Assembly (NCBI GenBank): GCA_042091035.1
Contig: JBELIG010000002.1
Location: forward strand, 8,603-72,602
DNA from: Sphingobacteriales bacterium
Lineage (GTDB): Bacteria > Bacteroidota > Bacteroidia > Chitinophagales > Saprospiraceae
DNA length: 64,000 nt
Direction of reading: 5' to 3'
Notes under the pieces: model-generated
What the model was told of the DNA's origin: nothing
What the model saw: the letters and a program-made list of their open reading frames with translations, nothing else
The model's database searches: none
Shown here: positions 1 to 64,000 of the stretch, piece by piece
Position numbering within the stretch: position 1 is the stretch's first letter
How the letters are laid out: each line of letters begins with the position of its first letter
Translations under genes and position numbers: made by a program

Positions 1-531
1 ATTTTCGAAGGAGCTGATTCATTAATATCACTTACAGCAACGAGCGCTAATCCTGATTTAATAACTTCACATTACTGGGAACTTAGCAATAATAATTTAG
101 TCTTCTTTAATGACACGACTTTATTTGCTAATGCTCAGTTCTTAGAAGAATCCACGATATTCACCTTGTTTTTAGAATATTATGACTCCATATCAGGTCT
201 GTATTGTGTTGATTCCAACTTAGTTGAAATTGAATTATTACAATCGGTATGTGATACGCCTAATATCTATATGCCAAATGCATTTTCGCCAAATGGAGAT
301 GGTGTTAATGATGTGCTGTTTGTGGAAGGAAATATAATTGAATCAATTGATCTATACATCGTCAACAGATGGGGCCAGACAGTTTTTGAATCTACGGATA
401 AAAATGTGGGTTGGAATGGTACCTTCTTGCAAGAAGATCTTCCACCTGATGTCTACGGATTTTCCCTCACAGCTTACTGTGAAGATGATGATGTTTTTGT
501 TTTAAAAGGAAACATAAATCTGCTGAAATGA
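1..531 (+). CDS. Secreted protein with a T9SS type-B (gliding-motility-associated, CHU_C-like) C-terminal sorting domain; 5' end lies outside the window
   Basis: Frame 1 is open from nt 1, and the listed TTG at 166 is internal. The C-terminus carries 'PNAFSPNGDGVNDVLFVEG...NRWGQTVFES...GWNGTF', typical of the type-B CTD. Confidence 0.75.
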   Translation: MFEGADSLISLTATSANPDLITSHYWELSNNNLVFFNDTTLFANAQFLEESTIFTLFLEYYDSISGLYCVDSNLVEIELLQSVCDTPNIYMPNAFSPNGDGVNDVLFVEGNIIESIDLYIVNRWGQTVFESTDKNVGWNGTFLQEDLPPDVYGFSLTAYCEDDDVFVLKGNINLLK

Positions 532-534
532 TTA

Positions 535-562
535 AAAAAGGTCTCGGAAGAGGCCTTTTTTA
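535..562 (+). terminator. Rho-independent terminator
   Basis: The sequence aaaaaaGGTCTCggaaGAGGCCtttttt forms a 7-bp stem (one G-U pair) followed by a T-run, 4 nt after the stop codon. Confidence 0.7.
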
Positions 563-675
563 GTTAAGACAGGGTAGTAAAACCGTCTTATTTCCAAATA
601 TTGACATAAAAATGTGCAAAATCCAGATTTTTTATTGACTTTTGTCGATATAAGTTGTTTACTTATTAACTGAAT

Positions 676-1605
676 ATGATAAACAATATAAAATTTAATT
701 TCACGATTGCCGACCTAGAGAATTTATCTGGGGTCAAGATTCCTACAATTCGTATGTGGGAAAAGAGGTATACTTTGCTTTCTCCAAAGCGAACGGAAAC
801 TAATATCAGACTCTATGATATTAATGATCTGCGAAAGCTGTTAAATATTGTTTATTTAACTAATTCTGGATACAAAATATCAAAGGTATCTGGTTTATCA
901 GCCAGTGAATTAAATAACAAAGTTAAGGACTCCTACCAGAAGAAAAATTCTGAAGCTTTATTAGTTAATGACTTCATTATTTCGTCTTTGACTTTTGACA
1001 ATGAACTCTTCCACAAAACATATAATACACTAATTGAAAAGTATTCATTCAGTGAATTGTTTGTGAAAGCATTCATTCCTTTATTGGAGAGAATAGGTAT
1101 TCTTTGGCAGACTTCTACATTGACTCCTGCAAATGAGCACTTTATATCCTACCACATCCTAAGGAAACTATACTCAAATATTGATGTAGCTGAGAAACTA
1201 ACTCGGAAAACAAAGAAAGATCGTTTATACGTTTTGTTCTTACCGCACAATGAAATTCACGAATTAGGACTCTTATATACATATTATGAGTTGTTACTTC
1301 GCGAGATGAATGTAGTTTATTTAGGCCAATCTGTAGAGATAAACGAAATGAAGTGTTTCGCTAATCCAGACAGTCGTAATGTCTTTATTAGTAACTTCAC
1401 TGTCGCTCCAGCAAACAGGAAGACAGAAGAATACATTGAAAGCCTGCACGAAAGTTTACTAAAAAACACAAACAATCAATTCTTACTATCCTGTAACAAG
1501 GTCCAGCCAAGCAAAGAATATGATGAAAGAGCTATACACTTGTTTAGCCGCATACCTGATCTAATCGAGAATGTAGATTCCACCCTTATAGAGGAGAATT
1601 TATAA
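676..1605 (+). CDS. MerR-family regulator with a C-terminal cobalamin-binding domain (CarH/LitR-type light-responsive repressor candidate)
   Basis: The N-terminal MerR HTH reads 'IADLENLSGVKIPTIRMWEKRY...IRLYDINDLRKL'. A W-x9-E-H motif 'WQTSTLTPANEH' is encoded at nt 1105-1140. An E-x-H-x-x-G B12 lower-ligand motif 'EIHELG' is encoded at nt 1252-1269. The gene sits directly upstream of crtI. Confidence 0.75.
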   Translation: MINNIKFNFTIADLENLSGVKIPTIRMWEKRYTLLSPKRTETNIRLYDINDLRKLLNIVYLTNSGYKISKVSGLSASELNNKVKDSYQKKNSEALLVNDFIISSLTFDNELFHKTYNTLIEKYSFSELFVKAFIPLLERIGILWQTSTLTPANEHFISYHILRKLYSNIDVAEKLTRKTKKDRLYVLFLPHNEIHELGLLYTYYELLLREMNVVYLGQSVEINEMKCFANPDSRNVFISNFTVAPANRKTEEYIESLHESLLKNTNNQFLLSCNKVQPSKEYDERAIHLFSRIPDLIENVDSTLIEENL

Positions 1606-1711
1606 AAAACCTTAGCTCTGCCTTTGTCTATTTCCATTATCACATTATTCGTAAATACAATTATTTCTGTTTTATGACTTAATTTGTTTGAGTAAAATGG
1701 GAAAACGCTTG

Positions 1712-1751
1712 TTTTTTGTTTAGCTTTAATTTAAATTAGCTAAACAAAAAA
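1712..1751. promoter_or_regulatory. 14-bp perfect inverted repeat (12-nt AT spacer) directly upstream of crtI; candidate operator or 5'-UTR hairpin
   Basis: TTTTTTGTTTAGCT (1712-1725) is the exact reverse complement of AGCTAAACAAAAAA (1738-1751). The repeat ends 9 nt before the crtI ATG at 1761. Confidence 0.5.
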
Positions 1752-1760
1752 TATAGATTG

Positions 1761-3221
1761 ATGAATGTACTTGTAATAGGCTCTGGTTTTTCTTCACTTG
1801 CATCAGCTTGTTATCTTGCTCAAAAAGGATACGATGTTACTATCCTTGAAAAAAACAGCCAGGTAGGAGGAAGAGCGCGTCAGCTTAAAAGAGACGGATT
1901 CATTTTTGATATAGGTCCTACTTTCTATTGGATGCCAGATGTTTTTGACCGCTTCTTTAATGATTTTGGTAAAAAACCTGAAGATTACTATAGGCTTGAA
2001 CAGCTTGATCCTGGTTATGAAGTGTTTTTTGGGGAAGATGATTCTATAAAAGTATCATCTGACTTTAACAAAATCAAAAACACTTTTGAGAAAGAAGAGA
2101 AAGGAGCTTCAAATGCATTGCAGTCATTTATTGATCTTGCAGAGGACAATTATAATATAGCAATTAAGGATCTCGTATATAAACCAGGTGAAAGTCCACT
2201 TGAACTTATTACTCCTAAGACGATAACAAAGGTTGGACAATTTACTAGCACAATCAGAACTCAGGTTAAAAAGAAATTAACCTCTCCAAAACTTAAGAGT
2301 ATCCTAGAATTCCCAGTGCTATTTTTAGGTGCAAAACCTTCAAATACTCCTGGATTCTACAATTTCATGAATTATGCAGATTTCAAGTTAGGTACTTGGC
2401 ATCCACATGGTGGAATGTACATGGTGATCACAGCTATGGAGAATTTGGCTTTGGAGCTTGGAGTTAAAATCGAAACGAATGCAAATGTGGAAGGCTTCGA
2501 ATTTGAAGGAAGTACTATAAAGCGTGTAAAAACTAGCACAAATTCATATCTTGCAGATATCGTAGTATCAGGTGCTGACTATCATCATACTGAATCTTTA
2601 TTACCTCAACCATTTAGACAATACAAAGAATCTTACTGGGATAAAAAAGTTTTTGCACCATCTGCTCTGCTTTTTTATGTAGGATTTGATTCTAAGTTAG
2701 ATAATGTATCACACCACACTTTGTTTTTTGATACTCCATTTGATGATCACGCGTACGAAATATATGACAAACCAGGCTGGCCTAAAAAGCCATTATTTTA
2801 TGCGAGTTTTCCTAGCATAACAGATGGAACAGCTGCACCGGAAGGCAAAGAAGCAGGAATATTTCTTATTCCAATTGCTCCAGACCTAGAGGATACCCCA
2901 GAAGTTAGAGAAGAATATTACGAAAAGATTATGACAAGGTTCGAAACCTTGACAAATCAAAAAGTTAAAGATAAAGTGCTCTTCAAGGAATCATACTGTG
3001 TAAACGATTTCAAAGAAGACTACAATTCATACAAAGGAAATGCATACGGTTTAGCGAATATCTTGCTACAAACTGCATTTCTGAGACCTAAGTTAAAGAG
3101 TAAGAAAGTAAAAAACCTTTTCTTTACTGGTCAACTTACTGTACCTGGACCTGGAGTCCCGCCATCATTGATTTCTGGAAAGATTATCAGTGAATTAGTT
3201 CACAAACACTTCAAAATTTGA
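1761..3221 (+). CDS. crtI: Phytoene desaturase
   Basis: The N-terminal FAD fold reads 'VLVIGSGFSSLASACYLAQKGYDVTILEKNSQVGGRA'. Length is about 486 aa and the C-terminus 'FFTGQLTVPGPGVPPSLISG' is typical of CrtI. I prefer ATG 1761 over the track's TTG 1758. Confidence 0.9.
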   Translation: MNVLVIGSGFSSLASACYLAQKGYDVTILEKNSQVGGRARQLKRDGFIFDIGPTFYWMPDVFDRFFNDFGKKPEDYYRLEQLDPGYEVFFGEDDSIKVSSDFNKIKNTFEKEEKGASNALQSFIDLAEDNYNIAIKDLVYKPGESPLELITPKTITKVGQFTSTIRTQVKKKLTSPKLKSILEFPVLFLGAKPSNTPGFYNFMNYADFKLGTWHPHGGMYMVITAMENLALELGVKIETNANVEGFEFEGSTIKRVKTSTNSYLADIVVSGADYHHTESLLPQPFRQYKESYWDKKVFAPSALLFYVGFDSKLDNVSHHTLFFDTPFDDHAYEIYDKPGWPKKPLFYASFPSITDGTAAPEGKEAGIFLIPIAPDLEDTPEVREEYYEKIMTRFETLTNQKVKDKVLFKESYCVNDFKEDYNSYKGNAYGLANILLQTAFLRPKLKSKKVKNLFFTGQLTVPGPGVPPSLISGKIISELVHKHFKI

Positions 3222-3225
3222 GAAT

Positions 3226-4065
3226 ATGAAAAAGATATTTGACGATTCAGCGATTGCATGTAGCAAATTAGTAACAAACAGCTACAGTACTTCTTTTTCA
3301 CTAGCAGTGAAGATGTTGTATAAAAGCATACAGCCTGCGATATATTCTATTTATGGTTTTGTGCGGTACGCAGATGAGGTAGTTGATACTTTCCATGACT
3401 ATGATAAAGAGGTACTTCTTGAGGAATTTAAGAATGATTTCTATAAGTCTTTGGAACGAGGAATTAGTTTAAACCCTATTTTGCATTCTTTCCAACAGGT
3501 CGTAATAGATTATAACATTGATCTTAATTTGATCCAAGCCTTCTTAAGGTCTATGAAAATGGATCTTACTAAGTCAAAATATTCAACATACGAAGAATAT
3601 AAAGCATATATCTATGGCTCAGCTGACGTTGTTGGTCTTATGTGTTTGAAAGTTTTTGTGAATGGAGATCAAGAGAAGTACGAAGAGTTAAAAGAAAGTG
3701 CAATGGCGCTTGGTTCTGCGTTCCAAAAAGTAAATTTCTTAAGAGACATTAAGCAAGACTTCAATGATCTTGAACGCTCATATTTCCCAGGAGTTGATTT
3801 AATCAACCTAGATGAAAGATCAAAAGCAAGAATCATAGAGGAAATAGAAGATGACTTTGCTAAAGCTTACAAGGGAATTCTTAAGTTGCCTAATGAGGCG
3901 AAGTTTGGGGTATACACAGCATACATATATTACAAGAAGTTGCTTTCGAATTTGAAGAAAACAGAACCTGTGAAAATTGCCCAGACAAGAATAAGAGTTT
4001 CAAACCCAATCAAGATTCTTTTGTTAGGTAGATCTTACATTACTTACAAGCTAAACTTACTTTAA
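3226..4065 (+). CDS. crtB: Phytoene synthase
   Basis: Squalene/phytoene synthase motifs are present: 'YGFVRYADEVVDT' and 'YIYGSADVVGLMC...GSAFQKVNFLRDIKQD'. The gene starts 4 nt after crtI. Confidence 0.9.
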   Translation: MKKIFDDSAIACSKLVTNSYSTSFSLAVKMLYKSIQPAIYSIYGFVRYADEVVDTFHDYDKEVLLEEFKNDFYKSLERGISLNPILHSFQQVVIDYNIDLNLIQAFLRSMKMDLTKSKYSTYEEYKAYIYGSADVVGLMCLKVFVNGDQEKYEELKESAMALGSAFQKVNFLRDIKQDFNDLERSYFPGVDLINLDERSKARIIEEIEDDFAKAYKGILKLPNEAKFGVYTAYIYYKKLLSNLKKTEPVKIAQTRIRVSNPIKILLLGRSYITYKLNLL

Positions 4066-4520
4066 TGCAAGTTTTTTTACTCCTTCTCTTTAATACTTTT
4101 AATCTTTCTGGTTCATGTGAAATAGAACAAATCAGAAGTACATTTTTTTCTATTGAAGGAGAGTCTCAAGTAGTTAATTATATTGAACTTTGCAACGAAT
4201 CTGATTGCCAAGAATCACAATACTACAAAGCAGTTGCCATAATGTGGAAAGCCTCCTTTACATATTGGCCGCATCAAAAATATGCCTACTTTACTGAAGG
4301 CAGAGATATGTTGGAGGAACTCATAAAAACATATCCAGATGATACAGAATTAAGATTTCTGAGGTATATTGTCCAAGTAAATACACCACGGTTCTTAGGT
4401 TATTCTAATGATATAGAAAATGATTTGGTCTTCATTAATACTAACCTTAGTAAGGAAGACTATTCTGAAAGCCACAAAGAACTCATTCTAGAAACAATTG
4501 ATTTTGTAAATAAAAAATAA
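4065..4520 (+). CDS. Hypothetical 151-aa protein embedded in the carotenoid operon
   Basis: The ATG overlaps the crtB stop (TAATG). The N-terminus is hydrophobic ('MQVFLLLLFNTFNLSGSC'). I recognise no family motif. Confidence 0.55.
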   Translation: MQVFLLLLFNTFNLSGSCEIEQIRSTFFSIEGESQVVNYIELCNESDCQESQYYKAVAIMWKASFTYWPHQKYAYFTEGRDMLEELIKTYPDDTELRFLRYIVQVNTPRFLGYSNDIENDLVFINTNLSKEDYSESHKELILETIDFVNKK

Positions 4521-4528
4521 TTCAAAGC

Positions 4529-4981
4529 ATGATTTACCTATTCTATGCAATGATCACCCTAGCGACCTTTGCAATTATGGAAGGTATTACATGGCTTACC
4601 CATAAGTATGTAATGCATGGTTTCTTGTGGTACCTTCACGAAGACCACCATCGACCTGGTTATGAAAACTTTTTTGAAAAAAATGATCTATTCTTTGTAA
4701 TCTTCGCTGCTCCAAGTGCTTCACTCATGGTGTTTGGAATTACAGAATTAGGACTGAACTTTAGATTTTTCATAGGTTTAGGAATTCTCTTTTACGGAAT
4801 AGCCTACTTCCTTGTGCACGATGTATTGATTCATCAAAGGTTTAAGTGGTTCAAGCGCACTAAAAACAAATACTTAAAAGGATTAAGAAAGGCACACAAA
4901 GTTCATCATAAGAATATGGATAAAGAAGAAAGTAAGTGTTTCGGCATGTTATTAGTACCAAAAAAATTCTTTACGATGTAA
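4529..4981 (+). CDS. crtZ: Beta-carotene hydroxylase (fatty-acid hydroxylase superfamily)
   Basis: Histidine boxes are present: 'HKYVMHG', 'HEDHH', 'HDVLIHQR' and 'HKVHH'. The protein is about 150 aa and membrane-embedded. Confidence 0.88.
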
Positions 4982-5016
4982 AAAAAGCGAATTGGAAAAT
5001 CCAATTCGCTTTTTTA
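4981..5016. terminator. Bidirectional rho-independent terminator between crtZ (+) and hppA (-)
   Basis: The sequence aaaaaaGCGAATTGGaaaatCCAATTCGCtttttt has a perfect 9-bp stem flanked by an A-run and a T-run. Confidence 0.85.
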
Positions 5017-5039
5017 TTGCATAGCTTATTTGCTACATC

Positions 5040-7199
5040 TTATGCTACAAGTAATGGAGCGATAACTAATGATACAACTGCCATAAGCTTCAGCAAGATA
5101 TTCAGTGAAGGACCTGATGTATCCTTAAATGGATCACCAACCGTGTCACCAACAACTGCCGCTTTATGTGCATCTGAGCCCTTGTAAAGGACCTGATCAC
5201 CAATATCAACACCTTCCTCAAACATTTTCTTAGCATTATCCCATGCTCCACCAGCGTTTGACTGGAATATAGCCATAAGTACCCCACAAACAGTTACTCC
5301 CGCTAATAGACCTCCTAGCATCTCAGCGCCACCTGCAAATCCGATTGCTACCGGAGAAACAACTGCGATAATACCTGGAAGAATCATTTCACGAATTGAA
5401 GCTTTTGTTGAAATTTCAACACACTTGGAATATTCAGCTTTCCCATCTGCCGCGTCAAAAATTGCTTTATCCGCTTCAGACCACTCATCCTGTTCTTTTC
5501 CATCGTACTTACGCATTACCTCAAGAGCTGCTTTCAACTCAGGTATATTCTTGAACTGACGACGTACTTCCTGAATCATATCCATAGCGGCACGACCAAC
5601 TGCGTTCATACTCAAAGCAGAGAATAAAAATGGAAGCATACCCCCTAGTAATAGACCTGCCATAACGACTGGCTTCGAAATATCAATTGCCTGTATTTGA
5701 GCAGTAGTCATAAAGGCAGCAAATAAAGCCAGTGCAGTCAAAGCAGCTGAACCAATCGCAAATCCTTTACCAATTGCCGCTGTTGTATTACCTACTGCAT
5801 CCAACTTATCTGTACGCTGACGAACTTCTTTTGGAAGATCTGCCATTTCTGCAATACCACCAGCGTTATCAGATATAGGACCATAAGCATCTACTGCTAA
5901 TTGGATACCTGTATTTGAAAGCATACCTACCGCTGCAATTGCAATACCATAAAGACCTGCAAAATGATGTGCAACAATAATTGCAATAGCAAGTATTACA
6001 ATTGGAATCGCTGTGGACATCATACCCACACCAAGACCTGCAATAATATTTGTAGCAGCTCCAGTAACAGATTGTTTTACAATACTCATAACTGGCTTGG
6101 TACCTGTACCTGTATAGTATTCCGTAACCATACCAATCAACAATCCTGCTGCAAGACCAGCAATAACCGCGAAGATCACACCTGAAGATTCATAAGTCCC
6201 TTCTCCAAAGGTCCAAGACTCTGGCAAGAAGTAATTAACTGCGAATATGGTAAAAGCAATCATAAGACCTGCAGAGATAAATTCACCTCTATTCAATGCC
6301 TTTTGTGGATCACCACCTTCCTTTACTTTGACAAGGAATGTACCTATAATTGAAGTTACAATACCCGCTCCAGCAAGTATTAATGGCAGTATTACAGGAT
6401 TGATCGAATTATCCATTGAACCCATCAAAGCAGCACCAAGTACCATTGTACCTATAATAGATCCTACATAAGATTCAAAAAGATCTGCTCCCATACCAGC
6501 AACATCTCCAACATTATCCCCAACATTATCTGCAATAGTAGCAGGGTTAAGTGGGTGATCCTCTGGGATACCAGCCTCAACTTTACCAACAAGATCAGCT
6601 CCTACATCAGCCGCTTTGGTGTAAATACCTCCTCCAACTCTTGCAAATAATGCAATAGAAGAAGCTCCAAATGAGAAACCAGTCAGAACTGTTATCACTT
6701 TATTCACAGCGTCAACAGATTCAAAGCCCCACATTCGACTATAAACCACTAATAGCGTACCTAGGCCCAAAAGACCTAAACCAACAACACCAAGGCCCAT
6801 AACAGCTCCACCTGCAAAAGCAACCTCAAGCGCTTTAGACAAACTCACTCGAGCAGCATTCGTTGTTCTTACATTCGCTTTAGTAGCAACACGCATGCCA
6901 ATGAAACCTGCTAAAGCAGAACAAATAGCACCAAGGATAAAGGAAACAGCCACTAAAGGAGAAGAATTCTCAGCATCAGCACTTAAGCCCAAAAGGATTG
7001 CAACACAAATAACAAATATGCTGAGTACCTTATACTCAGCTTTCAAAAATGACATAGCTCCATCAGCAATGTTGGCGGCAATTCTGCCCATACGTTCTGT
7101 ACCAACTTCTTGCTTTGAAACCCATGAAGACTTCCAGAAGGTATATAATAGACCGACTATACCTAATACCGGAATTAAGTAGATTAAAGTATCACCCAT
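5040..7199 (-). CDS. hppA: Membrane-integral pyrophosphate-energised cation pump (K+-dependent-type signature)
   Basis: The 719-aa polytopic protein carries '[20 protein letters not shown]', 'DNVGDNVGD' and '[17 protein letters not shown]'. Confidence 0.93.
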
Positions 7200-7355
7200 A
7201 ATTAAAGATGTTTAGGTTCTTATTTTAGTTATAAAATAGATAGACTTGATTTCAAGCGACGTACAAGTTAATTAAAATTAATATTAAATTTATTTTCAAC
7301 CATAATTAATTTTGAACCTATATAAATACACACATTTTAATCACAGCATAATGAT

Positions 7356-7922
7356 TTACATCCAATATAATTTTTCTTCAATCGAACCAATCTCCCTATC
7401 TTTATCAATCAACGCATCAACTTTACCCATATATATCAATCCAAGGCATCTTTCGCCAGGCTTTAAGCCCAAAAACGAAACAGCTCGCTGAGTCATTGCA
7501 GATGGACTGCTCCAATAACATCCGATTTTTTTACCCGTACAAGCAAGCCAGATATTCTGAACAGCCATCGCTACTGCTGCTATTTCCTCCCACTCAGGTA
7601 CGCGCTCTTCAGGATCTCTCTGCATGATTACTGATAATACCACACCACTCTGCATAGGCTTCTTCAAGATCTTGTTGTACTTGAATTCAGAAAACCCTCC
7701 CTGTGCATTTTGCATCTTGTAGTCGTTTGCCAAAAATTCAGCTAATCGACTCCTAGATTCTTCAGAATGAAAAACACCAAACCTCCAAGGTTCTGTCTTC
7801 CTATGACTGGGTGCCCTATTTGCCAAATCAAGTAATTCTAGCAAGATTTCCTTACTTATTGTCTCTCCATTATAGGATTTAGGATATACTGCCGATCGCT
7901 TTTTTATTATCTCTTCAATCAT
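7356..7922 (-). CDS. Nitroreductase-family NAD(P)H oxidoreductase
   Basis: The N-terminus 'RSAVYPKSY...ELLDLANRAPSHRKTEPWRF' is typical of the family, and the protein is about 188 aa. Confidence 0.75.
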   Translation of the reverse strand: MIEEIIKKRSAVYPKSYNGETISKEILLELLDLANRAPSHRKTEPWRFGVFHSEESRSRLAEFLANDYKMQNAQGGFSEFKYNKILKKPMQSGVVLSVIMQRDPEERVPEWEEIAAVAMAVQNIWLACTGKKIGCYWSSPSAMTQRAVSFLGLKPGERCLGLIYMGKVDALIDKDREIGSIEEKLYWM

Positions 7923-7966
7923 AATTTAATAGGCTTTAAATAATTTTACCTGCTAGCGCATAAAAC

Positions 7967-7985
7967 ATTTTTTAGACTAACCTAA
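7967..7985. promoter_or_regulatory. Candidate DtxR/MntR-family operator half-palindrome in the promoter of the metal-uptake operon
   Basis: ATTTTTTAGACTAACCTAA matches the classical DtxR 19-mer TTAGGTTAGCCTAACCTAA at 14 of 19 positions, and the right half is nearly perfect. It lies 35 nt upstream of the repressor ATG. Confidence 0.4.
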
Positions 7986-8019
7986 AAATGGTTATCTTTA
8001 CCTTATAAATTTAAGAATA

Positions 8020-8688
8020 ATGAAACAACCTTTGTCCAGTACTGAGGAAAATTATTTAAAAGCTATTTTTAAGATTTGTGAACGATCTGATAAGCCAGCT
8101 AGCACAAACGATGTTGCTATTCTATTGAATACCAAAGCAGCCTCTGTCACGGACATGCTCAAGCGCTTATCTGAAAAATCGCTTATTAATTACATCAAAT
8201 ACAAAGGTGTTACCTTAACTGAATCTGGAGAGTCTATAGCAACATCCTTAATAAGGAAGCACAGACTTTGGGAAGTTTTCCTAACTGATAAACTAAATTT
8301 TGGCTGGGAAGAAGTCCATGAGATCGCAGAACAGCTTGAACATATAAAATCTGAAGAGCTTACGATTAGGTTGGAAGAATTTTTGGATCATCCAAAATTC
8401 GACCCACATGGTGACCCTATACCTGATCGCGAAGGAAAATTTCAGTATCGTCAACAAATCTTATTAGCAGATGTTGAGAAAAATATTCCTTTAGTAATTG
8501 TTGGAGTAAATGAACATGGAACTGAATTCCTCCAATACCTGGAAAAACTCAATCTCATTCTAGGCTCGAAACTGACAGTAATGGATACTTTCACTTACGA
8601 CAATAGTCTATTGGTTCAAGTAAACAACAGTGTAAAGCAAACGATTAGCGCAAAAGTTGCCAAAAATATATTTGTGCAAAAAACTTAA
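8020..8688 (+). CDS. DtxR/MntR-family metal-dependent transcriptional repressor with a C-terminal FeoA/SH3-like domain
   Basis: The sequence 'TEENYLKAIFKI...VTDMLKRLSEKSLINY...RKHRLWEVFL...HEIAEQLEH' shows the winged helix, the dimerisation and metal-site helix, and a C-terminal extension. Confidence 0.85.
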   Translation: MKQPLSSTEENYLKAIFKICERSDKPASTNDVAILLNTKAASVTDMLKRLSEKSLINYIKYKGVTLTESGESIATSLIRKHRLWEVFLTDKLNFGWEEVHEIAEQLEHIKSEELTIRLEEFLDHPKFDPHGDPIPDREGKFQYRQQILLADVEKNIPLVIVGVNEHGTEFLQYLEKLNLILGSKLTVMDTFTYDNSLLVQVNNSVKQTISAKVAKNIFVQKT

Positions 8689-8695
8689 TACTTCA

Positions 8696-9688
8696 ATGAA
8701 AAAAATCCTTTTTATAATACTCCTAATTAGTAGTACAATAGTACAAGCAGAAAAACCTCTAGTTGTTACTACTGCATCCATATTCTCAGACATGGCTAAG
8801 CAACTAGGAGATACCCTAATTCAGGTTGAATCAATCGTACCTGTGGGCGGAGACCCGCATACTTATGACCCGAAACCTTCAGACCTTATGCTTCTGAATG
8901 AAGCCAGCTTGATCTTAAAGAATGGTTTAGGTTTTGAAAAATGGATGAACAAGCTGATTGAAAACTCAGGGACAAGTGCTGAATTAATATTGATCACTGA
9001 GGGTATCAATGCTATAAGATCAGATATCTATGAAAATTCACCCGATCCACATGCTTGGATGGATGCAGAAAATGGATTAATATACGCTGAAAACATCTAC
9101 AATAGTCTTCTAAAGCTTTTACCAAATCATAAAGCATATTTAGAGGAAAGATATTTGAACTATCAGACCCAAATAAGGAATACAGATTCCTACATAAAAC
9201 AACAAATAGTATCAATACCCGAAGGACAAAGAATACTTATAACATCACATGATGCTTTCAAATATTACGGACAAAAGTATGGCCTAAGACTAGAGAGCAT
9301 TCTAGGCACATCTACAGATGCTGAGGCACAAACTAGAGATATAGAACGAATTGTAGAAATCATACGCTCTAGTAATGTACCCGCTGTATTTATTGAAACT
9401 ACCGTAAACCCTAAGATGCTAAAACAAATAGCAGCTGATAATAATATACGGGTAGGAGGTAGTCTATTCTCAGACTCTTTAGGAGATAAGGATTCTAAAG
9501 CCTCAACCTACCTTGACATGCTTAGATTCAATACTGAAACAATAGTCGAAGCCCTAGCAAGAGAAAAGGACGAACAACTTGCTACAAATCAAACGACACA
9601 GGAAGCTCCATTAGCAAAGATTTTTGTAATTATAGGTGCAGTAATGTTATTAGTTCTGGGTTTCTTTATCAGTAAAAGAATTGCTTAA
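8696..9688 (+). CDS. Metal (Zn/Mn) ABC transporter substrate-binding protein, cluster A-I (ZnuA/TroA family), with a C-terminal hydrophobic helix
   Basis: The signal peptide is 'MKKILFIILLISSTIVQA'. Family motifs 'GGDPHTYDPKPSD', 'DPHAWMD' and 'SHDAFKYYGQKYG' are present. The C-terminal 'IFVIIGAVMLLVLGFFISKRIA' is hydrophobic. I chose ATG 8696 over the track's 8657, which overlaps the repressor gene. Confidence 0.85.
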   Translation: MKKILFIILLISSTIVQAEKPLVVTTASIFSDMAKQLGDTLIQVESIVPVGGDPHTYDPKPSDLMLLNEASLILKNGLGFEKWMNKLIENSGTSAELILITEGINAIRSDIYENSPDPHAWMDAENGLIYAENIYNSLLKLLPNHKAYLEERYLNYQTQIRNTDSYIKQQIVSIPEGQRILITSHDAFKYYGQKYGLRLESILGTSTDAEAQTRDIERIVEIIRSSNVPAVFIETTVNPKMLKQIAADNNIRVGGSLFSDSLGDKDSKASTYLDMLRFNTETIVEALAREKDEQLATNQTTQEAPLAKIFVIIGAVMLLVLGFFISKRIA

Positions 9689-10443
9689 TGGGTAAATCGA
9701 TTATCGACATAAAAGGTCTTTCACTCTCCTACGGGTATAAAAGAATATTAACCAATATATTCCTCAGTTTAGAAGCTGGGCATATATACGGTGTAATAGG
9801 GCCTAATGGAGCAGGAAAGTCTAGTCTTTTCAAATCGATATTGGGATTGGTCCCTTACAGCCACGGCGAAATAAGCATATTAGGAAAACCTATTGAAGAG
9901 GTAAGAAGAAAAATTGCCTATGTTCCTCAGAAGGGCAATGTAGACTGGAGTTTTCCAGCTACAGTAAGAGATATAGTTTCTATGGGCAGGTATCCACACC
10001 TGAAGTTATTCGACCCATTTGGAAAAAAAGATAAAGCTATAATTAACGAAGCACTCGATCAGCTTGGAATAGGTGAACTTGCAAATAGACAAATAGGTGC
10101 ACTTTCCGGAGGCCAGCAGCAACGAGTGTTTCTTGCCAGAGCTCTTGCACAAAATGCTGATTTATTTTTTCTCGATGAGCCTTTTGTAGGAGTGGACGTA
10201 ACGACAGAGGAGAAGATTATAGAAATCCTCAAATCAATATCAGAGCAAGGTAAAACAGTGATTGTAGTTCACCACGACCTTTCAACGGTAAAAGAATACT
10301 TTGATCAGGTAATCCTTTTGAATCAAAGATTGATTGCTCACGGGAGTATAGACAAGGTATTCACAGAAGAAAATATCAAGAATACATTTAGCTCACAACT
10401 TCCATTATTACACAAATCTGGTCTAGCTAATAAGAAAAAATAA
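9688..10443 (+). CDS. Metal ABC transporter ATP-binding protein
   Basis: Walker A is 'GPNGAGKSS', the ABC signature is 'LSGGQQQRV', and Walker B is 'LFFLDEP'. The start overlaps the substrate-binding protein's stop (TAATG). Confidence 0.9.
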   Translation: MGKSIIDIKGLSLSYGYKRILTNIFLSLEAGHIYGVIGPNGAGKSSLFKSILGLVPYSHGEISILGKPIEEVRRKIAYVPQKGNVDWSFPATVRDIVSMGRYPHLKLFDPFGKKDKAIINEALDQLGIGELANRQIGALSGGQQQRVFLARALAQNADLFFLDEPFVGVDVTTEEKIIEILKSISEQGKTVIVVHHDLSTVKEYFDQVILLNQRLIAHGSIDKVFTEENIKNTFSSQLPLLHKSGLANKKK

Positions 10444-10478
10444 AAGCAGCACTCATCACAAGTCCTGCTTTTATTTTT
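10442..10478 (+). terminator. Probable terminator after the ABC ATPase gene
   Basis: The sequence AAAAGCAGCACT...AGTCCTGCTTTT forms an imperfect stem of about 11 bp with one mismatch, followed by ATTTTT. Confidence 0.45.
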
Positions 10479-10480
10479 CA

Positions 10481-11803
10481 CTATTTCTTCTTTCTTGAAA
10501 TGGCAAAATTCAATCCTGCAAGCAGATTAAAATCTCTTGCTCCAAGAGGATCAGAAACGGCAAGAACATTGTCCGTTAACAAAAACAACTCCAGAAAAGT
10601 TAATTTCGCCGAAACCCCAAGACCTAGGTTCGTATAATTATCATTGCGGACGGTGTAAGCACCCCGAAGTCTGAAAATATTTCCGAGACCTGCACCTGCA
10701 GAAATACTCAAGGAATTAACTGGAGCAGGTTTATAACTTTCATGAAAGTAACTTATTCCCAAATCCCAATTATCTGCAATCTTATACTTAATCATAAGGT
10801 ACTGACTGCTTGGGATTACATATCTAAATCCTTCATTATTTTCTTCAAAATTCAATAAGTTGGCAAGTGTATCTACGATACCAGATAATTCAACATCCTG
10901 ACCTGATAGCACATTTGAGATATCTAAGCCTTCATAAGAGAAACTACCTTGACTACTGTAATTTCGGACATCCGTATCAAAATTGACATATCCAATATCA
11001 TTGATTGCAGCTGAAAGTTCAAACTTGCCCAAATCTAGCTGAGCACCTATATCAAAAGAAAGTCCATTATTCGCTGAAAACAGCTCATTCCAATTAATGT
11101 CGCCAATTGAAAAATTCAGGTTAATATCATTCAGACTATTATAATCTAATGAATTCGCAGAGTTAATGCGATAATCAGATCCAAATTCAATTGAAAAATC
11201 ACCTTCGTCAGTCAAGATCTCCAAGTCATTTCTTTCGGTAGATAAATGGCCAATACCGTTCAGATATTTTGCCCGAGCACCTACAGTCAAGCCAGATAAC
11301 TTCAATGAAGCACCAAGACCAAATTCACTATGCGAATGCAAAAGAAATTCAGAACCAATATTTACGGATTCCCCCAGAAACTGTGTATTCCCTTCCCATA
11401 TTAAACTTGGAAGCTCTTCGGGGTAGGCAATAAAAGCATTAAACTTTACTTTGTGGTAAGCCTGAATACCTACAGGACCAACACTTAAACAAAGCCCAAG
11501 TGTTTGGATTTCCATATCCTCTCGCAAATAATTAGTTGGTTGAAGATTGGACAATAAACTATTTATATCAATATAGTCCTCCACCCCATTATTCTTTATT
11601 ACATCAGAATAAGCAGGCCCATTTATAGATAAATTATTATAAAAGGAAGGTATACTTACAACTACTCGATTGTTTGGAATAAAAGCTGGGTTTAGATAAG
11701 AGCCTTGGTAGAGTCGGTCCATGCCATACAAAACCTGCATGTTTTGTGCTTTCATACCGCACATAAAGAACATCAAACCAAGAACAACTAGCGATCTTTT
11801 CAT
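10481..11803 (-). CDS. Outer-membrane beta-barrel protein with a PorP/SprF-like N-terminal motif
   Basis: The signal peptide ends 'KAQ', followed by 'YGMDRLYQGSYLNPAF' (compare the PorP/SprF '...NPAyaG' start). The rest has an alternating beta-strand pattern, but the protein is 440 aa, longer than typical PorP/SprF. Confidence 0.5.
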   Translation of the reverse strand: MKRSLVVLGLMFFMCGMKAQNMQVLYGMDRLYQGSYLNPAFIPNNRVVVSIPSFYNNLSINGPAYSDVIKNNGVEDYIDINSLLSNLQPTNYLREDMEIQTLGLCLSVGPVGIQAYHKVKFNAFIAYPEELPSLIWEGNTQFLGESVNIGSEFLLHSHSEFGLGASLKLSGLTVGARAKYLNGIGHLSTERNDLEILTDEGDFSIEFGSDYRINSANSLDYNSLNDINLNFSIGDINWNELFSANNGLSFDIGAQLDLGKFELSAAINDIGYVNFDTDVRNYSSQGSFSYEGLDISNVLSGQDVELSGIVDTLANLLNFEENNEGFRYVIPSSQYLMIKYKIADNWDLGISYFHESYKPAPVNSLSISAGAGLGNIFRLRGAYTVRNDNYTNLGLGVSAKLTFLELFLLTDNVLAVSDPLGARDFNLLAGLNFAISRKKK

Positions 11804-11812
11804 TAGGTTTAT

Positions 11813-13357
11813 TTATCTTTTAATGATCATCCCTAACGAGAGATCCAGAAACTGTTCTGGCCTCACCTTTACAGAGAGTTCATCATTCATTGTAGAATTA
11901 AAACGCACCATCAATATAAGCTTTTTAGATATAGCAAGTTTTTCAATTTGATCAGTGTCTAATAAAATGTCATTTTGAAAACGCTCTGACGTCAGTGCCT
12001 CCCCATTGCTATCTACATCCACAGGTTGGATGGTAAGTGGTTCTAACTGAAATACATCCCCCAATTCTAAATCACTATCATCCAACATAGCCAATTGAAG
12101 TTCAAAACCTATAGGAAGGCCAGTCTCATAATTCAATCGAAGCATTGCCTCCTCTATATTTTGTTCCGTCAAAACAGACATATCCAATTCGAATGTATCT
12201 ACGACTAAAAAATCAATGACTTTTCCATGTATTGGCAATTCAACCTCAACGTTCACAGAATACTCAGACTCCTCCCATATAAAACCCACCACATCATCAT
12301 TACCTTCGGGGTTAGTAATAGCATCAACAAGATATTCAACAAATAATGGCTTTGAACCCAATACATCTTGAACATTGGAATTATCTTTATTGAATTCAAA
12401 AGTCGTCGATTTGACCACCCCAACTTCATCCATAGTTGGGTAATCAAAATCAATGCCGTTGACTATGGCCTCTCCTTCTAAAGGAATAACTTGTCCATCT
12501 ACAGTATGAATATCAAATACCTGAACAACTGAGCGAGTAGGTACACCGAAAGAATTATTCACGGTTAATGTGATATTTGGATTTTCAAAAAATATCTCTC
12601 CGCCCTTCCAGTTTTCAAATACTTCAATTTCTATTGTGTCAAGTTCTCCTACATGCTCCTGGTTATAAAAAACACCCTCAGAGTAAGAAAACTTTAGGTC
12701 GTTTATGATTATGAAAAAATCATCAAACAACAGTTCTTCTCCAGAGGCAGTTGTCAGTTCGTACTGAAGATTGACTTGTCCGTCCTGATCTGCGATCAGT
12801 GTCTTTCCTTCTAAATTAATCTCTCCCAAAAAAGTAATTTTACCCTCACCATTTGGGCTCAGAGTATATTCCTGAACAAAGGATTCCATATTCTCATCGA
12901 ATAGCTGAGGGAATAGAATTTTAATATCGCAGGTTTCATCTACTTCCACCTCAAAAAAGTATCCAATTTTACCTTCACTAACCTCCATCAGGTAGATTTC
13001 CATCCCATCTGGAGTAGTAAAAGGAATTGGGAAATTATTAGAATCAATTGGAATGGGAATCCCATTTAGGGAACTCTCTATAGAATTGAAAATATCATTA
13101 CTTGTGCGCTTAAGAATATCTCCGGAATATTTAAAGAGTATCACTCCTTCCGAATCTGTATCGAACTCCGTATACTCATCAAACTCCTGCACGAGGTCCT
13201 CCATGTTGATAGAAGCCTTAACAAGCGGAATTGCATACTCGCCAATAGGCTTTTCGACACTAAGATCATTCAACCCATCGCCGTCTATACATCCAACTAC
13301 AAAGAGAGTAAATGATAGTAGGAATAAAACCGGCACAAACTTATAGCGAATCACCAT
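11813..13357 (-). CDS. Hypothetical 514-aa acidic lipoprotein, co-operonic with the barrel gene
   Basis: It has a lipoprotein signal ('LFVVGCIDGDG'), lies 9 nt upstream of the barrel gene, has no CTD, and contains no motif I recognise. Confidence 0.6.
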   Translation of the reverse strand: MVIRYKFVPVLFLLSFTLFVVGCIDGDGLNDLSVEKPIGEYAIPLVKASINMEDLVQEFDEYTEFDTDSEGVILFKYSGDILKRTSNDIFNSIESSLNGIPIPIDSNNFPIPFTTPDGMEIYLMEVSEGKIGYFFEVEVDETCDIKILFPQLFDENMESFVQEYTLSPNGEGKITFLGEINLEGKTLIADQDGQVNLQYELTTASGEELLFDDFFIIINDLKFSYSEGVFYNQEHVGELDTIEIEVFENWKGGEIFFENPNITLTVNNSFGVPTRSVVQVFDIHTVDGQVIPLEGEAIVNGIDFDYPTMDEVGVVKSTTFEFNKDNSNVQDVLGSKPLFVEYLVDAITNPEGNDDVVGFIWEESEYSVNVEVELPIHGKVIDFLVVDTFELDMSVLTEQNIEEAMLRLNYETGLPIGFELQLAMLDDSDLELGDVFQLEPLTIQPVDVDSNGEALTSERFQNDILLDTDQIEKLAISKKLILMVRFNSTMNDELSVKVRPEQFLDLSLGMIIKR

Positions 13358-13458
13358 TGTAATCTATTTAATTTATAGTACTACAAAATGACCTAAAATA
13401 TTGCAAAAGTAAAATTATATGCAGCGATTTGACTTATTCTAACTAAATTCTTACACAT

Positions 13459-13487
13459 AAAAAAGCTCCTGTAAAATTTACAGGAGC
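13459..13487 (-). terminator. Rho-independent terminator (minus strand) after the DUF4097-like gene
   Basis: The stem is GCTCCTGTA/TACAGGAGC (9 bp, 5-nt loop), followed on the minus strand by a 6-nt U-run. Confidence 0.75.
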
Positions 13488-13514
13488 AACAAAATTGAAA
13501 TCTGAATTAGTGAA

Positions 13515-14618
13515 TTATTCGTTTATTTCAAGCCCTCCATAATCTAAGACAGCTTGTATCGTTGATCGAGATCCTTGAATCCCAATATATCCTTCTACTT
13601 CATGAAAACTACTTTTCTCCACCTCATAAGTAACCATAAGGTCGCTCGGATAATCTATGCCCGCATAATCACCTACAGCCTTGACCTGATAATTACAACC
13701 TTCAGCCACATTTAAGCTAAAGTCCGTGTATTTCCCAGATAGCTTAATAAGTCCAAATCCTTTTTCTAAAGATGAAATACTTGCATCCCCGTATCTCATA
13801 TTTAGCTTAGCGCTATTTTTCAAATAATTTATATCTATCTCAGAGTATTCAGCCTCAGCCCATATTCGATCGCAGGTTCCAATTTCAAAATCAGTATATT
13901 TTGCCTCAACATCCAGATCCTTTATAGCACCTATCTGTAGCTCGTCATATTTAGAGTTTAGCTCCAATGAATGTACAATTGGAAGAGCAAATTCAGAGTA
14001 CTTAGAATTTAATTCAAGGCTTTTCAAGCGACCCACAGAGACATCAGAATAAGATACAGAAGCCACTACTTCGCCCAAACTTTTGGCTACAAAATTCCCA
14101 TATCCTAGATCGAGTTGAAGTTTCCCTTTCAATTCATTTATACTAACATCACAATGTTTTACATTAAGATCTACATTTCCATTGTGCTTAGGAATCTTAA
14201 CATCACCATACTTATTGATCAATTCTAGATCTAATTCCTTGGGTAGATAGATCAAATAGTCAATACTTAGGTTCTTGTTACTCCCCCAGGAAGAAATCTT
14301 TTCTCTGATCTCAGTACTTGCCGATACAAAATCACTTGCATTTTCAAATTGAATAAAAATACTCTCCATCGTCTTGTTCGCTGAAGATTCGGAACCTGCA
14401 TTAATACTTATTAGCACATCGATCTTAACCTTATCCTTATCCCAAGTCCTCAATTCAACCAAGCCATATTTGTTAGAGATCTTACAAAGACCTTCTGGCT
14501 TGATAGTAAATTCTTTCTTAATATTCTTTGTATAGATCTGCTTTACTGAAGCTCCAAATACACTCCCCGTGAAAAAGGACAAAAGCAACACAAGTTTTAA
14601 TTTAAAGACTGATCTCAT
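13515..14618 (-). CDS. Secreted beta-helix repeat protein (DUF4097 / putative-adhesin-like)
   Basis: It has a signal peptide and roughly 20-aa repeats with a recurring 'KY(S/D/T)(E/D)F' motif ('LNSKYSEFAL','LNSKYDELQI','VEAKYTDFEI','AEAEYSEIDI','LSGKYTDFSL'). It is the last gene of an ECF sigma operon. Confidence 0.6.
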   Translation of the reverse strand: MRSVFKLKLVLLLSFFTGSVFGASVKQIYTKNIKKEFTIKPEGLCKISNKYGLVELRTWDKDKVKIDVLISINAGSESSANKTMESIFIQFENASDFVSASTEIREKISSWGSNKNLSIDYLIYLPKELDLELINKYGDVKIPKHNGNVDLNVKHCDVSINELKGKLQLDLGYGNFVAKSLGEVVASVSYSDVSVGRLKSLELNSKYSEFALPIVHSLELNSKYDELQIGAIKDLDVEAKYTDFEIGTCDRIWAEAEYSEIDINYLKNSAKLNMRYGDASISSLEKGFGLIKLSGKYTDFSLNVAEGCNYQVKAVGDYAGIDYPSDLMVTYEVEKSSFHEVEGYIGIQGSRSTIQAVLDYGGLEINE

Positions 14619-15156
14619 CTTGAATTTTATTTATGGATTCTGAATCTGTACTTTCTACCTCCTCTATAACCTTATCGAGTACATTAATCTTGTTTTCAAA
14701 ATTTGAAATTAAGGCATTTAAAATCTGGGTCCTTCGACTGTAAGGAACCGATTCAAGCTCCTTAAGTAGTTCATCAAATGCTTCATCAAGTTGAAGCATA
14801 TCTTCTGAAACCTTATACACAGATTTGTAATTGGCCAACTTATTCATTTTCAAACTGACCGCTTGTTGATAAACAGCAACTTCCTCAGCATATTCTGGTG
14901 CAATTTCGTCTATACCTATTGAAACGACATCCAGATTATCAACTTGAAAATACTTGTAGGAACCAAATGCTCCTAAGAACAAAAGTAGGCAAGCCGCTGC
15001 AATCCTAGTCGCATAGGTATACATCCTGAGATGCCTTACCTTCGGTTTTGAATTTTGCTCTAACTGATCATTGATTTTAGCCCAAACTTCTAGATTAGGC
15101 ACCTTATCATCAAAAGACGACCTATTCTCATTGATAAAATTCTCTAAATTGTCCAT
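14602..15156 (-). CDS. Putative membrane-anchored anti-sigma factor
   Basis: It has a single TM segment ('IAAACLLLFLGAFGSY'), lies 12 nt downstream of the ECF sigma gene, and overlaps the next gene by 17 nt. The call is positional. Confidence 0.5.
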   Translation of the reverse strand: MDNLENFINENRSSFDDKVPNLEVWAKINDQLEQNSKPKVRHLRMYTYATRIAAACLLLFLGAFGSYKYFQVDNLDVVSIGIDEIAPEYAEEVAVYQQAVSLKMNKLANYKSVYKVSEDMLQLDEAFDELLKELESVPYSRRTQILNALISNFENKINVLDKVIEEVESTDSESINKIQDEISL

Positions 15157-15168
15157 ACGGTCAATGTT

Positions 15169-15717
15169 TTATATACTTTCAACAAAATCACTTTTAATGA
15201 TCTCCTTGATTTTTTTCTTAGCCCGACTATATTGGGACTTGGAAGTTGCTTCCGTCACACCAATAATTTTGCCAATCTCTTTGTGATCATAACCCTCAAA
15301 AGCATATAGGTTAAAAACAACCCGATACCCATCTGGTAATTTCACTAAAGCTTTTTTTACACTATTTATTTCAAGATGTCTATCATCAATCTCTTCTTGC
15401 TCGACAGGCATCTGAAGCTGATCGTTTAACTCCGATATTTGTAAGCGACGTTTCTTCAGAAAATTGATTGTATTATTGATTACAATCCTTTTTATCCAGG
15501 CGCCAATACTAGATTCAAACTTGAACATGTGTAATTTAGAAAACACGTCCATAAAGGAATTTTGAATGATATCCTCCGCATCAATTTCATTATTCACCAT
15601 TCTCATGCAGACATTATACATACCCTTCGAGTATAATTTATACAACTCGAATTGCGCTCTACGGTCATTAGCCATACAAGCCTTGACAATATCTTTGTGA
15701 GTTAGGGAATAATCCAC
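15169..15717 (-). CDS. ECF-type RNA polymerase sigma-70 factor
   Basis: Region 2 reads 'AEDIIQNSFMDVF...WIKRIVINNTINFLKK'. Region 4 reads 'LPDGYRVVFNLYAFEGYDHKEIGKIIGVTEATSKSQYSRAKKKI'. Confidence 0.9.
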   Translation of the reverse strand: MDYSLTHKDIVKACMANDRRAQFELYKLYSKGMYNVCMRMVNNEIDAEDIIQNSFMDVFSKLHMFKFESSIGAWIKRIVINNTINFLKKRRLQISELNDQLQMPVEQEEIDDRHLEINSVKKALVKLPDGYRVVFNLYAFEGYDHKEIGKIIGVTEATSKSQYSRAKKKIKEIIKSDFVESI

Positions 15718-15899
15718 CAGTTCCAGATTTATTTCGTTCGAATCTTATTGAACACATTTTTAATGACTCAACTTAATTTAAAAGGTTGCATCAACAAGAA
15801 TTTTTTTAATTAGAATACCAATATTATGTGATTTTGATAAAAGCCTTGTTAAATTTAAAGAATTGGCAGTATATATCACTAACCGCATTACACAATAAT

Positions 15900-17903
15900 A
15901 TGAGAACCCGCTCTTTCAATCTGCTTGGCTTTATACTATTAATTACAGCCTGGTCATGTTCTGTACCAGAGCCAAAAGAAATAAATACACTTGAGGTCGA
16001 TTATTTTAACCCCACGAATCAAAAGATATGGGAATTTAAAGATCAATCCCTTCTTGATTCTCTATTCTTATATCTGAAGTCTGAAGATCCTACTTATAGA
16101 TACCTTGCTGCATTATCCTTCGCAAGTTTAGATGCTAAAGAAAATGCAGTAGATAGTCTAGCTTACCTTTTGAAAGACCCCATCACAGAAGTGAGAGAAG
16201 CTGCTGCGTTTTCTTTAGGACAACTCAAACATTCCATTGCGGAAATATATCTAACAGATGGATTTGAGCGTTTAGATTCTCTAAATAAAAGAACAGCCTC
16301 TAATCAAAAAATATTGGAGGCTATCGGTAAATGTGGCAGTGAAAAAAGTCTTCAAGCACTAAGTACAATCAAAACATTTAAAGCTACTGATAGTCTATTA
16401 CTGTATGGTCAGATGAAAGGTATCTTCAACTTTGGTGAAAGAGGCCTATATTCCACGGAAAGTATTGAAACGGCCTTAAGGTTTATTGGACAAAACGACT
16501 ATCCCTTTGCTGCTAAAGAACTTGCAGCTCATTATTTAAGCAGAGCTCCAGAAGCTGAATTAAGCAAGTCTACTCTGACTGCTATAAATTTTGAACTGAC
16601 AAACTCCAACATAAAATTAGCTCTTGCTACAGCATTGGGAAAAACAGAAAGCCCTGAATCTAGAAAAATACTTGAATCCTTTATCATAAATGACACTGAC
16701 TATAGGGTTCAACTCAATGCAATCCGTGCAATAGGAAGCTTTCCTTATGACAGTATTCACACTACCTTAATAGAGGCACTAAATGATGGCAATGAACATG
16801 TGCAAAAAATTGCAGCAAGCCAATTGATAAAAAACGGTGATGAACGTTATGCTAAAATCTATTACAGATTGGCAAAAGACACCTTTCCTCTGTTCATTAA
16901 AACAACCTTGCTATCAGCTGCCAACAAACACCTACCATCCTATTTTGTAAATACAAAAAATGCAATAAACAGGCAGCTACAACAGATTGTAGAAGGCACA
17001 TTCTCTCCACAATCAAAACTACAAGCGATAGAAGGCTTATCCTATGACCGATGGAATTATAGATATATTTTACAACAAACCTCATATCATCCGAATGCTG
17101 CAATGCGAACAGCTGGCATGCAAGCAATCAGGCAAATCTGTAAACAAAAGGATTTTAGAACATTTTTTGGGAGGAATTACCCCAAGGTAAGGCGAGAAAT
17201 AGCTGATTCCTTAAAGATTATATTACTCCGCGGGGATGACGGTCCCATCTACGAAGGGTCCCAAATTTTAAATATCAAAGACTTGGGATTCAATAGAATT
17301 ATTTTGGAGGATAGCTACCTTGATACGGCACTCACAAACCTTGTCCTACCGAAGCAAACTGAAGCTTACGAGCAACTTAAAAATCAAATAAGTCTGTTTC
17401 GAACAGGAAAACCAACTACAACAAATAAACCAGTTTACAACCATCCCATAAAATGGGCACAACTGGAAGAAGTTAGAAATGATGAAAAAATTGTAATCCG
17501 AACTAGTAAAGGGGAGATCATTCTTAAGATGTTACCTGAGGTAGCGCCAGCAACTGTGATAAACTTTATAGAATTAGTCCGAGCTAACTTTTACAAAAAC
17601 AATCAATTCCACAGGGTAGTACCAAATTTTGTTATCCAAGCAGGATGCCCAAGAGGAGATGGATTCGGCAGTTTAGGTCACACCATAAGATCTGAATTTT
17701 CTACAAGTACCTATGAAGATGGAATGGTAGGCATGGCCTCTGCAGGCCCAGATACTGAATGTAGCCAATTTTTTATTACCCACGCTCAAACACCTCATCT
17801 TGATGGAAGATATACTATATTCGCAAAAGTTTTCAAGGGTATGGATGTTGTACACCAAATCCAACAAGGAGACCAGATTATTGACATTGAATTTTTAAAT
17901 TAA
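15900..17903 (+). CDS. Lipoprotein fusing an N-terminal HEAT-like repeat region of about 520 aa to a C-terminal cyclophilin-type peptidyl-prolyl isomerase
   Basis: The lipobox is 'LLITAWSCS'. HEAT-like units include 'DPTYRYLAALSFASL' and 'DPITEVREAAAFSLGQL'. The cyclophilin core reads 'FHRVVPNFVIQAGCPRGDGFG...MASAGPDTECSQFFIT'. I prefer ATG 15900 over the track's GTG 15828. Confidence 0.8.
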   Translation: MRTRSFNLLGFILLITAWSCSVPEPKEINTLEVDYFNPTNQKIWEFKDQSLLDSLFLYLKSEDPTYRYLAALSFASLDAKENAVDSLAYLLKDPITEVREAAAFSLGQLKHSIAEIYLTDGFERLDSLNKRTASNQKILEAIGKCGSEKSLQALSTIKTFKATDSLLLYGQMKGIFNFGERGLYSTESIETALRFIGQNDYPFAAKELAAHYLSRAPEAELSKSTLTAINFELTNSNIKLALATALGKTESPESRKILESFIINDTDYRVQLNAIRAIGSFPYDSIHTTLIEALNDGNEHVQKIAASQLIKNGDERYAKIYYRLAKDTFPLFIKTTLLSAANKHLPSYFVNTKNAINRQLQQIVEGTFSPQSKLQAIEGLSYDRWNYRYILQQTSYHPNAAMRTAGMQAIRQICKQKDFRTFFGRNYPKVRREIADSLKIILLRGDDGPIYEGSQILNIKDLGFNRIILEDSYLDTALTNLVLPKQTEAYEQLKNQISLFRTGKPTTTNKPVYNHPIKWAQLEEVRNDEKIVIRTSKGEIILKMLPEVAPATVINFIELVRANFYKNNQFHRVVPNFVIQAGCPRGDGFGSLGHTIRSEFSTSTYEDGMVGMASAGPDTECSQFFITHAQTPHLDGRYTIFAKVFKGMDVVHQIQQGDQIIDIEFLN

Positions 17904-17916
17904 AGCATCACTTGCA

Positions 17917-19029
17917 ATGAAATCAACACCATTGACTCAAGTCCACATCGATTTAGATGCAAAAATGGCGGAGTTTGCCGGATATAATATGCCCATTCAG
18001 TATGCCGGAATAACAGAAGAACACCAAGCAGTAAGAAATAATGTAGGTGTCTTTGATGTATCCCATATGGGGGAATTCATAATTAAAGGCAAGGAGGCTC
18101 TTGATCTTGTTCAAAAGATCAGTACAAATGATGCCTCAAAACTAGAGATCAATCAAGCACAATATTCTTGTATACCCAATATGGATGGAGGTATTGTAGA
18201 TGATTTCTTGGTGTATCGATTACCAGAAGATAATTGTGCAGCAGGCGAACAAGCCTTTATGCTTGTTGTAAATGCATCAAACATTGAAAAAGACTGGAAC
18301 TGGATTGAATCGCACAATTCCTTCGATGCAAAGATGACAAATATATCAGATCAGACTGGCCTTTTAGCAGTTCAAGGACCTAAAGCCATAGAGGCATTAC
18401 AAGGTCTTTGCGATGTGAATCTATCTGATATTGGTTATTACACCTTTCTTAAAGGCACCATTGCAGGTATAGACAATGTAATCATTTCAGCTACAGGGTA
18501 TACTGGGTCTGGAGGTTTTGAACTTTATTGTCCTTCTGAAAACTTAAGAGAACTTTGGGAAGCCATATTTGACCATGGAAAAGACTTAGGTATTAAACCG
18601 ATAGGACTTGGCGCAAGAGACACACTAAGACTTGAAATGGCCTTTTGCTTATATGGTAACGACATCGACGACTCTACCTCACCACTTGAGGCAGGATTGG
18701 GATGGATCACCAAATTGAAAGCCGAGCATAACGACTTTAACAATAAACCTTTTTTCGTTAATCAAAAAGCAGCAGGTATACAGCGTAAACTGGTAGGCTT
18801 TGTCCTTGACGGTAGAAGAGTGCCAAGACAGGGTTACAAGATTGTAAATGAGCAGGAAGAAGAAATAGGTTATGTTACTTCTGGAACACAAGCACCGAGT
18901 CTAGGTCATCCAATTGGACTTGGATATGTACCAAAAGAAATGGCTAAAATTGGAAATAAATTATTGATAAAAGCTGGAAGAAAGAATATTGAAGCCACTA
19001 TTGTCAAACCTCCTTTCTATAAAGTCTAA
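17917..19029 (+). CDS. gcvT: Glycine cleavage system aminomethyltransferase (T protein)
   Basis: The sequence 'TPLTQVHIDLDAKMAEFAGYNMPIQY...EHQAVRNNVGVFDVSHMGEF', the 370-aa length and 'ARDTLRLEMAFCLYGNDID' support the call. Confidence 0.93.
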   Translation: MKSTPLTQVHIDLDAKMAEFAGYNMPIQYAGITEEHQAVRNNVGVFDVSHMGEFIIKGKEALDLVQKISTNDASKLEINQAQYSCIPNMDGGIVDDFLVYRLPEDNCAAGEQAFMLVVNASNIEKDWNWIESHNSFDAKMTNISDQTGLLAVQGPKAIEALQGLCDVNLSDIGYYTFLKGTIAGIDNVIISATGYTGSGGFELYCPSENLRELWEAIFDHGKDLGIKPIGLGARDTLRLEMAFCLYGNDIDDSTSPLEAGLGWITKLKAEHNDFNNKPFFVNQKAAGIQRKLVGFVLDGRRVPRQGYKIVNEQEEEIGYVTSGTQAPSLGHPIGLGYVPKEMAKIGNKLLIKAGRKNIEATIVKPPFYKV

Positions 19030-19032
19030 ATA

Positions 19033-19064
19033 AAAAAGGGATTGCTTAGCAATCCCTTTTTTTT
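19033..19064. terminator. Bidirectional terminator between gcvT (+) and the dehydrogenase gene (-)
   Basis: The sequence aaaaaaGGGATTGCttaGCAATCCCtttttttt has an 8-bp stem flanked by A- and T-runs. Confidence 0.8.
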
Positions 19065-20010
19065 ATCCAAGAAGCGCAATAATCTTTCGCGCAATTTCTG
19101 TTCCAATATTTTCTTGAGCTTGATTGGTAGATGCACCAATATGCGGTGTCAACGAGATACCTTCAAAGTTCAAAATATCTTCGCTGGGATGAGGTTCATT
19201 TTCAAACACATCAAGTCCCGCTCCAAATAACTTACCCGACTCAATAGCATTTTTTAAGGCTACTTCACCAACAACACCACCTCTAGAAGCATTGACGAGG
19301 ACAGCGCTTGGCTTCATTAGAGCCAACTCCTTTTCCCCTATAATAGGCTTTCCGCCACTAAAAGGTACATGTAAAGTTATAAAATCACTTTTGGCTAATA
19401 AGTCTTCTAACTCTATCGTCTTGATAGGAATGCTAATATCATGGCCTGCAATATCAAAATCCAGGGTAGTCTCATTCACAAAAGGATCAGCTGCATATAT
19501 ATTCATCCCCATTCCTACTGCTATCTTAGCGACCTCTTGACCAATTCGTCCAAAACCTACTATACCAACGGATCGATTCATCAACTCCAAACCCTTGGAA
19601 GACTTTTTCTTCAAAGCCTTAAACTCCGTTGATCCTTTTGTTGGCATTACACGGTTGTTGGTATGGAAAAACCTTGAAACAGTTAAGATATGGGCAAACA
19701 CGAGCTCAGCCACTGATCTAGAAGAAGCGGCAGGTGTATTTATCACTCGAATACCTTTACTCTCTGCATAGGTTACATCGATATTATCGAGACCTACGCC
19801 AGCTCTTGCAATTACCTTCAAATTCGATGCCGCATCGATCAGATCTGCCCGAACTGTTGTTGCACTTCTGACTATAATGGAATCAAAGGAATTCAATTGA
19901 CTCATTAAGTCTTCCTGCGCTATTTTATCTGTAACTACTTCATGTCCTGCATCTTCTAACATCTTTTTTCCAGCAGGGTGAAGTCCGTCATTAGCTAATA
20001 TTCTTGCCAT
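19063..20010 (-). CDS. D-isomer-specific 2-hydroxyacid dehydrogenase, probably short-form 3-phosphoglycerate dehydrogenase
   Basis: The NAD fold is '[14 protein letters not shown]'. The catalytic region reads 'NASRGGVV...LDVFENEP...TPHIGAST'. The protein is 315 aa. Confidence 0.75.
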
Positions 20011-20200
20011 TGTTTTATTTTTCAGAATTAGGCGATTAAGGTATTAATAGGCTATGCTTAGTGGAAATTACTTTGTTTAAACCTAAATAAAAAAAATTTA
20101 TCTTCTATTTTTACAAAAATTATTGCCCATTGCAATTTAAACTCCATCACCTAACAACATTAAAGACTTTTTTGTTAATAAACAGCGTTTTAAGTTAATT

Positions 20201-20836
20201 ATGATCGATCCATTTTTATCATACATAAAGGAAAGAATTTCAGATGGTCTGCCGGGTGTTCCAGCCCACTTCGAAATGGCGCATAAGCTTAGAACCTATA
20301 CGCCCGGAACTCCAAGTTCAGCTATGAAATCTGCCGTTTGTATTTTACTTTTCCCTAATGAGCAGGGCTCATTCAGTTTCACCCTCATGGAACGCACAAG
20401 TACAAATAAGCATGACAAACACAAGGGACAAATTTCGCTCCCTGGCGGCAAAAAAGATGACTCCGATTCAAGTCTTGCCCAAACAGCTTTACGAGAACTC
20501 AATGAAGAGGTAGGTGTATTGATAGAAGATGTAGAATTAATTGGTCAGCTGAGTGAATTGTATATTCCAGTCAGCAACTTTGCTGTTTTTCCATTTATAG
20601 GCTCAACAAACAAAAAACCAAGTTATAAGCCACAAGAATCCGAAGTAAAGGATATATTTGAGGTAGATATCAAGACACTTTTAGACCCTGACAACATAAA
20701 ATATAAAGACATAAAAATATCAGAGCATATAACTTTAAAAATGGTCCCTTATTTTGAACTTGAGGGGCGAGTAGTGTGGGGAGCAACAGCAATGATATTA
20801 AGTGAATTGAAAGAAATTATAAAAGAATATTTCTAA
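20201..20836 (+). CDS. Nudix hydrolase (CoA pyrophosphatase-like)
   Basis: The Nudix box is 'LPGGKKDDSDSSLAQTALRELNEEVG', preceded by '...RTSTNKHDKHKGQISLPGG', which resembles the CoA-pyrophosphatase subfamily. Confidence 0.75.
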   Translation: MIDPFLSYIKERISDGLPGVPAHFEMAHKLRTYTPGTPSSAMKSAVCILLFPNEQGSFSFTLMERTSTNKHDKHKGQISLPGGKKDDSDSSLAQTALRELNEEVGVLIEDVELIGQLSELYIPVSNFAVFPFIGSTNKKPSYKPQESEVKDIFEVDIKTLLDPDNIKYKDIKISEHITLKMVPYFELEGRVVWGATAMILSELKEIIKEYF

Positions 20837-20853
20837 ACGCATAGTCAAAAGGT

Positions 20854-21891
20854 ATGTATAAAACGATCTTAAAACCATTGCTTTTCTCTTTTCAACCAGA
20901 AAAAGCACACAAAATAACGATGCAGTTATTTCGTCTTTCTCTTTCTTTACCATTTGGAAAGAAAATATTTAAGTCCCTATACACGCTTGAAGATAAAAAA
21001 CTCCAAAGAACACTATTTGGCTTAAATTTTGATAATCCAGTGGGACTTGCTGCTGGTTTTGACAAAGACGGAAGATATTTCAAAGATCTTGAAAACTTAG
21101 GCTTTGGGTTTATAGAAATCGGCACAGTCACCCCCAAACCTCAAGATGGGAATCCAAAACCTAGACTTTTCCGATTGAAAGAAGATGCTGCACTTATCAA
21201 CAGAATGGGATTCAACAACGAAGGCTTAGATGCTTTTGTGGACCGCATCAAAAAAAGGTCTAACGACAGAATTATAATTGGAGGCAATATAGGCAAGAAC
21301 AAGGTGACCCCTAATGAAATGGCTTTTAGAGATTATGAAATCTGCTTCGAGGCTCTATATCCTTATGTAGATTACTTTGTGGTAAACGTTAGCTCTCCAA
21401 ATACACCGAACCTGAGAGATCTCCAAGAAAAAGAACCACTCACAAAACTGCTCAACAGTATTCAAAAGCTAAATCAAGATAAGATTGCTCCAAAACCAAT
21501 ATTATTAAAAATAGCTCCTGACCTAACTGAGGGACAATTGGATGATATCATTGATATTGTTTCAGATACAAAAATTGATGGCCTCATTGCTACCAATACA
21601 ACCATCGACAGGTCCAATCTTTCCACTGATCAGTCAGTAATACAACAAATTGGTAATGGAGGACTCAGTGGAGCGCCACTTAGGAACCGTTCGACAGAAA
21701 TCATTCGTTATATACATACTAAGAGTAATGGATCCATTCCCATTGTAGGGGTTGGTGGAATCTCAAAACCAGAGGATGCAATTGAAAAGCTAGAGGCAGG
21801 AGCATCTCTTGTTCAGGTTTATTCTGGACTCGTATATTACGGTCCTGGGCTGATCAGAGATATCAACAAAGCGATTCTAGATAAAGCATAG
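20854..21891 (+). CDS. pyrD: Dihydroorotate dehydrogenase (quinone), class 2
   Basis: Motifs '[13 protein letters not shown]', '[24 protein letters not shown]', '[11 protein letters not shown]' and 'IPIVGVGGI' are present. The protein is 345 aa. Confidence 0.93.
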
Positions 21892-21920
21892 CAATTAGAC
21901 TCCTCGTAAAGGAATCTTAA

Positions 21921-22079
21921 ATGATCGGATTGACCCTAATCTTGATATCCATCTACGTTTTCAAGACCATAACGAATTTACAAAAAGGTGAATTTGGAAT
22001 AAAACAAACAAAGGCTTGGACCTTAGTCCTAAGCCTTTGTAGTATCGTTTATATTATCACAGCAATTTTAAATCGCTGA
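21921..22079 (+). CDS. Possible 52-aa two-helix small membrane protein (not in the supplied ORF track)
   Basis: The ORF runs from ATG 21921 to TGA 22077-22079 and translates to MIGLTLILISIYVFKTITNLQKGEFGIKQTKAWTLVLSLCSIVYIITAILNR. It has two hydrophobic segments and fills an otherwise empty 190-nt gap. Confidence 0.35.
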   Translation: MIGLTLILISIYVFKTITNLQKGEFGIKQTKAWTLVLSLCSIVYIITAILNR

Positions 22080-22083
22080 CTTA

Positions 22084-22950
22084 TCATTTCCTAACTTTAA
22101 GACTTAAATCCAAAGAAGGAGCGGAGTGCGTAAGAGCTCCTACAGAAATAAAATCAACACCGGTTGCTGCTACTTCTTTAAGAACCTCTAAAGTAATACC
22201 TCCAGATGCTTCAACTTCTTTTTTCTTGTCTACTCGTGCTACTGCAATTCGCATGTCTTCCATACTAAAATTATCCAGCATGACCCGATTAACAGAGTCG
22301 TATCCCATAACCAATTCAAGTTCTTCAAGATCCCGAACTTCTACTGTCATTTCAAGGCTTTTACCCATTTCTTTCAAGTAGTCCTGAACGCGTTCTATAG
22401 CCTCCTGCATGCCTCCTGAGGCATCCACATGATTGTCTTTTATCATTATACGATCAAACAGACCAAAACGATAATTGCTACAACCACCTATTTGCACAGC
22501 CCATTTCTGTAAGAACCTGTTCAGGGGCATAGTCTTTCGTGTATCCAATATTTGTACAGGAAAATCTTTCACAGCATCAGCATACATCCGAGCGGTGGTG
22601 GCCACTCCAGACATTCGCTGCATAGTATTCAAGACTAGGCGTTCTGCCAAAAGGAGTGCTCGACTTTTACAGTGAACCTGAAATGCAATATCTCCATGCT
22701 GCACAAAAGAACCATCTTTTTTAAAGATATTGATTCGTGCATTGGGATCAACTGCTTTAAAAATATGCTCCATAAGTTCTACCCCTGCCAAGATGCCTTC
22801 ATCCTTAACTTTGAGGATAGCAGTGTCTTCATCTTCTGCGCCAACACAAGCCAATGAAGTATGATCTCCATCGCCTTGATCCTCCATCAGTGCATAATCG
22901 ATGAAGAATTTTAAAAACTGTGTTTTATTATTGAAATCAAGTTTGTTCAT
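22084..22950 (-). CDS. nadC: Nicotinate-nucleotide (quinolinate) pyrophosphorylase, carboxylating
   Basis: The sequence 'LDTRKTMPLNRFLQKWAVQIGGCSNYRFGLFDRIMIKDNH...MLDNFS...EASGGIT' supports the call. Confidence 0.9.
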   Translation of the reverse strand: MNKLDFNNKTQFLKFFIDYALMEDQGDGDHTSLACVGAEDEDTAILKVKDEGILAGVELMEHIFKAVDPNARINIFKKDGSFVQHGDIAFQVHCKSRALLLAERLVLNTMQRMSGVATTARMYADAVKDFPVQILDTRKTMPLNRFLQKWAVQIGGCSNYRFGLFDRIMIKDNHVDASGGMQEAIERVQDYLKEMGKSLEMTVEVRDLEELELVMGYDSVNRVMLDNFSMEDMRIAVARVDKKKEVEASGGITLEVLKEVAATGVDFISVGALTHSAPSLDLSLKVRK

Positions 22951-22960
22951 ACTCTAATAA

Positions 22961-23725
22961 TTAAAAGGCCATTCCAACAACAATATTAATATTATGTCGA
23001 GTAGCCGATGAGTTTTCCTCTTCGATCAAACCATCGACAATTCTAGAACCGTCATTCTTTGTTATATCAAAAATCGACTGTGCATAAGTAAGTCCAACAA
23101 GCAAAGATGTCCCATCTCTAGATGTTCCGGATAGATTATACTCCATACCGATTCCAAAACCCCAGCTCAAGTCCAAGGGATTAATATCTTTTGAAACGAT
23201 CTCTTTATAAAAATTGTCCTCGAATCCTTGTACTCCACTTAGACCAGTGATATCAGCGAATGCTTTATTCCTGAGGCCAAGTGTAAAAATAGGCGCATCC
23301 ACAGAGAAACGCATATCCCGTAACTGTAAGATTTCGTCCGTTAGAATTTTTAGACTTAATGGTACTTGGATATAATTAACCTTATAGCGTATATCTGAAA
23401 GTTCCGGCAATGCGTGAAGGATATTATCTGAGAGTTCAGAGTTGAAGAAATAATCTCCGGGATTATTATGTAATAATCTTCCGCCTTGATTAAGTCCAAG
23501 TCCAAGTCCAAAAGAAAATGCAGCCTTTTCGGCAAAGAACATATCGGCCTTGATAGCCATTGCAAAACCAAGATTACTGCCATTGGAGCCAATATCACCG
23601 TAATCTGTTGTAAGCCATGAAAAGGTAGGTGCTAATTGAATTCCAAAACGGGTCTCTGTCTGTGCATTAGTTACTGCACTAAACATACTGCTTATCAAAA
23701 GCAATAACAGCCAACTTTTTTTCAT
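22961..23725 (-). CDS. Small outer-membrane beta-barrel protein (porin-family/OmpW-like fold)
   Basis: It has a signal peptide ending 'TNAQ', the start 'RFGIQLAPTFSWL', alternating strands and a terminal 'VVGMAF'. Confidence 0.65.
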   Translation of the reverse strand: MKKSWLLLLLISSMFSAVTNAQTETRFGIQLAPTFSWLTTDYGDIGSNGSNLGFAMAIKADMFFAEKAAFSFGLGLGLNQGGRLLHNNPGDYFFNSELSDNILHALPELSDIRYKVNYIQVPLSLKILTDEILQLRDMRFSVDAPIFTLGLRNKAFADITGLSGVQGFEDNFYKEIVSKDINPLDLSWGFGIGMEYNLSGTSRDGTSLLVGLTYAQSIFDITKNDGSRIVDGLIEEENSSATRHNINIVVGMAF

Positions 23726-23906
23726 AGGAATGAATTTTAAGCGTTTGATGAAAATTGAAGATTTAAAAACAATAATAATAGATATTTAGCATTTAATTTA
23801 AGAATTTTAGCTTCGAATACATCAAAGATCCAATTTTATGATTAACCCATATTCGTATAGGATTATTATTTAAGAGGTGATATAAATTATACTTTAATCA
23901 AGAAGG

Positions 23907-24944
23907 ATGATAAAACAAAAATTAGTGTTCCGAGGGTTCTTGTTCAGTATGATAGTGTTCTCCTTGTACGCTTGTAATAAAGGTCCTAGCAAACCTGATC
24001 TTACAGGTATTACGGTAGGAGTAGAGCTAAGACACTTTGAACAAGATCTATTCAATATAGATACAAACAATACTGCTGCAGAACTAGATCGACTAATGCA
24101 GGATTATCCAGCGTTTTCTGATATCTATTTTGGTCAGCTTTTTCCTGTCTTCGACTCTGTTTTATTCCCAGAAGGTCCAACAGTTATAATCAATGGTTTT
24201 CTATCGGATTCTATGGTTCTTGTTATGTATGAACAGAGCCAAGAATTATACAAAGACTTATCCGGAAATGCATTTGAAGAAGCATTTAAGTATTTCAAGT
24301 ATTATTTTCCAGATAGACAGGTCCCTGATATTACAACATTTGTATCAGAATATACGGTTTCCAATTTCATCTACGCTGAAAATTCACTTGCAGTCGGGCT
24401 CGATTTCTTTTTAGGTGCTGATTACCCCTATTTACTTTTAAATGCTGGTAATCCGAATTTCTCAAATTACTTGAGCCAACATTACAACAAGGACTATATT
24501 GTACGAAATACGCTCTATCCTCTTATTGATGATATGAATGCAGAAAAAGCAGATCGTAAGCTCATCGATTATATGCTTGACAATGGCAAAGAACTTTACA
24601 TTTTAGATGCATTGCTTCCAGAGCTATCGGATACTGTTATCCATCAATATAGCAAGGAAAAAATGGATTGGGTAGCTTCTAATGAGTCTAATATTTATGC
24701 GCATTTGATTGATCAAGAACTTCTATATTCAACCCTTTGGCAGGATTTTAGAAAACTAGTTGACCATAGTCCTAATGCGTCTGGGATGCCCGCAGAGGCT
24801 CCGGGAAGAACAGCCAACTATATTGGATATAGAATGGTAGATGCATACATGAGAAATAACCCAGAAACTACTTTTGAGGATTTGTTAAAACTTAATGACG
24901 CTCAAGAGTTTCTTGCACGATCAAAATACAGACCAAGCCGATAA
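23907..24944 (+). CDS. gldB: GldB-like gliding-motility/T9SS-associated lipoprotein (DUF2268-like)
   Basis: The lipobox is 'LYACNKG'. It then has 'VELRHFEQDLFNID...', 'GLDFFLG' and a C-terminal 'GRTANYIGYRMVDAYM'. Size and pattern match the GldB family from memory. This is not HMM-verified. Confidence 0.5.
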   Translation: MIKQKLVFRGFLFSMIVFSLYACNKGPSKPDLTGITVGVELRHFEQDLFNIDTNNTAAELDRLMQDYPAFSDIYFGQLFPVFDSVLFPEGPTVIINGFLSDSMVLVMYEQSQELYKDLSGNAFEEAFKYFKYYFPDRQVPDITTFVSEYTVSNFIYAENSLAVGLDFFLGADYPYLLLNAGNPNFSNYLSQHYNKDYIVRNTLYPLIDDMNAEKADRKLIDYMLDNGKELYILDALLPELSDTVIHQYSKEKMDWVASNESNIYAHLIDQELLYSTLWQDFRKLVDHSPNASGMPAEAPGRTANYIGYRMVDAYMRNNPETTFEDLLKLNDAQEFLARSKYRPSR

Positions 24945-24984
24945 GAAAAAAGCCAGTTGAACATATTCAACTGGCTTTTTTTTA
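24945..24984. terminator. Bidirectional terminator between the gldB-like gene (+) and the HIT gene (-)
   Basis: The sequence aaaaaAGCCAGTTGAAcataTTCAACTGGCTtttttttt has an 11-bp perfect stem. Confidence 0.85.
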
Positions 24985-25377
24985 TTCAAACCTTTCGGCA
25001 ATTTGTGCTGCTATTATTTGGAAATCTTTGGGTTCAAGTCCATCAATAGGATTTGTAAAATCCATATCACTTAAGGAATTGATGGGTATTAAGTGGATAT
25101 GTGTGTGTGGTACTTCTAGTCCGATAATTGATACTCCTATTCGTTTACAATCAATAACCTGCTTCATTGCTTTTCCTACGCGTTTTGCAAAAAGCATAAG
25201 ACCTGCAAGTGCATCATCTTCCAAATCGAAGACATAGTCAATTTCTCTTTTCGGAATCACCAAAGTATGCCCTTTTTGCAAAGGACGGATATCTAGAAAT
25301 GCGAAATAATCTTCAGACTCTGCAATCTTGTAACAGGGAATTTCACCTGCTATAATCTTTGAAAAGATACCAGCCAT
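24982..25377 (-). CDS. HIT-family (histidine triad) nucleotide hydrolase
   Basis: The sequence 'IFSKIIAGEIPCYKIAESEDYFAFLDIRPLQKGHTLVIPK' and the triad 'HTHIHLIP' support the call. Confidence 0.9.
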   Translation of the reverse strand: MAGIFSKIIAGEIPCYKIAESEDYFAFLDIRPLQKGHTLVIPKREIDYVFDLEDDALAGLMLFAKRVGKAMKQVIDCKRIGVSIIGLEVPHTHIHLIPINSLSDMDFTNPIDGLEPKDFQIIAAQIAERFE

Positions 25378-25859
25378 TAGATTGTGATTTCAAGGATTTC
25401 AAATTTCATCATTCCACCTGGAGTTGTTATTTCCGTAACATCTCCAACCTTCCTTCCTAATAAACCTTCACCAATAGGGGAGCCTATTGAGATCTTTTTC
25501 TCCTTAAGGTTAGCCTCTGACTCTGCAACAAGCTGATAAGTGAATTCTTTTTTCATTTTCAAATTCATAATACGCACTTTAGAAAGTACTCGTACTTCTG
25601 AATTATCCAACTGACTTGTATCAAGTACTCTGGCAGTAGCCATTACAGTTTCTAACTGATTGATCTTTAACTCTAGTAAACCCTGCGCGTCTTTAGCAGC
25701 ATCGTACTCTGCATTTTCAGACAAATCGCCTTTTTCTCTTGCCTCAGCAATTGCTTTAGCAGCTTCAGTCCTACCACGTGTTTTAAGATCGTCCAACTGT
25801 GCCACAAGGTTGTCGTATCCTTCTTGTGACAAATAGGTTACATTAGACATATTCTTCAA
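25377..25859 (-). CDS. greA: Transcription elongation factor GreA
   Basis: The sequence 'GDLSENAEYDAAKDAQG' and the C-terminal 'ISIGSPIGEGLLGRKVGDVTEITTPGG' support the call. The stop overlaps the HIT gene start by 1 nt. Confidence 0.92.
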   Translation of the reverse strand: MKNMSNVTYLSQEGYDNLVAQLDDLKTRGRTEAAKAIAEAREKGDLSENAEYDAAKDAQGLLELKINQLETVMATARVLDTSQLDNSEVRVLSKVRIMNLKMKKEFTYQLVAESEANLKEKKISIGSPIGEGLLGRKVGDVTEITTPGGMMKFEILEITI

Positions 25860-26080
25860 TTTTAAATTAAAAAATTCTAAACCCTAAGTTCTTTGAAACT
25901 TAGCAAGCCAGTCATTCCAATAATGTTTTGGAGAGGAAACAGCCGACAGCAGGATCGCCATCTAGTTTAGAAAAAAATAAGGCTTCCAACATGATTGAAG
26001 GAATCCTTTAAACAAATTTAATTTTTTTCTTTGGTTTTATCAAATTAATCTTATTTCTATTTAATCTATTCTATTAAAAT

Positions 26081-26117
26081 AAAAAAGGCTGACTCTCAAT
26101 GAGTCAGCCTCTTTTAT
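26081..26117 (-). terminator. Rho-independent terminator (minus strand) ending the TBDR/CTD-protein/PorV-like operon
   Basis: The stem is AGGCTGACTC/GAGTCAGCCT (10 bp, 5-nt loop), followed on the minus strand by a U-run. It lies 18 nt past the stop codon. Confidence 0.85.
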
Positions 26118-26134
26118 TATCTGTATCAGCTACT

Positions 26135-27184
26135 CTATAGCTCCAATGTTACACCCACATTGTGTGTACCATTGAACTTACTAGTCATTCGGTAAGCATA
26201 TCCTAAGCCTACACGAGCTGCATCAACACTTTTACCTAACTTAAAGTTAAATGTTGCACCTGCAGAAACACCTGTATAAATCGGCAACTCAGAATCTATC
26301 TGATCCAATTCATATTGGTATCCACCACGAAGTACAAATATATCCTTAAGGTGATACTCAATACCTCCACCAATCTGATCACGGGAGAAGGCATTAGACG
26401 TAAAGTTAGCAAGTACACGAAGTGTATTAACACCGGTGATAACATCATAAGATGTTCCTAACTTAAGAGCCGACTGAAGTTCAACTCTTGAAGAACGCTG
26501 AATTGTTGTCTGCGTAAATGTACCTCCTTCGAATGGAACTGTAGAGATAAAAATAAGTCCCTCTCCTTCGAAAGCTGCTGGAGCTCCAATGTTTCTCAAA
26601 GCAACTCCAAAACGAAAACGATCATTTTCACCGGACTTGTACTGAACACCTGCATCAATTGCAAATGTAGAAAGAGACATATCCTCAACGCGCTCAGAAG
26701 CTACTTTGAAGTTAACTCCTACAAAAATTTTCTCATCCCATGATTTAGCATAGCCAATATTCAAAGAAAAAATTGAAGGAGAAAATGTATTTCCAGTACC
26801 TTCTGGCTGATCCGAAGTCGTTCTTGCAATATCACCCATATCTACATTGTTCAATGAGATACCAAGTGCACCACCATTCTTCAACTTGGTAACCATACCA
26901 AAAGCATTTAATTTGATATCCGTTCCAACTAGGTACTGAGCCTGATGAACGCCTATCTCAAGGTTTGTAACTGAAGCCAAACCTGCAGGATTTACACCAA
27001 ATGATTCCACACCAGTAACAAAAGCAGTGTTCATTGCACTCAAACCAGCTGACTGTGCATATGGAACCAATAGTAATTGGGCAAAACCTGCCTCCCCCTG
27101 ACGATCTGGGTTACCTGCCTGAGCATCAGGCATAAAACCAAGAACCAAAAAGAAGGCTACTATATAGTTTATTATTTTATTCAT
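26135..27184 (-). CDS. PorV/PorQ-family (FadL-like) T9SS-associated outer-membrane barrel
   Basis: The signal peptide is followed by 'GEAGFAQLLLVPYAQSAGLSAMNTAFVTGVESFGVNPAGLA', the hallmark N-terminal segment of PorV/PorQ proteins. The rest has a beta-strand pattern. At 349 aa it is PorQ-sized and shorter than canonical PorV of about 390-400 aa. Confidence 0.7.
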   Translation of the reverse strand: MNKIINYIVAFFLVLGFMPDAQAGNPDRQGEAGFAQLLLVPYAQSAGLSAMNTAFVTGVESFGVNPAGLASVTNLEIGVHQAQYLVGTDIKLNAFGMVTKLKNGGALGISLNNVDMGDIARTTSDQPEGTGNTFSPSIFSLNIGYAKSWDEKIFVGVNFKVASERVEDMSLSTFAIDAGVQYKSGENDRFRFGVALRNIGAPAAFEGEGLIFISTVPFEGGTFTQTTIQRSSRVELQSALKLGTSYDVITGVNTLRVLANFTSNAFSRDQIGGGIEYHLKDIFVLRGGYQYELDQIDSELPIYTGVSAGATFNFKLGKSVDAARVGLGYAYRMTSKFNGTHNVGVTLEL

Positions 27185-27218
27185 AACTTTTTTAATTCAA
27201 AATGTTCAACAAAGTTGG

Positions 27219-27236
27219 GGGGAGCTTGAGCTCCCC
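27219..27236 (-). other. GC-rich intercistronic hairpin between the 1338-aa gene and the PorV/PorQ-like gene
   Basis: The sequence GGGGAGCttgaGCTCCCC has a 7-bp all-strong stem with a tetraloop in an otherwise AT-rich 61-nt spacer. No clean U-run follows on the minus strand. Confidence 0.5.
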
Positions 27237-27245
27237 ACAATTTTA

Positions 27246-30200
27246 TTATAATCCGGTAGCATCAAACTGTCTGTTTGTACCGAACCATTTAATTACACGC
27301 TCACCAAGGCCTTCCGCTTCTACATGGATCAAGTAAACACCACCCGCTACTGGAATATTCTGACTATTCTTCATATCCCATTCAACGTCTGGAGCATATT
27401 GTGCAGACTGAAGTCCTCTGTTCGTTCCTGAAGGCGTAGTATATCTCTCAGCACGGTTAAATCTTTTAATAAATTTACCGTCCAATGAGTATATAGATAC
27501 TACACAAGTTGCAGGAAGATTTGTAATCTTAATTGTATTGTTGAAGTTATTTGAATCGTAATTAGAGAATCCGTAGTAAGGATTAGGAACTACATTGATC
27601 ATATCTAACGCAGACTCAACCTCGTCTGATGTAAGGTCCGTAGACTCTTTACCTGCTATATCGAATTGGTAAGTTGGATTACCGTTACGAACTCCAGTTC
27701 CAGTCTCTACAGCGTAAGGACTTGTAACTCGTAACTTAACAGTTACGTCATTTGGTATAAGACCAGACTCTCCAGATCCAAGAGGATCTAAACGAGCTCC
27801 AGATTTAAGAATCGGGAATCCAGCCCACACTACATTTCTAATGTATGTCAAATAGAAAGTGTAAGCACTATTCGGAGTCAAGTTCTTAGCAGCATCATAA
27901 AGTGCGTTACAGCCATCATATTCTGTATTAGTAACATAAATAAAGTGCTGCCCACCACAATAAAGATTTGCTTGCCCAAATTGAACACCCTGAAGTTCAA
28001 GTAATGTCTCATCCGATGGATTAAACATCATATCATTTGTATTTGTTCTTGAATCTTCATTTGCAAAATAAGGCTCAATAATCGGATCGCTGAATGAAGA
28101 GTTCTCTCCGAAGAAGATGTTTACACGTTTTCCTGTTTCAACATTAATCGCATAACCTGGGAACCATCCCTTACCAGTTGCTGCATCAGAAGTATCAGAA
28201 TCCGCTTTTCCATCTCCATCACTATCATACTTACCAACAGATGTTGAAGCTCGAAGCATCATCTGTGCATGGTTATCAATAGATGGGAAGTTTGATGTCA
28301 TTCCAGGGTTTGCTGTTTCTACAACGATACATCTTGACCACATACTCTTATCAGAGGTGAAAACAATATCAATATTGTTTAGGTTACCCATGATTTGAGG
28401 AAGGTTAAAGTTGTTGTTGAAGAAAGTACTTGCACCTACTTTAGTCCAACCTGGAGTCAAAACAGGTCCAGCAGCTGGATTTGTAGGATCAGTAGTATAA
28501 TCATTAGTTGCTAGAGGGAATGGCACGAAACCATCCGCCATAGAACCAAGCGTATTATTTGGATCAATATTAAACACGTTAGATCCTTCTTCAGGATTTA
28601 CGTAATCAAACGTACTTGAAATAAAGGAAGCCTGAATTCCAAAATCTTCTTCATCTTTAACTACATCAAACCAATCTGCACCAGTAACATCAGAATAAAC
28701 AACTTCTGAACCAACTGCTCCGTCAGGGCTTGCTGAATTGAATAGATCCTCATCATTCTTTATAGCAATAGAGAATCCATATTGACCAAATACTTGTTCG
28801 TTTAGTAACTCAATTGAAGTTTCTGAAGCAATGATTTCACCAGTTCCAAGGTCTTCAAGTTCCCAAACTGCATCCTCATCTAATGAGTCATCATTTTGAT
28901 CTGAATCCTTAAACCTAAGCTCATAAGATCCATTTGTTACCTCTAGTGGATTGAAAATCTTCACAGCGATTGGACCGCCACCTTCTTTGTACGTAATCGA
29001 ACCATCGAATTCACCATTTAGAATCTGATCTCTTGACTCATCAGAGATATCAAGGAAGTTAGATCCAACACCGACACCATCCAAACGTGTAACGATAGCA
29101 CCATCACCGTAATTTGAATTAAGCGTCTGATCAACAATTGGTCTTGGAATTGCAGTAAATGGAGAACCACCTCTACGACCAATGATAAATGGACGACGTT
29201 GGCCTTCACCAAGATCTTCATTAAATTCTTCGTAGTTATTATATCCGTATGCTACAACTTTGTAGTAATACCTCGTATGATTGATCAAACGTGTATCATT
29301 ACCCGATTTAAATGCATCGTTAGTTACTTTAAATGTATGCTCAATACCTTTATTAGATCCTTCTACTTGTACAGTAGGGAACCAAACTTCATCCGTAGTT
29401 CCATCTGGATATTCAATAGCTTCACTACTCCAATTGTAAATTGTAGAGATTCCATTCTTAACATCCATCTGCAAAATCAAACGAGCTTTTTCAGGATCCT
29501 GAAGATCAGCTACATCATTTGGACTTGGAATTTGGTATACTAGGTATCCTTCAAACCTATATGCTGGATCAATACCAGGAATAACAGGAGCTGTTGGATC
29601 ATCCTCAGTATATGCCTCAAATGCATTGTTTGAAGTCAATTTGTCATTTGTAAGTATCATCACCAACTCTCTGTCAAGTTCCACAAGATCTACATCCGGT
29701 GCATCTGGACCATCAAGAATATCGAAACAACTATCAAAAAGTCCTTGAGCAAAATCATCCGCTTTAAAGAACCTGTTAAGATCTGGACAAGGGTAAGTCA
29801 TGTCTGGTACCCAAACTACACCAACAATTAGTTCGTTAACAGCACCCGGAAGAAGTCTAAAAGGACCTGAAGCCTGAAGCTGACGTCTATCGTAATCAGA
29901 AGGAAGTGTTTCTGTACACATTGACCAACCTTCACCATTGTTTGGTTCATCAAAAAATACATAATCTACCTCTTCACCTCCAGTTTGGTATCCATCACCA
30001 CCAAACTGAATTGGGGTTCCGTCTCTCCATGAACCAGAAAGGTAGTTATAGTATTCAAAATCCTGAGATGGATCTGTAGTACCTACAGGAGGATCACCAA
30101 CTCCACCGTTGTTGTAAACAGCGAATGAAGACATTCCTAATTCTTCCTCACCGATAATATTATCTTCGGCATCAAAAATAGGCTTTAAAGGTCCTCTGAA

Positions 30201-31262
30201 ATAGTCAATCCCAATCATCGGAACCTCATTACCGTAAGTTGGTACACCTTGCAGACATGTAATACCATTAGTACCATCTTCTTCATCTGCATTATAAGCA
30301 TACCCAAGAGAACGAACTGTATCACAGCCAATATAATCATCCGTATAACAACCTAGATCTATATCTGCCCACATTGCAAAGTAGGTAGAATCAATCTCAT
30401 CAATTGCACGGTTAATTAAACGATAAGCTTGGAAAGTCATGTCATTTACCTGGTCATTTGTACCATAAGCAAAAGACTGAACTTGAATTTCCATCTGAAT
30501 AGCATCACCTTGAGATTCTGAGTGAATACCACCGTTATCGTTATAAATCCAGTAGATCATCTGATCTGGATATTGAGGCTCTTCACAACCTCTTACACGG
30601 ATTACAGGATAGTCTCCGTTCAGAGGTTCATATGAACCATCCGCATCTGCATCATAAAAGTATGCAAGTCCCTGCTCATTGTCAGGAAGCGCAAAACCAT
30701 AGTATGAAGCGAAGTACTGATTACCTTTTGCAGGCCAGTATTTTACACCGAAAGGAATTTGATCTTGCTCATAAGTGCCACCATTTACAGCTTCTGCAAG
30801 AAGAGCAATATGATCATCTATCTCTGAAGCATATACCTCAAAGAATCTATCCCAATCTTCACATCTTTCCTTCTCAGTAGTACCATCTGCATCGTTCAAT
30901 GGACCATTATAAAAATCCGTATTACCTTGAGAAGATCCATAAGTCTGAGCGGCAAGCTTAAGATTACCACCTGAATCAAATCCTCCTAGCCATACACCAC
31001 CTGCAAATACCGAAGATACTTCGATCTCACCTGCAGCAACAGCTGGTACTACGTATTTTCCATCACCAGAGCCATCCCACCAGTTATCACCACCGGTTCT
31101 TAGACGAGCTCTTACATTATTAACTTTACCCTGAGTCAGACGATTAACCCCCTGATCTATCTGGGCTTTAGGCTTCAGACATTCTTCTTGAGCCTGCATT
31201 CCAACAAGGAACGAGAACATCAAAAGTGCTGATAACCAATATTTATGTTTCATCATTTTCAA
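27246..31262 (-). CDS. 1338-aa secreted protein of unknown function with a T9SS C-terminal sorting domain
   Basis: The signal peptide is 'LLMFSFLVGMQAQ'. I recognise no catalytic motif. The C-terminal 90 aa or so, 'MINVVPNPYYGFSN...TIKITNLPATCVVSIYSLDGKFIKRF...GGVYLIHVEAEGLGERVIKWF', is CTD-like. Confidence 0.8.
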   Translation of the reverse strand: MKMMKHKYWLSALLMFSFLVGMQAQEECLKPKAQIDQGVNRLTQGKVNNVRARLRTGGDNWWDGSGDGKYVVPAVAAGEIEVSSVFAGGVWLGGFDSGGNLKLAAQTYGSSQGNTDFYNGPLNDADGTTEKERCEDWDRFFEVYASEIDDHIALLAEAVNGGTYEQDQIPFGVKYWPAKGNQYFASYYGFALPDNEQGLAYFYDADADGSYEPLNGDYPVIRVRGCEEPQYPDQMIYWIYNDNGGIHSESQGDAIQMEIQVQSFAYGTNDQVNDMTFQAYRLINRAIDEIDSTYFAMWADIDLGCYTDDYIGCDTVRSLGYAYNADEEDGTNGITCLQGVPTYGNEVPMIGIDYFRGPLKPIFDAEDNIIGEEELGMSSFAVYNNGGVGDPPVGTTDPSQDFEYYNYLSGSWRDGTPIQFGGDGYQTGGEEVDYVFFDEPNNGEGWSMCTETLPSDYDRRQLQASGPFRLLPGAVNELIVGVVWVPDMTYPCPDLNRFFKADDFAQGLFDSCFDILDGPDAPDVDLVELDRELVMILTNDKLTSNNAFEAYTEDDPTAPVIPGIDPAYRFEGYLVYQIPSPNDVADLQDPEKARLILQMDVKNGISTIYNWSSEAIEYPDGTTDEVWFPTVQVEGSNKGIEHTFKVTNDAFKSGNDTRLINHTRYYYKVVAYGYNNYEEFNEDLGEGQRRPFIIGRRGGSPFTAIPRPIVDQTLNSNYGDGAIVTRLDGVGVGSNFLDISDESRDQILNGEFDGSITYKEGGGPIAVKIFNPLEVTNGSYELRFKDSDQNDDSLDEDAVWELEDLGTGEIIASETSIELLNEQVFGQYGFSIAIKNDEDLFNSASPDGAVGSEVVYSDVTGADWFDVVKDEEDFGIQASFISSTFDYVNPEEGSNVFNIDPNNTLGSMADGFVPFPLATNDYTTDPTNPAAGPVLTPGWTKVGASTFFNNNFNLPQIMGNLNNIDIVFTSDKSMWSRCIVVETANPGMTSNFPSIDNHAQMMLRASTSVGKYDSDGDGKADSDTSDAATGKGWFPGYAINVETGKRVNIFFGENSSFSDPIIEPYFANEDSRTNTNDMMFNPSDETLLELQGVQFGQANLYCGGQHFIYVTNTEYDGCNALYDAAKNLTPNSAYTFYLTYIRNVVWAGFPILKSGARLDPLGSGESGLIPNDVTVKLRVTSPYAVETGTGVRNGNPTYQFDIAGKESTDLTSDEVESALDMINVVPNPYYGFSNYDSNNFNNTIKITNLPATCVVSIYSLDGKFIKRFNRAERYTTPSGTNRGLQSAQYAPDVEWDMKNSQNIPVAGGVYLIHVEAEGLGERVIKWFGTNRQFDATGL

Positions 31263-31275
31263 TTTATTTTGTCAA

Positions 31276-34200
31276 TTAGAATGAGAAAACTGTTCCTAAA
31301 TAGAATCTTCTCGGCTGTGTAAAGAAGTCAGGATTCAACATACGCCAATTGTATGCAGAAATATAACTTGTTTCAGATAGTGTTGGATCATTTCCAATTG
31401 CAGTCAATGCAGACTGACCATTAGCAGATGCCAAATAACCATCATCATCCGCCACACCTGTAGCCGTAAAGACATTTAGTACATTTCTTCTGTTCAAGAT
31501 ATTTGATACCCTTAGGTAAACCTGGAAGTTCAGGCTTGAACCATTTTCCCTAGCAATAGAGAAATTCTTCATCAATCTTGAATCCAATTGGAATGTCCAA
31601 GGTTTTCTTGCACCATTAATAGATCCAAGTGTAAAGTCTCCACCAAATTGAGTTGGCTGAAGTTTCTTCGTATAAGGACGACCTGATACTGCATTCATCT
31701 GAACATTCAGACCTGCATTAGCAAAGATGTCTCTTCCGAATAATACTGGACCATTATATTTCTTTCCTTCTCCGTAAGAGTAGTCTAGATTCAAACCGAA
31801 TCTGTGACGCTCATCAAAGTTAAGTGGATATAGTGAACGCTGAACTCCTCTAAAGTCTAGACCACGAGTCGAGTTAGCATCTGAACCAGTACCATCAGCA
31901 AACTGAAGGGTATATGATAACTGCATTTGAATATTCTTCGTACGACGAAGGTCATAATAGAATGTAAAACCTTTGGTAGTACCAAAGTCAAGGTTATCAT
32001 AGGTTGTATATTGGCCAAGGATAGCAACCTGAGTCAATTGTCTTGACTGGATCATATCTCTTAGCTCCTTGTAGTAAGCTGAAAGTTTGATTGATGAACG
32101 ATCATTAAGTTTCTGTTGGAAACCAATTTCGTAATCAATCGTACGCTCTGGCCTAAGATTTGGATTGTTCTTTAGTGTTCCTCCTTCGTAGAATAGGTAA
32201 TAATCCAATGGAGTAAATACGCTATTTGAAGCTGGACGCTGAACCATCACATCATAGTGTGCATAGAAGTTTGCAACATCTGAAATCGCAAATGAAAATG
32301 CAAGACGAGGTGAGAAATTCACCTGTGGTACATAGTCAACAAATGAAGTCGATGGATCGAATTCAGGAGAGTTGATCGATACGTCAGGATTAACATACAT
32401 TGGCTGTACAGTCTGACCACCGAAAATTTGAGGTCCTGTGCTCTCTGTACCACCTGATGTATACCAAGCATCACCATTTCTATATGCTACAACTTGTGGT
32501 TGCTCTATATTGGTTACATATACCTTAGAATCATCACCTACAGTAGATGGAGCTTCACCTCCAAATTGTGCATGATAATCAGCAGCAGAATAAACATCTT
32601 CTAAGACATACAGATCTTTAGCCACCTTCGTGTTTGCATCGAAACGATCCATACGAAGACCAAAACTAAAGTAGATATCGTCGATATTAAATTTATCTTC
32701 TACATAGAAAGCAAAGTAGTTCGGTGTAAATGCAGGAACATCAAATGTTCTCAGACCATTCTCATCTGTATTTGTGAAGAAGTCATCAAAAGTTGAGTTC
32801 TTCTTCTCACCTGTATAAGAATAACCATAATAATTCAAGATATTCTCAGTAGTAAGCTCTGAGGAAGAGAACATGTCTAATGACAATTGATCTGGACTAA
32901 ATCCATGTACATTTACGAAATCACTTAATGGAATTCCGAATGACTCACGAATCTCTCTATAAAATGAGTTACCCAATAAATCAACTGTTGCTTTACCGTA
33001 AATAGGGATAAGCTCACCCGTTTGTTCAACGAGAGAATCTCCAACGATCATTGATGTATCTACACCTATGATGTTACGATTTACTTGTTGTTCAGCAATA
33101 CGCCAAAGAGCGGTAGGATCTAAATCCCATCTTCTTGAAGTACGTTGCTCATACATAGCACCAAATTTGATGTTATGTCTGTTTGCAGAATTTTTTCTTG
33201 GAACAATCTCGAAAGATACATTCGCTTGAGCAGTTATACGATCACTCTCTGTTTTAGTGTAATTATTGTAAACAGCACCTGCATTGGTATGAAGACCATT
33301 GAAGATTTCTGTAAGTGTATTACTCTGGAAACCATTTCTGATCAAATATGCAGACTCGATAGATCCTTCTGGAATGTCTGCGTTATAATTTTCCAATACT
33401 GGATTAATTCCAGCTGGTGCATACCCTGTAAGCGTCTGAGAGAAACCTCTATGCTCTAGGAAGAATGGATAGTCCGCTGGATTTTCTCTATCAAATGGAA
33501 GACCTAGCGCATTATCAAAACTATAGTCAAAACGTCCAACATATCCGTAATCAAAGAATCTGTCTTCATGTCTTGAGTCATAAGTATATCTGTTAGAACG
33601 CTCAAAACCACCCTGAAGGATGTAAGTAATATTTTGAACAGCACTTTTTGTCTCTCCCTCTCCTGCAGATGTATAATCAGTCTTTCCAAGACGGTGTCTC
33701 AACCTAAAGTTTGCACGGTAATTTTGGAAATCAGAATAAGGGTTGTTGTGCGAGTTAAAAAGAATCCAACGACTATTACCATTATCATTTGATCCTGGTA
33801 GGAATCTTTCTTTGTTCTTTCTGAATGAACCTGACGCAGTAACGTCAATACCCTTTGAAACCTGCCAATCCAATTTTGCAGTGTAGAACATATCCTCTAT
33901 TTCTGAATTAGGATTGTAATCCAATGCTTCGACTTCTTGGTCAGTCATTGTATTAGCAGTAGGACGAAGAATTCCTCCAATATTATCAACTGGATTTGCC
34001 TCAATCTCAGCAATTTTTGCGTCCGTTGCTTTGTAATAAACTCCCTGAGGAGGATTATTATCATCTTCATATCTATATTGACCCGAAATACGGAAACCAA
34101 GTATAGATTTATCATTCTTTTTGATAATTGGACCAGCTATACTTGCAGCAGCAAGGTTATAGTTATAATTATCAAAAGGAGAAGTTGTCTCTAAATCCAC

Positions 34201-34890
34201 ACTACCAGAATAATTACTCTGAGGTCCTTTTGTGATGATCGAGATGATACCACCTGTTACATCACCGTACTGAGCGGAAATACCACCAGTCAATACCTGA
34301 ATCTGCTCATACTCCGATTGCGGAGGTAATGAACCACTCACGCGAATACCATCCACGTAATAATCGGTTGCATTAGAACGAGATCCCTTTACGTTGACAT
34401 CACCATCAACAGATGCAACACCCGCTACAGTAGATACAATACTTCCAATGGATTTACCAGGAAGATTTGCAATCTCTTCAGCTGTTACCGTCTTACCTCC
34501 AGTTGTATTATCAACTTCGATTAGTGGCACTTTGTAGCCCACCACAACGAATTCGTCCATTATTTCTGAATCCGGGACAAGGGTTACATCAAGTTTAACA
34601 ATTCTGTTTACATAAAGAACTACTCCCGTTGTTCTTGATGATGCAAAACCTACATAGGAAACCTCCACATCGTAAGTTCCGGGATCAAGATTGGGAATAG
34701 AATAATTCCCGTCAAAATCAGTCACGCCCCCAGTAATCTGGACACCGCCTCTTTTGACTAATACCGTAGCGCCGATAGCGCCTAACCCTGATTCATTCTC
34801 TGTCACCTTTCCCTGAAGGGTACCCTGGGCAGAAGCTCCAAAGGATCCTAGGAGAAGAAAAGACAGGGTTATGAGTAAATAACGTACCAT
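31276..34890 (-). CDS. Giant (1204 aa) TonB-dependent-receptor-like outer-membrane protein with an N-terminal carboxypeptidase-regulatory-like domain (Oar-like architecture)
   Basis: It has a signal peptide. The CarboxypepD_reg-like region reads 'GTLQGKVTE...GATVLV...TDFDGNYSIPNLDPGTYDVEVSYVGF'. The plug reads 'VVVGYKVPLIE...TAEEIANLPGKSIGSIVSTVAGV...VKGSRSNATDYYVDGIRV...ISAQYGDVTGGIISIITK'. A long barrel ends 'YLGTVFSF'. There is no SusD-like neighbour. Confidence 0.8.
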   Translation of the reverse strand: MVRYLLITLSFLLLGSFGASAQGTLQGKVTENESGLGAIGATVLVKRGGVQITGGVTDFDGNYSIPNLDPGTYDVEVSYVGFASSRTTGVVLYVNRIVKLDVTLVPDSEIMDEFVVVGYKVPLIEVDNTTGGKTVTAEEIANLPGKSIGSIVSTVAGVASVDGDVNVKGSRSNATDYYVDGIRVSGSLPPQSEYEQIQVLTGGISAQYGDVTGGIISIITKGPQSNYSGSVDLETTSPFDNYNYNLAAASIAGPIIKKNDKSILGFRISGQYRYEDDNNPPQGVYYKATDAKIAEIEANPVDNIGGILRPTANTMTDQEVEALDYNPNSEIEDMFYTAKLDWQVSKGIDVTASGSFRKNKERFLPGSNDNGNSRWILFNSHNNPYSDFQNYRANFRLRHRLGKTDYTSAGEGETKSAVQNITYILQGGFERSNRYTYDSRHEDRFFDYGYVGRFDYSFDNALGLPFDRENPADYPFFLEHRGFSQTLTGYAPAGINPVLENYNADIPEGSIESAYLIRNGFQSNTLTEIFNGLHTNAGAVYNNYTKTESDRITAQANVSFEIVPRKNSANRHNIKFGAMYEQRTSRRWDLDPTALWRIAEQQVNRNIIGVDTSMIVGDSLVEQTGELIPIYGKATVDLLGNSFYREIRESFGIPLSDFVNVHGFSPDQLSLDMFSSSELTTENILNYYGYSYTGEKKNSTFDDFFTNTDENGLRTFDVPAFTPNYFAFYVEDKFNIDDIYFSFGLRMDRFDANTKVAKDLYVLEDVYSAADYHAQFGGEAPSTVGDDSKVYVTNIEQPQVVAYRNGDAWYTSGGTESTGPQIFGGQTVQPMYVNPDVSINSPEFDPSTSFVDYVPQVNFSPRLAFSFAISDVANFYAHYDVMVQRPASNSVFTPLDYYLFYEGGTLKNNPNLRPERTIDYEIGFQQKLNDRSSIKLSAYYKELRDMIQSRQLTQVAILGQYTTYDNLDFGTTKGFTFYYDLRRTKNIQMQLSYTLQFADGTGSDANSTRGLDFRGVQRSLYPLNFDERHRFGLNLDYSYGEGKKYNGPVLFGRDIFANAGLNVQMNAVSGRPYTKKLQPTQFGGDFTLGSINGARKPWTFQLDSRLMKNFSIARENGSSLNFQVYLRVSNILNRRNVLNVFTATGVADDDGYLASANGQSALTAIGNDPTLSETSYISAYNWRMLNPDFFTQPRRFYLGTVFSF

Positions 34891-35306
34891 ACAGTCTTTT
34901 TTAATTAGTTACAATAATCTAATTCGAGTTTTTTTATTCACACAATATTAACCAAATGCCTCCGCTTTACAAAGAATATTAAGGTCTTGGAAGAAAGTTA
35001 TGCTCAAAAAAATCTTTCGGATATAATGTCTTTTTTGATATATTATCTCGACAATACTCCTATAAACCAATTGCAAAATAGGTCTTAAGGGTTAAAATAA
35101 TAAACTTAATCCATCTAAAATCAAGGCTTCTAAATAAACTAAAAACAACACATACAGCTATTTAACAATGATTTAAGCAAAAAAATACACACAAAACCGG
35201 ATAGATTTTATTGAAGATTAATTAATAGGATGCACAAATACCTTATCCATTTATTACCTTGCTACTCAAATTTATCACGTGCCGTGACACTAACAAATAG
35301 AATCCA

Positions 35307-35990
35307 ATGAGGTCATCTTTTTACATTTCAATTGCAATTTCATTATTATCCTTAGGTTTTCTCTTGTCTTGTAATGAGGAGGATACAGATACTCAAGAGG
35401 TCCTTAGTGGAAATTTCTATGTTAGATACCTTGAAAAAGGAAGTGTCGAACGAATAGAGGCGCACCTTTTTCTTGTGGATACCTCCAAAAACAAAACTCC
35501 TTTTGTATTGTCCGACGGTATTAAACAAGGAAAAGATAAAATGAACAGCAAATGGATCTCCGACAAACTACACAGATACCAAATTGAACAGGAAAGGTCA
35601 TTTAGAAATTTTGTAGAATTTGAATTCAAAGACCTTAGTGGTACAAGTTTAAAGAATACTATTAAGATGTCTGGCATAAAAAGCTACACGCTTGATGAGC
35701 AAGTCAGCCTCAAAGATGGTTTTGAGCTGGATTTTTCTAAAGAACAACTACAAAGCAATGAAAAAATAAATATTCTTTTTAACAATGAAAAAGGAGAGAC
35801 TAAAGTCATTAGTATAATCGGCCCACAAGATTCACTCTTACAAGTTGATCTTGTAAAACAAGGTTTGTCTGAAGGAAAATGGACGTACTATTTTGTAAAA
35901 AGAAGTGAATCAATTCAAGAAGGACCGAATATTTTATTGCATAATGCCTACGAATTCTACAGCACTGATAAACAAACTATTATAAATTAA
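35307..35990 (+). CDS. Hypothetical 227-aa lipoprotein
   Basis: The lipobox is 'GFLLSCNEE'. The gene is divergent from the TBDR-like operon and has no recognisable motif. Confidence 0.55.
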   Translation: MRSSFYISIAISLLSLGFLLSCNEEDTDTQEVLSGNFYVRYLEKGSVERIEAHLFLVDTSKNKTPFVLSDGIKQGKDKMNSKWISDKLHRYQIEQERSFRNFVEFEFKDLSGTSLKNTIKMSGIKSYTLDEQVSLKDGFELDFSKEQLQSNEKINILFNNEKGETKVISIIGPQDSLLQVDLVKQGLSEGKWTYYFVKRSESIQEGPNILLHNAYEFYSTDKQTIIN

Positions 35991-36139
35991 AGACTCCAAT
36001 GAATCTTTATTTCCTATGAAAAAGGAACGATTTAAAAGTTTTTCACTTTAATTCAGTAGTTATATTTGCTGAAGATTAGGAAATTAAGCCAACAACAAAT
36101 ATTTTTGCGAAAATTTATTCTTAGCTAAGCTCTTAAAAA

Positions 36140-38959
36140 ATGCCCAAAGATAATAGTATCCGTTCCGTACTTATAATTGGCAGTGGTCCAATAATTATTG
36201 GCCAAGCCTGTGAATTTGATTATTCAGGTACACAAGCTTCTCGTTCTTTGATGGAGGAAGGTATAAAAGTGAGTTTGATAAACTCAAACCCTGCAACCAT
36301 CATGACTGATCCAATGACAGCAGATAAGATTTACTTAAAACCTCTAACAGTGGAGAGTATTGAGGAAATCCTTATTGAACAACCTGATATCGATTCCGTC
36401 CTGCCAACAATGGGAGGACAGACCGCTCTAAATCTAGCTATTGAAGCTGGAGAAAGAGGTATTTGGGAAAAATATAACATCAAACTTATTGGTGTTGACC
36501 TAGATGCAATCGAACTCACTGAAAACAGAGAGGCTTTCAGAAACCACATCATTGATATAGGCTTATCGGTGGCTCCTTCTAAAATTGCAAACTCTTTCTT
36601 GGAAGGTAAAGAAGCAGCACAGGAGATTGGCTTCCCACTCGTGATAAGACCATCCTATACCCTTGGAGGTTCTGGTGGCGGATTTGTTCACAAAGCCGAA
36701 GAATTTGACAATGCGCTAAGACATGGTTTAAATATGTCTCCGACCCACGAAGTCTTGGTAGAAAAGGCAGTATTGGGATGGAAAGAATATGAGCTTGAAC
36801 TTCTAAGAGACTCCAACGATAATGTAGTTATTATCTGTACAGTGGAGAACCTTGATCCAATGGGGATTCATACAGGAGACAGTATAACTGTTGCACCTGC
36901 GATGACTCTTTCAGATTCTGCATACCAAAGAATGCGTAATGAGGCTATACAATCTATGCGTTCACTTGGTAACTTTGCAGGTGGCTGTAATATTCAATTC
37001 TCTATCAATCCTGAAACGGAAGAGCTTATTGTAATTGAGATCAACCCAAGAGTTTCAAGATCTTCTGCACTAGCTTCTAAAGCTACTGGATATCCAATTG
37101 CAAAGATCGCTGCTAAACTAGCCATTGGGTATACACTTGATGAGTTGGACAACCAGATTACTGGTAATACATCTGCTTTCTTTGAACCTACATTAGATTA
37201 TGTGATCGTGAAGATGCCTAGATGGAACTTCAGTAAGTTCTATGGTTCTGATCATACACTTGGTCTTCAGATGAAATCAGTAGGAGAGGTGATGGCTATT
37301 GGACGTAGCTTCAAAGAAGCCTTACAGAAAGCCTGTCAATCCTTAGAAAATAATAGAGCAGGCTTAGGAACGGATCAAAAAGAGTGGATCAAAACTGAAG
37401 AAATCCTAACGAGATTAGAAAAACCTTCAGATGATAGAATCTTCAGAGTGAAGGATGCACTTAGATTGGGAGTACCCTCTAAGACAATACATAAATTAAC
37501 AAAAATAGATCCTTGGTTCATCAGACAAATCAAAGATTTGGTTGACCTTGAAGCAAAGATTTCTAGATACAACGTTCCTGAAGACCTAGATAAAGACTTT
37601 TTAGTAGAGCTTAAAAAAGCGGGGTACTCAGATAAACAAATCGCATGGAAGATGCGAATTGATGAACACCATATTACCAATCGCCGTCTAGCACTTGATA
37701 TTAGAAGAACATATAAAATGGTGGATACCTGTGCCGCAGAATTTGCAGCTCAAACACCATACTTCTATTCAACATTTGACACGGAGAATGAAAGTATACC
37801 TTCAGATAAGAAGAAAATCATAGTACTTGGTTCAGGACCCAATAGAATTGGACAGGGGATCGAGTTTGATTACTGCTGTGTACATGGTATTAAAGCGATT
37901 AAAGAGGCAGGATATGAGGCCATCATGGTCAATTGTAATCCTGAAACTGTATCAACCGATTTTGACATTGCAGACAAACTCTACTTTGAGCCTATATTTT
38001 GGGAACACTTAGAGGAAATCATTGCACTTGAAAAACCGGAGGGCGTTATTGTCCAGCTTGGTGGGCAAACAGCCTTGAAACTAGCAGAAACACTTAGAGA
38101 TAAGGGAATAAATATCATTGGTACTAGTTTCGAGTCTATGGACTTAGCAGAGGATAGAGGTGCATTCTCTGACCTTCTGAAAGAATTAGAAATACCTTAC
38201 CCAGACTACGGCGCTGCCGTTGATGTTGACCAAGCCATTGAGATCGCAAACAAGGTTAGCTATCCTGTACTTGTAAGACCTTCTTACGTATTAGGTGGCC
38301 AGAGTATGCGTATTGTGATCAATGACGAAGAACTTGAAAGACATGTACTTTCTATTTATAAGCAACTACCTGGTAACAAGATTCTAATCGATCAATTCCT
38401 TGATAGAGCTAAAGAAGCAGAGATTGATGCAATCTGTGACGGTGAAGATGTGCATATCATGGGTATCATGGAGCATATTGAACCTGCAGGTGTACACTCT
38501 GGTGATAGTTCTGCAGTGCTACCTACATATAGCTTAAGTGTTGATGTGATCAATCAAATGGTTGAGTATGCTAAAAAACTAGCCTTATCACTTCAGATCA
38601 AAGGCTTGATTAATATACAATTCGCCATAAAGGGTGAGAAAGTATTTGTGATTGAAGCAAATCCAAGAGCGTCTAGAACAACGCCGTTTATAGCAAAAGC
38701 ATATCAAGTTCCATACTTGAATATTGCTACAAAAGTTATGCTGGGTGCGAATACATTGAAAGATTTCACGATCACGCCTAAACCACAAGGATACGCAATT
38801 AAGGTTCCAGTATTCTCATTCGATAAATTCCCGAATGTTGATAAAAATCTAGGGCCTGAAATGAAATCCACAGGTGAAGCAATTCGATTCATAAAAGACC
38901 TTACTGATCCTTTCTTTAGAGATTTGGATAGTAAACGAAATATGTATTTAAGTAGATAA
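36140..38959 (+). CDS. carB: Carbamoyl-phosphate synthase large subunit, short form lacking the C-terminal allosteric (MGS-like) domain
   Basis: It has two ATP-grasp halves ('VLIIGSGPIIIGQACEFDYSGTQA' and 'IIVLGSGPNRIGQGIEFDYCCVHG'). The protein ends about 30 aa after 'MKSTGEAIRF' at residue 939. Confidence 0.93.
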   Translation: MPKDNSIRSVLIIGSGPIIIGQACEFDYSGTQASRSLMEEGIKVSLINSNPATIMTDPMTADKIYLKPLTVESIEEILIEQPDIDSVLPTMGGQTALNLAIEAGERGIWEKYNIKLIGVDLDAIELTENREAFRNHIIDIGLSVAPSKIANSFLEGKEAAQEIGFPLVIRPSYTLGGSGGGFVHKAEEFDNALRHGLNMSPTHEVLVEKAVLGWKEYELELLRDSNDNVVIICTVENLDPMGIHTGDSITVAPAMTLSDSAYQRMRNEAIQSMRSLGNFAGGCNIQFSINPETEELIVIEINPRVSRSSALASKATGYPIAKIAAKLAIGYTLDELDNQITGNTSAFFEPTLDYVIVKMPRWNFSKFYGSDHTLGLQMKSVGEVMAIGRSFKEALQKACQSLENNRAGLGTDQKEWIKTEEILTRLEKPSDDRIFRVKDALRLGVPSKTIHKLTKIDPWFIRQIKDLVDLEAKISRYNVPEDLDKDFLVELKKAGYSDKQIAWKMRIDEHHITNRRLALDIRRTYKMVDTCAAEFAAQTPYFYSTFDTENESIPSDKKKIIVLGSGPNRIGQGIEFDYCCVHGIKAIKEAGYEAIMVNCNPETVSTDFDIADKLYFEPIFWEHLEEIIALEKPEGVIVQLGGQTALKLAETLRDKGINIIGTSFESMDLAEDRGAFSDLLKELEIPYPDYGAAVDVDQAIEIANKVSYPVLVRPSYVLGGQSMRIVINDEELERHVLSIYKQLPGNKILIDQFLDRAKEAEIDAICDGEDVHIMGIMEHIEPAGVHSGDSSAVLPTYSLSVDVINQMVEYAKKLALSLQIKGLINIQFAIKGEKVFVIEANPRASRTTPFIAKAYQVPYLNIATKVMLGANTLKDFTITPKPQGYAIKVPVFSFDKFPNVDKNLGPEMKSTGEAIRFIKDLTDPFFRDLDSKRNMYLSR

Positions 38960-38962
38960 AAT

Positions 38963-38995
38963 AAAAAAGGATGCTCTGGAGCATCCTTTTTTTTA
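38963..38995. terminator. Bidirectional terminator between carB (+) and the oxidoreductase gene (-)
   Basis: The sequence aaaaaaGGATGCTCtgGAGCATCCtttttttt has a stem of 7-8 bp. Confidence 0.8.
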
Positions 38996-40018
38996 TACCG
39001 TTACAACAACTTTTCCGATGGTCTTCCCCGTTCGAAATAATCTTAGAGCATCCGGTAATTTATCGAATGAAAAGGTCTCCCCTACAGTTGGCTTTTCAAG
39101 CTCAAGCTCAGCCAATTCTTCCAATAGTTTATGCATCAAATCTGCACGCTCATAAAGGTAAATCAAATTGAAGCCTAAGATTCCTTTATTATATTGAATC
39201 ATCTGTTGAGGATCTATCATTGGTCTACGTTTATACTTAAGGAAAAGATCAATAAAACGTGGCTTATCTCGATCACTCGCATAGTAGGCAGACCCATATA
39301 CTACCATTCTTCCCTGTTCTGCAAGCGACTGATAACCTTCCTTAAGAACAGGCCCACCGATACATTCAAGAATTAAGTTTAGTGGACGATCATCAAGCAC
39401 ATCTTTTAGCTGAGGTCCAAAGTTTTTATTATCTCTGACAATGACCTGATCATATCCCTCATTTTTGCAATATTCTACCTTTGACTCACTACCAACTGTA
39501 CCTATTGTATATGCCCCAAACTTCTTTGCAATACGATTTGCATAAGTACCTACACCGCCAGCAGCGGAGTGGACAAGTACATTCATACCCTCTTTTAGAC
39601 CGCCTAAATCCAACAGAGCATAGTATGCAGTCAAAGACTGAACAAGATAAGCTGCACCTTCTGAATAAGTCCATGTGTCTGCCAGCGCTACCAAATATCT
39701 TTCATCAATATTTAGATGACTTGAATAAGCTCCAAACCTACAGATTCCCATCACACGATCGCCCGGCTTAAATTGAGAAGCACCTGCACCAACAGATTCA
39801 ACAATCCCAGAATATTCAAGTCCTGGAATAAAAGGTCCTTTAGGAATGGCGGAATACAATTTCCAAACAGAAAAGACATCTGCAAAATTCAATCCTATTG
39901 CTTTCAAGCTAACTCTTACTTCACCCTGTCCTGGCTCCTCAAGCGTCTCCTTAGTAATTCGCAAGCTCTTCATAGACCCCGGATTAATTCTGTATACTTC
40001 TCTGCTTATACTTGTCAT
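38993..40018 (-). CDS. Zinc-type alcohol dehydrogenase superfamily (MDR) quinone oxidoreductase-like protein
   Basis: The sequence 'GEVRVSLKAIGLNFADV...PFIPGLEYSGIVESVG...GDRVMG' and the NAD(P) fold 'VLVHSAAGGVGTYA' support the call. The protein is 341 aa. Confidence 0.8.
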   Translation of the reverse strand: MTSISREVYRINPGSMKSLRITKETLEEPGQGEVRVSLKAIGLNFADVFSVWKLYSAIPKGPFIPGLEYSGIVESVGAGASQFKPGDRVMGICRFGAYSSHLNIDERYLVALADTWTYSEGAAYLVQSLTAYYALLDLGGLKEGMNVLVHSAAGGVGTYANRIAKKFGAYTIGTVGSESKVEYCKNEGYDQVIVRDNKNFGPQLKDVLDDRPLNLILECIGGPVLKEGYQSLAEQGRMVVYGSAYYASDRDKPRFIDLFLKYKRRPMIDPQQMIQYNKGILGFNLIYLYERADLMHKLLEELAELELEKPTVGETFSFDKLPDALRLFRTGKTIGKVVVTV

Positions 40019-40037
40019 ACAACTTGTTTGTAAAAAT

Positions 40038-40071
40038 TAAATTAGCCATTCTAAATAGAATGGCTAATTTA
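40038..40071 (-). terminator. Terminator hairpin after the 805-aa/77-aa gene pair
   Basis: The sequence TTAGCCATTCTaaatAGAATGGCTAA has an 11-bp perfect stem. It is followed on the minus strand by TTTAATTTTT. Confidence 0.7.
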
Positions 40072-40099
40072 TTTAAATAATTATCTTTTTTCAAAGCAC

Positions 40100-40333
40100 T
40101 TACGAATTACCTGATTTCTTTTTCTCTGAGATCTTTGAGCCTTTATTCATTCCCTCAAATCCTTTTTTACCTGATAGTTGAGAATTCTTTATTGGATCAG
40201 TATCATTCAATGCTGGATCCGGTAGTTCTTCTGTATAGCCCGCATCCATCTCAAGTGCATTGCGACTTGAGCCACAGGAAATCAAGCTTACAACTATAAA
40301 AAAACTAAGTACCCTGAATAATGATTTTTTCAT
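40100..40333 (-). CDS. 77-aa lipoprotein, hypothetical
   Basis: The lipobox is 'VSLISCGSS' and the C-terminus is Lys-rich. The start lies 29 nt inside the 3' end of the upstream 805-aa gene. Confidence 0.5.
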   Translation of the reverse strand: MKKSLFRVLSFFIVVSLISCGSSRNALEMDAGYTEELPDPALNDTDPIKNSQLSGKKGFEGMNKGSKISEKKKSGNS

Positions 40334-42722
40334 TCGATAGTATTTTTCCTGAATATTCTTTGATCACAAGATAATAAACTCCCTTCGATAATACATCAGT
40401 ATTGAAAGTAAGTCTTTGGACACCAGGCTTAAGAAATCCAGAAAAAAAATTCCGAACTAATTTACCTGATGCATCCACTAGCATAATAGTAAGCCCCAAA
40501 CGCTCCCTCAGTTGCATGTCAGCACTAAAAGAATGTACAGCTGGATTCGGATAGACCGACAAGCTTGCCAAGTCTGAGACTTTATTCAAACTGCTAAGCG
40601 TGCTAACCGTGATAAAGTCCTCTTTGAAAACCTGTGACTCTCCAAAAGCATTTGACACAGACAATTCGACTGAGTATATACCCGGTTCTTTAAATACAAC
40701 GACGGGGTTCTGGATGTTGTGGTATTGCTCATCAGCACCTTCAATAATCCATTCCCAATAGTCAACCTCTGAAAGACTCACACCTTGAAAAATAACATTT
40801 TCATCTACGGTAACACTTGAGCTTGTTACCTGAATATCGGCTTCTGGCAAAACACCGACTTGTACAAAATCATATTTTGTAACCTGCTGAGTTCCAAAAG
40901 CATTTGACACAGACAATGTAACATCATAATTCCCCGGGCTTAAATACTCTACGACTGGATTGGGGTCAGTAGAAAACGATGGATTACCATTGGGAAATGA
41001 CCAATATCTATTTTCAACAGCAGATGAGGGTTCATCCGAAAAACTAACCGACAAGGGACCTACACCAAATGTATTACTTGCAATAAAATCCGACAAAGGA
41101 GCATTGCCATTATTACCTATACTCACCTCCCCAATAAAATTTCCAAACTTCATATTTTTACCATAGCATCCAAAAACCCAAACCGTAGGGTCGTCAGTTT
41201 CAAATTGCATTACAGTAGAGGTATAATCACCCCACCGTTGATTCAAATTATTGGATATTGATATTGGTGATTCACCACTTTTTATAAGGATTGAATTGGT
41301 GGAATTCATGTACTTATCAATCTTAAATGCTCTAATTTCTGGATACAGAGATTGACCAGAACGAAGACAGGATATCAAGACTGAAAATTGATTGTTTTCT
41401 GTTTCAAAGGCTGAGATAGATGGATAAGCATAATCAAAACCTAGCAGTCCATAATCAATTGAGTAACTTTCATAATCATTGAGATCGAATTTAGTATATC
41501 GAATTCCTGCATAGCCATTTCCAAAATCAGTGGCATGTACAAAATGTAGTTTCTCGTCGGCATAAAACCCATCCCTAAGTCGAACTCCACCAGTAAATAA
41601 TTTCTTATCCGATCCATTCTGAGAAGCCTCTACTGGAGCAGCATAACTCATTGTAGGTATAGAAAACACTTCCAATACTTGCTCGGCAGAAAGTTGGTCC
41701 GTAATCCTATACAACAAGAATGAGTTTCCTCCAGCGGGATTTGTACTTATCAAATATAAACCTGAACTATAATTTTCCGCTACCCCCGAAGACATTGGCT
41801 TTATGGTAAAAGATCCAACTCCCATGCCATCTGAAATATTTTCAAATATCTCCCAAGAAGCTTCTTCACCAGCATAAAGTGCAGTCTTATCCAACTGAAT
41901 TACTACAGATTGTGTAAACTGAGCACTACTCGTGAACATGTTTCCACTTATAAAAATATCCTCTGCAGAGACCCCAACGTTAGGATAGTCAAACCAAGCA
42001 TCCGCCTCTATATCTGATGCGAGGATTGTGGTTGTGTTCCAACCGTCCAATGGATTGCCAGACGCTGATACAGAAACAACAACCCTGTTTGATTGTGGTG
42101 AATTAGAATATAGACATACAATAATAAATCTGTCCGCCTCAACGTCATAGATAATCCTAGGGTCAAAGAAGAAATATCCTAAATCAAGAAAACTATAAAA
42201 TTGCCCTAAGGACTGACTATTCAAAAACACTACACCACCAGAATTGTAAAAACTAATGGAAGAATTTGTAAGACTAACAATATAGCCATCATTAGAAATT
42301 GCCATCGCATTATCCGAAGGATACCAACTATTATATGCGTTGCCTTCAAACCCATTGACAAGGGCTATACCCCCATCAGCATCGGATTCTACAAGATTGA
42401 ATGGGTCGAATTTAGTATTAAGTTTACTAGACCTAAGCTTATCGATCTCAGCATCAAGTTCAAGCTTATCTTGAATACTTGCTTGGCCTTGTTCTATGGC
42501 TACAAGGCTCAAGTCAAAATCCTTGCTCGAACTTAAGTCTATATCATGGAATATTGGAAAAAGTGGATTAGACTTACTAACAGGCTGAATGCTATTAATC
42601 TTATGTTCCTTATGAAGTGTTTCTTCCGATTTAATTTCCACAAGGTCTTCCTGTGCAGATACGGTAAAAATCGGAAACATTATGAGTGCAAAAAGCAGCA
42701 AAAAGCAGGTGTAGTTTTTCAT
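40305..42722 (-). CDS. 805-aa secreted protein: unknown N-terminal region, two PKD-like domains and a T9SS type-A C-terminal sorting domain
   Basis: It has a signal peptide. The PKD-like repeats read 'GPLSVSFSDEPSS...YWSFPNGNPSFSTDPNPVVEYLSPGNYDVTLSVSNAFG' and '...VVVFKEPGIYSVELSVSNAFG'. The CTD reads 'LSVYPNPAVHSF...GVYYLVIKEYSGKILSNEKIIIQ'. Confidence 0.8.
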   Translation of the reverse strand: MKNYTCFLLLFALIMFPIFTVSAQEDLVEIKSEETLHKEHKINSIQPVSKSNPLFPIFHDIDLSSSKDFDLSLVAIEQGQASIQDKLELDAEIDKLRSSKLNTKFDPFNLVESDADGGIALVNGFEGNAYNSWYPSDNAMAISNDGYIVSLTNSSISFYNSGGVVFLNSQSLGQFYSFLDLGYFFFDPRIIYDVEADRFIIVCLYSNSPQSNRVVVSVSASGNPLDGWNTTTILASDIEADAWFDYPNVGVSAEDIFISGNMFTSSAQFTQSVVIQLDKTALYAGEEASWEIFENISDGMGVGSFTIKPMSSGVAENYSSGLYLISTNPAGGNSFLLYRITDQLSAEQVLEVFSIPTMSYAAPVEASQNGSDKKLFTGGVRLRDGFYADEKLHFVHATDFGNGYAGIRYTKFDLNDYESYSIDYGLLGFDYAYPSISAFETENNQFSVLISCLRSGQSLYPEIRAFKIDKYMNSTNSILIKSGESPISISNNLNQRWGDYTSTVMQFETDDPTVWVFGCYGKNMKFGNFIGEVSIGNNGNAPLSDFIASNTFGVGPLSVSFSDEPSSAVENRYWSFPNGNPSFSTDPNPVVEYLSPGNYDVTLSVSNAFGTQQVTKYDFVQVGVLPEADIQVTSSSVTVDENVIFQGVSLSEVDYWEWIIEGADEQYHNIQNPVVVFKEPGIYSVELSVSNAFGESQVFKEDFITVSTLSSLNKVSDLASLSVYPNPAVHSFSADMQLRERLGLTIMLVDASGKLVRNFFSGFLKPGVQRLTFNTDVLSKGVYYLVIKEYSGKILSNEKIIIQGT

Positions 42723-42859
42723 TTTGGTTTCTTGTTTGGTTTGTCAAGAGACAAGAGTTTCCAAACAAGTAGTACAGGTCTATCAAATTGCCTTATAATT
42801 GACAATAAATCAATCTGTTGTTAGCAAGACATCTACATTTTGCAATTCATTTTGCCAAT

Positions 42860-42896
42860 AAAAAAAGGGCGATTAATATTTAATCGCCCTTTTTAT
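42860..42896 (-). terminator. Rho-independent terminator (minus strand) after gldH
   Basis: The sequence aaaaaaaGGGCGATTAatattTAATCGCCCttttt has a 9-bp stem and directly abuts the gldH stop. Confidence 0.8.
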
Positions 42897-43369
42897 TATT
42901 TCGCTATGCTTTCTGTCAGTCGAAGGGTAAAGTCCCTAAAGCCCCAAAGGCTATCCTTCCTACTAAACTGTTCAAATCCTATTACATAATCTCCTACTTG
43001 GTCAAAGCGCACAGAAGTTTGCAAAGGAATAGTAAGCTTGCAGGTTTCAGCATTACATTTACCATACCAACGACCTGTCTTTTCTGCCATTTCAAAGGAC
43101 AAGACTTGATCTATGCGCTTGGCATCAGGATATATTGTGGATATAGTGCTATATAAATTCTGGTATGGGAAACGAGCATTATGACCGATATCCACCATCA
43201 AATCGTATTGTTTAGAGGTGTCCTGTATGGAGAATGCAAAATTCAGAGAATCACCATAAGCCCATACCTCATTTTCGAAACCTACAGTCTCTTCAAAAAC
43301 AATTTTCGGACCACAAGAAAAAAGTATCAAACAAAAAGCACCAAAAAATAATCTTTTAATTGCCTTCAT
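42896..43369 (-). CDS. gldH: GldH-family gliding-motility/T9SS-associated lipoprotein
   Basis: The lipobox is 'LILFSCGPK' and the protein is 157 aa. The pattern 'W...F.F.I.D....Y.L.....H...FPYQNLY......YPD......D...F.....G.W.G' matches the GldH family from memory. Confidence 0.7.
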   Translation of the reverse strand: MKAIKRLFFGAFCLILFSCGPKIVFEETVGFENEVWAYGDSLNFAFSIQDTSKQYDLMVDIGHNARFPYQNLYSTISTIYPDAKRIDQVLSFEMAEKTGRWYGKCNAETCKLTIPLQTSVRFDQVGDYVIGFEQFSRKDSLWGFRDFTLRLTESIAK

Positions 43370-43370
43370 A

Positions 43371-44546
43371 CTAGTTGAATATATCCTTCATTCTGCCTAA
43401 GAAACCCTTTGACTGATTATCCGGATTAGGATTAAAGTTATCAGAGTCCCTCATTGTTTGAAGCATTTTGCGCTCCTCTGAAGACAACTTCTTAGGAGTC
43501 CAAACATTTACATGAATCAGTAAATCACCCCTTCCGTAAGCTTGCACCTCAGGCAGACCCTTTCCTTTCAAACGGAAAATCTTACCTGCTTGTGTACCTT
43601 CAGGAATTTTAATCTTCACACGGCCATCAAGTGTAGGTACTTCTATAGATGCGCCAAGCGCTAAATCAGCAAAGTTTACATACAAATCATAGATTAAAGA
43701 TTGACCATCTCTTTCAAAATGCTCATGTTCCTTCTCCGTCACTACAACTAAAAGATCACCATTTGGGCCACCAAATCTTCCTGCAGATCCTTTACCTCTA
43801 AAAGTAATCTGCATACCCTCTGAAACACCTGCTGGGATATCAAGCTCTAATGTCTCTTCGCTAAAGATGACACCTTCACCTCTACAAGAACCACATTTTG
43901 CTGTTACTATCTCACCTCTTCCATTACAGGTCGGACAAGTCACAGTAGTTTGCATCTGACCAAACATCGTCGATCGGATTTGATTGACAGCACCTCGACC
44001 ACCACAAGTAGTACAGGTAGTTACTGAGTTTGCATCTTTCGCCCCTGATCCGTTACAGGTTGTACAAGCATTATGCTTCTTTACCTTCACTTTTTTCTTA
44101 ACTCCAGCAGCGATCTCTTCAAGGCTTAGACTAACTTTTATACGAAGATTCTTTCCTCGCTCACCGCGGCTTCTAGCACGACCGCCGCCGCCACCGCCAA
44201 AGAATGATGAAAATGGATCTCCTCCACCGCTACCACCACCGCCGAATATATCTCCGAAATGAGAGAAAATATCGTCCATGGTCATTCCAGCACCACCAGC
44301 ACCTCCAAATCCTGCGTTTGGATCAACACCTGCATGACCATAACGATCATAACGAGCCTTTTTCTCTGCATTACTCAGTATTTCATAAGCCTCGGCAGCC
44401 TCCTTAAAATTCTCCTCCGCTTCCTTGTTATCAGGATTCTTATCGGGGTGAAATTTAATCGCTTTTTTTCTATATGCTTTCTTGATTGTCGACTCGTCTG
44501 CTGATTTGTCAACCCCCAATACATCGTAATAATCTCTCTTTGCCAT
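43371..44546 (-). CDS. dnaJ: Molecular chaperone DnaJ
   Basis: The J domain reads 'DYYDVLGV...[17 protein letters not shown]'. It has a G/F-rich linker and four CxxCxGxG zinc-finger repeats. Confidence 0.95.
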
Positions 44547-44562
44547 TATCTAAATATTATGA

Positions 44563-45108
44563 TTATTCGCCAACCACTACTTTGGCATAACGGATAATCT
44601 GATCATTAAGGGTATAACCAAACTCAATCGTATCTATTACCTTTCCTTTTAGGTCAGGAGTAGGAGCGGGAATTTTTGTAATTGCTTCATGTAGTTCTGA
44701 ATCAAAAACTTCACCAGTTGATTTCATCATCTCAAGGCCTTTTGCTTGAAGCGCTTTGAATAATTTATCGTAAACGAGCTGAACGCCTTCACTAAAAGAT
44801 TCGTCATTACTATCTTTAGCCGCATTTTGTCTAGCACGCTCAAAATCGTCTAAGACAGGGATAATAGACATCATAACATCCTTAGATGCAGTCCTTCTAA
44901 TTTCAAGCGTTTCTTTTGCAGTACGCTTCTTATAGTTTTCAAAGTCAGAAAACAACCTAAGGTATTTATCCTTTATCTGCTGAACTTCATTGTTTGCACT
45001 ATCAGCACTAGTCTGCTGTTCCTCGGATTTAGTATCTGTCGCCGTATCCTCTACATTGATGTTTTCATCCATCACTTCCTCGTTCTGCTTACTATCTTTT
45101 TTAGCCAT
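44563..45108 (-). CDS. grpE: Nucleotide exchange factor GrpE
   Basis: The sequence 'KDKYLRLFSDFENYKKRTAKE...ILPVLDDFERA...GYTLNDQIIRYAKVVV' supports the call. Confidence 0.93.
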   Translation of the reverse strand: MAKKDSKQNEEVMDENINVEDTATDTKSEEQQTSADSANNEVQQIKDKYLRLFSDFENYKKRTAKETLEIRRTASKDVMMSIIPVLDDFERARQNAAKDSNDESFSEGVQLVYDKLFKALQAKGLEMMKSTGEVFDSELHEAITKIPAPTPDLKGKVIDTIEFGYTLNDQIIRYAKVVVGE

Positions 45109-45180
45109 TCTTTTTATCAGATTTTACATTCAAGCACAAAAGTACAAATTACCTGCCAAACCTACTATTTTGACAAATTG

Positions 45181-45735
45181 TCAGTTACTGACATGCGTAT
45201 TAAGAAAAGAATCTATTTCATCCACAGAAGGATTGGTTAAAGCAATAGTGCCTTCGGGGCTAATCAGAAATTTCTGAGGCACTTCATTTATTCCCCACAC
45301 ATCTGAAATTGGGCCATTAAAAAAACGAAGGCTTGTTGCCTTATCAAAGATATGATAAGGCCAACTTAGACCATCCTTACGAATAGCATGCTTTAGTGCT
45401 GTTTCATCTTTATCTATAGCCACAGATACAATATCAAAGCCAGAGGCATTATTGAACGACTTTCCATTAAATTTTCTAAATAAATTGACTAGACTGGGAT
45501 TTTCTCTCCTACAAGGTGCACACCATGAGCCCCAAAAATCTACCAATACATATCTGCCCTTTAGCTGCTGAAGATCGAAAGCATTTCCATTCAATAATTC
45601 AGCGACTAAGTCAGGCGCCTTTTCTCCCTGATCTACATCCGGCTGAAAATAATAGGACCGTCCCAATATTAGTAATGCTATAAAAACTAAAGAGATAAGA
45701 GACCCTTTACTTTGCTTTTTCATATTTGATTGCAT
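45181..45735 (-). CDS. TlpA/ResA-like thiol-disulfide oxidoreductase (thioredoxin fold)
   Basis: It has an N-terminal membrane or signal segment, and the active site is 'FWGSWCAPCRRENP'. Confidence 0.8.
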   Translation of the reverse strand: MQSNMKKQSKGSLISLVFIALLILGRSYYFQPDVDQGEKAPDLVAELLNGNAFDLQQLKGRYVLVDFWGSWCAPCRRENPSLVNLFRKFNGKSFNNASGFDIVSVAIDKDETALKHAIRKDGLSWPYHIFDKATSLRFFNGPISDVWGINEVPQKFLISPEGTIALTNPSVDEIDSFLNTHVSN

Positions 45736-45831
45736 TTAATTGCCTATTTGTAGTTATTTTCACGCTGCAAATTAAAAGAAAACTGTCCTGCTTTATATTT
45801 TATTTGATAGCAGGATCTAAAAATAAGACAA

Positions 45832-46710
45832 ATGCTTAGAATAGTACCTGAAGAAACAAAAACTAAAGACTTACATCAGTTTTTAGTAGGATCTATTGCT
45901 CCAAGACCTATTGCTTTTGTGAGTACAGTAGATGAGGAGGGAAATCCAAACCTTGCACCTTACTCGTTCTTCAATGCATTCAGCTCAAATCCACCAATTC
46001 TCGTTTTCTCCTCAAATAGAAGAGTTTTAAATAACACAACAAAAGATACCTTATCCAATGTCATGAACACAAAGGAGGTCGTTATTAATGTTGTCAATCA
46101 CGACATAGTGCGACAGATGGCTGTAACATCGGTAGAATTTCCTTCTAATATCAATGAGTTTGAGAAGGCTGGTTTGAATACAATTCCATCTGAAAAAGTA
46201 AGGCCTTTTCGCGTTAAGGAAAGTCCGGTCCAAATGGAGTGTAAAGTCAAGGAAATCATAACCCTTGGAGATCATGGAGGAGCGGGACACCTAATCCTTT
46301 GTGAAGTGGTACTGATGCATATTGCTGAGCATGTTGTAGATGAAAACAATAGGATCAATCCCCACAAACTTGATCTGATGGGAAGACTTGGAAGGGCCTA
46401 CTATGTGAGAGCGAGTGGAGATGCTATACAAACTATTGTTCAAAGTGTGACAGAAATAACTATCGGCTTTGACAAACTACCTGCTAAAATACAGACGAGT
46501 ACTGTACTTAGAGGAAATGAACTCGGCATGCTTGCAGGGATAAAAACTATTCCATCACAAGAAGCTATTGAAACTGCCAAATCTGACCCATCTGTCAAGA
46601 AATTAATAGACGGAACAAATCATACAGAAGCGATACATACCTATATAGCTGAATTGCTTAAGGATCCAAAAAACAACCTTGAAAAAGCGGCAGCTATTGC
46701 TTGGATTTAG
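45832..46710 (+). CDS. Flavin reductase-like (FMN-binding split-barrel) protein with a C-terminal extension
   Basis: The sequence 'LHQFLVGSIAPRPIAFVSTVDEEGNPNLAPYSFFNAFSSNPPILVFS' is typical of the flavin reductase-like domain. Confidence 0.7.
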   Translation: MLRIVPEETKTKDLHQFLVGSIAPRPIAFVSTVDEEGNPNLAPYSFFNAFSSNPPILVFSSNRRVLNNTTKDTLSNVMNTKEVVINVVNHDIVRQMAVTSVEFPSNINEFEKAGLNTIPSEKVRPFRVKESPVQMECKVKEIITLGDHGGAGHLILCEVVLMHIAEHVVDENNRINPHKLDLMGRLGRAYYVRASGDAIQTIVQSVTEITIGFDKLPAKIQTSTVLRGNELGMLAGIKTIPSQEAIETAKSDPSVKKLIDGTNHTEAIHTYIAELLKDPKNNLEKAAAIAWI

Positions 46711-47201
46711 GTCTTTCGAGTAAATACTTTAAATGTGTAGGCGTATTCATTTTTTTCGTCAGGCGAATGGTGTTCAGAGGATACCTGATCCCATTCCTCT
46801 GACTTGATCTCAGGAAAAAACACATCTCCTGGTACATCTAAATCAACTTCTGTCAAATACAACTTATCCCAAAGGTGTACGGTCTGATCATAGATCAAAC
46901 CTCCTCCAATAATAAACAACTCTTCTTCACCATTTGCCTTAGCTGCTTCAATACCCTCTTCTATCGAATTGAACACCAAAATATTCGAAGCCATAAAATA
47001 TGGATTACGAGTGATCACAATATTAGTTCGCTTTGGCAAGGGGCGACCTATTGACTCAAAGCATTTCCTTCCCATGAGAATATTGTGCCCCAATGTGGTC
47101 TTTTTGAAATATTTGAAATCTGATGGCAAATACCAAGGGATGCCATTATCCTTTCCGATTACATTTCCTTTGGAAACCGCAACAATTGCACTAATTCTCA
47201 T
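46707..47201 (-). CDS. folA: Dihydrofolate reductase
   Basis: The sequences 'ISAIVAVSKGNVIGKDNGIPWYLPSDFKYFKKTT..GHNILMGRKCFESIGRPLPKRTNIVITR' and 'LFIIGGGLIY' support the call. Confidence 0.93.
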   Translation of the reverse strand: MRISAIVAVSKGNVIGKDNGIPWYLPSDFKYFKKTTLGHNILMGRKCFESIGRPLPKRTNIVITRNPYFMASNILVFNSIEEGIEAAKANGEEELFIIGGGLIYDQTVHLWDKLYLTEVDLDVPGDVFFPEIKSEEWDQVSSEHHSPDEKNEYAYTFKVFTRKT

Positions 47202-49065
47202 CTGTAGCTTCTGTTTCTTTAATTAATATACTGTTAATTATTCTTTCTTCGACCCACTTCTTTTGCTTAGAGATTTCCCCATTTGTATACTTCTCCATTA
47301 TTAAACCAGCAATGGGTGCAGCAAAAGTTCCACCTCCTCCTGCATTTTCAACATATACAGCCACAGCAATTTTTGGACGTTCAGTTGGGGAAAAGCCAAT
47401 AAAGGTAGAATGATCCTCCCCAAACTTATTTTGAACAGTACCAGTTTTTCCCGCAATCGGAGTGAAATTATTTTGTGCCTGCCTACCAGTTCCTGCCTGA
47501 ACAACTAACTTCATACCATCCACCACATGCTCAAAATGTTGTTTATCTATAGAAGACTGGAATACAGCTATACTGTCTTTAGGAAAATCTAAACTTGTAT
47601 TTTCAAAACGTTTTACAAGATGTGGAGTTTTGTAATAGCCCCTATTCCCCAGCAGACAGGACATATTTGCCATCTGTAGTGTAGTTAATAAAAGTTCTCC
47701 TTGGCCAATACCTAAAGAGATAATAAAGGTAGAATACCATTTATTTTTTCCATAGATCTTATTGTAGAAAGCTGCATTCGGCACCTTGCCGTCCTCTTCG
47801 CCGGGAAGATCTACACCCAACTCTTGACCTAAGCCAAATTCTCTCATATATGTGTAGAATTTGTCTAGGTTGGCTTCGTCATTACTAGATCCTCCTTTAT
47901 CGATTATCTTCTGGAAGGTATGCCAGAAATAAGTATTACAAGAAAATTGGATCGCACGCCCTATATTATGAGTAGGAGGGTGATTTCTACATTTACCTAC
48001 AAAATTGTTGTAAGAATAATAGCCTGGGCAAGGTATGTATTGATCATGGGATATTACGCCTTCCTGCATCCCAACAAGACCTACTAACATTTTATGTGTA
48101 GAACCTGGTGGATATTGCGCGGACAATGACCTATTGAAGAATAGATTATTCGGATTTTTATTGAGCTTTTGGAAGTTCTTACCCCGCTCCTTAGAAATTG
48201 TTAAAAGGCCTGGATCATAAGAGGGCGATGAAAGCATGCACAGGATTTCTCCAGTTTCTGGTTCTATAGCTACAACAGCACCTTTCTTGCCATTCATAAG
48301 AGTTTCCGCATATGCCTGCAATTCAAGGTCAATAGAAGTATGAATATCAGCACCTGATATCGGGTCATAATTCATTGCTCCTTCCTTATAATCTCCTACT
48401 TCCCTTCCGAGTCTATCCTTGAATACCACACGCTGCCCTTTTTCACCTTTTAGGTAAGGTTCATAGGTAGACTCTAATCCATCACTTCCTATATAATCCC
48501 CTGACTCATATATCCTAATACCTTCTTCATCAAAATTATCATCTGCATCCACCTCTGCTCGATTGACTTCTCTTATATATCCTAATATATGAGCAGCTGA
48601 ACTATGCGGATATCCTCTAACATTCCTTCTTTGTATCGAAAAACCTGGAAATTCATGCAAACTTTCTTTTAGTGCTGTGATTTGAGCGGAAGAAATCGTG
48701 CTCAAGAAAGTAAAAGGAATTCTCTTGCTAAACCGTTCATTTCTAAAATCAATATCCATTCGCTTCTCAAACTCTGCTCTACTAATTCCTAAAAATTCGC
48801 AAAACCGGAGCGTATCCATAGTGGGCTCAAGAAAGTTGTAGGTTACCTTGATATCATATACTTGTTCATTGACAACCATCAACTCCCCATTTCTATCGTA
48901 AATCAAACCCCGAGCAGGATAGATCTCTATATTATCTGTAACCGTAGAAACTGCTCTATTTGGGATAGACTCATCCAAAACCTGCAAGTAGAAAGCATTC
49001 ACTATTAGAACTACAGCGAATACAAAGAATATGATTTGGATGACTATGCTACGATTATTGGTCAC
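47191..49065 (-). CDS. mrdA: Penicillin-binding protein 2 (elongasome transpeptidase)
   Basis: It has an N-terminal TM segment. The transpeptidase motifs are 'PPGSTHK' (SxxK), 'SCNTYF' (SxN) and 'KTGT'. It sits directly downstream of mreBCD. Confidence 0.9.
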   Translation of the reverse strand: MTNNRSIVIQIIFFVFAVVLIVNAFYLQVLDESIPNRAVSTVTDNIEIYPARGLIYDRNGELMVVNEQVYDIKVTYNFLEPTMDTLRFCEFLGISRAEFEKRMDIDFRNERFSKRIPFTFLSTISSAQITALKESLHEFPGFSIQRRNVRGYPHSSAAHILGYIREVNRAEVDADDNFDEEGIRIYESGDYIGSDGLESTYEPYLKGEKGQRVVFKDRLGREVGDYKEGAMNYDPISGADIHTSIDLELQAYAETLMNGKKGAVVAIEPETGEILCMLSSPSYDPGLLTISKERGKNFQKLNKNPNNLFFNRSLSAQYPPGSTHKMLVGLVGMQEGVISHDQYIPCPGYYSYNNFVGKCRNHPPTHNIGRAIQFSCNTYFWHTFQKIIDKGGSSNDEANLDKFYTYMREFGLGQELGVDLPGEEDGKVPNAAFYNKIYGKNKWYSTFIISLGIGQGELLLTTLQMANMSCLLGNRGYYKTPHLVKRFENTSLDFPKDSIAVFQSSIDKQHFEHVVDGMKLVVQAGTGRQAQNNFTPIAGKTGTVQNKFGEDHSTFIGFSPTERPKIAVAVYVENAGGGGTFAAPIAGLIMEKYTNGEISKQKKWVEERIINSILIKETEATDEN

Positions 49066-49079
49066 TTCTATTCTATTTT

Positions 49080-49607
49080 TTAGTCTTGTGGATCAAAAAT
49101 AATCTGGAAGAATGCAACCAACATGAACGAAACAATCATCGAACCGATGGTATTTAAAAGTATAGGTACAATGTATACTGGAGCAAAGAACTGCAGCGAA
49201 AAATAAAATACATGATGTAGAAATAACATTATTGCGGAATACTGTAAAAACCATCGTATTGAATATCGTTTAGCATTTGGACTATAGGAGACATTATAAC
49301 CTCCTCTTGGCTCTAAAAAATTCAACACAAAGGAGCGCGTATAAGCAACAAAAACTGCTGCGCCAGCATGCATCCCAAAAGAGGAATACAAATAATCTAT
49401 CATAAGCCCCATTGTAAAACCTAAAGCCGTAACTAAAGGAACTGGGGTTTTAATCGGCAATAAGATTATGAATAAAGGATAGATCATTGGATGGACATAG
49501 CTTAGAACGCCTCTTTCAAATTCAATATTTTGGATAACTAGCACCTGTGCAATGAACAGACCTATAAACCTAAATATATGAGGAAGTGTATTGCTATTCA
49601 TTTTCAA
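49080..49607 (-). CDS. mreD: Rod shape-determining protein MreD
   Basis: It is a polytopic 175-aa membrane protein and overlaps the mreC 3' end in the mreBCD-mrdA gene order. Confidence 0.8.
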   Translation of the reverse strand: MKMNSNTLPHIFRFIGLFIAQVLVIQNIEFERGVLSYVHPMIYPLFIILLPIKTPVPLVTALGFTMGLMIDYLYSSFGMHAGAAVFVAYTRSFVLNFLEPRGGYNVSYSPNAKRYSIRWFLQYSAIMLFLHHVFYFSLQFFAPVYIVPILLNTIGSMIVSFMLVAFFQIIFDPQD

Positions 49608-50421
49608 TAATTATTAACAAGCTATCAAGTTCTTCAGCCTGCTGATCTTCCAGCACGTAGACAACCTCCAAGTTATTCATATCATTGAATAACTGAACCT
49701 GTATTGTATAAGAGTTTGAACCCTGGCTTAGGGAAATATCTTGTACTTTCCCCACATCTAATCCTACAGGAAAGTGCCTTGAATAGCCAGATGTTTGGAT
49801 AGTATCTCCGACCTCCACATCCGCATGCTTGGGTATATCCTCTAAAAAAACAACAGATGGATCTAAGCCAGTCCATTTTAGATTTCCAAAAAATGCTGCA
49901 TGTTTGATCGTGCAGGAGACTTGAGATTGTCTATGTAATATTGACATTACCGTAGAAAAATTATTAGATACATCTCGAACTACACCAATTATACCATCAT
50001 CAGTAACTACGCCCATACGAGGATATACACCTTGATTTGAGCCTTTATTGATTGTTATAAAATTATTACTTTTAATTGTACTATTTTGAATAACTCGAGC
50101 TGCTTTATATGAAAAGCTTGTATCCACAGCAAGTGTATCAGTCAATTCAATTTCTTCGAGCAATGAAATCAAATACAAATTTTGAGTCCTTAAATCACGG
50201 ACAACGGTTGCTAGAGAGTCTAGCTCTTTATGTGCACCGTATATCTCGCCAACTCTGTGCGTAAATGAATTAACTCTTCCGTTAAGATTACCGGAAGAGT
50301 TAAGAAAAATCTCTTTTTGAGAATCGTTGTAGTTGACCAACATGAATATGCATATACCTTCTAGGAGTAAGAAAAGTACGAAACTCCCATATCTAAGCAG
50401 ATAAAGTATAAGGTTACGCAT
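49594..50421 (-). CDS. mreC: Rod shape-determining protein MreC
   Basis: It has an N-terminal TM segment, a coiled-coil region and beta domains ('GVVTDDGIIGVVRDVSNNFSTVMSI'). Its position is immediately after mreB. Confidence 0.85.
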   Translation of the reverse strand: MRNLILYLLRYGSFVLFLLLEGICIFMLVNYNDSQKEIFLNSSGNLNGRVNSFTHRVGEIYGAHKELDSLATVVRDLRTQNLYLISLLEEIELTDTLAVDTSFSYKAARVIQNSTIKSNNFITINKGSNQGVYPRMGVVTDDGIIGVVRDVSNNFSTVMSILHRQSQVSCTIKHAAFFGNLKWTGLDPSVVFLEDIPKHADVEVGDTIQTSGYSRHFPVGLDVGKVQDISLSQGSNSYTIQVQLFNDMNNLEVVYVLEDQQAEELDSLLIIIENE

Positions 50422-50459
50422 AGCTAGTAAATATTATTCTCTTTCTTGAAATCCGTTTG

Positions 50460-51491
50460 TCAGTTATTTCTGCGATCGATCAAGAAGGTGAATCGATCTG
50501 TATTTTTAAGGGCAATCCCCGTACCTCGAACTACAGCTCTTAATGGGTCTTCTGCGACATGAACTGGTAATTTTGTCTTAGAAGAAATTCGCTTATCAAG
50601 TCCACGCAATAATGCACCTCCACCAGTCAGATACAAGCCAGTTTGATAAATATCGGACGCCAACTCAGGAGGAGTGGCTTCTAAAGCCTTCATAATCGCA
50701 TCCTCTACCTTGGAAATTGACTTATCCAATGACTCTGCAACTTCTTTAAATGTTACATAAATCTGTTTAGGAATTCCTGTCATAAGATCCCTGCCATTGA
50801 CAGCAAGATCTTCTGGCGGTGATTCTAACTCAGTCAATGCCGAACCTACTTTTATTTTGATTTGTTCAGCAGTACGTTCACCGATCAATAGATTATGCTG
50901 CTTCTTAAGATAATTCATTATGTCGAGTGTAAACTCATCCCCTGCAATTCTGATGGACTGATCACATACTATTCCAGAAAGGGCAATTACAGCAATTTCT
51001 GTAGTACCTCCGCCTATATCAATTATCATATTCCCGACTGGCTCCTCAACATCAAGACCTATACCTAATGCTGCTGCCATAGGCTCATAAATAAGATAGG
51101 TTTCTTTAGAATCTACATGATCAGCAGAATCAAATACAGCTCTTTTTTCTACCTCTGTAATACCAGAGGGGATGCAGATAACCATCTTCATGTGCGAGAA
51201 GAAACTTCTTCTAGCTGTTATCATATTGATGAAACCTTTGATCATCTTTTCTGCTGCATCAAAATCTGCAATAACACCATCTTTAAGTGGGCGTACTGTC
51301 TCTATATTACCATGGGTTTTTTCATGCATAAGCATAGCACGTTGACCCACCGCTACTGTCTCTCTTGTTCTTCTATTGAGTGCAATAATCGATGGTTGAT
51401 CGATAAGCACTTCACCATCTTGGATTACAAGCGTATTCGCTGTACCCAGATCAATGGCTATTTCCTGTGAAAAAAATTTGAATAATTTCAT
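50460..51491 (-). CDS. mreB: Rod shape-determining actin homologue MreB
   Basis: The sequence 'IAIDLGTANTLV', 'EPMAAALG', 'DIGGGTTEIAVI' and 'LTGGGALLRGLD' support the call. Confidence 0.95.
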   Translation of the reverse strand: MKLFKFFSQEIAIDLGTANTLVIQDGEVLIDQPSIIALNRRTRETVAVGQRAMLMHEKTHGNIETVRPLKDGVIADFDAAEKMIKGFINMITARRSFFSHMKMVICIPSGITEVEKRAVFDSADHVDSKETYLIYEPMAAALGIGLDVEEPVGNMIIDIGGGTTEIAVIALSGIVCDQSIRIAGDEFTLDIMNYLKKQHNLLIGERTAEQIKIKVGSALTELESPPEDLAVNGRDLMTGIPKQIYVTFKEVAESLDKSISKVEDAIMKALEATPPELASDIYQTGLYLTGGGALLRGLDKRISSKTKLPVHVAEDPLRAVVRGTGIALKNTDRFTFLIDRRNN

Positions 51492-51645
51492 TAATTACCT
51501 TGGTAGTTCTCGGAATTTTTAAATAATTAGGATGTATTATTCTTTAATAACATCTATTAAATCCGTTAACACTAAACATACGAAAGAAATAGGAAAAAAT
51601 TAAAATATAGTAAGTAAATAAAAGGATTCTAGAACGACACTACTA

Positions 51646-52926
51646 TTAGTTTTCCGAATCATCGCCGACAATAACAATATCGAAGTCCTTTGCATTTAAA
51701 TATTTATTTGCTACTTCTCTTAAATCTTCTGCCTGTATTTGGTTAACTCTTTTTATCAACTTTTCAAATAAACTAAAATCCAAACCATCTGATAAATAAG
51801 ATTTAGCAACCTCACCTGCATTGAACGGTCCATCCAACATTGAAAGGAAACCTCCCATCAAATAGTTTTTTAACATCAACAATTCTTGCTCACTAACTAG
51901 TTCAGTCTTAAGAATATTCATTTCTTTATTGATCTCGTCAACAACTTGGTTTACATTCTCACTGCTAGCCTCAGAACCCACATAAAAATAGCCATCGTGC
52001 TTAAAAGTATCTAGAGAAGAATAAATGTTGTAGGTCAATCCCTTTTCCTCTCGTATATTCATCATCAGCCTTGATCCAAAATACCCCCCGAATAGATTAT
52101 TGAGAACATACATGTCATTATAATCCTTGTGCTCTTTTGAAAAAAGCCGGTACCCCATTCTAAGCGAAGCTTGTACATCTGATTTCACAGGAACAACTAA
52201 ACGAGAAGGACTTGAATATACCTCAGGTAATAGGACCTTAGAATTTGGCCCAGATTTCATTTTTCCAGCTATAAATTCCTCTACAAGATCAATCTCCTCC
52301 TGACCTACTTTCCCAGTCAAAAATATCTGACAATTTCCACTAACATAAAATTGTTGATAGTGGCTTAGTAAATCTGCCCTAGTTATGTTATCAAACAACT
52401 GGGCAGTGCTGTTATATCCATAAGGATGTTCTTTCCCGTATATTTGTTCAGTCAATGTGCGGTAAGAAAGTACATCCGTACGCTCAAGATCAACTTTTAA
52501 TTTTTGTTTTGAATTTTGCTTCCATCCATCGAGTTCTTTTTCTGGAAAAACAGGATCAAATAGCACCTCTGAAAGGATAGGCAGAATTTCTTTAAAATAA
52601 CGCTTCAGACAATAAAAACCTATGGTATTATCATCGAGATTAAAGGTACTCTCAATATAGGTTCCAAAGAAATCAACACGTTCCGATATTTCATGATTAC
52701 TCATTGTCGAAGTACCCTCCTTAAGCATCTCCTGAGTGGCTCTTGAAGCAACATTTTTTAATTCTACTGGTCTTCCAGCATTGAAAACGACTTCAAGCTT
52801 AAGCACATCTTGTGTACCTGAGTTAAGGCAATGAACTTTGATCCCGTTTGATAATTCAACTGTTTTAACATTAGGTATGATAATCTCACTGATATTCTTA
52901 ATCTCTGGCACTCTACTTCTATCCAC
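51646..52926 (-). CDS. M16-family (pitrilysin/insulinase-like) protein lacking the HxxEH zinc motif; probably a non-catalytic homologue
   Basis: The overall M16 two-domain pattern is present. At the position of the HxxEH...G motif the sequence is 'ATQEMLKEGT' (nt 52711-52740), and both His ligands are absent. Confidence 0.7.
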   Translation of the reverse strand: MDRSRVPEIKNISEIIIPNVKTVELSNGIKVHCLNSGTQDVLKLEVVFNAGRPVELKNVASRATQEMLKEGTSTMSNHEISERVDFFGTYIESTFNLDDNTIGFYCLKRYFKEILPILSEVLFDPVFPEKELDGWKQNSKQKLKVDLERTDVLSYRTLTEQIYGKEHPYGYNSTAQLFDNITRADLLSHYQQFYVSGNCQIFLTGKVGQEEIDLVEEFIAGKMKSGPNSKVLLPEVYSSPSRLVVPVKSDVQASLRMGYRLFSKEHKDYNDMYVLNNLFGGYFGSRLMMNIREEKGLTYNIYSSLDTFKHDGYFYVGSEASSENVNQVVDEINKEMNILKTELVSEQELLMLKNYLMGGFLSMLDGPFNAGEVAKSYLSDGLDFSLFEKLIKRVNQIQAEDLREVANKYLNAKDFDIVIVGDDSEN

Positions 52927-53048
52927 GCTGCTTTATTTTGGCCTTAAACAATCATTTAAAGCTTATTTTTGTTGAGATATTTCAACAAAAAGACTATTTC
53001 TTTGTAATTAAATCACAAATTTAGAACAAATACCCTTTAATGTTTTGT

Positions 53049-53057
53049 TTATCCACA
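53049..53057 (+). promoter_or_regulatory. Perfect consensus DnaA box (TTATCCACA) upstream of dnaN
   Basis: It is an exact 9-mer, 94 nt upstream of the dnaN ATG. A TAAGTTTG (TAnnTTTG-type) -7 box lies at 53099-53106. Confidence 0.55.
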
Positions 53058-53150
53058 AAATGTTGGGAAAAATAAGTACTCAAATCAAAGCTTTAGCTTA
53101 AGTTTGTATTTTAGCTATTTCTGCTGAGATCACAATTAAAATAAACCAAA

Positions 53151-54266
53151 ATGAGATTTAGCGTATCTTCTTCAGATCTACTTAAAAAATTACAAGTAAC
53201 AGGAGGAGCCATTGGTTCAAACCCGGTTTTGCCAATACTTGAAGATTTTTTATTTACGATTAAGGGAAATCAACTGATCATAACAGCTACTGATCTTGAA
53301 ACAGCCATAACTACCCAAATGGATGTTGAGGCTGATAAAGACGGTTCAGTTGCCGTACCAGCCAAAATACTATTAGAGACATTAAAAGCCCTTCCGCAGC
53401 AACCTATTACTGTTGAAGTAGATGAAAGTAATTTTAACATAGAAATTACCTCTTCTTACGGTAAATACAAACTTGCTGGTGAAAATGGAGAGGAATTTCC
53501 AACAATTCCAGAAGCAGAAGGACCTGCAGCTTTATCTATTCCAGGGCACAAACTAACCCAAGGTATAAACAAAACAATTTTTGCGACTAGTAATGATGAA
53601 CTACGTCCAGCAATGACTGGTGTTTATTTTCAGTTAGAAAATAATGAATTGACGCTTGTTGCTACTGATGCGCACAAATTGGTGAAATACACGTTTAAAG
53701 AACTTGACATCACCTCTGGGTCATCTTTTATTGTTCCCAAAAAAGCCCTAAATCTACTAAAGGGAATTGTAGGTAATTCCGATTTAATAGAACTTAAATA
53801 CAATGGGTCAAATGTTTTCTTTGAATCAGAGCACACCAAATTAAGCTGTCGTCTGATCGATGAGAATTATCCAAACTACAGGGCGGTGATCCCACAAAAT
53901 AATCCGAACAACCTACATGCTAATCGTCAGGATCTACAGAATTCCTTGAAACGGATAGCAATCTATGCTAATAAAACAACAAACCAAGTAGTTCTAAACA
54001 TCAATAATGATGATATGAACATATCAGCTCAGGATCTCGATTTTTCTAATGAGGCATCTGAGAAACTTAGTTGTTCTTACGAGGGAGATCCACTTACTAT
54101 AGGCTTCAACGCAAAATTCCTAATAGAAATGCTAGGAGTGCTTGAAACCGATGAAATTAAAATGGAATTATCTTCTCCAACAACTGCAGGAATATTACTT
54201 CCGGCTGAAGAACTCGAAGACGAAAGTATACTTATGCTTGTCATGCCTGTCATGTTAAGTGTTTGA
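53151..54266 (+). CDS. dnaN: DNA polymerase III beta sliding clamp
   Basis: The sequence 'MRFSVSSSDLLKKLQ...NPVLPILEDFLF...LIITATDLE', the 371-aa length and the C-terminal 'MLVMPVML' support the call. Confidence 0.93.
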   Translation: MRFSVSSSDLLKKLQVTGGAIGSNPVLPILEDFLFTIKGNQLIITATDLETAITTQMDVEADKDGSVAVPAKILLETLKALPQQPITVEVDESNFNIEITSSYGKYKLAGENGEEFPTIPEAEGPAALSIPGHKLTQGINKTIFATSNDELRPAMTGVYFQLENNELTLVATDAHKLVKYTFKELDITSGSSFIVPKKALNLLKGIVGNSDLIELKYNGSNVFFESEHTKLSCRLIDENYPNYRAVIPQNNPNNLHANRQDLQNSLKRIAIYANKTTNQVVLNINNDDMNISAQDLDFSNEASEKLSCSYEGDPLTIGFNAKFLIEMLGVLETDEIKMELSSPTTAGILLPAEELEDESILMLVMPVMLSV

Positions 54267-54274
54267 TAACAAAT

Positions 54275-54309
54275 TAAAAAAAGGGAAAGCTAGTCTTTCC
54301 CTTTTTTTA
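54275..54309 (+). terminator. Rho-independent terminator after dnaN
   Basis: The sequence aaaaaaaGGGAAAGctagtCTTTCCCttttttt has a 7-bp stem and a T-run. Confidence 0.8.
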
Positions 54310-54485
54310 TTGCATTTGTCACAAATCATACCATACAAAACAACGTTCTGATCATCAACATTTAACAAAGTGTTATCATACTTTATTTGCTATTTTTTAA
54401 CAATTAGATCTTATATTTTTGTGTTTCGTACAATACCAATTAACGTCTCAATGTTTTAGAATAAGTATCCAAAATCATTGAACGT

Positions 54486-54845
54486 ATGAAAAACCCTTTT
54501 GCAATTTTAATCTGTATCGGAACACTATTCCTTTTTTCTTGCTCCAACAAGGATATAGAATGCCTAGATAACAAGGAAGTTGTCATCAAATCCATCACTC
54601 CATCAGCTAGAATCTGTCAAACATCTGAAATGAATTTCAGAGTGGAACACAAGTGGGACACTTCAGAATTTCTAATTATGTCAGAATGTGAAGCTAAAAT
54701 TCATATTGAAGACCTTGAAGCATCTTGGAGTCTAATCCTAGATGAACACAGAACGAATTCAACAATTAGTGAACAAGACAGTCTATATTATGATTTCTTA
54801 TCGAACAATCCACCAAAATTTACGATTTCCGATGACGGTAATTGA
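54486..54845 (+). CDS. Small (119 aa) Cys-containing lipoprotein, paralogue 1 of a tandem pair
   Basis: The lipobox is 'LFLFSCSNK'. By eye it shares about 40-45% identity with the next ORF, including 'CLD.KEVVI.SI.PS..IC.T....F.V..KWDT.....I.SEC.AKI' and 'DS.Y.DF..NNP'. Confidence 0.65.
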   Translation: MKNPFAILICIGTLFLFSCSNKDIECLDNKEVVIKSITPSARICQTSEMNFRVEHKWDTSEFLIMSECEAKIHIEDLEASWSLILDEHRTNSTISEQDSLYYDFLSNNPPKFTISDDGN

Positions 54846-54987
54846 TTGTAAGACTAAGGACACTTGTATAAAAATTATTGTTCACTTAACCAATTTGTAA
54901 TATACATCTCAATATTTAATCCCTAATAACTATTAATTTAGTAATCCCTTTTAGAACAATAAACAAAAACCCCAAACCCCGTTTAAA

Positions 54988-55341
54988 ATGAAAACAATCA
55001 ATTTTTTACCGCTTTTGCTTTGTATAAGCTTCGCGTGTAACAAAGAAGAGATCCATTGCTTAGACACTAAAGAAGTCGTCATTGAATCCATTAATCCTTC
55101 CATTTCGATTTGTAGCACCACTGACAATGATTTTCATGTGGTCAATAAGTGGGACACAACCTATTCAAGCATAATATCGGAATGTGATGCAAAAATACAA
55201 CTAGGCCTCTTAGAAGAAGCCTGGGGGGATTTAGTTATTCATTACGAAGCTCTGGGAATCCAAAGCACAAAAGACAGTATTTATGCTGACTTTATAAAAA
55301 ATAATCCGGCGAGTTATAGAATCCTAGACTCCGGATTTTAA
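54988..55341 (+). CDS. Small (117 aa) Cys-containing lipoprotein, paralogue 2 of a tandem pair
   Basis: The lipobox is 'ISFACNKE'. It is collinear with and similar to 54486-54845. Confidence 0.65.
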   Translation: MKTINFLPLLLCISFACNKEEIHCLDTKEVVIESINPSISICSTTDNDFHVVNKWDTTYSSIISECDAKIQLGLLEEAWGDLVIHYEALGIQSTKDSIYADFIKNNPASYRILDSGF

Positions 55342-55347
55342 AACTTT

Positions 55348-55388
55348 AAAAACTCAAATCACTTAAATTGATTTGAGTTTTTTTTTGG
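55348..55388 (+). terminator. Rho-independent terminator after the second paralogue
   Basis: The stem is ACTCAAATCA/TGATTTGAGT (10 bp, 7-nt loop), followed by a T-run of at least 8. Confidence 0.8.
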
Positions 55389-55408
55389 GATTTTTATTAA
55401 TATTAAAA

Positions 55409-55834
55409 ATGAAAATCAAGTTATTTATAATCCTCCTTATCTTAAGTTGTTCCTTTGCTTGTAAAAAGAAGCAAGATCAGAATACCAAAGACGCACCGAT
55501 AAGACAGTTACTTCAGGAAAACACACCAGTAAGCACAGTTAAATCTTGGCAGTATTTTATGGACAATAATCATTTTGACCAAGCAAAAGACATTGCAAAC
55601 GAGGAAGCAAAGGTATTTCTAAATGAAGTCAAACATTTTGTGCTTAACACTCCAGAAGATACGATCAAAAGTAAGAGTCAATTTCTAAAATTAAAGTGCA
55701 CCGAAGCTGCAGAGACAGCAATATGTTTTACGACCATTAAAGATCTAAGCTTTGATGAAACATATCTTGATACATTCCATCTAGTATATAAAGACTCAAA
55801 ATGGCTTATAGCCTTAGATGAATCATCTAAATAA
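55409..55834 (+). CDS. Hypothetical 141-aa lipoprotein
   Basis: The lipobox is 'LILSCSFACKKK'. I chose ATG 55409 because the track's start at 55373 lies inside the upstream terminator. Confidence 0.55.
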   Translation: MKIKLFIILLILSCSFACKKKQDQNTKDAPIRQLLQENTPVSTVKSWQYFMDNNHFDQAKDIANEEAKVFLNEVKHFVLNTPEDTIKSKSQFLKLKCTEAAETAICFTTIKDLSFDETYLDTFHLVYKDSKWLIALDESSK

Positions 55835-55879
55835 TTTAGGTGTCTCCAATAATGTTTAACTTGTGCAAAAAAGTAACAG

Positions 55880-56455
55880 ATGGAGATTGGTCTTTTCTTC
55901 GGTTCATTTAATCCAATACATATTGGACACCTTATTATCGCTAATAGCATTTTGGAAAATCAAAAGTTAGATGAAGTATGGTTTGTAGTAAGTCCGCATA
56001 GCCCTTTCAAGAAAAAAGCCTCATTAGCACCAGATTACGACAGGTTACATTTGGTCAACCTAGCCATTGAAAACAATCCTAGATTAAGATCTTCGAATAT
56101 TGAATTTGCACTTCCAAAGCCCTCCTATACATCGGATACACTTATCTTCCTTAGAGAAAAATTTCCTGATCACAATTTTTCATTGATCATGGGTTCTGAT
56201 AATATCAAAAGCTTCCATAAATGGAAAAATGCAGAATTTCTTGCAAAGGAATACCCTATTATAGTTTATCAAAGACCTGAAACAGAAGTTGTACCTACAG
56301 AACTTGAGCACACAAATTTAAACATCAACAAAGGTCCTCTTCTAAATATTTCAGCCTCCTTTTTAAGAGGAGAAATTAAAGCAGGAAGATCTATTCGATA
56401 TATGGTGCCGGAACCTGTATTTAAATACCTATTGGATAGTACCCTATATAAATAG
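55880..56455 (+). CDS. nadD: Nicotinate-nucleotide adenylyltransferase
   Basis: The sequence 'IGLFFGSFNPIHIGHLIIA' ((H/T)xGH motif), '..SPHSPFK' and 'ISASFLRGEIKAGRSIRYMVP' support the call. Confidence 0.9.
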   Translation: MEIGLFFGSFNPIHIGHLIIANSILENQKLDEVWFVVSPHSPFKKKASLAPDYDRLHLVNLAIENNPRLRSSNIEFALPKPSYTSDTLIFLREKFPDHNFSLIMGSDNIKSFHKWKNAEFLAKEYPIIVYQRPETEVVPTELEHTNLNINKGPLLNISASFLRGEIKAGRSIRYMVPEPVFKYLLDSTLYK

Positions 56456-56524
56456 ATTTAAAGCGACTACCTAGAACAATAGACTATCGAATATTACTTT
56501 AGTATTAGGTAAATCAATAAAAGT

Positions 56525-58849
56525 ATGAAGCGACTATTTTACATATTCCCATTGCTAGTAATTTCTATTTCTTTATTCGCACAGGACTCAGAATTGAGAA
56601 TTGGCGAATGGAAAGCAATGGTACCCTATAATGTTGGTGTATCAATTACTCAAGACAGTGAAAATGTTTTCATAGGATCAAACATTGGACTTATGATAAT
56701 AGACAAGTCCAACAAGTCAAAAACTAGATTGAGTAGAGTAGATGGCCTCAGTGACATTAATATTCAGCATAGCATCTATGATGAGCAAACTGAAAACCTT
56801 GTTCTTATTTATGAATCGCTCATAATTGACATGATTGGCCCAGAAGGTATTCGTGCTAACCTTGACCTTAAAAACTTCAATTTCACACAAGGTGTCAAAA
56901 TTGTTAATGCTGTTAGCTTAGATGGGGCAGGTGGGGTTTTGATCGCTGGTAACTTCGGGCTTACACGATTTGATATTGCAAATGAAGAATTCTCGTTTAC
57001 CGCAAGGAAGTTAGGCATAAATATATATAGTGCTTGTACTTTCAATAGTCAGATCTACATTGCAACTAATGAGGGTATATTCTTTTCTCCTGAAGACAAT
57101 CCTAACATAGACAATATTGATACATGGACCTTTCTCGATAGTGATGAACTGCCTGCTGCCTATGAATCATATGCCCTTAACAGCCATGCAGGGAAGCTTT
57201 ACCTAGGAATCAATAAAGCAGTATACAGCTATGATGAAAACACCTTTGAAAAAGAGTTAGAGGACGAAAGCTTTCTGCCTATTTATATCAACAGTGCTTA
57301 TGACAAACTAATTGTAGCTTATGGATGCGCTGATCAATTCTGTCAAGCACCACTATATCTCCAAACAGACACAGAATCCTTTAGAGATATTAAGATGGGG
57401 TCTGAAACTTGTTTTGGTCAGAACAGAAATGCTATAGCTGATGCAGCTGGAAATATTTGGCTGAGTGATAATTTTAGACCGCTTCGATACCTTGAACCCG
57501 ATATAGATGGAAACTATTCCTGTAAATTCATTTTTTCAAATGATATATTGGACAAGGGAGTATTTGATCTTGAACTCAACGGAGAAGAAATATGGATTGC
57601 ACCAGGAGGATATGGAGTAAACTATGATTATCTATTCAACTTTAGTGGACTACTAGGCTATGTAGATGGTACTTGGGGACAATATTTCTCCAATAGATAT
57701 GATAATCTAGATGGATTGGCAGACATAAGTTCAGTGGAAGTGCATCCCATAACGAATGATATATATTTTGGATCATATTTAGATGGATTAGTACATTTTG
57801 ATCGCCAAGCAGACGAGATGAACATATTCAATGATGCTAATTCAAGTCTTGGAAATATCCCCGGAGATCCAACTAGAACAAGAATTGCAGACTTAAGCTT
57901 TGATGATGACCTAAACTTATGGGTTTCTAATTATGGAGCTAACAATCCTGTTTCTGTTTTGACCGCTAGTGGTGAATGGCAAAACTTTTTATTTCCAAGT
58001 AAACAGTTGCTTTCTATGACCATCGATCAAAATGGTTACAAGTGGTTTGTTATTGGAGGGAGCAGTAATGGAGTATTGGTCTATGATTCTGGCGAAGATC
58101 CATTAAGTACATCAGATGATAGATCATGGACAATAAACACCAACAACAGTAATCTACCAACAAATTCAGTAAACTGTATCTCTGTTGATAAGGATGGTGA
58201 TGTTTGGGTAGGAACACAGGAAGGTCCTATTGTTTTTGACTGTGCATCAAATATTTTTGAAGAATCCGGTTGTCAGGGTTCACTTAGGATCGGAGAAACA
58301 GACAATATTGGCGCTTATCTACTCGAGACTGAAAACATAAATTGCATAGGAATAGATGGAGCAAATCGTAAATGGTTCGGAACTGACAACGGAATTTTTG
58401 TTCAATCAGAATCCGGCGAAAACCAAGTATTAAGACTAGACATTGATAATAGCCCTCTCTTTTCAAACAGTATAAAGCTCATAAAATTTGACTCCCTAAA
58501 TGGAGAAGCATACATCGGAACCAGTGAAGGCATATTGATTATTCGTGGCGAAGCAGTAGATGGAGGAGAATTCCACAGTGAAGTCGAAGTGTTTCCAAAC
58601 CCTGTTAGACCAGACTATGATGGTCCCATTGCCATACGAGGAGTATCCGAAAATAGCAGAATAAAAATAACAACCGTTGATGGTAAATTAGTACACGAAA
58701 CCATTGCCCTGGGTGGACAAGCTGTCTGGGATGGCAGAGATCTTAAAGGAAGAAAACCAGAGACTGGTGTTTACCTAATCTTTGTAAGCTCAGATGAGAA
58801 CTTTGACAAACCTAGAACTACGACAGGGAAATTATTAATCGTTCGTTAA
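56525..58849 (+). CDS. Two-beta-propeller protein with a C-terminal sorting domain; PorZ-like T9SS component candidate
   Basis: It has a signal peptide. The start 'IGEWKAMVPYNVGVSITQDSENVFIGSNIGLMIID...RVDGLSD' and the repeated 'W.GT..G' propeller blades resemble two-component-regulator propellers. The CTD reads 'VEVFPNPVRPDYDGPIAIRGV...GVYLIFVSS...GKLLIVR'. At 774 aa it is close to P. gingivalis PorZ (776 aa). Confidence 0.55.
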   Translation: MKRLFYIFPLLVISISLFAQDSELRIGEWKAMVPYNVGVSITQDSENVFIGSNIGLMIIDKSNKSKTRLSRVDGLSDINIQHSIYDEQTENLVLIYESLIIDMIGPEGIRANLDLKNFNFTQGVKIVNAVSLDGAGGVLIAGNFGLTRFDIANEEFSFTARKLGINIYSACTFNSQIYIATNEGIFFSPEDNPNIDNIDTWTFLDSDELPAAYESYALNSHAGKLYLGINKAVYSYDENTFEKELEDESFLPIYINSAYDKLIVAYGCADQFCQAPLYLQTDTESFRDIKMGSETCFGQNRNAIADAAGNIWLSDNFRPLRYLEPDIDGNYSCKFIFSNDILDKGVFDLELNGEEIWIAPGGYGVNYDYLFNFSGLLGYVDGTWGQYFSNRYDNLDGLADISSVEVHPITNDIYFGSYLDGLVHFDRQADEMNIFNDANSSLGNIPGDPTRTRIADLSFDDDLNLWVSNYGANNPVSVLTASGEWQNFLFPSKQLLSMTIDQNGYKWFVIGGSSNGVLVYDSGEDPLSTSDDRSWTINTNNSNLPTNSVNCISVDKDGDVWVGTQEGPIVFDCASNIFEESGCQGSLRIGETDNIGAYLLETENINCIGIDGANRKWFGTDNGIFVQSESGENQVLRLDIDNSPLFSNSIKLIKFDSLNGEAYIGTSEGILIIRGEAVDGGEFHSEVEVFPNPVRPDYDGPIAIRGVSENSRIKITTVDGKLVHETIALGGQAVWDGRDLKGRKPETGVYLIFVSSDENFDKPRTTTGKLLIVR

Positions 58850-58852
58850 GTA

Positions 58853-59995
58853 TTAAGCATAAACTGTAGTTCGAATTATTTCCGCATAATAATCTTCATA
58901 CTGAGGAAGAATATAGTCAATCGAAAATCGCTCAGCCTGCGTTAAGGCAGCCTTTCGAAATTTGGTTAACTCTTCCTCAGACTTCAAGATAGATAGGGCA
59001 TTTTTCGCCATTGCTTCTATATCTCCAACTGAAGAAATATAACCTGTAACACCATCAATATTAACCTCAGGGATACCGCCTACATTCGAAGAAATAACAG
59101 GTACCTGACATGCCATTGCTTCAAGTGCTGCTAGACCAAAACTTTCATTTTCGGAAGGCATAACAAATATATCTGAAATCGCTAATAGCTCCTCTACAGC
59201 TTCTTGCTTACCAAGAAAACGAATCTTATCACAAAGACCCATTTCGCGACATAATGCTTCCATTTTATATCGGTCAGGACCATCACCAATCATGAGTAAA
59301 GTTGCTGAAATCTCTTTCTCTACAAGCGCAAACATTTTAATCACATCATCCACCCGTTTTACTTTTCGGAAGTTGGACACATGAATAAATATTCGTTCTC
59401 CATTTGGCGCTATTGCCTGTTTGAAATGTTCTTTATTCTGCCTTGAGAATCTGTTTAAATCTATAAAATTATGAATAACTTTGATATCATTAGAAATATC
59501 AAAAGCCTCCAAGGTTTGTTTTTTAAGAGCATGAGACACTGCTGTTACACCATCAGACTTGTCAATTGAAAAACTAACTACAGGGGCCATTGCTGGATCT
59601 CGCCCGACCAAGGTAATATCTGTACCATGCAAGGTTGTAACTACTGGTATATACTTTCCTTTTTGAAGAAGAATCTTTTTTGCCATATAGGCCACAGAGG
59701 CGTGTGGTACAGCGTAATGAACGTGCAGTACATCCAAGTCTTCATGAAGAACTACATCCACCATTTTACTCGCTAAAGCAGTCTCATAAGGTGCATATTC
59801 AAAGAGTGGATAATTAAGGTCACTAACCTCATGATAGAATACATTTTCTTGAAATGCAGTTAATCTAAAAGGTGTTCTATATGTAATGAAATGAACTTCA
59901 TGTCCTTTCTTCGCAAGTCCAAGGCCTAATTCAGTAGCTAACACTCCTGATCCTCCAAAGGTTGGATAACAAACTATTCCAATCTTCATACCCAT
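58853..59995 (-). CDS. bshA: N-acetyl-alpha-D-glucosaminyl L-malate synthase (bacillithiol biosynthesis glycosyltransferase)
   Basis: The sequence 'KIGIVCYPTFGGSGVLATELGLGLAKKGHEVHFI' and the GT4 C-terminal 'PSENESFGLAALEAMACQVPVISSNVGGIPEV' support the call. Confidence 0.8.
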   Translation of the reverse strand: MGMKIGIVCYPTFGGSGVLATELGLGLAKKGHEVHFITYRTPFRLTAFQENVFYHEVSDLNYPLFEYAPYETALASKMVDVVLHEDLDVLHVHYAVPHASVAYMAKKILLQKGKYIPVVTTLHGTDITLVGRDPAMAPVVSFSIDKSDGVTAVSHALKKQTLEAFDISNDIKVIHNFIDLNRFSRQNKEHFKQAIAPNGERIFIHVSNFRKVKRVDDVIKMFALVEKEISATLLMIGDGPDRYKMEALCREMGLCDKIRFLGKQEAVEELLAISDIFVMPSENESFGLAALEAMACQVPVISSNVGGIPEVNIDGVTGYISSVGDIEAMAKNALSILKSEEELTKFRKAALTQAERFSIDYILPQYEDYYAEIIRTTVYA

Positions 59996-60053
59996 ACATT
60001 TTTGTTATTGTCTGAACAGACAAATTTCAATCCAAGTTAATTAATCTTAAAGA

Positions 60054-60081
60054 CAAAAAAAGCCACAACAATGTTGCGGCT
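60054..60081 (-). terminator. Rho-independent terminator (minus strand) after the 870-aa gene
   Basis: The minus-strand RNA is GCCGCAACattGTTGTGGC (8-bp stem with one G-U pair), followed by an 8-nt U-run. Confidence 0.7.
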
Positions 60082-60101
60082 TTAATTATAAATAGAAATT
60101 A

Positions 60102-62714
60102 TTATTTATTCAAAATTATTCGCTTAGTCATTATTGATTGATCAGAATAAGCTCTTAAAAAGTACATTCCAGAAGCATATCCACTCATATCTAACGATTC
60201 AGACCAATCGAGAACATTTTCAGCTCTGATGCTGCGAATCACACGTCCTAGATTATCTAAAAGCTCAATATTTAAATCCTCTTGTTCTACCAATTCTATA
60301 TTGATAAAGATTTGTCCTGAAGTTGGATTTGGCATCACATCAAATACATTGAAAGCAATATCCTCCTCTTCAGTACTTACAGGAATTTCATTCACCGTAA
60401 AGACAAATGATTCTGAACAACCATTTGCATCAACAATAGCAAGATCATAAAATCCAGCTCCAATATTATCCAATACTGGTGTATTATTTATTGGATCTGC
60501 ACTCCAGATATAAGTGAATGGTTCTTGACCAAACAATGGAGTAGAAGTAGTTATTGTAGCGTTTTCTGCATTTGCATATGTCTCCCCAACTACCGAAGTA
60601 TATATTCCAAGACCTGGAGGACATCCTACAATATTCACATTATCAATATCAAGCCAATAATCTGCAACTGACCATTCGGCAAAAAACTTCACATTTATAG
60701 CTTCTCCAACAAAGTCATCTAGTGGAATTTCAACAAGAGCAAACTCAGCACTCGGATCATGATTACTTCCGTCAATTACATAGATTGTTTCATAAGTCTG
60801 ACCACAATCGGTTGAGATTTGAACATTCAATTTATTATCCGTAATGTCAAAACCAGTTGTACCAGCAGACCAGAAGGTATATCGATAATCAAATGACAAG
60901 ACTGCACCTTCTTCAGATATAACATATCTGTCAGTTGTCAGGTCAGCCAAAGAACTGAACGAACTCCACAAGTTTACCCCCCAACAAGCCGAAGAGTTAT
61001 TGTGTGCTCCTTCTGGAAAGAATCCAAATGTGCTGCTTGTTGTCCATCCATCAGGAAGAGCAATCAATTCAAAATCTTCCTTCAGAGGGAGGTAATTAGC
61101 TGTTTTAACAAGCACTTCAAAACTATCATTTACTGTATTAAGATCCTCCTCAAGCTCTGTCCATGCTCTGATATAATAAGTCCCCGGAAGAGAGAAATCA
61201 TAAGGCTCATCAAATACAAAACCATCATTGAAACCATAACCAATAACTCCAGTGTAGAAACCATCGAATGGAATTTCAATATCTGCAACTTCACCATTCA
61301 CAGCATATTTAACTGGGATAAGTGACTGCGGGTTTTGACCATAATTCTTAAGTTCAACCATAATTCCGTTACCAACTTCGATTTCACAATCCACCTCACT
61401 CGGGTCAAAGAAATCAGAAACACCAACATCAATATAATAACTGGTCTTGAACATAATTGGTCCGTATGTCGTTCCTACATCTCCATCTGCACAATAATAT
61501 GTCAGATATGCAGAGTAGTAAGTATTCTCTTGTAATCCATTTACCTCAGCGTCTAGCGTCGAACTATCGTAAGTGAATAAGTTTCCTGTTCCTCGTACAA
61601 AGGCAATCTCACCGATTTCGAGTTCAAAACTCCCCGCTTCCTGCGGCTCATTCCAAGAGAAAATAGCGTAGTCTGCTAAGGCAAAATCTAAATTAAATTC
61701 CGTTGCTCCCAAACAATTAGGGCAAGCTATAAAACTAAATATATTTTCTCCTTGTGGTGGATTAGGTCCATTCTCAAGAATCACATTACCATCCTGATCA
61801 GAAAGCACATAAGTAACTTCACTTTCCCAAGAACCGCCTACGTAGGAAACATTAACTACAGAATTGCCTGATAATGTAATATTAAAACTAGCACTTGAGC
61901 CAGTAGTAATTGTGTAATCTGTAGCTTCTCCATTTACCTCTAAAGTCAGTATAGCCCCATTCCATCCATCACCAAAAGAGTCAAATAAATCAAGAGTGAA
62001 GTCACATGAACCACCTCCAGAACTTGGATCAAATTCCGTCTGAAAAAACGCTGGACCTACTTGATCCGACAGCGTGAATTCATCTCCACAATCACTAGTA
62101 ACATAAAACTCATAATTAAGCCCAGGGTTTACAGGAGCTATTCCAATAGAATTAGTAATTGTACTTACTACAGCACCCTGTCCTAATGGAAAGCCAACAG
62201 GACCATATTCAATGTTATACGAGTCCGAACCATTATCGGTCCATTGAATGAAAACACTATCAATAAATGCAGTGCTTACAACGGTAGAAAGATCTATATC
62301 TTGACAAGAACAGTCAGCCAAATCGCTATAAAGTATTCCATAATCTGGATTAAATCCACTAGCGAAAACCTCTCCACCAAAATGATTATATAATTTAAAT
62401 GAGCCATCAATATTGGCAGAACCGCCTTCTAGATATTCTATTGTTAATGGTTCACCATCGTATACCACTACATCAAATGAAATTGTATCACCCTCTTCTA
62501 ATGTTACATTCAATGAATTGTTTCCAGAAGTAATAGTGACTGAATTAGAGTTCCATCCATTACTAAGTGAATCATAAAGATCAAGGGTATAGATACAAGA
62601 ATCAGTGCTTATAACTAATTCTGAACCTTCAGCATGCAATGGGGATGCTCCAACAAAAAGAAAGGAGCTTAGAAAAATGAGTAAATAACTTTTCATATAG
62701 AAAAAACGATTCAT
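60102..62714 (-). CDS. 870-aa multidomain T9SS cargo protein: duplicated N-terminal 'D.FGDGWNG' modules, FN3-like, MAM/jelly-roll-like and SprB-type repeat domains, and a type-A CTD
   Basis: It has a signal peptide. The duplicated modules read 'CIYTLDLYDSLSNGWNSNSVTI' and 'CDFTLDLFDSFGDGWNGAILTL'. The FN3-like region reads 'YNIEYGPVGFPLGQG'. The SprB-like repeat reads 'GQEPFTYIWS...LDNIGAGFYDLAIVDANGC'. The CTD reads 'FDVMPNPTSGQIFINIEL...GMYFLRAYSDQSIMTKRIILNK'. Confidence 0.8.
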   Translation of the reverse strand: MNRFFYMKSYLLIFLSSFLFVGASPLHAEGSELVISTDSCIYTLDLYDSLSNGWNSNSVTITSGNNSLNVTLEEGDTISFDVVVYDGEPLTIEYLEGGSANIDGSFKLYNHFGGEVFASGFNPDYGILYSDLADCSCQDIDLSTVVSTAFIDSVFIQWTDNGSDSYNIEYGPVGFPLGQGAVVSTITNSIGIAPVNPGLNYEFYVTSDCGDEFTLSDQVGPAFFQTEFDPSSGGGSCDFTLDLFDSFGDGWNGAILTLEVNGEATDYTITTGSSASFNITLSGNSVVNVSYVGGSWESEVTYVLSDQDGNVILENGPNPPQGENIFSFIACPNCLGATEFNLDFALADYAIFSWNEPQEAGSFELEIGEIAFVRGTGNLFTYDSSTLDAEVNGLQENTYYSAYLTYYCADGDVGTTYGPIMFKTSYYIDVGVSDFFDPSEVDCEIEVGNGIMVELKNYGQNPQSLIPVKYAVNGEVADIEIPFDGFYTGVIGYGFNDGFVFDEPYDFSLPGTYYIRAWTELEEDLNTVNDSFEVLVKTANYLPLKEDFELIALPDGWTTSSTFGFFPEGAHNNSSACWGVNLWSSFSSLADLTTDRYVISEEGAVLSFDYRYTFWSAGTTGFDITDNKLNVQISTDCGQTYETIYVIDGSNHDPSAEFALVEIPLDDFVGEAINVKFFAEWSVADYWLDIDNVNIVGCPPGLGIYTSVVGETYANAENATITTSTPLFGQEPFTYIWSADPINNTPVLDNIGAGFYDLAIVDANGCSESFVFTVNEIPVSTEEEDIAFNVFDVMPNPTSGQIFINIELVEQEDLNIELLDNLGRVIRSIRAENVLDWSESLDMSGYASGMYFLRAYSDQSIMTKRIILNK

Positions 62715-62981
62715 AATGTGAAGTTTTGCCTTTGGCTGTTGATTTTCAAAACAGTAAAATACTTATTATAACAATGTCGGTATTTTTTTTGTCTTTTTTG
62801 AAGATTAACAATCTATTGTTTTATTTTAAAAAAAACACAAATCCCCTAAGTATTTATACGTTTTTGTCAATTTTTGATAAATTTCTTACTGCATTTTCAT
62901 GCCAAAATCTTTCTTTAAAGATTATGGTTTTGGCTTAATATTCTTTACTTTAAATGGAACTCTTACTAACTACATTGAAAC

Positions 62982-64000
62982 ATGCAGGCTCAACGATATT
63001 TCGATATCCTAACCTATCAGAATCAGTTTTTTCCTAACAAAAGGGCCCTAGGGCACCTTAAAGCTGGAAAAAAAATCAACTTTTCATCACAAGAAATTGC
63101 GATGTATGTTGGTAACATGGCATGTAATCTTATAGATAAAGGTCTAAAGAAAGGAGATTATGTTTGCCTATTTGGTCCAACAACAGATGTATGGTGGGTG
63201 CTAGCCGAACTTGCAATATCATCAGCTGGCGGTGTAGTTGTTCCTATTGAAATCACAAATGAAAACCTTGTTGAAACGATAAACCTATTAAGAGATACTC
63301 AATCAAAGTTCTGTTTCACATTTGCTCAAGAAATTCAATTCTACATTCAAGACTTTGAAGAACAGATAAGTGCACTAAAAGGAATATTCAACTTTGACAA
63401 GCAATTCGTAACTATTGAAAAACATGCCCTCTTTAACAATCCAAGTCCAGAATCTCAAATAACGCTGGAAACAATGAAGGGTGTCATTCATGAAGATGAT
63501 CTTGCCTTCCTTCTCTACACTAGAGGAACGACAGCTAAACCTAAGGGCATACTTCTTTCGCACAAGAATATCCTTGAGAATGCTCAAGCTATGCTCAAAT
63601 TGAGTCCTCTCAATTGTGATCACAGACATCTGTCAATAACGCATATCTCGCACTCATTTGAACGGGTTGTGCTTTCAGCAGTTATGCTTAGCGGTGCAAG
63701 TAGCTTTTTCCAAAGTGGAGTTGAAAATTTTTATTTCGCGACTAAGCGCATCAAACCGCATTTTCTTAGCATGTCTACTGAAGATTGTCTTTTGTTCCTT
63801 GAAAAACTTACAGACGAATCGAAAAAGGGAAAGGAATCTAGTCCAGCCTTAGAAATGGTCATGCGCATTTGTAAAAAAAATCTAGAAACCTTCACTGTAG
63901 GTTTTTGGGATTGGATAATAATTAAATTCATTGATCTTACCTTATTCAAAGCCTGGCGAAAAAAGCTTGGAAACAAGCTACAAGCTATTTATGTCATAGG
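62982..64000 (+). CDS. AMP-dependent synthetase/ligase (long-chain acyl-CoA synthetase-like), 3'-truncated by the window edge
   Basis: The ORF is open from ATG 62982 to the window end and is not in the supplied track. The AMP-binding motif 'LLYTRGTTAKPKGILLSH' is encoded around nt 63516-63548, and 'ITHISHSFER' follows. Confidence 0.75.
   Translation, partial: MQAQRYFDILTYQNQFFPNKRALGHLKAGKKINFSSQEIAMYVGNMACNLIDKGLKKGDYVCLFGPTTDVWWVLAELAISSAGGVVVPIEITNENLVETINLLRDTQSKFCFTFAQEIQFYIQDFEEQISALKGIFNFDKQFVTIEKHALFNNPSPESQITLETMKGVIHEDDLAFLLYTRGTTAKPKGILLSHKNILENAQAMLKLSPLNCDHRHLSITHISHSFERVVLSAVMLSGASSFFQSGVENFYFATKRIKPHFLSMSTEDCLLFLEKLTDESKKGKESSPALEMVMRICKKNLETFTVGFWDWIIIKFIDLTLFKAWRKKLGNKLQAIYVI

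Follow-up and report, generated by a model that had tools for sequence, protein, structure and literature searches.

A co-inherited three-gene block of Bacteroidota predicted to encode a TonB-dependent transporter, a large protein with a T9SS-type C-terminal domain and a PorV/PorQ-family barrel

A stretch of 64,000 nucleotides from a Saprospiraceae genome (the window) was analyzed, and the reading of its open reading frames placed a trio of ORFs side by side on the minus strand. The genes, and the elements found in and around them, were located as follows:

31276-34890, minus strand: gene 1, an ORF of 1204 aa
27246-31262, minus strand: gene 2 ORF, 1338 aa, with a TTG opening at 31262
27246..31256, minus strand: gene 2 read from the ATG at 31256, 1336 aa
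29673..31190, minus strand: N-terminal module of gene 2 (aa 25-530; AlphaFold2 model)
27249..27605, minus strand: C-terminal domain (CTD) of gene 2 (aa 1220-1338)
26135-27184, minus strand: gene 3, an ORF of 349 aa
34943..34973, minus strand: putative promoter of the Bacteroidota type, read from the sequence
34891..35105, minus strand: conserved upstream region of ~215 nt, from the alignment with the related loci L001, L004 and L005
27219..27236, minus strand: stem-loop in the gene 2-gene 3 spacer (GGGGAGC-UCAA-GCUCCCC)
26076..26110, minus strand: intrinsic terminator closing the operon, a 10-bp GC-rich stem and then a T-run
24982..25859, minus strand: greA and a gene of the HIT family (Pfam hits)

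The layout described in the initial annotation, three genes on one strand with short gaps between them, a long non-coding stretch upstream and a strong terminator at the end, was reproduced. The gaps were 13 nt between genes 1 and 2, when the TTG start was used, and 61 nt between genes 2 and 3. Since the database protein identical to gene 2 (P0001) has 1336 aa, the ATG at 31256, rather than the TTG, is the probable start of translation, and this start would make the first gap 19 nt. The terminator was found on the minus strand as AGGCTGACTC-ATTGA-GAGTCAGCCT followed by TTTTTTATTTT, its stem running from 26110 to 26086. The trio forms one operon, composed of a transporter gene, a gene for a CTD protein and a gene for a PorV/PorQ-family barrel.

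The non-coding DNA upstream of gene 1 comprised 416 nt (34891-35306). The promoter predicted there consisted of a -33 element TTTG (34973-34970), a 19-nt spacer and a -7 element TAATATTG (34950-34943), a position from which a 5' UTR of ~45-50 nt would precede gene 1. Of 71 related loci, 31 contained the motif TTTG-N17-22-TAnn[A/T]TTG, where 1.45 were expected from shuffles, and in all except one of these 31 the motif started 58-113 nt ahead of the ATG of gene 1. The ~215 nt of the conserved upstream region were nearly identical among relatives despite a protein identity of only 77-85%, and the sequence beyond them diverged among the window, L001, L004 and L005. No Rfam match was obtained for this region and its fold energy was not better than that of shuffles (z = +0.74); it probably represents regulatory DNA sites rather than a structured RNA. 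Five relatives have retained the stem-loop between genes 2 and 3, two pairs of which are compensatory; no U-run is present after it.

Judged by its sequence, gene 1 encodes a TonB-dependent transporter with a plug. The signal peptide was followed by a CarboxypepD_reg N-terminal domain (aa 24-116, 53.9 bits vs a cutoff of 32.3), a plug (Plug, aa 133-214, 34.3 bits vs 23.9) and a long barrel finishing in Phe (...VFSF), the same three parts that had been read at first. The barrel gave weak matches to TonB-dependent receptor models (e.g., aa 858-999 at E=1.7e-10), and the orthologues of gene 1 bear PF00593. Ahead of the plug lies a TonB-box-like strand, DEFVVVGYKVPLIE, which we take to resemble the TonB-box region of Bacteroidota; its residues Y119, P122, L123 and I124 were invariant among 12 gene 1 orthologues. 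In a PDB profile search with the gene 1 family, solved transporters matched at the plug and the N-terminal domain only. Neither an Oar-specific family, among Pfam and NCBIfam hits at E<=0.1, nor the SusC/RagA signature (TIGR04056, TIGR04057) was matched by gene 1. The label "Oar-like" that had been given to it was not established: the order CarboxypepD_reg-plug-barrel is common to SusC-type transporters as well, and among the models and structures searched the barrel matched none specific to Oar or to SusC. As had been proposed, no SusD-like partner was found: gene 2, the next gene, gave no SusD-family match and has no lipobox.

Gene 3 exceeded the cutoff of the PorV/PorQ family model NF033709 (131.8 bits vs 90) in a full-length match (aa 34-348, model positions 4-325 of 326), in agreement with its first assignment to this family, and it passed the Pfam PorV model (29.9 vs 27). 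The closest solved relative of its family profile was PorV of Flavobacterium johnsoniae (6h3i_F, E=1.5e-15). The protein fell below the cutoffs of the equivalog models for PorV (NF033710, 59.9 bits vs a cutoff of 250), PorQ (NF033711, 74.5 bits vs 220) and PorV2 (NF052325, 42.3 bits vs 325), and these models matched only the N-terminal half of the protein. Divergence of the lineage is an unlikely cause of such low scores, because the PorZ equivalog model recognizes the canonical PorZ of this genome (window positions 56525-58849; 452.5 bits vs 260). As far as profile matches indicate, gene 3 is a distinct PorV/PorQ-family paralogue, an outer-membrane barrel, and not PorV, PorQ or PorV2. GldB and two ordinary type-A CTD cargo proteins are also encoded in the window.

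Gene 2 carries a Sec signal peptide, and lipoprotein status was ruled out. The first reading had seen no catalytic motif behind this signal peptide, a view that was upheld by Pfam and PDB sequence searches, in which no relative of the gene 2 body was found. An exhaustive HMMER search collected 6660 cluster representatives at E<=1e-3, so that at 50% identity the family comprises at least 6660 clusters; none of the entries carries a functional name, and neither NCBI nor Pfam has a name for the family. When 18 diverse members were compared with Pfam, the shared hits were of CTD type only (Por_Secre_tail in 4/18, FlgD_ig in 6/18), beside two single-member hits near E 0.06. The Saprospiraceae-type orthologues have in common two DxDxDG calcium-type loops (aa 202-207 and 1013-1018) and ~11 cysteines. 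The N-terminal module, with a region conservation of 0.75, was modeled by AlphaFold2 as a large beta-supersandwich with a helical insert (pLDDT 76.5). Foldseek matched it weakly to GH116, GH94, OpgD and PL17 structures (E ~1e-4, TM ~0.17, ~320 columns), and the matched portion of these is presumably their non-catalytic beta-supersandwich domain. No catalytic or binding domain was recognized in gene 2, a point that, like the weakness of this match, was counted against the uptake reading given below.

The CTD of gene 2 showed, in the models, a T9SS CTD fold of type-A-like character nearest to that of PorZ, with an internal loop insertion and the conserved tail KWFGxNRQFDxxGL. Its Foldseek matches included PorZ (5m11, E=4.8e-6), the substrate CTD bound in the SprA-PorV translocon (8gl8_D, probability 1.0, TM 0.66) and 8glk_D (TM 0.69), the model having a pLDDT of 84.7 overall and lower values (~60-87) across the CTD blocks. 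The T9SS CTD of the initial annotation was thus recovered as a fold, its sequence scores being under the cutoffs of TIGR04183 (19.7 bits vs 23) and PF18962 (14.2 bits vs 27), both with partial coverage. Homologues from other genomes exceed the type A cutoff, and several are named "T9SS type A sorting domain-containing protein" by NCBI. By sequence, the domain matched the PorZ CTD (E=4e-5) and the PorU tail (E=2e-3). It was also the most conserved and slowest-evolving region of the protein: over 68 trios its mean pairwise distance was 0.328, whereas the N-terminal part had 0.37 and the middle part 0.537, and CTD conservation exceeded body conservation in every gene 2 paralogue, as would be expected of a permanent, specific interface.

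Gene 2 is neither PorU nor PorZ. With the PorU model (NF033707), gene 2 reached 15.6 of the 420 bits required, in a match to the C-terminal tail only; no Peptidase_C25 match was found in the sequence nor a C25 fold in the models, and the Foldseek match to PorU (6za2) was weak (E ~8e-3, rmsd 21.7 Å, TM 0.07-0.11). The hit to a PorU/C25 model that would have refuted the initial annotation was thus absent. The PorZ model (NF052228) gave 16-22 bits against 260, in the CTD only. The body of PorZ consists of two beta-propellers, and outside the CTD the gene 2 models matched neither this body nor a propeller structure in Foldseek. The suggestion that gene 3 is a PorV/PorQ paralogue dedicated to a single CTD protein fits the likeness of this CTD to those of PorZ and PorU, its conservation and the presence of a separate PorZ in the window.

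The trio was syntenic in 80 Saprospiraceae-type loci, wherever the contig permitted. Together with greA and the HIT gene, it was also found in Crocinitomicaceae, Bacteroidales, Cytophagales (Catalinimonas, Adhaeribacter) and two further Bacteroidota assemblies, and every locus with sufficient flanking DNA retained it. Such an arrangement, recurring in every related locus examined, is more than chance, and this comparison of neighborhoods across Bacteroidota bore out the strict co-conservation that had been anticipated: the three genes are inherited together. The greA and HIT genes form a separate transcription unit, yet they are the conserved downstream neighbor of the trio across orders, in the same order in L001 and L082-L087 and, in L002, after extra copies of gene 2. 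The housekeeping neighbors of the block across orders were greA, HIT, ruvC and a serA-like gene, and no family match to a sigma/anti-sigma or hybrid sensor gene was obtained among the neighbors scanned. The block evolves slowly, as seen in the ~50% identity that is kept along 1300 aa within a family. The transporter-gene 2-barrel-greA-HIT block is old and vertically inherited in several Bacteroidota orders, and is not an oddity of one lineage. No published description of the trio was found in the literature. Duplication was confined to gene 2: of the 80 Saprospiraceae-type loci, 8 had 1-2 additional copies in tandem, and one additional copy was present in L083, with the transporter and barrel genes remaining single.

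The reading that we tentatively prefer, at a confidence somewhat short of even, is that gene 2 is exported by the T9SS, is held by its retained CTD on the gene 3 barrel and captures or processes a substrate for import by gene 1. The products of the operon would form one outer-membrane assembly, with gene 2 or gene 3 in contact with gene 1. Gene 2 would pass the inner membrane via Sec and would be exported in folded form by the T9SS, with the CTD as the signal. Unlike that of ordinary cargo, this CTD would be left uncleaved and would remain on the extracellular loops of its dedicated barrel, as in PorZ-PorQ and PorU-PorV. A 150-kDa calcium-binding, beta-rich protein would be displayed in this way at the surface, where it would bind or process a substrate from outside the cell, perhaps a glycan or some other polymer, and hand the product to the co-expressed, TonB-energized gene 1 for import. 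It has been put forward that specific CTDs are protected and held by their cognate PorV-like barrels (PMC10202324), and in Bacteroidota surface proteins commonly form complexes with TonB-dependent transporters (10.1101/2025.01.31.636011). The duplication of gene 2 alone, which resembles the provision of multiple binding proteins to one transporter, was counted for uptake. In a mirror-tree test, co-evolution of the CTD with gene 3 was not singled out, which was counted against the preferred reading. Loci for nutrient uptake are usually variable, horizontally mobile and under nearby sensors, and vertical inheritance beside housekeeping genes accords with a housekeeping role in the envelope no less than with uptake. 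Separately, L081 holds four tandem copies of gene 2 adjoined by neither transporter nor barrel, an observation that was counted against uptake.

The functional counterpart of the preferred assembly would be a capture-and-uptake pair of the SusC/SusD kind whose surface partner is anchored by a barrel and not by lipid. Both systems have a CarboxypepD_reg-bearing TonB-dependent transporter co-expressed with a surface partner (presumed to be exposed in the case of gene 2), and this partner alone is duplicated in some genomes, like surface glycan-binding proteins. The trio differs in having no SusD/RagB homologue and no SusC/RagA signature, in that gene 2 is a T9SS-type CTD protein with a barrel of its own and not a lipoprotein, and in its vertical conservation by housekeeping genes, outside any variable polysaccharide-utilization locus.

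Should capture and uptake by such an assembly be true, the principle of a private PorV-like barrel with an uncleaved CTD would reach past the T9SS attachment complex to a working surface protein, the T9SS would be linked physically and directly to TonB-dependent transport, and a large orphan family, whose body has no Pfam domain, would gain a role. The block stands beside greA both in cultured Cytophagales (Adhaeribacter, Catalinimonas) and in the largely uncultured Saprospiraceae; its presence in the former makes the hypothesis directly testable by genetics and by structural work on native membranes. The trio may also bear on the growth and ion-assimilation defects of T9SS mutants in some Cytophagia.

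A rather unlikely extension would make the trio an ancient, undescribed outer-membrane machine of Bacteroidota, in which gene 2, delivered by the T9SS and docked permanently by its uncleaved CTD on a private barrel, lids the transporter from outside or acts as its receptor. Such a machine would correspond to a SusCD that does without a lipoprotein and serves a housekeeping role, a candidate being the T9SS-dependent assimilation of scarce divalent cations. This process has been reported for Cytophaga hutchinsonii, where its surface binding proteins are unidentified (PMC11611037). The two conserved DxDxDG loops would be compatible with that role, short of demonstrating it.

Comparably unlikely is a housekeeping envelope or T9SS accessory complex, serving outer-membrane or cell-surface biogenesis or forming part of the T9SS, with gene 1 as a structural or gating barrel and genes 2 and 3 as a third attachment-type pair beside PorU-PorV and PorZ-PorQ. 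The slow evolution and vertical inheritance of the trio beside greA, HIT and ruvC across orders agree with such a complex, as does the likeness of the gene 2 CTD to those that PorZ and PorU retain. Precedents are PG0534/PorF of Porphyromonas gingivalis, a TonB-receptor-like barrel needed for T9SS function (PMC5445135, PMC11611037), and BamG-BamH, in which a FadL-type barrel holds a large surface protein within a biogenesis machine (PMC12578637). However, no member from the classical T9SS model genera appeared among the named hits and the surroundings of eight distant loci, and a core T9SS part would probably have emerged genetically, whereas this family has remained without an NCBI or Pfam name. 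Tandem duplication of gene 2 only would be unusual in a stoichiometric machine part, and gene 1 has preserved two features typical of active transport, its plug and its TonB-box-like strand.

Export of gene 2 through gene 1 itself, with gene 3 taking it over at the surface and the T9SS translocon bypassed, is very unlikely. The Oar protein of Myxococcus is a TonB-dependent transporter reportedly needed for the export of PopC, its order of CarboxypepD_reg, plug and large barrel is that of gene 1, and the genes of the trio are adjacent and co-inherited. Nevertheless, gene 2 has a T9SS CTD fold in a window that also encodes PorZ, GldB and ordinary CTD cargo, a multidomain protein of ~1336 aa with many conserved cysteines is an unlikely passenger through a 22-strand plugged barrel, and additional gene 2 copies exist without additional transporters. 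Oar of Myxococcus xanthus and PorF are both TonB-receptor-type barrels tied to secretion and not to classical uptake; their link to gene 1 is one of architecture and analogy only, no specific similarity to either having appeared among the Pfam, NCBIfam and PDB profile matches, and PorF has ~92 kDa (PMC5445135) against ~133 kDa for gene 1.

That genes 2 and 3 are a divergent housekeeping porU-porV or porZ-porQ pair, as their order of a large CTD protein and then a PorV-family barrel and the tail matches to PorZ and PorU might suggest, is scarcely credible, given the tail-only PorU and PorZ scores, models with neither a C25 fold nor a PorZ-type body (the best non-CTD matches being GH116, GH94, OpgD and PL17), the 60-75 bits of gene 3 against cutoffs of 220-250, and a canonical PorZ in the window whose score indicates that equivalog models work in this lineage.

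The likeness to PorZ-PorQ and PorU-PorV of P. gingivalis lies in a barrel of the same curated family standing beside one large surface protein with a type-A-like CTD, the nearest relatives of which are the CTDs of PorZ and PorU. In those pairs the barrel has 14 strands and the CTD is kept uncleaved, a retention that is presumed for gene 2. The trio differs from them in the unrelated body of gene 2, in the failure of gene 3 with all three equivalog models, in the co-transcribed TonB-dependent transporter and in the separate PorZ of the window. Likewise, SprF-SprB of F. johnsoniae (a PorP/SprF barrel and a type-B CTD) combines one large T9SS substrate with an adjacent, dedicated PorV-like barrel (PMC10202324). 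In contrast to PorP/SprF systems, the CTD of gene 2 is type-A-like (hits to TIGR04183/PF18962 and FlgD_ig, with no type-B model match reported), the barrel is encoded after the cargo and scores above the PorV/PorQ cutoff, and the unit includes a transporter. Some gene 3 orthologues give weak PorP_SprF Pfam matches.

The transporter (gene 1), the secreted protein bearing a type 9 secretion system (T9SS) C-terminal domain (CTD; gene 2) and the outer-membrane barrel (gene 3) were confirmed by ORF and sequence reading to lie as the initial annotation had described them: on the same strand, with gaps of 13 nt (gene 1/gene 2) and 61 nt (gene 2/gene 3), preceded by a non-coding stretch of 416 nt and closed by a terminator. 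Its elements were as follows:

34973-34943, minus strand: Bacteroidota-type promoter (TTTG, 19 nt, TAATATTG)
31276-34890, minus strand: gene 1, ORF of 1204 aa
27246-31262, minus strand: gene 2, ORF of 1338 aa with a TTG start codon
26135-27184, minus strand: gene 3, ORF of 349 aa
26110 to 26086, minus strand: stem of a strong intrinsic terminator 3' of gene 3 (10-bp GC-rich stem, then a T-run)

Since the database protein identical to gene 2 has 1336 aa, translation probably starts at the ATG at 31256 and not at the TTG. The promoter motif was found in 31 of 71 related loci (1.45 by chance) and started 58-113 nt 5' of the gene 1 ATG in all but one of these 31.

For this window, which is of Saprospiraceae origin, the nearest related loci belonged to Saprospiraceae, Lewinella and 'Sphingobacteriales' metagenome-assembled genomes. 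The order gene 1-gene 2-gene 3 was intact in 80 Saprospiraceae-type loci wherever the contig was long enough, the six incomplete loci all being cut by a contig end. Close homologues of gene 2 numbered more than 1600; the top 120 all shared at least 49% identity along the full length, and none bore a functional name. An exhaustive HMMER search returned 6660 cluster representatives at E<=1e-3, of which 1743 reached E<=1e-30. When the family was traced outward by profiles from progressively more distant members, it was also found in Crocinitomicaceae and Aureispira, in metagenome-assembled genomes of Bacteroidales, Chitinophagales and Sphingobacteriales, and in the cultured Cytophagales Catalinimonas alkaloidigena and Adhaeribacter sp. 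BT258; all named matches were Bacteroidota. A block of transporter, gene 2, barrel, greA and HIT was present in seven of the eight distant loci examined, even at 25-35% gene 2 identity, with a CarboxypepD_reg-plug transporter of 1209-1303 aa and a barrel of 348-382 aa. In four of these seven loci ruvC followed the block, and in three a serA-like dehydrogenase preceded it. The greA-HIT pair lies downstream of the trio in the window too. The proposed synteny of the trio was thus upheld across both the 80 loci and the seven distant ones, and the trio with greA-HIT is an old neighbourhood of vertical inheritance.

The assignment of gene 3 to the PorV/PorQ family was supported by a full-length match to the curated family model (131.8 bits, cutoff 90). 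Its scores fell far under the equivalog cutoffs of PorV, PorQ and PorV2, and the only solved relative reached by its family profile was F. johnsoniae PorV (E=1.5e-15).

Gene 2 carries a Sec signal peptide and lacks a lipobox. The whole protein gave no Pfam match and no meaningful NCBIfam match, and no sequence homologue was found among solved structures (PDB) by single-sequence or profile search. When 18 diverse family members were compared with Pfam, the CTD-type matches were the only ones common to several; two single-member matches near E 0.06 were discarded as noise. Scanned alone, the last 129 residues matched the PorZ CTD (E=4e-5) and the PorU tail (E=2e-3), and scored 19.7 bits against TIGR04183 (cutoff 23). 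The protein was modelled with AlphaFold2 in two parts, each on 64-sequence alignments. In the model of the C-terminal half (aa 700-1338, pLDDT 84.7), significant PDB matches were confined to the CTD (aa 1220-1338). Because this domain matched PorZ 5m11 (E=4.8e-6) and the substrate CTDs in the SprA-PorV translocon (TM 0.66-0.69), the predicted T9SS CTD fold was taken as real. Two features absent from ordinary CTDs were also present, an inserted loop and a conserved tail at the C-terminus. Nothing in the structural search matched aa 956-1205, a conserved alpha/beta region with the motifs WSRC, FPGYAxDVETGxRxNxFFGENS, DMxFNP and GGQHxIYV, in which R1046, E1053 and D1116 are invariant.

With the model of the N-terminal half (aa 25-790, pLDDT 76.5), the search yielded nothing beyond weak matches to GH116, GH94, OpgD and PL17 structures (E about 1e-4, TM about 0.17). 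The part of these proteins that was matched is one we take to be the non-catalytic beta-supersandwich domain, the search output naming no domain, so that on these models an enzyme call would not be justified. The N-terminal module (about 750 aa) was found fused to different C-terminal halves in three distant relatives (P0263, P0203 and P0249), including BNR/sortilin-type repeats and Big_9/cadherin-like domains, and on this basis it is the mobile unit that defines the family. Some distant relatives had FlgD_ig-type tails.

Across 19 orthologues, column conservation was highest in the CTD (0.79, with 34.5% of columns invariant), compared with 0.75 in the N-terminal module and 0.53 in aa 781-955. 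Likewise, in 68 trios the mean pairwise distance was smallest in the CTD (0.328), compared with 0.37 in the N-terminal and 0.537 in the middle part of gene 2, while gene 3 and gene 1 stood at 0.416 and 0.446, respectively; the CTD was conserved above the body in every gene 2 paralogue. Such constraint, the strongest in a protein of 1336 residues, would be expected of a permanent docking interface and not of a transient export signal. It provides the main, indirect argument that gene 2 may be retained on gene 3, in the manner of the PorZ-PorQ and PorU-PorV pairs (PMC10202324). Co-evolution of the CTD with gene 3 was probed by mirror-tree analysis and a partial Mantel test, which did not discriminate, since the partial correlation (0.32) was no higher than for other parts; all parts co-varied with phylogeny. 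We tentatively favor a reading, with a chance of being correct that we place a little below even, in which gene 2 would be exported via the T9SS, its uncleaved CTD would keep it docked on the gene 3 barrel, and at the surface it would act as a capture or processing partner for the TonB-energised gene 1 importer.

Additional gene 2 copies in tandem, one or two after the barrel, were found in eight of the 80 Saprospiraceae-type loci and in one further locus, L083 (other examples being L002, at 15298-23311, L047 and L060). Among themselves the copies shared 45-50% identity, their CTDs being conserved, and transporter and barrel stayed single, gene 2 alone being duplicated. These duplications argue against the main rival explanation, a housekeeping envelope or T9SS-accessory role for the trio, as does the absence of the classical T9SS model genera among the named matches and the examined loci. 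Vertical conservation and linkage to greA would suit that role, which also has precedents in PG0534/PorF (PMC5445135) and BamG-BamH (PMC12578637); we consider it rather unlikely. In another locus (L081, 9001-22185) four gene 2 copies stood in a row with neither transporter nor barrel adjacent. Its record (CP058647.1) is titled 'Hyphobacterium sp. CCMP332', after an alphaproteobacterial genus, and other family members were seen in Bacteroidota only; a wrong label, or a co-cultured bacterium as its source, may explain this.

Gene 1 comprised a signal peptide, a CarboxypepD_reg domain, a plug, barrel segments matching TonB-dependent receptor models and a terminal Phe. The label Oar-like, given initially, was reduced to a generic layout, because a profile from 12 orthologues matched solved transporters only via the plug and N-terminal domain, no SusC signature was found in Pfam or NCBIfam, and the adjoining gene is not SusD, the last point agreeing with the earlier claim that a SusD-like partner is lacking. 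An Oar-style export route, for which this layout would speak, is judged very improbable.

Additionally, the window carries T9SS genes (PorZ and GldB) and, as cargo, two ordinary type-A CTD proteins:

23907-24944, plus strand: GldB
40305-42722, minus strand: type-A T9SS cargo protein with PKD domains and Por_Secre_tail (30.3 bits)
56525-58849, plus strand: canonical PorZ, 774 aa (NF052228, 452.5 bits, cutoff 260)
60102-62714, minus strand: type-A T9SS cargo protein, 870 aa (TIGR04183, 43.6 bits)

The equivalog models therefore work in this Saprospiraceae lineage and, since they recognise PorZ in the window, it is meaningful that genes 2 and 3 fail them. No PorQ-type barrel adjoins this PorZ; BshA lies directly downstream on the opposite strand (58853-59995) and NadD upstream. 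PorU 6za2 matched the C-terminal half model of gene 2 weakly and non-significantly (E about 8e-3). As the models contained neither a C25 peptidase fold nor a PorZ-type body, which consists of beta-propellers, gene 2 is neither PorU nor PorZ; a PorU/C25 sortase match would have refuted the initial proposal. Equivalog scores, fold and the canonical PorZ exclude a PorU/PorV or PorZ/PorQ identity, and a divergent porU-porV pair, despite the PorU tail match, is the least credible of the alternatives.

Both elements have known counterparts, namely PorV-like barrels dedicated to particular CTD proteins and transporters in complex with a surface partner. No description of the two combined was found in the literature, nor of the wide, fixed synteny or the orphan 1300-residue family. 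The cellulose locus chu_1276-1280 of Cytophaga hutchinsonii was weighed as a known equivalent and set aside on its published description, that of a PUL-type component, a cellulose-binding protein resembling SGBP-B, which is unlike the trio. The trio combines known kinds in a new way, the function that we propose for it being putative.

About 215 nt 5' of gene 1 (34891-35105) were near-identical in relatives with 77-85% protein identity, among which the DNA farther upstream diverged. A riboswitch or structured leader was ruled out, as Rfam gave no match in this region and it folded no better than shuffles; the region probably consists of conserved sites, 5' of the promoter, to which regulators bind. 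Divergent from the trio, a 227-aa ORF (35307-35990, plus strand) without a match in Pfam or NCBIfam occupied the same position in a 77%-identical locus (L001). Finally, the spacer separating genes 2 and 3 contains a stem-loop (27219-27236), with no U-run after it, that five relatives retain, two base-pair changes being compensatory. It may adjust the level of gene 3 relative to genes 1 and 2, or protect the transcript upstream of it.
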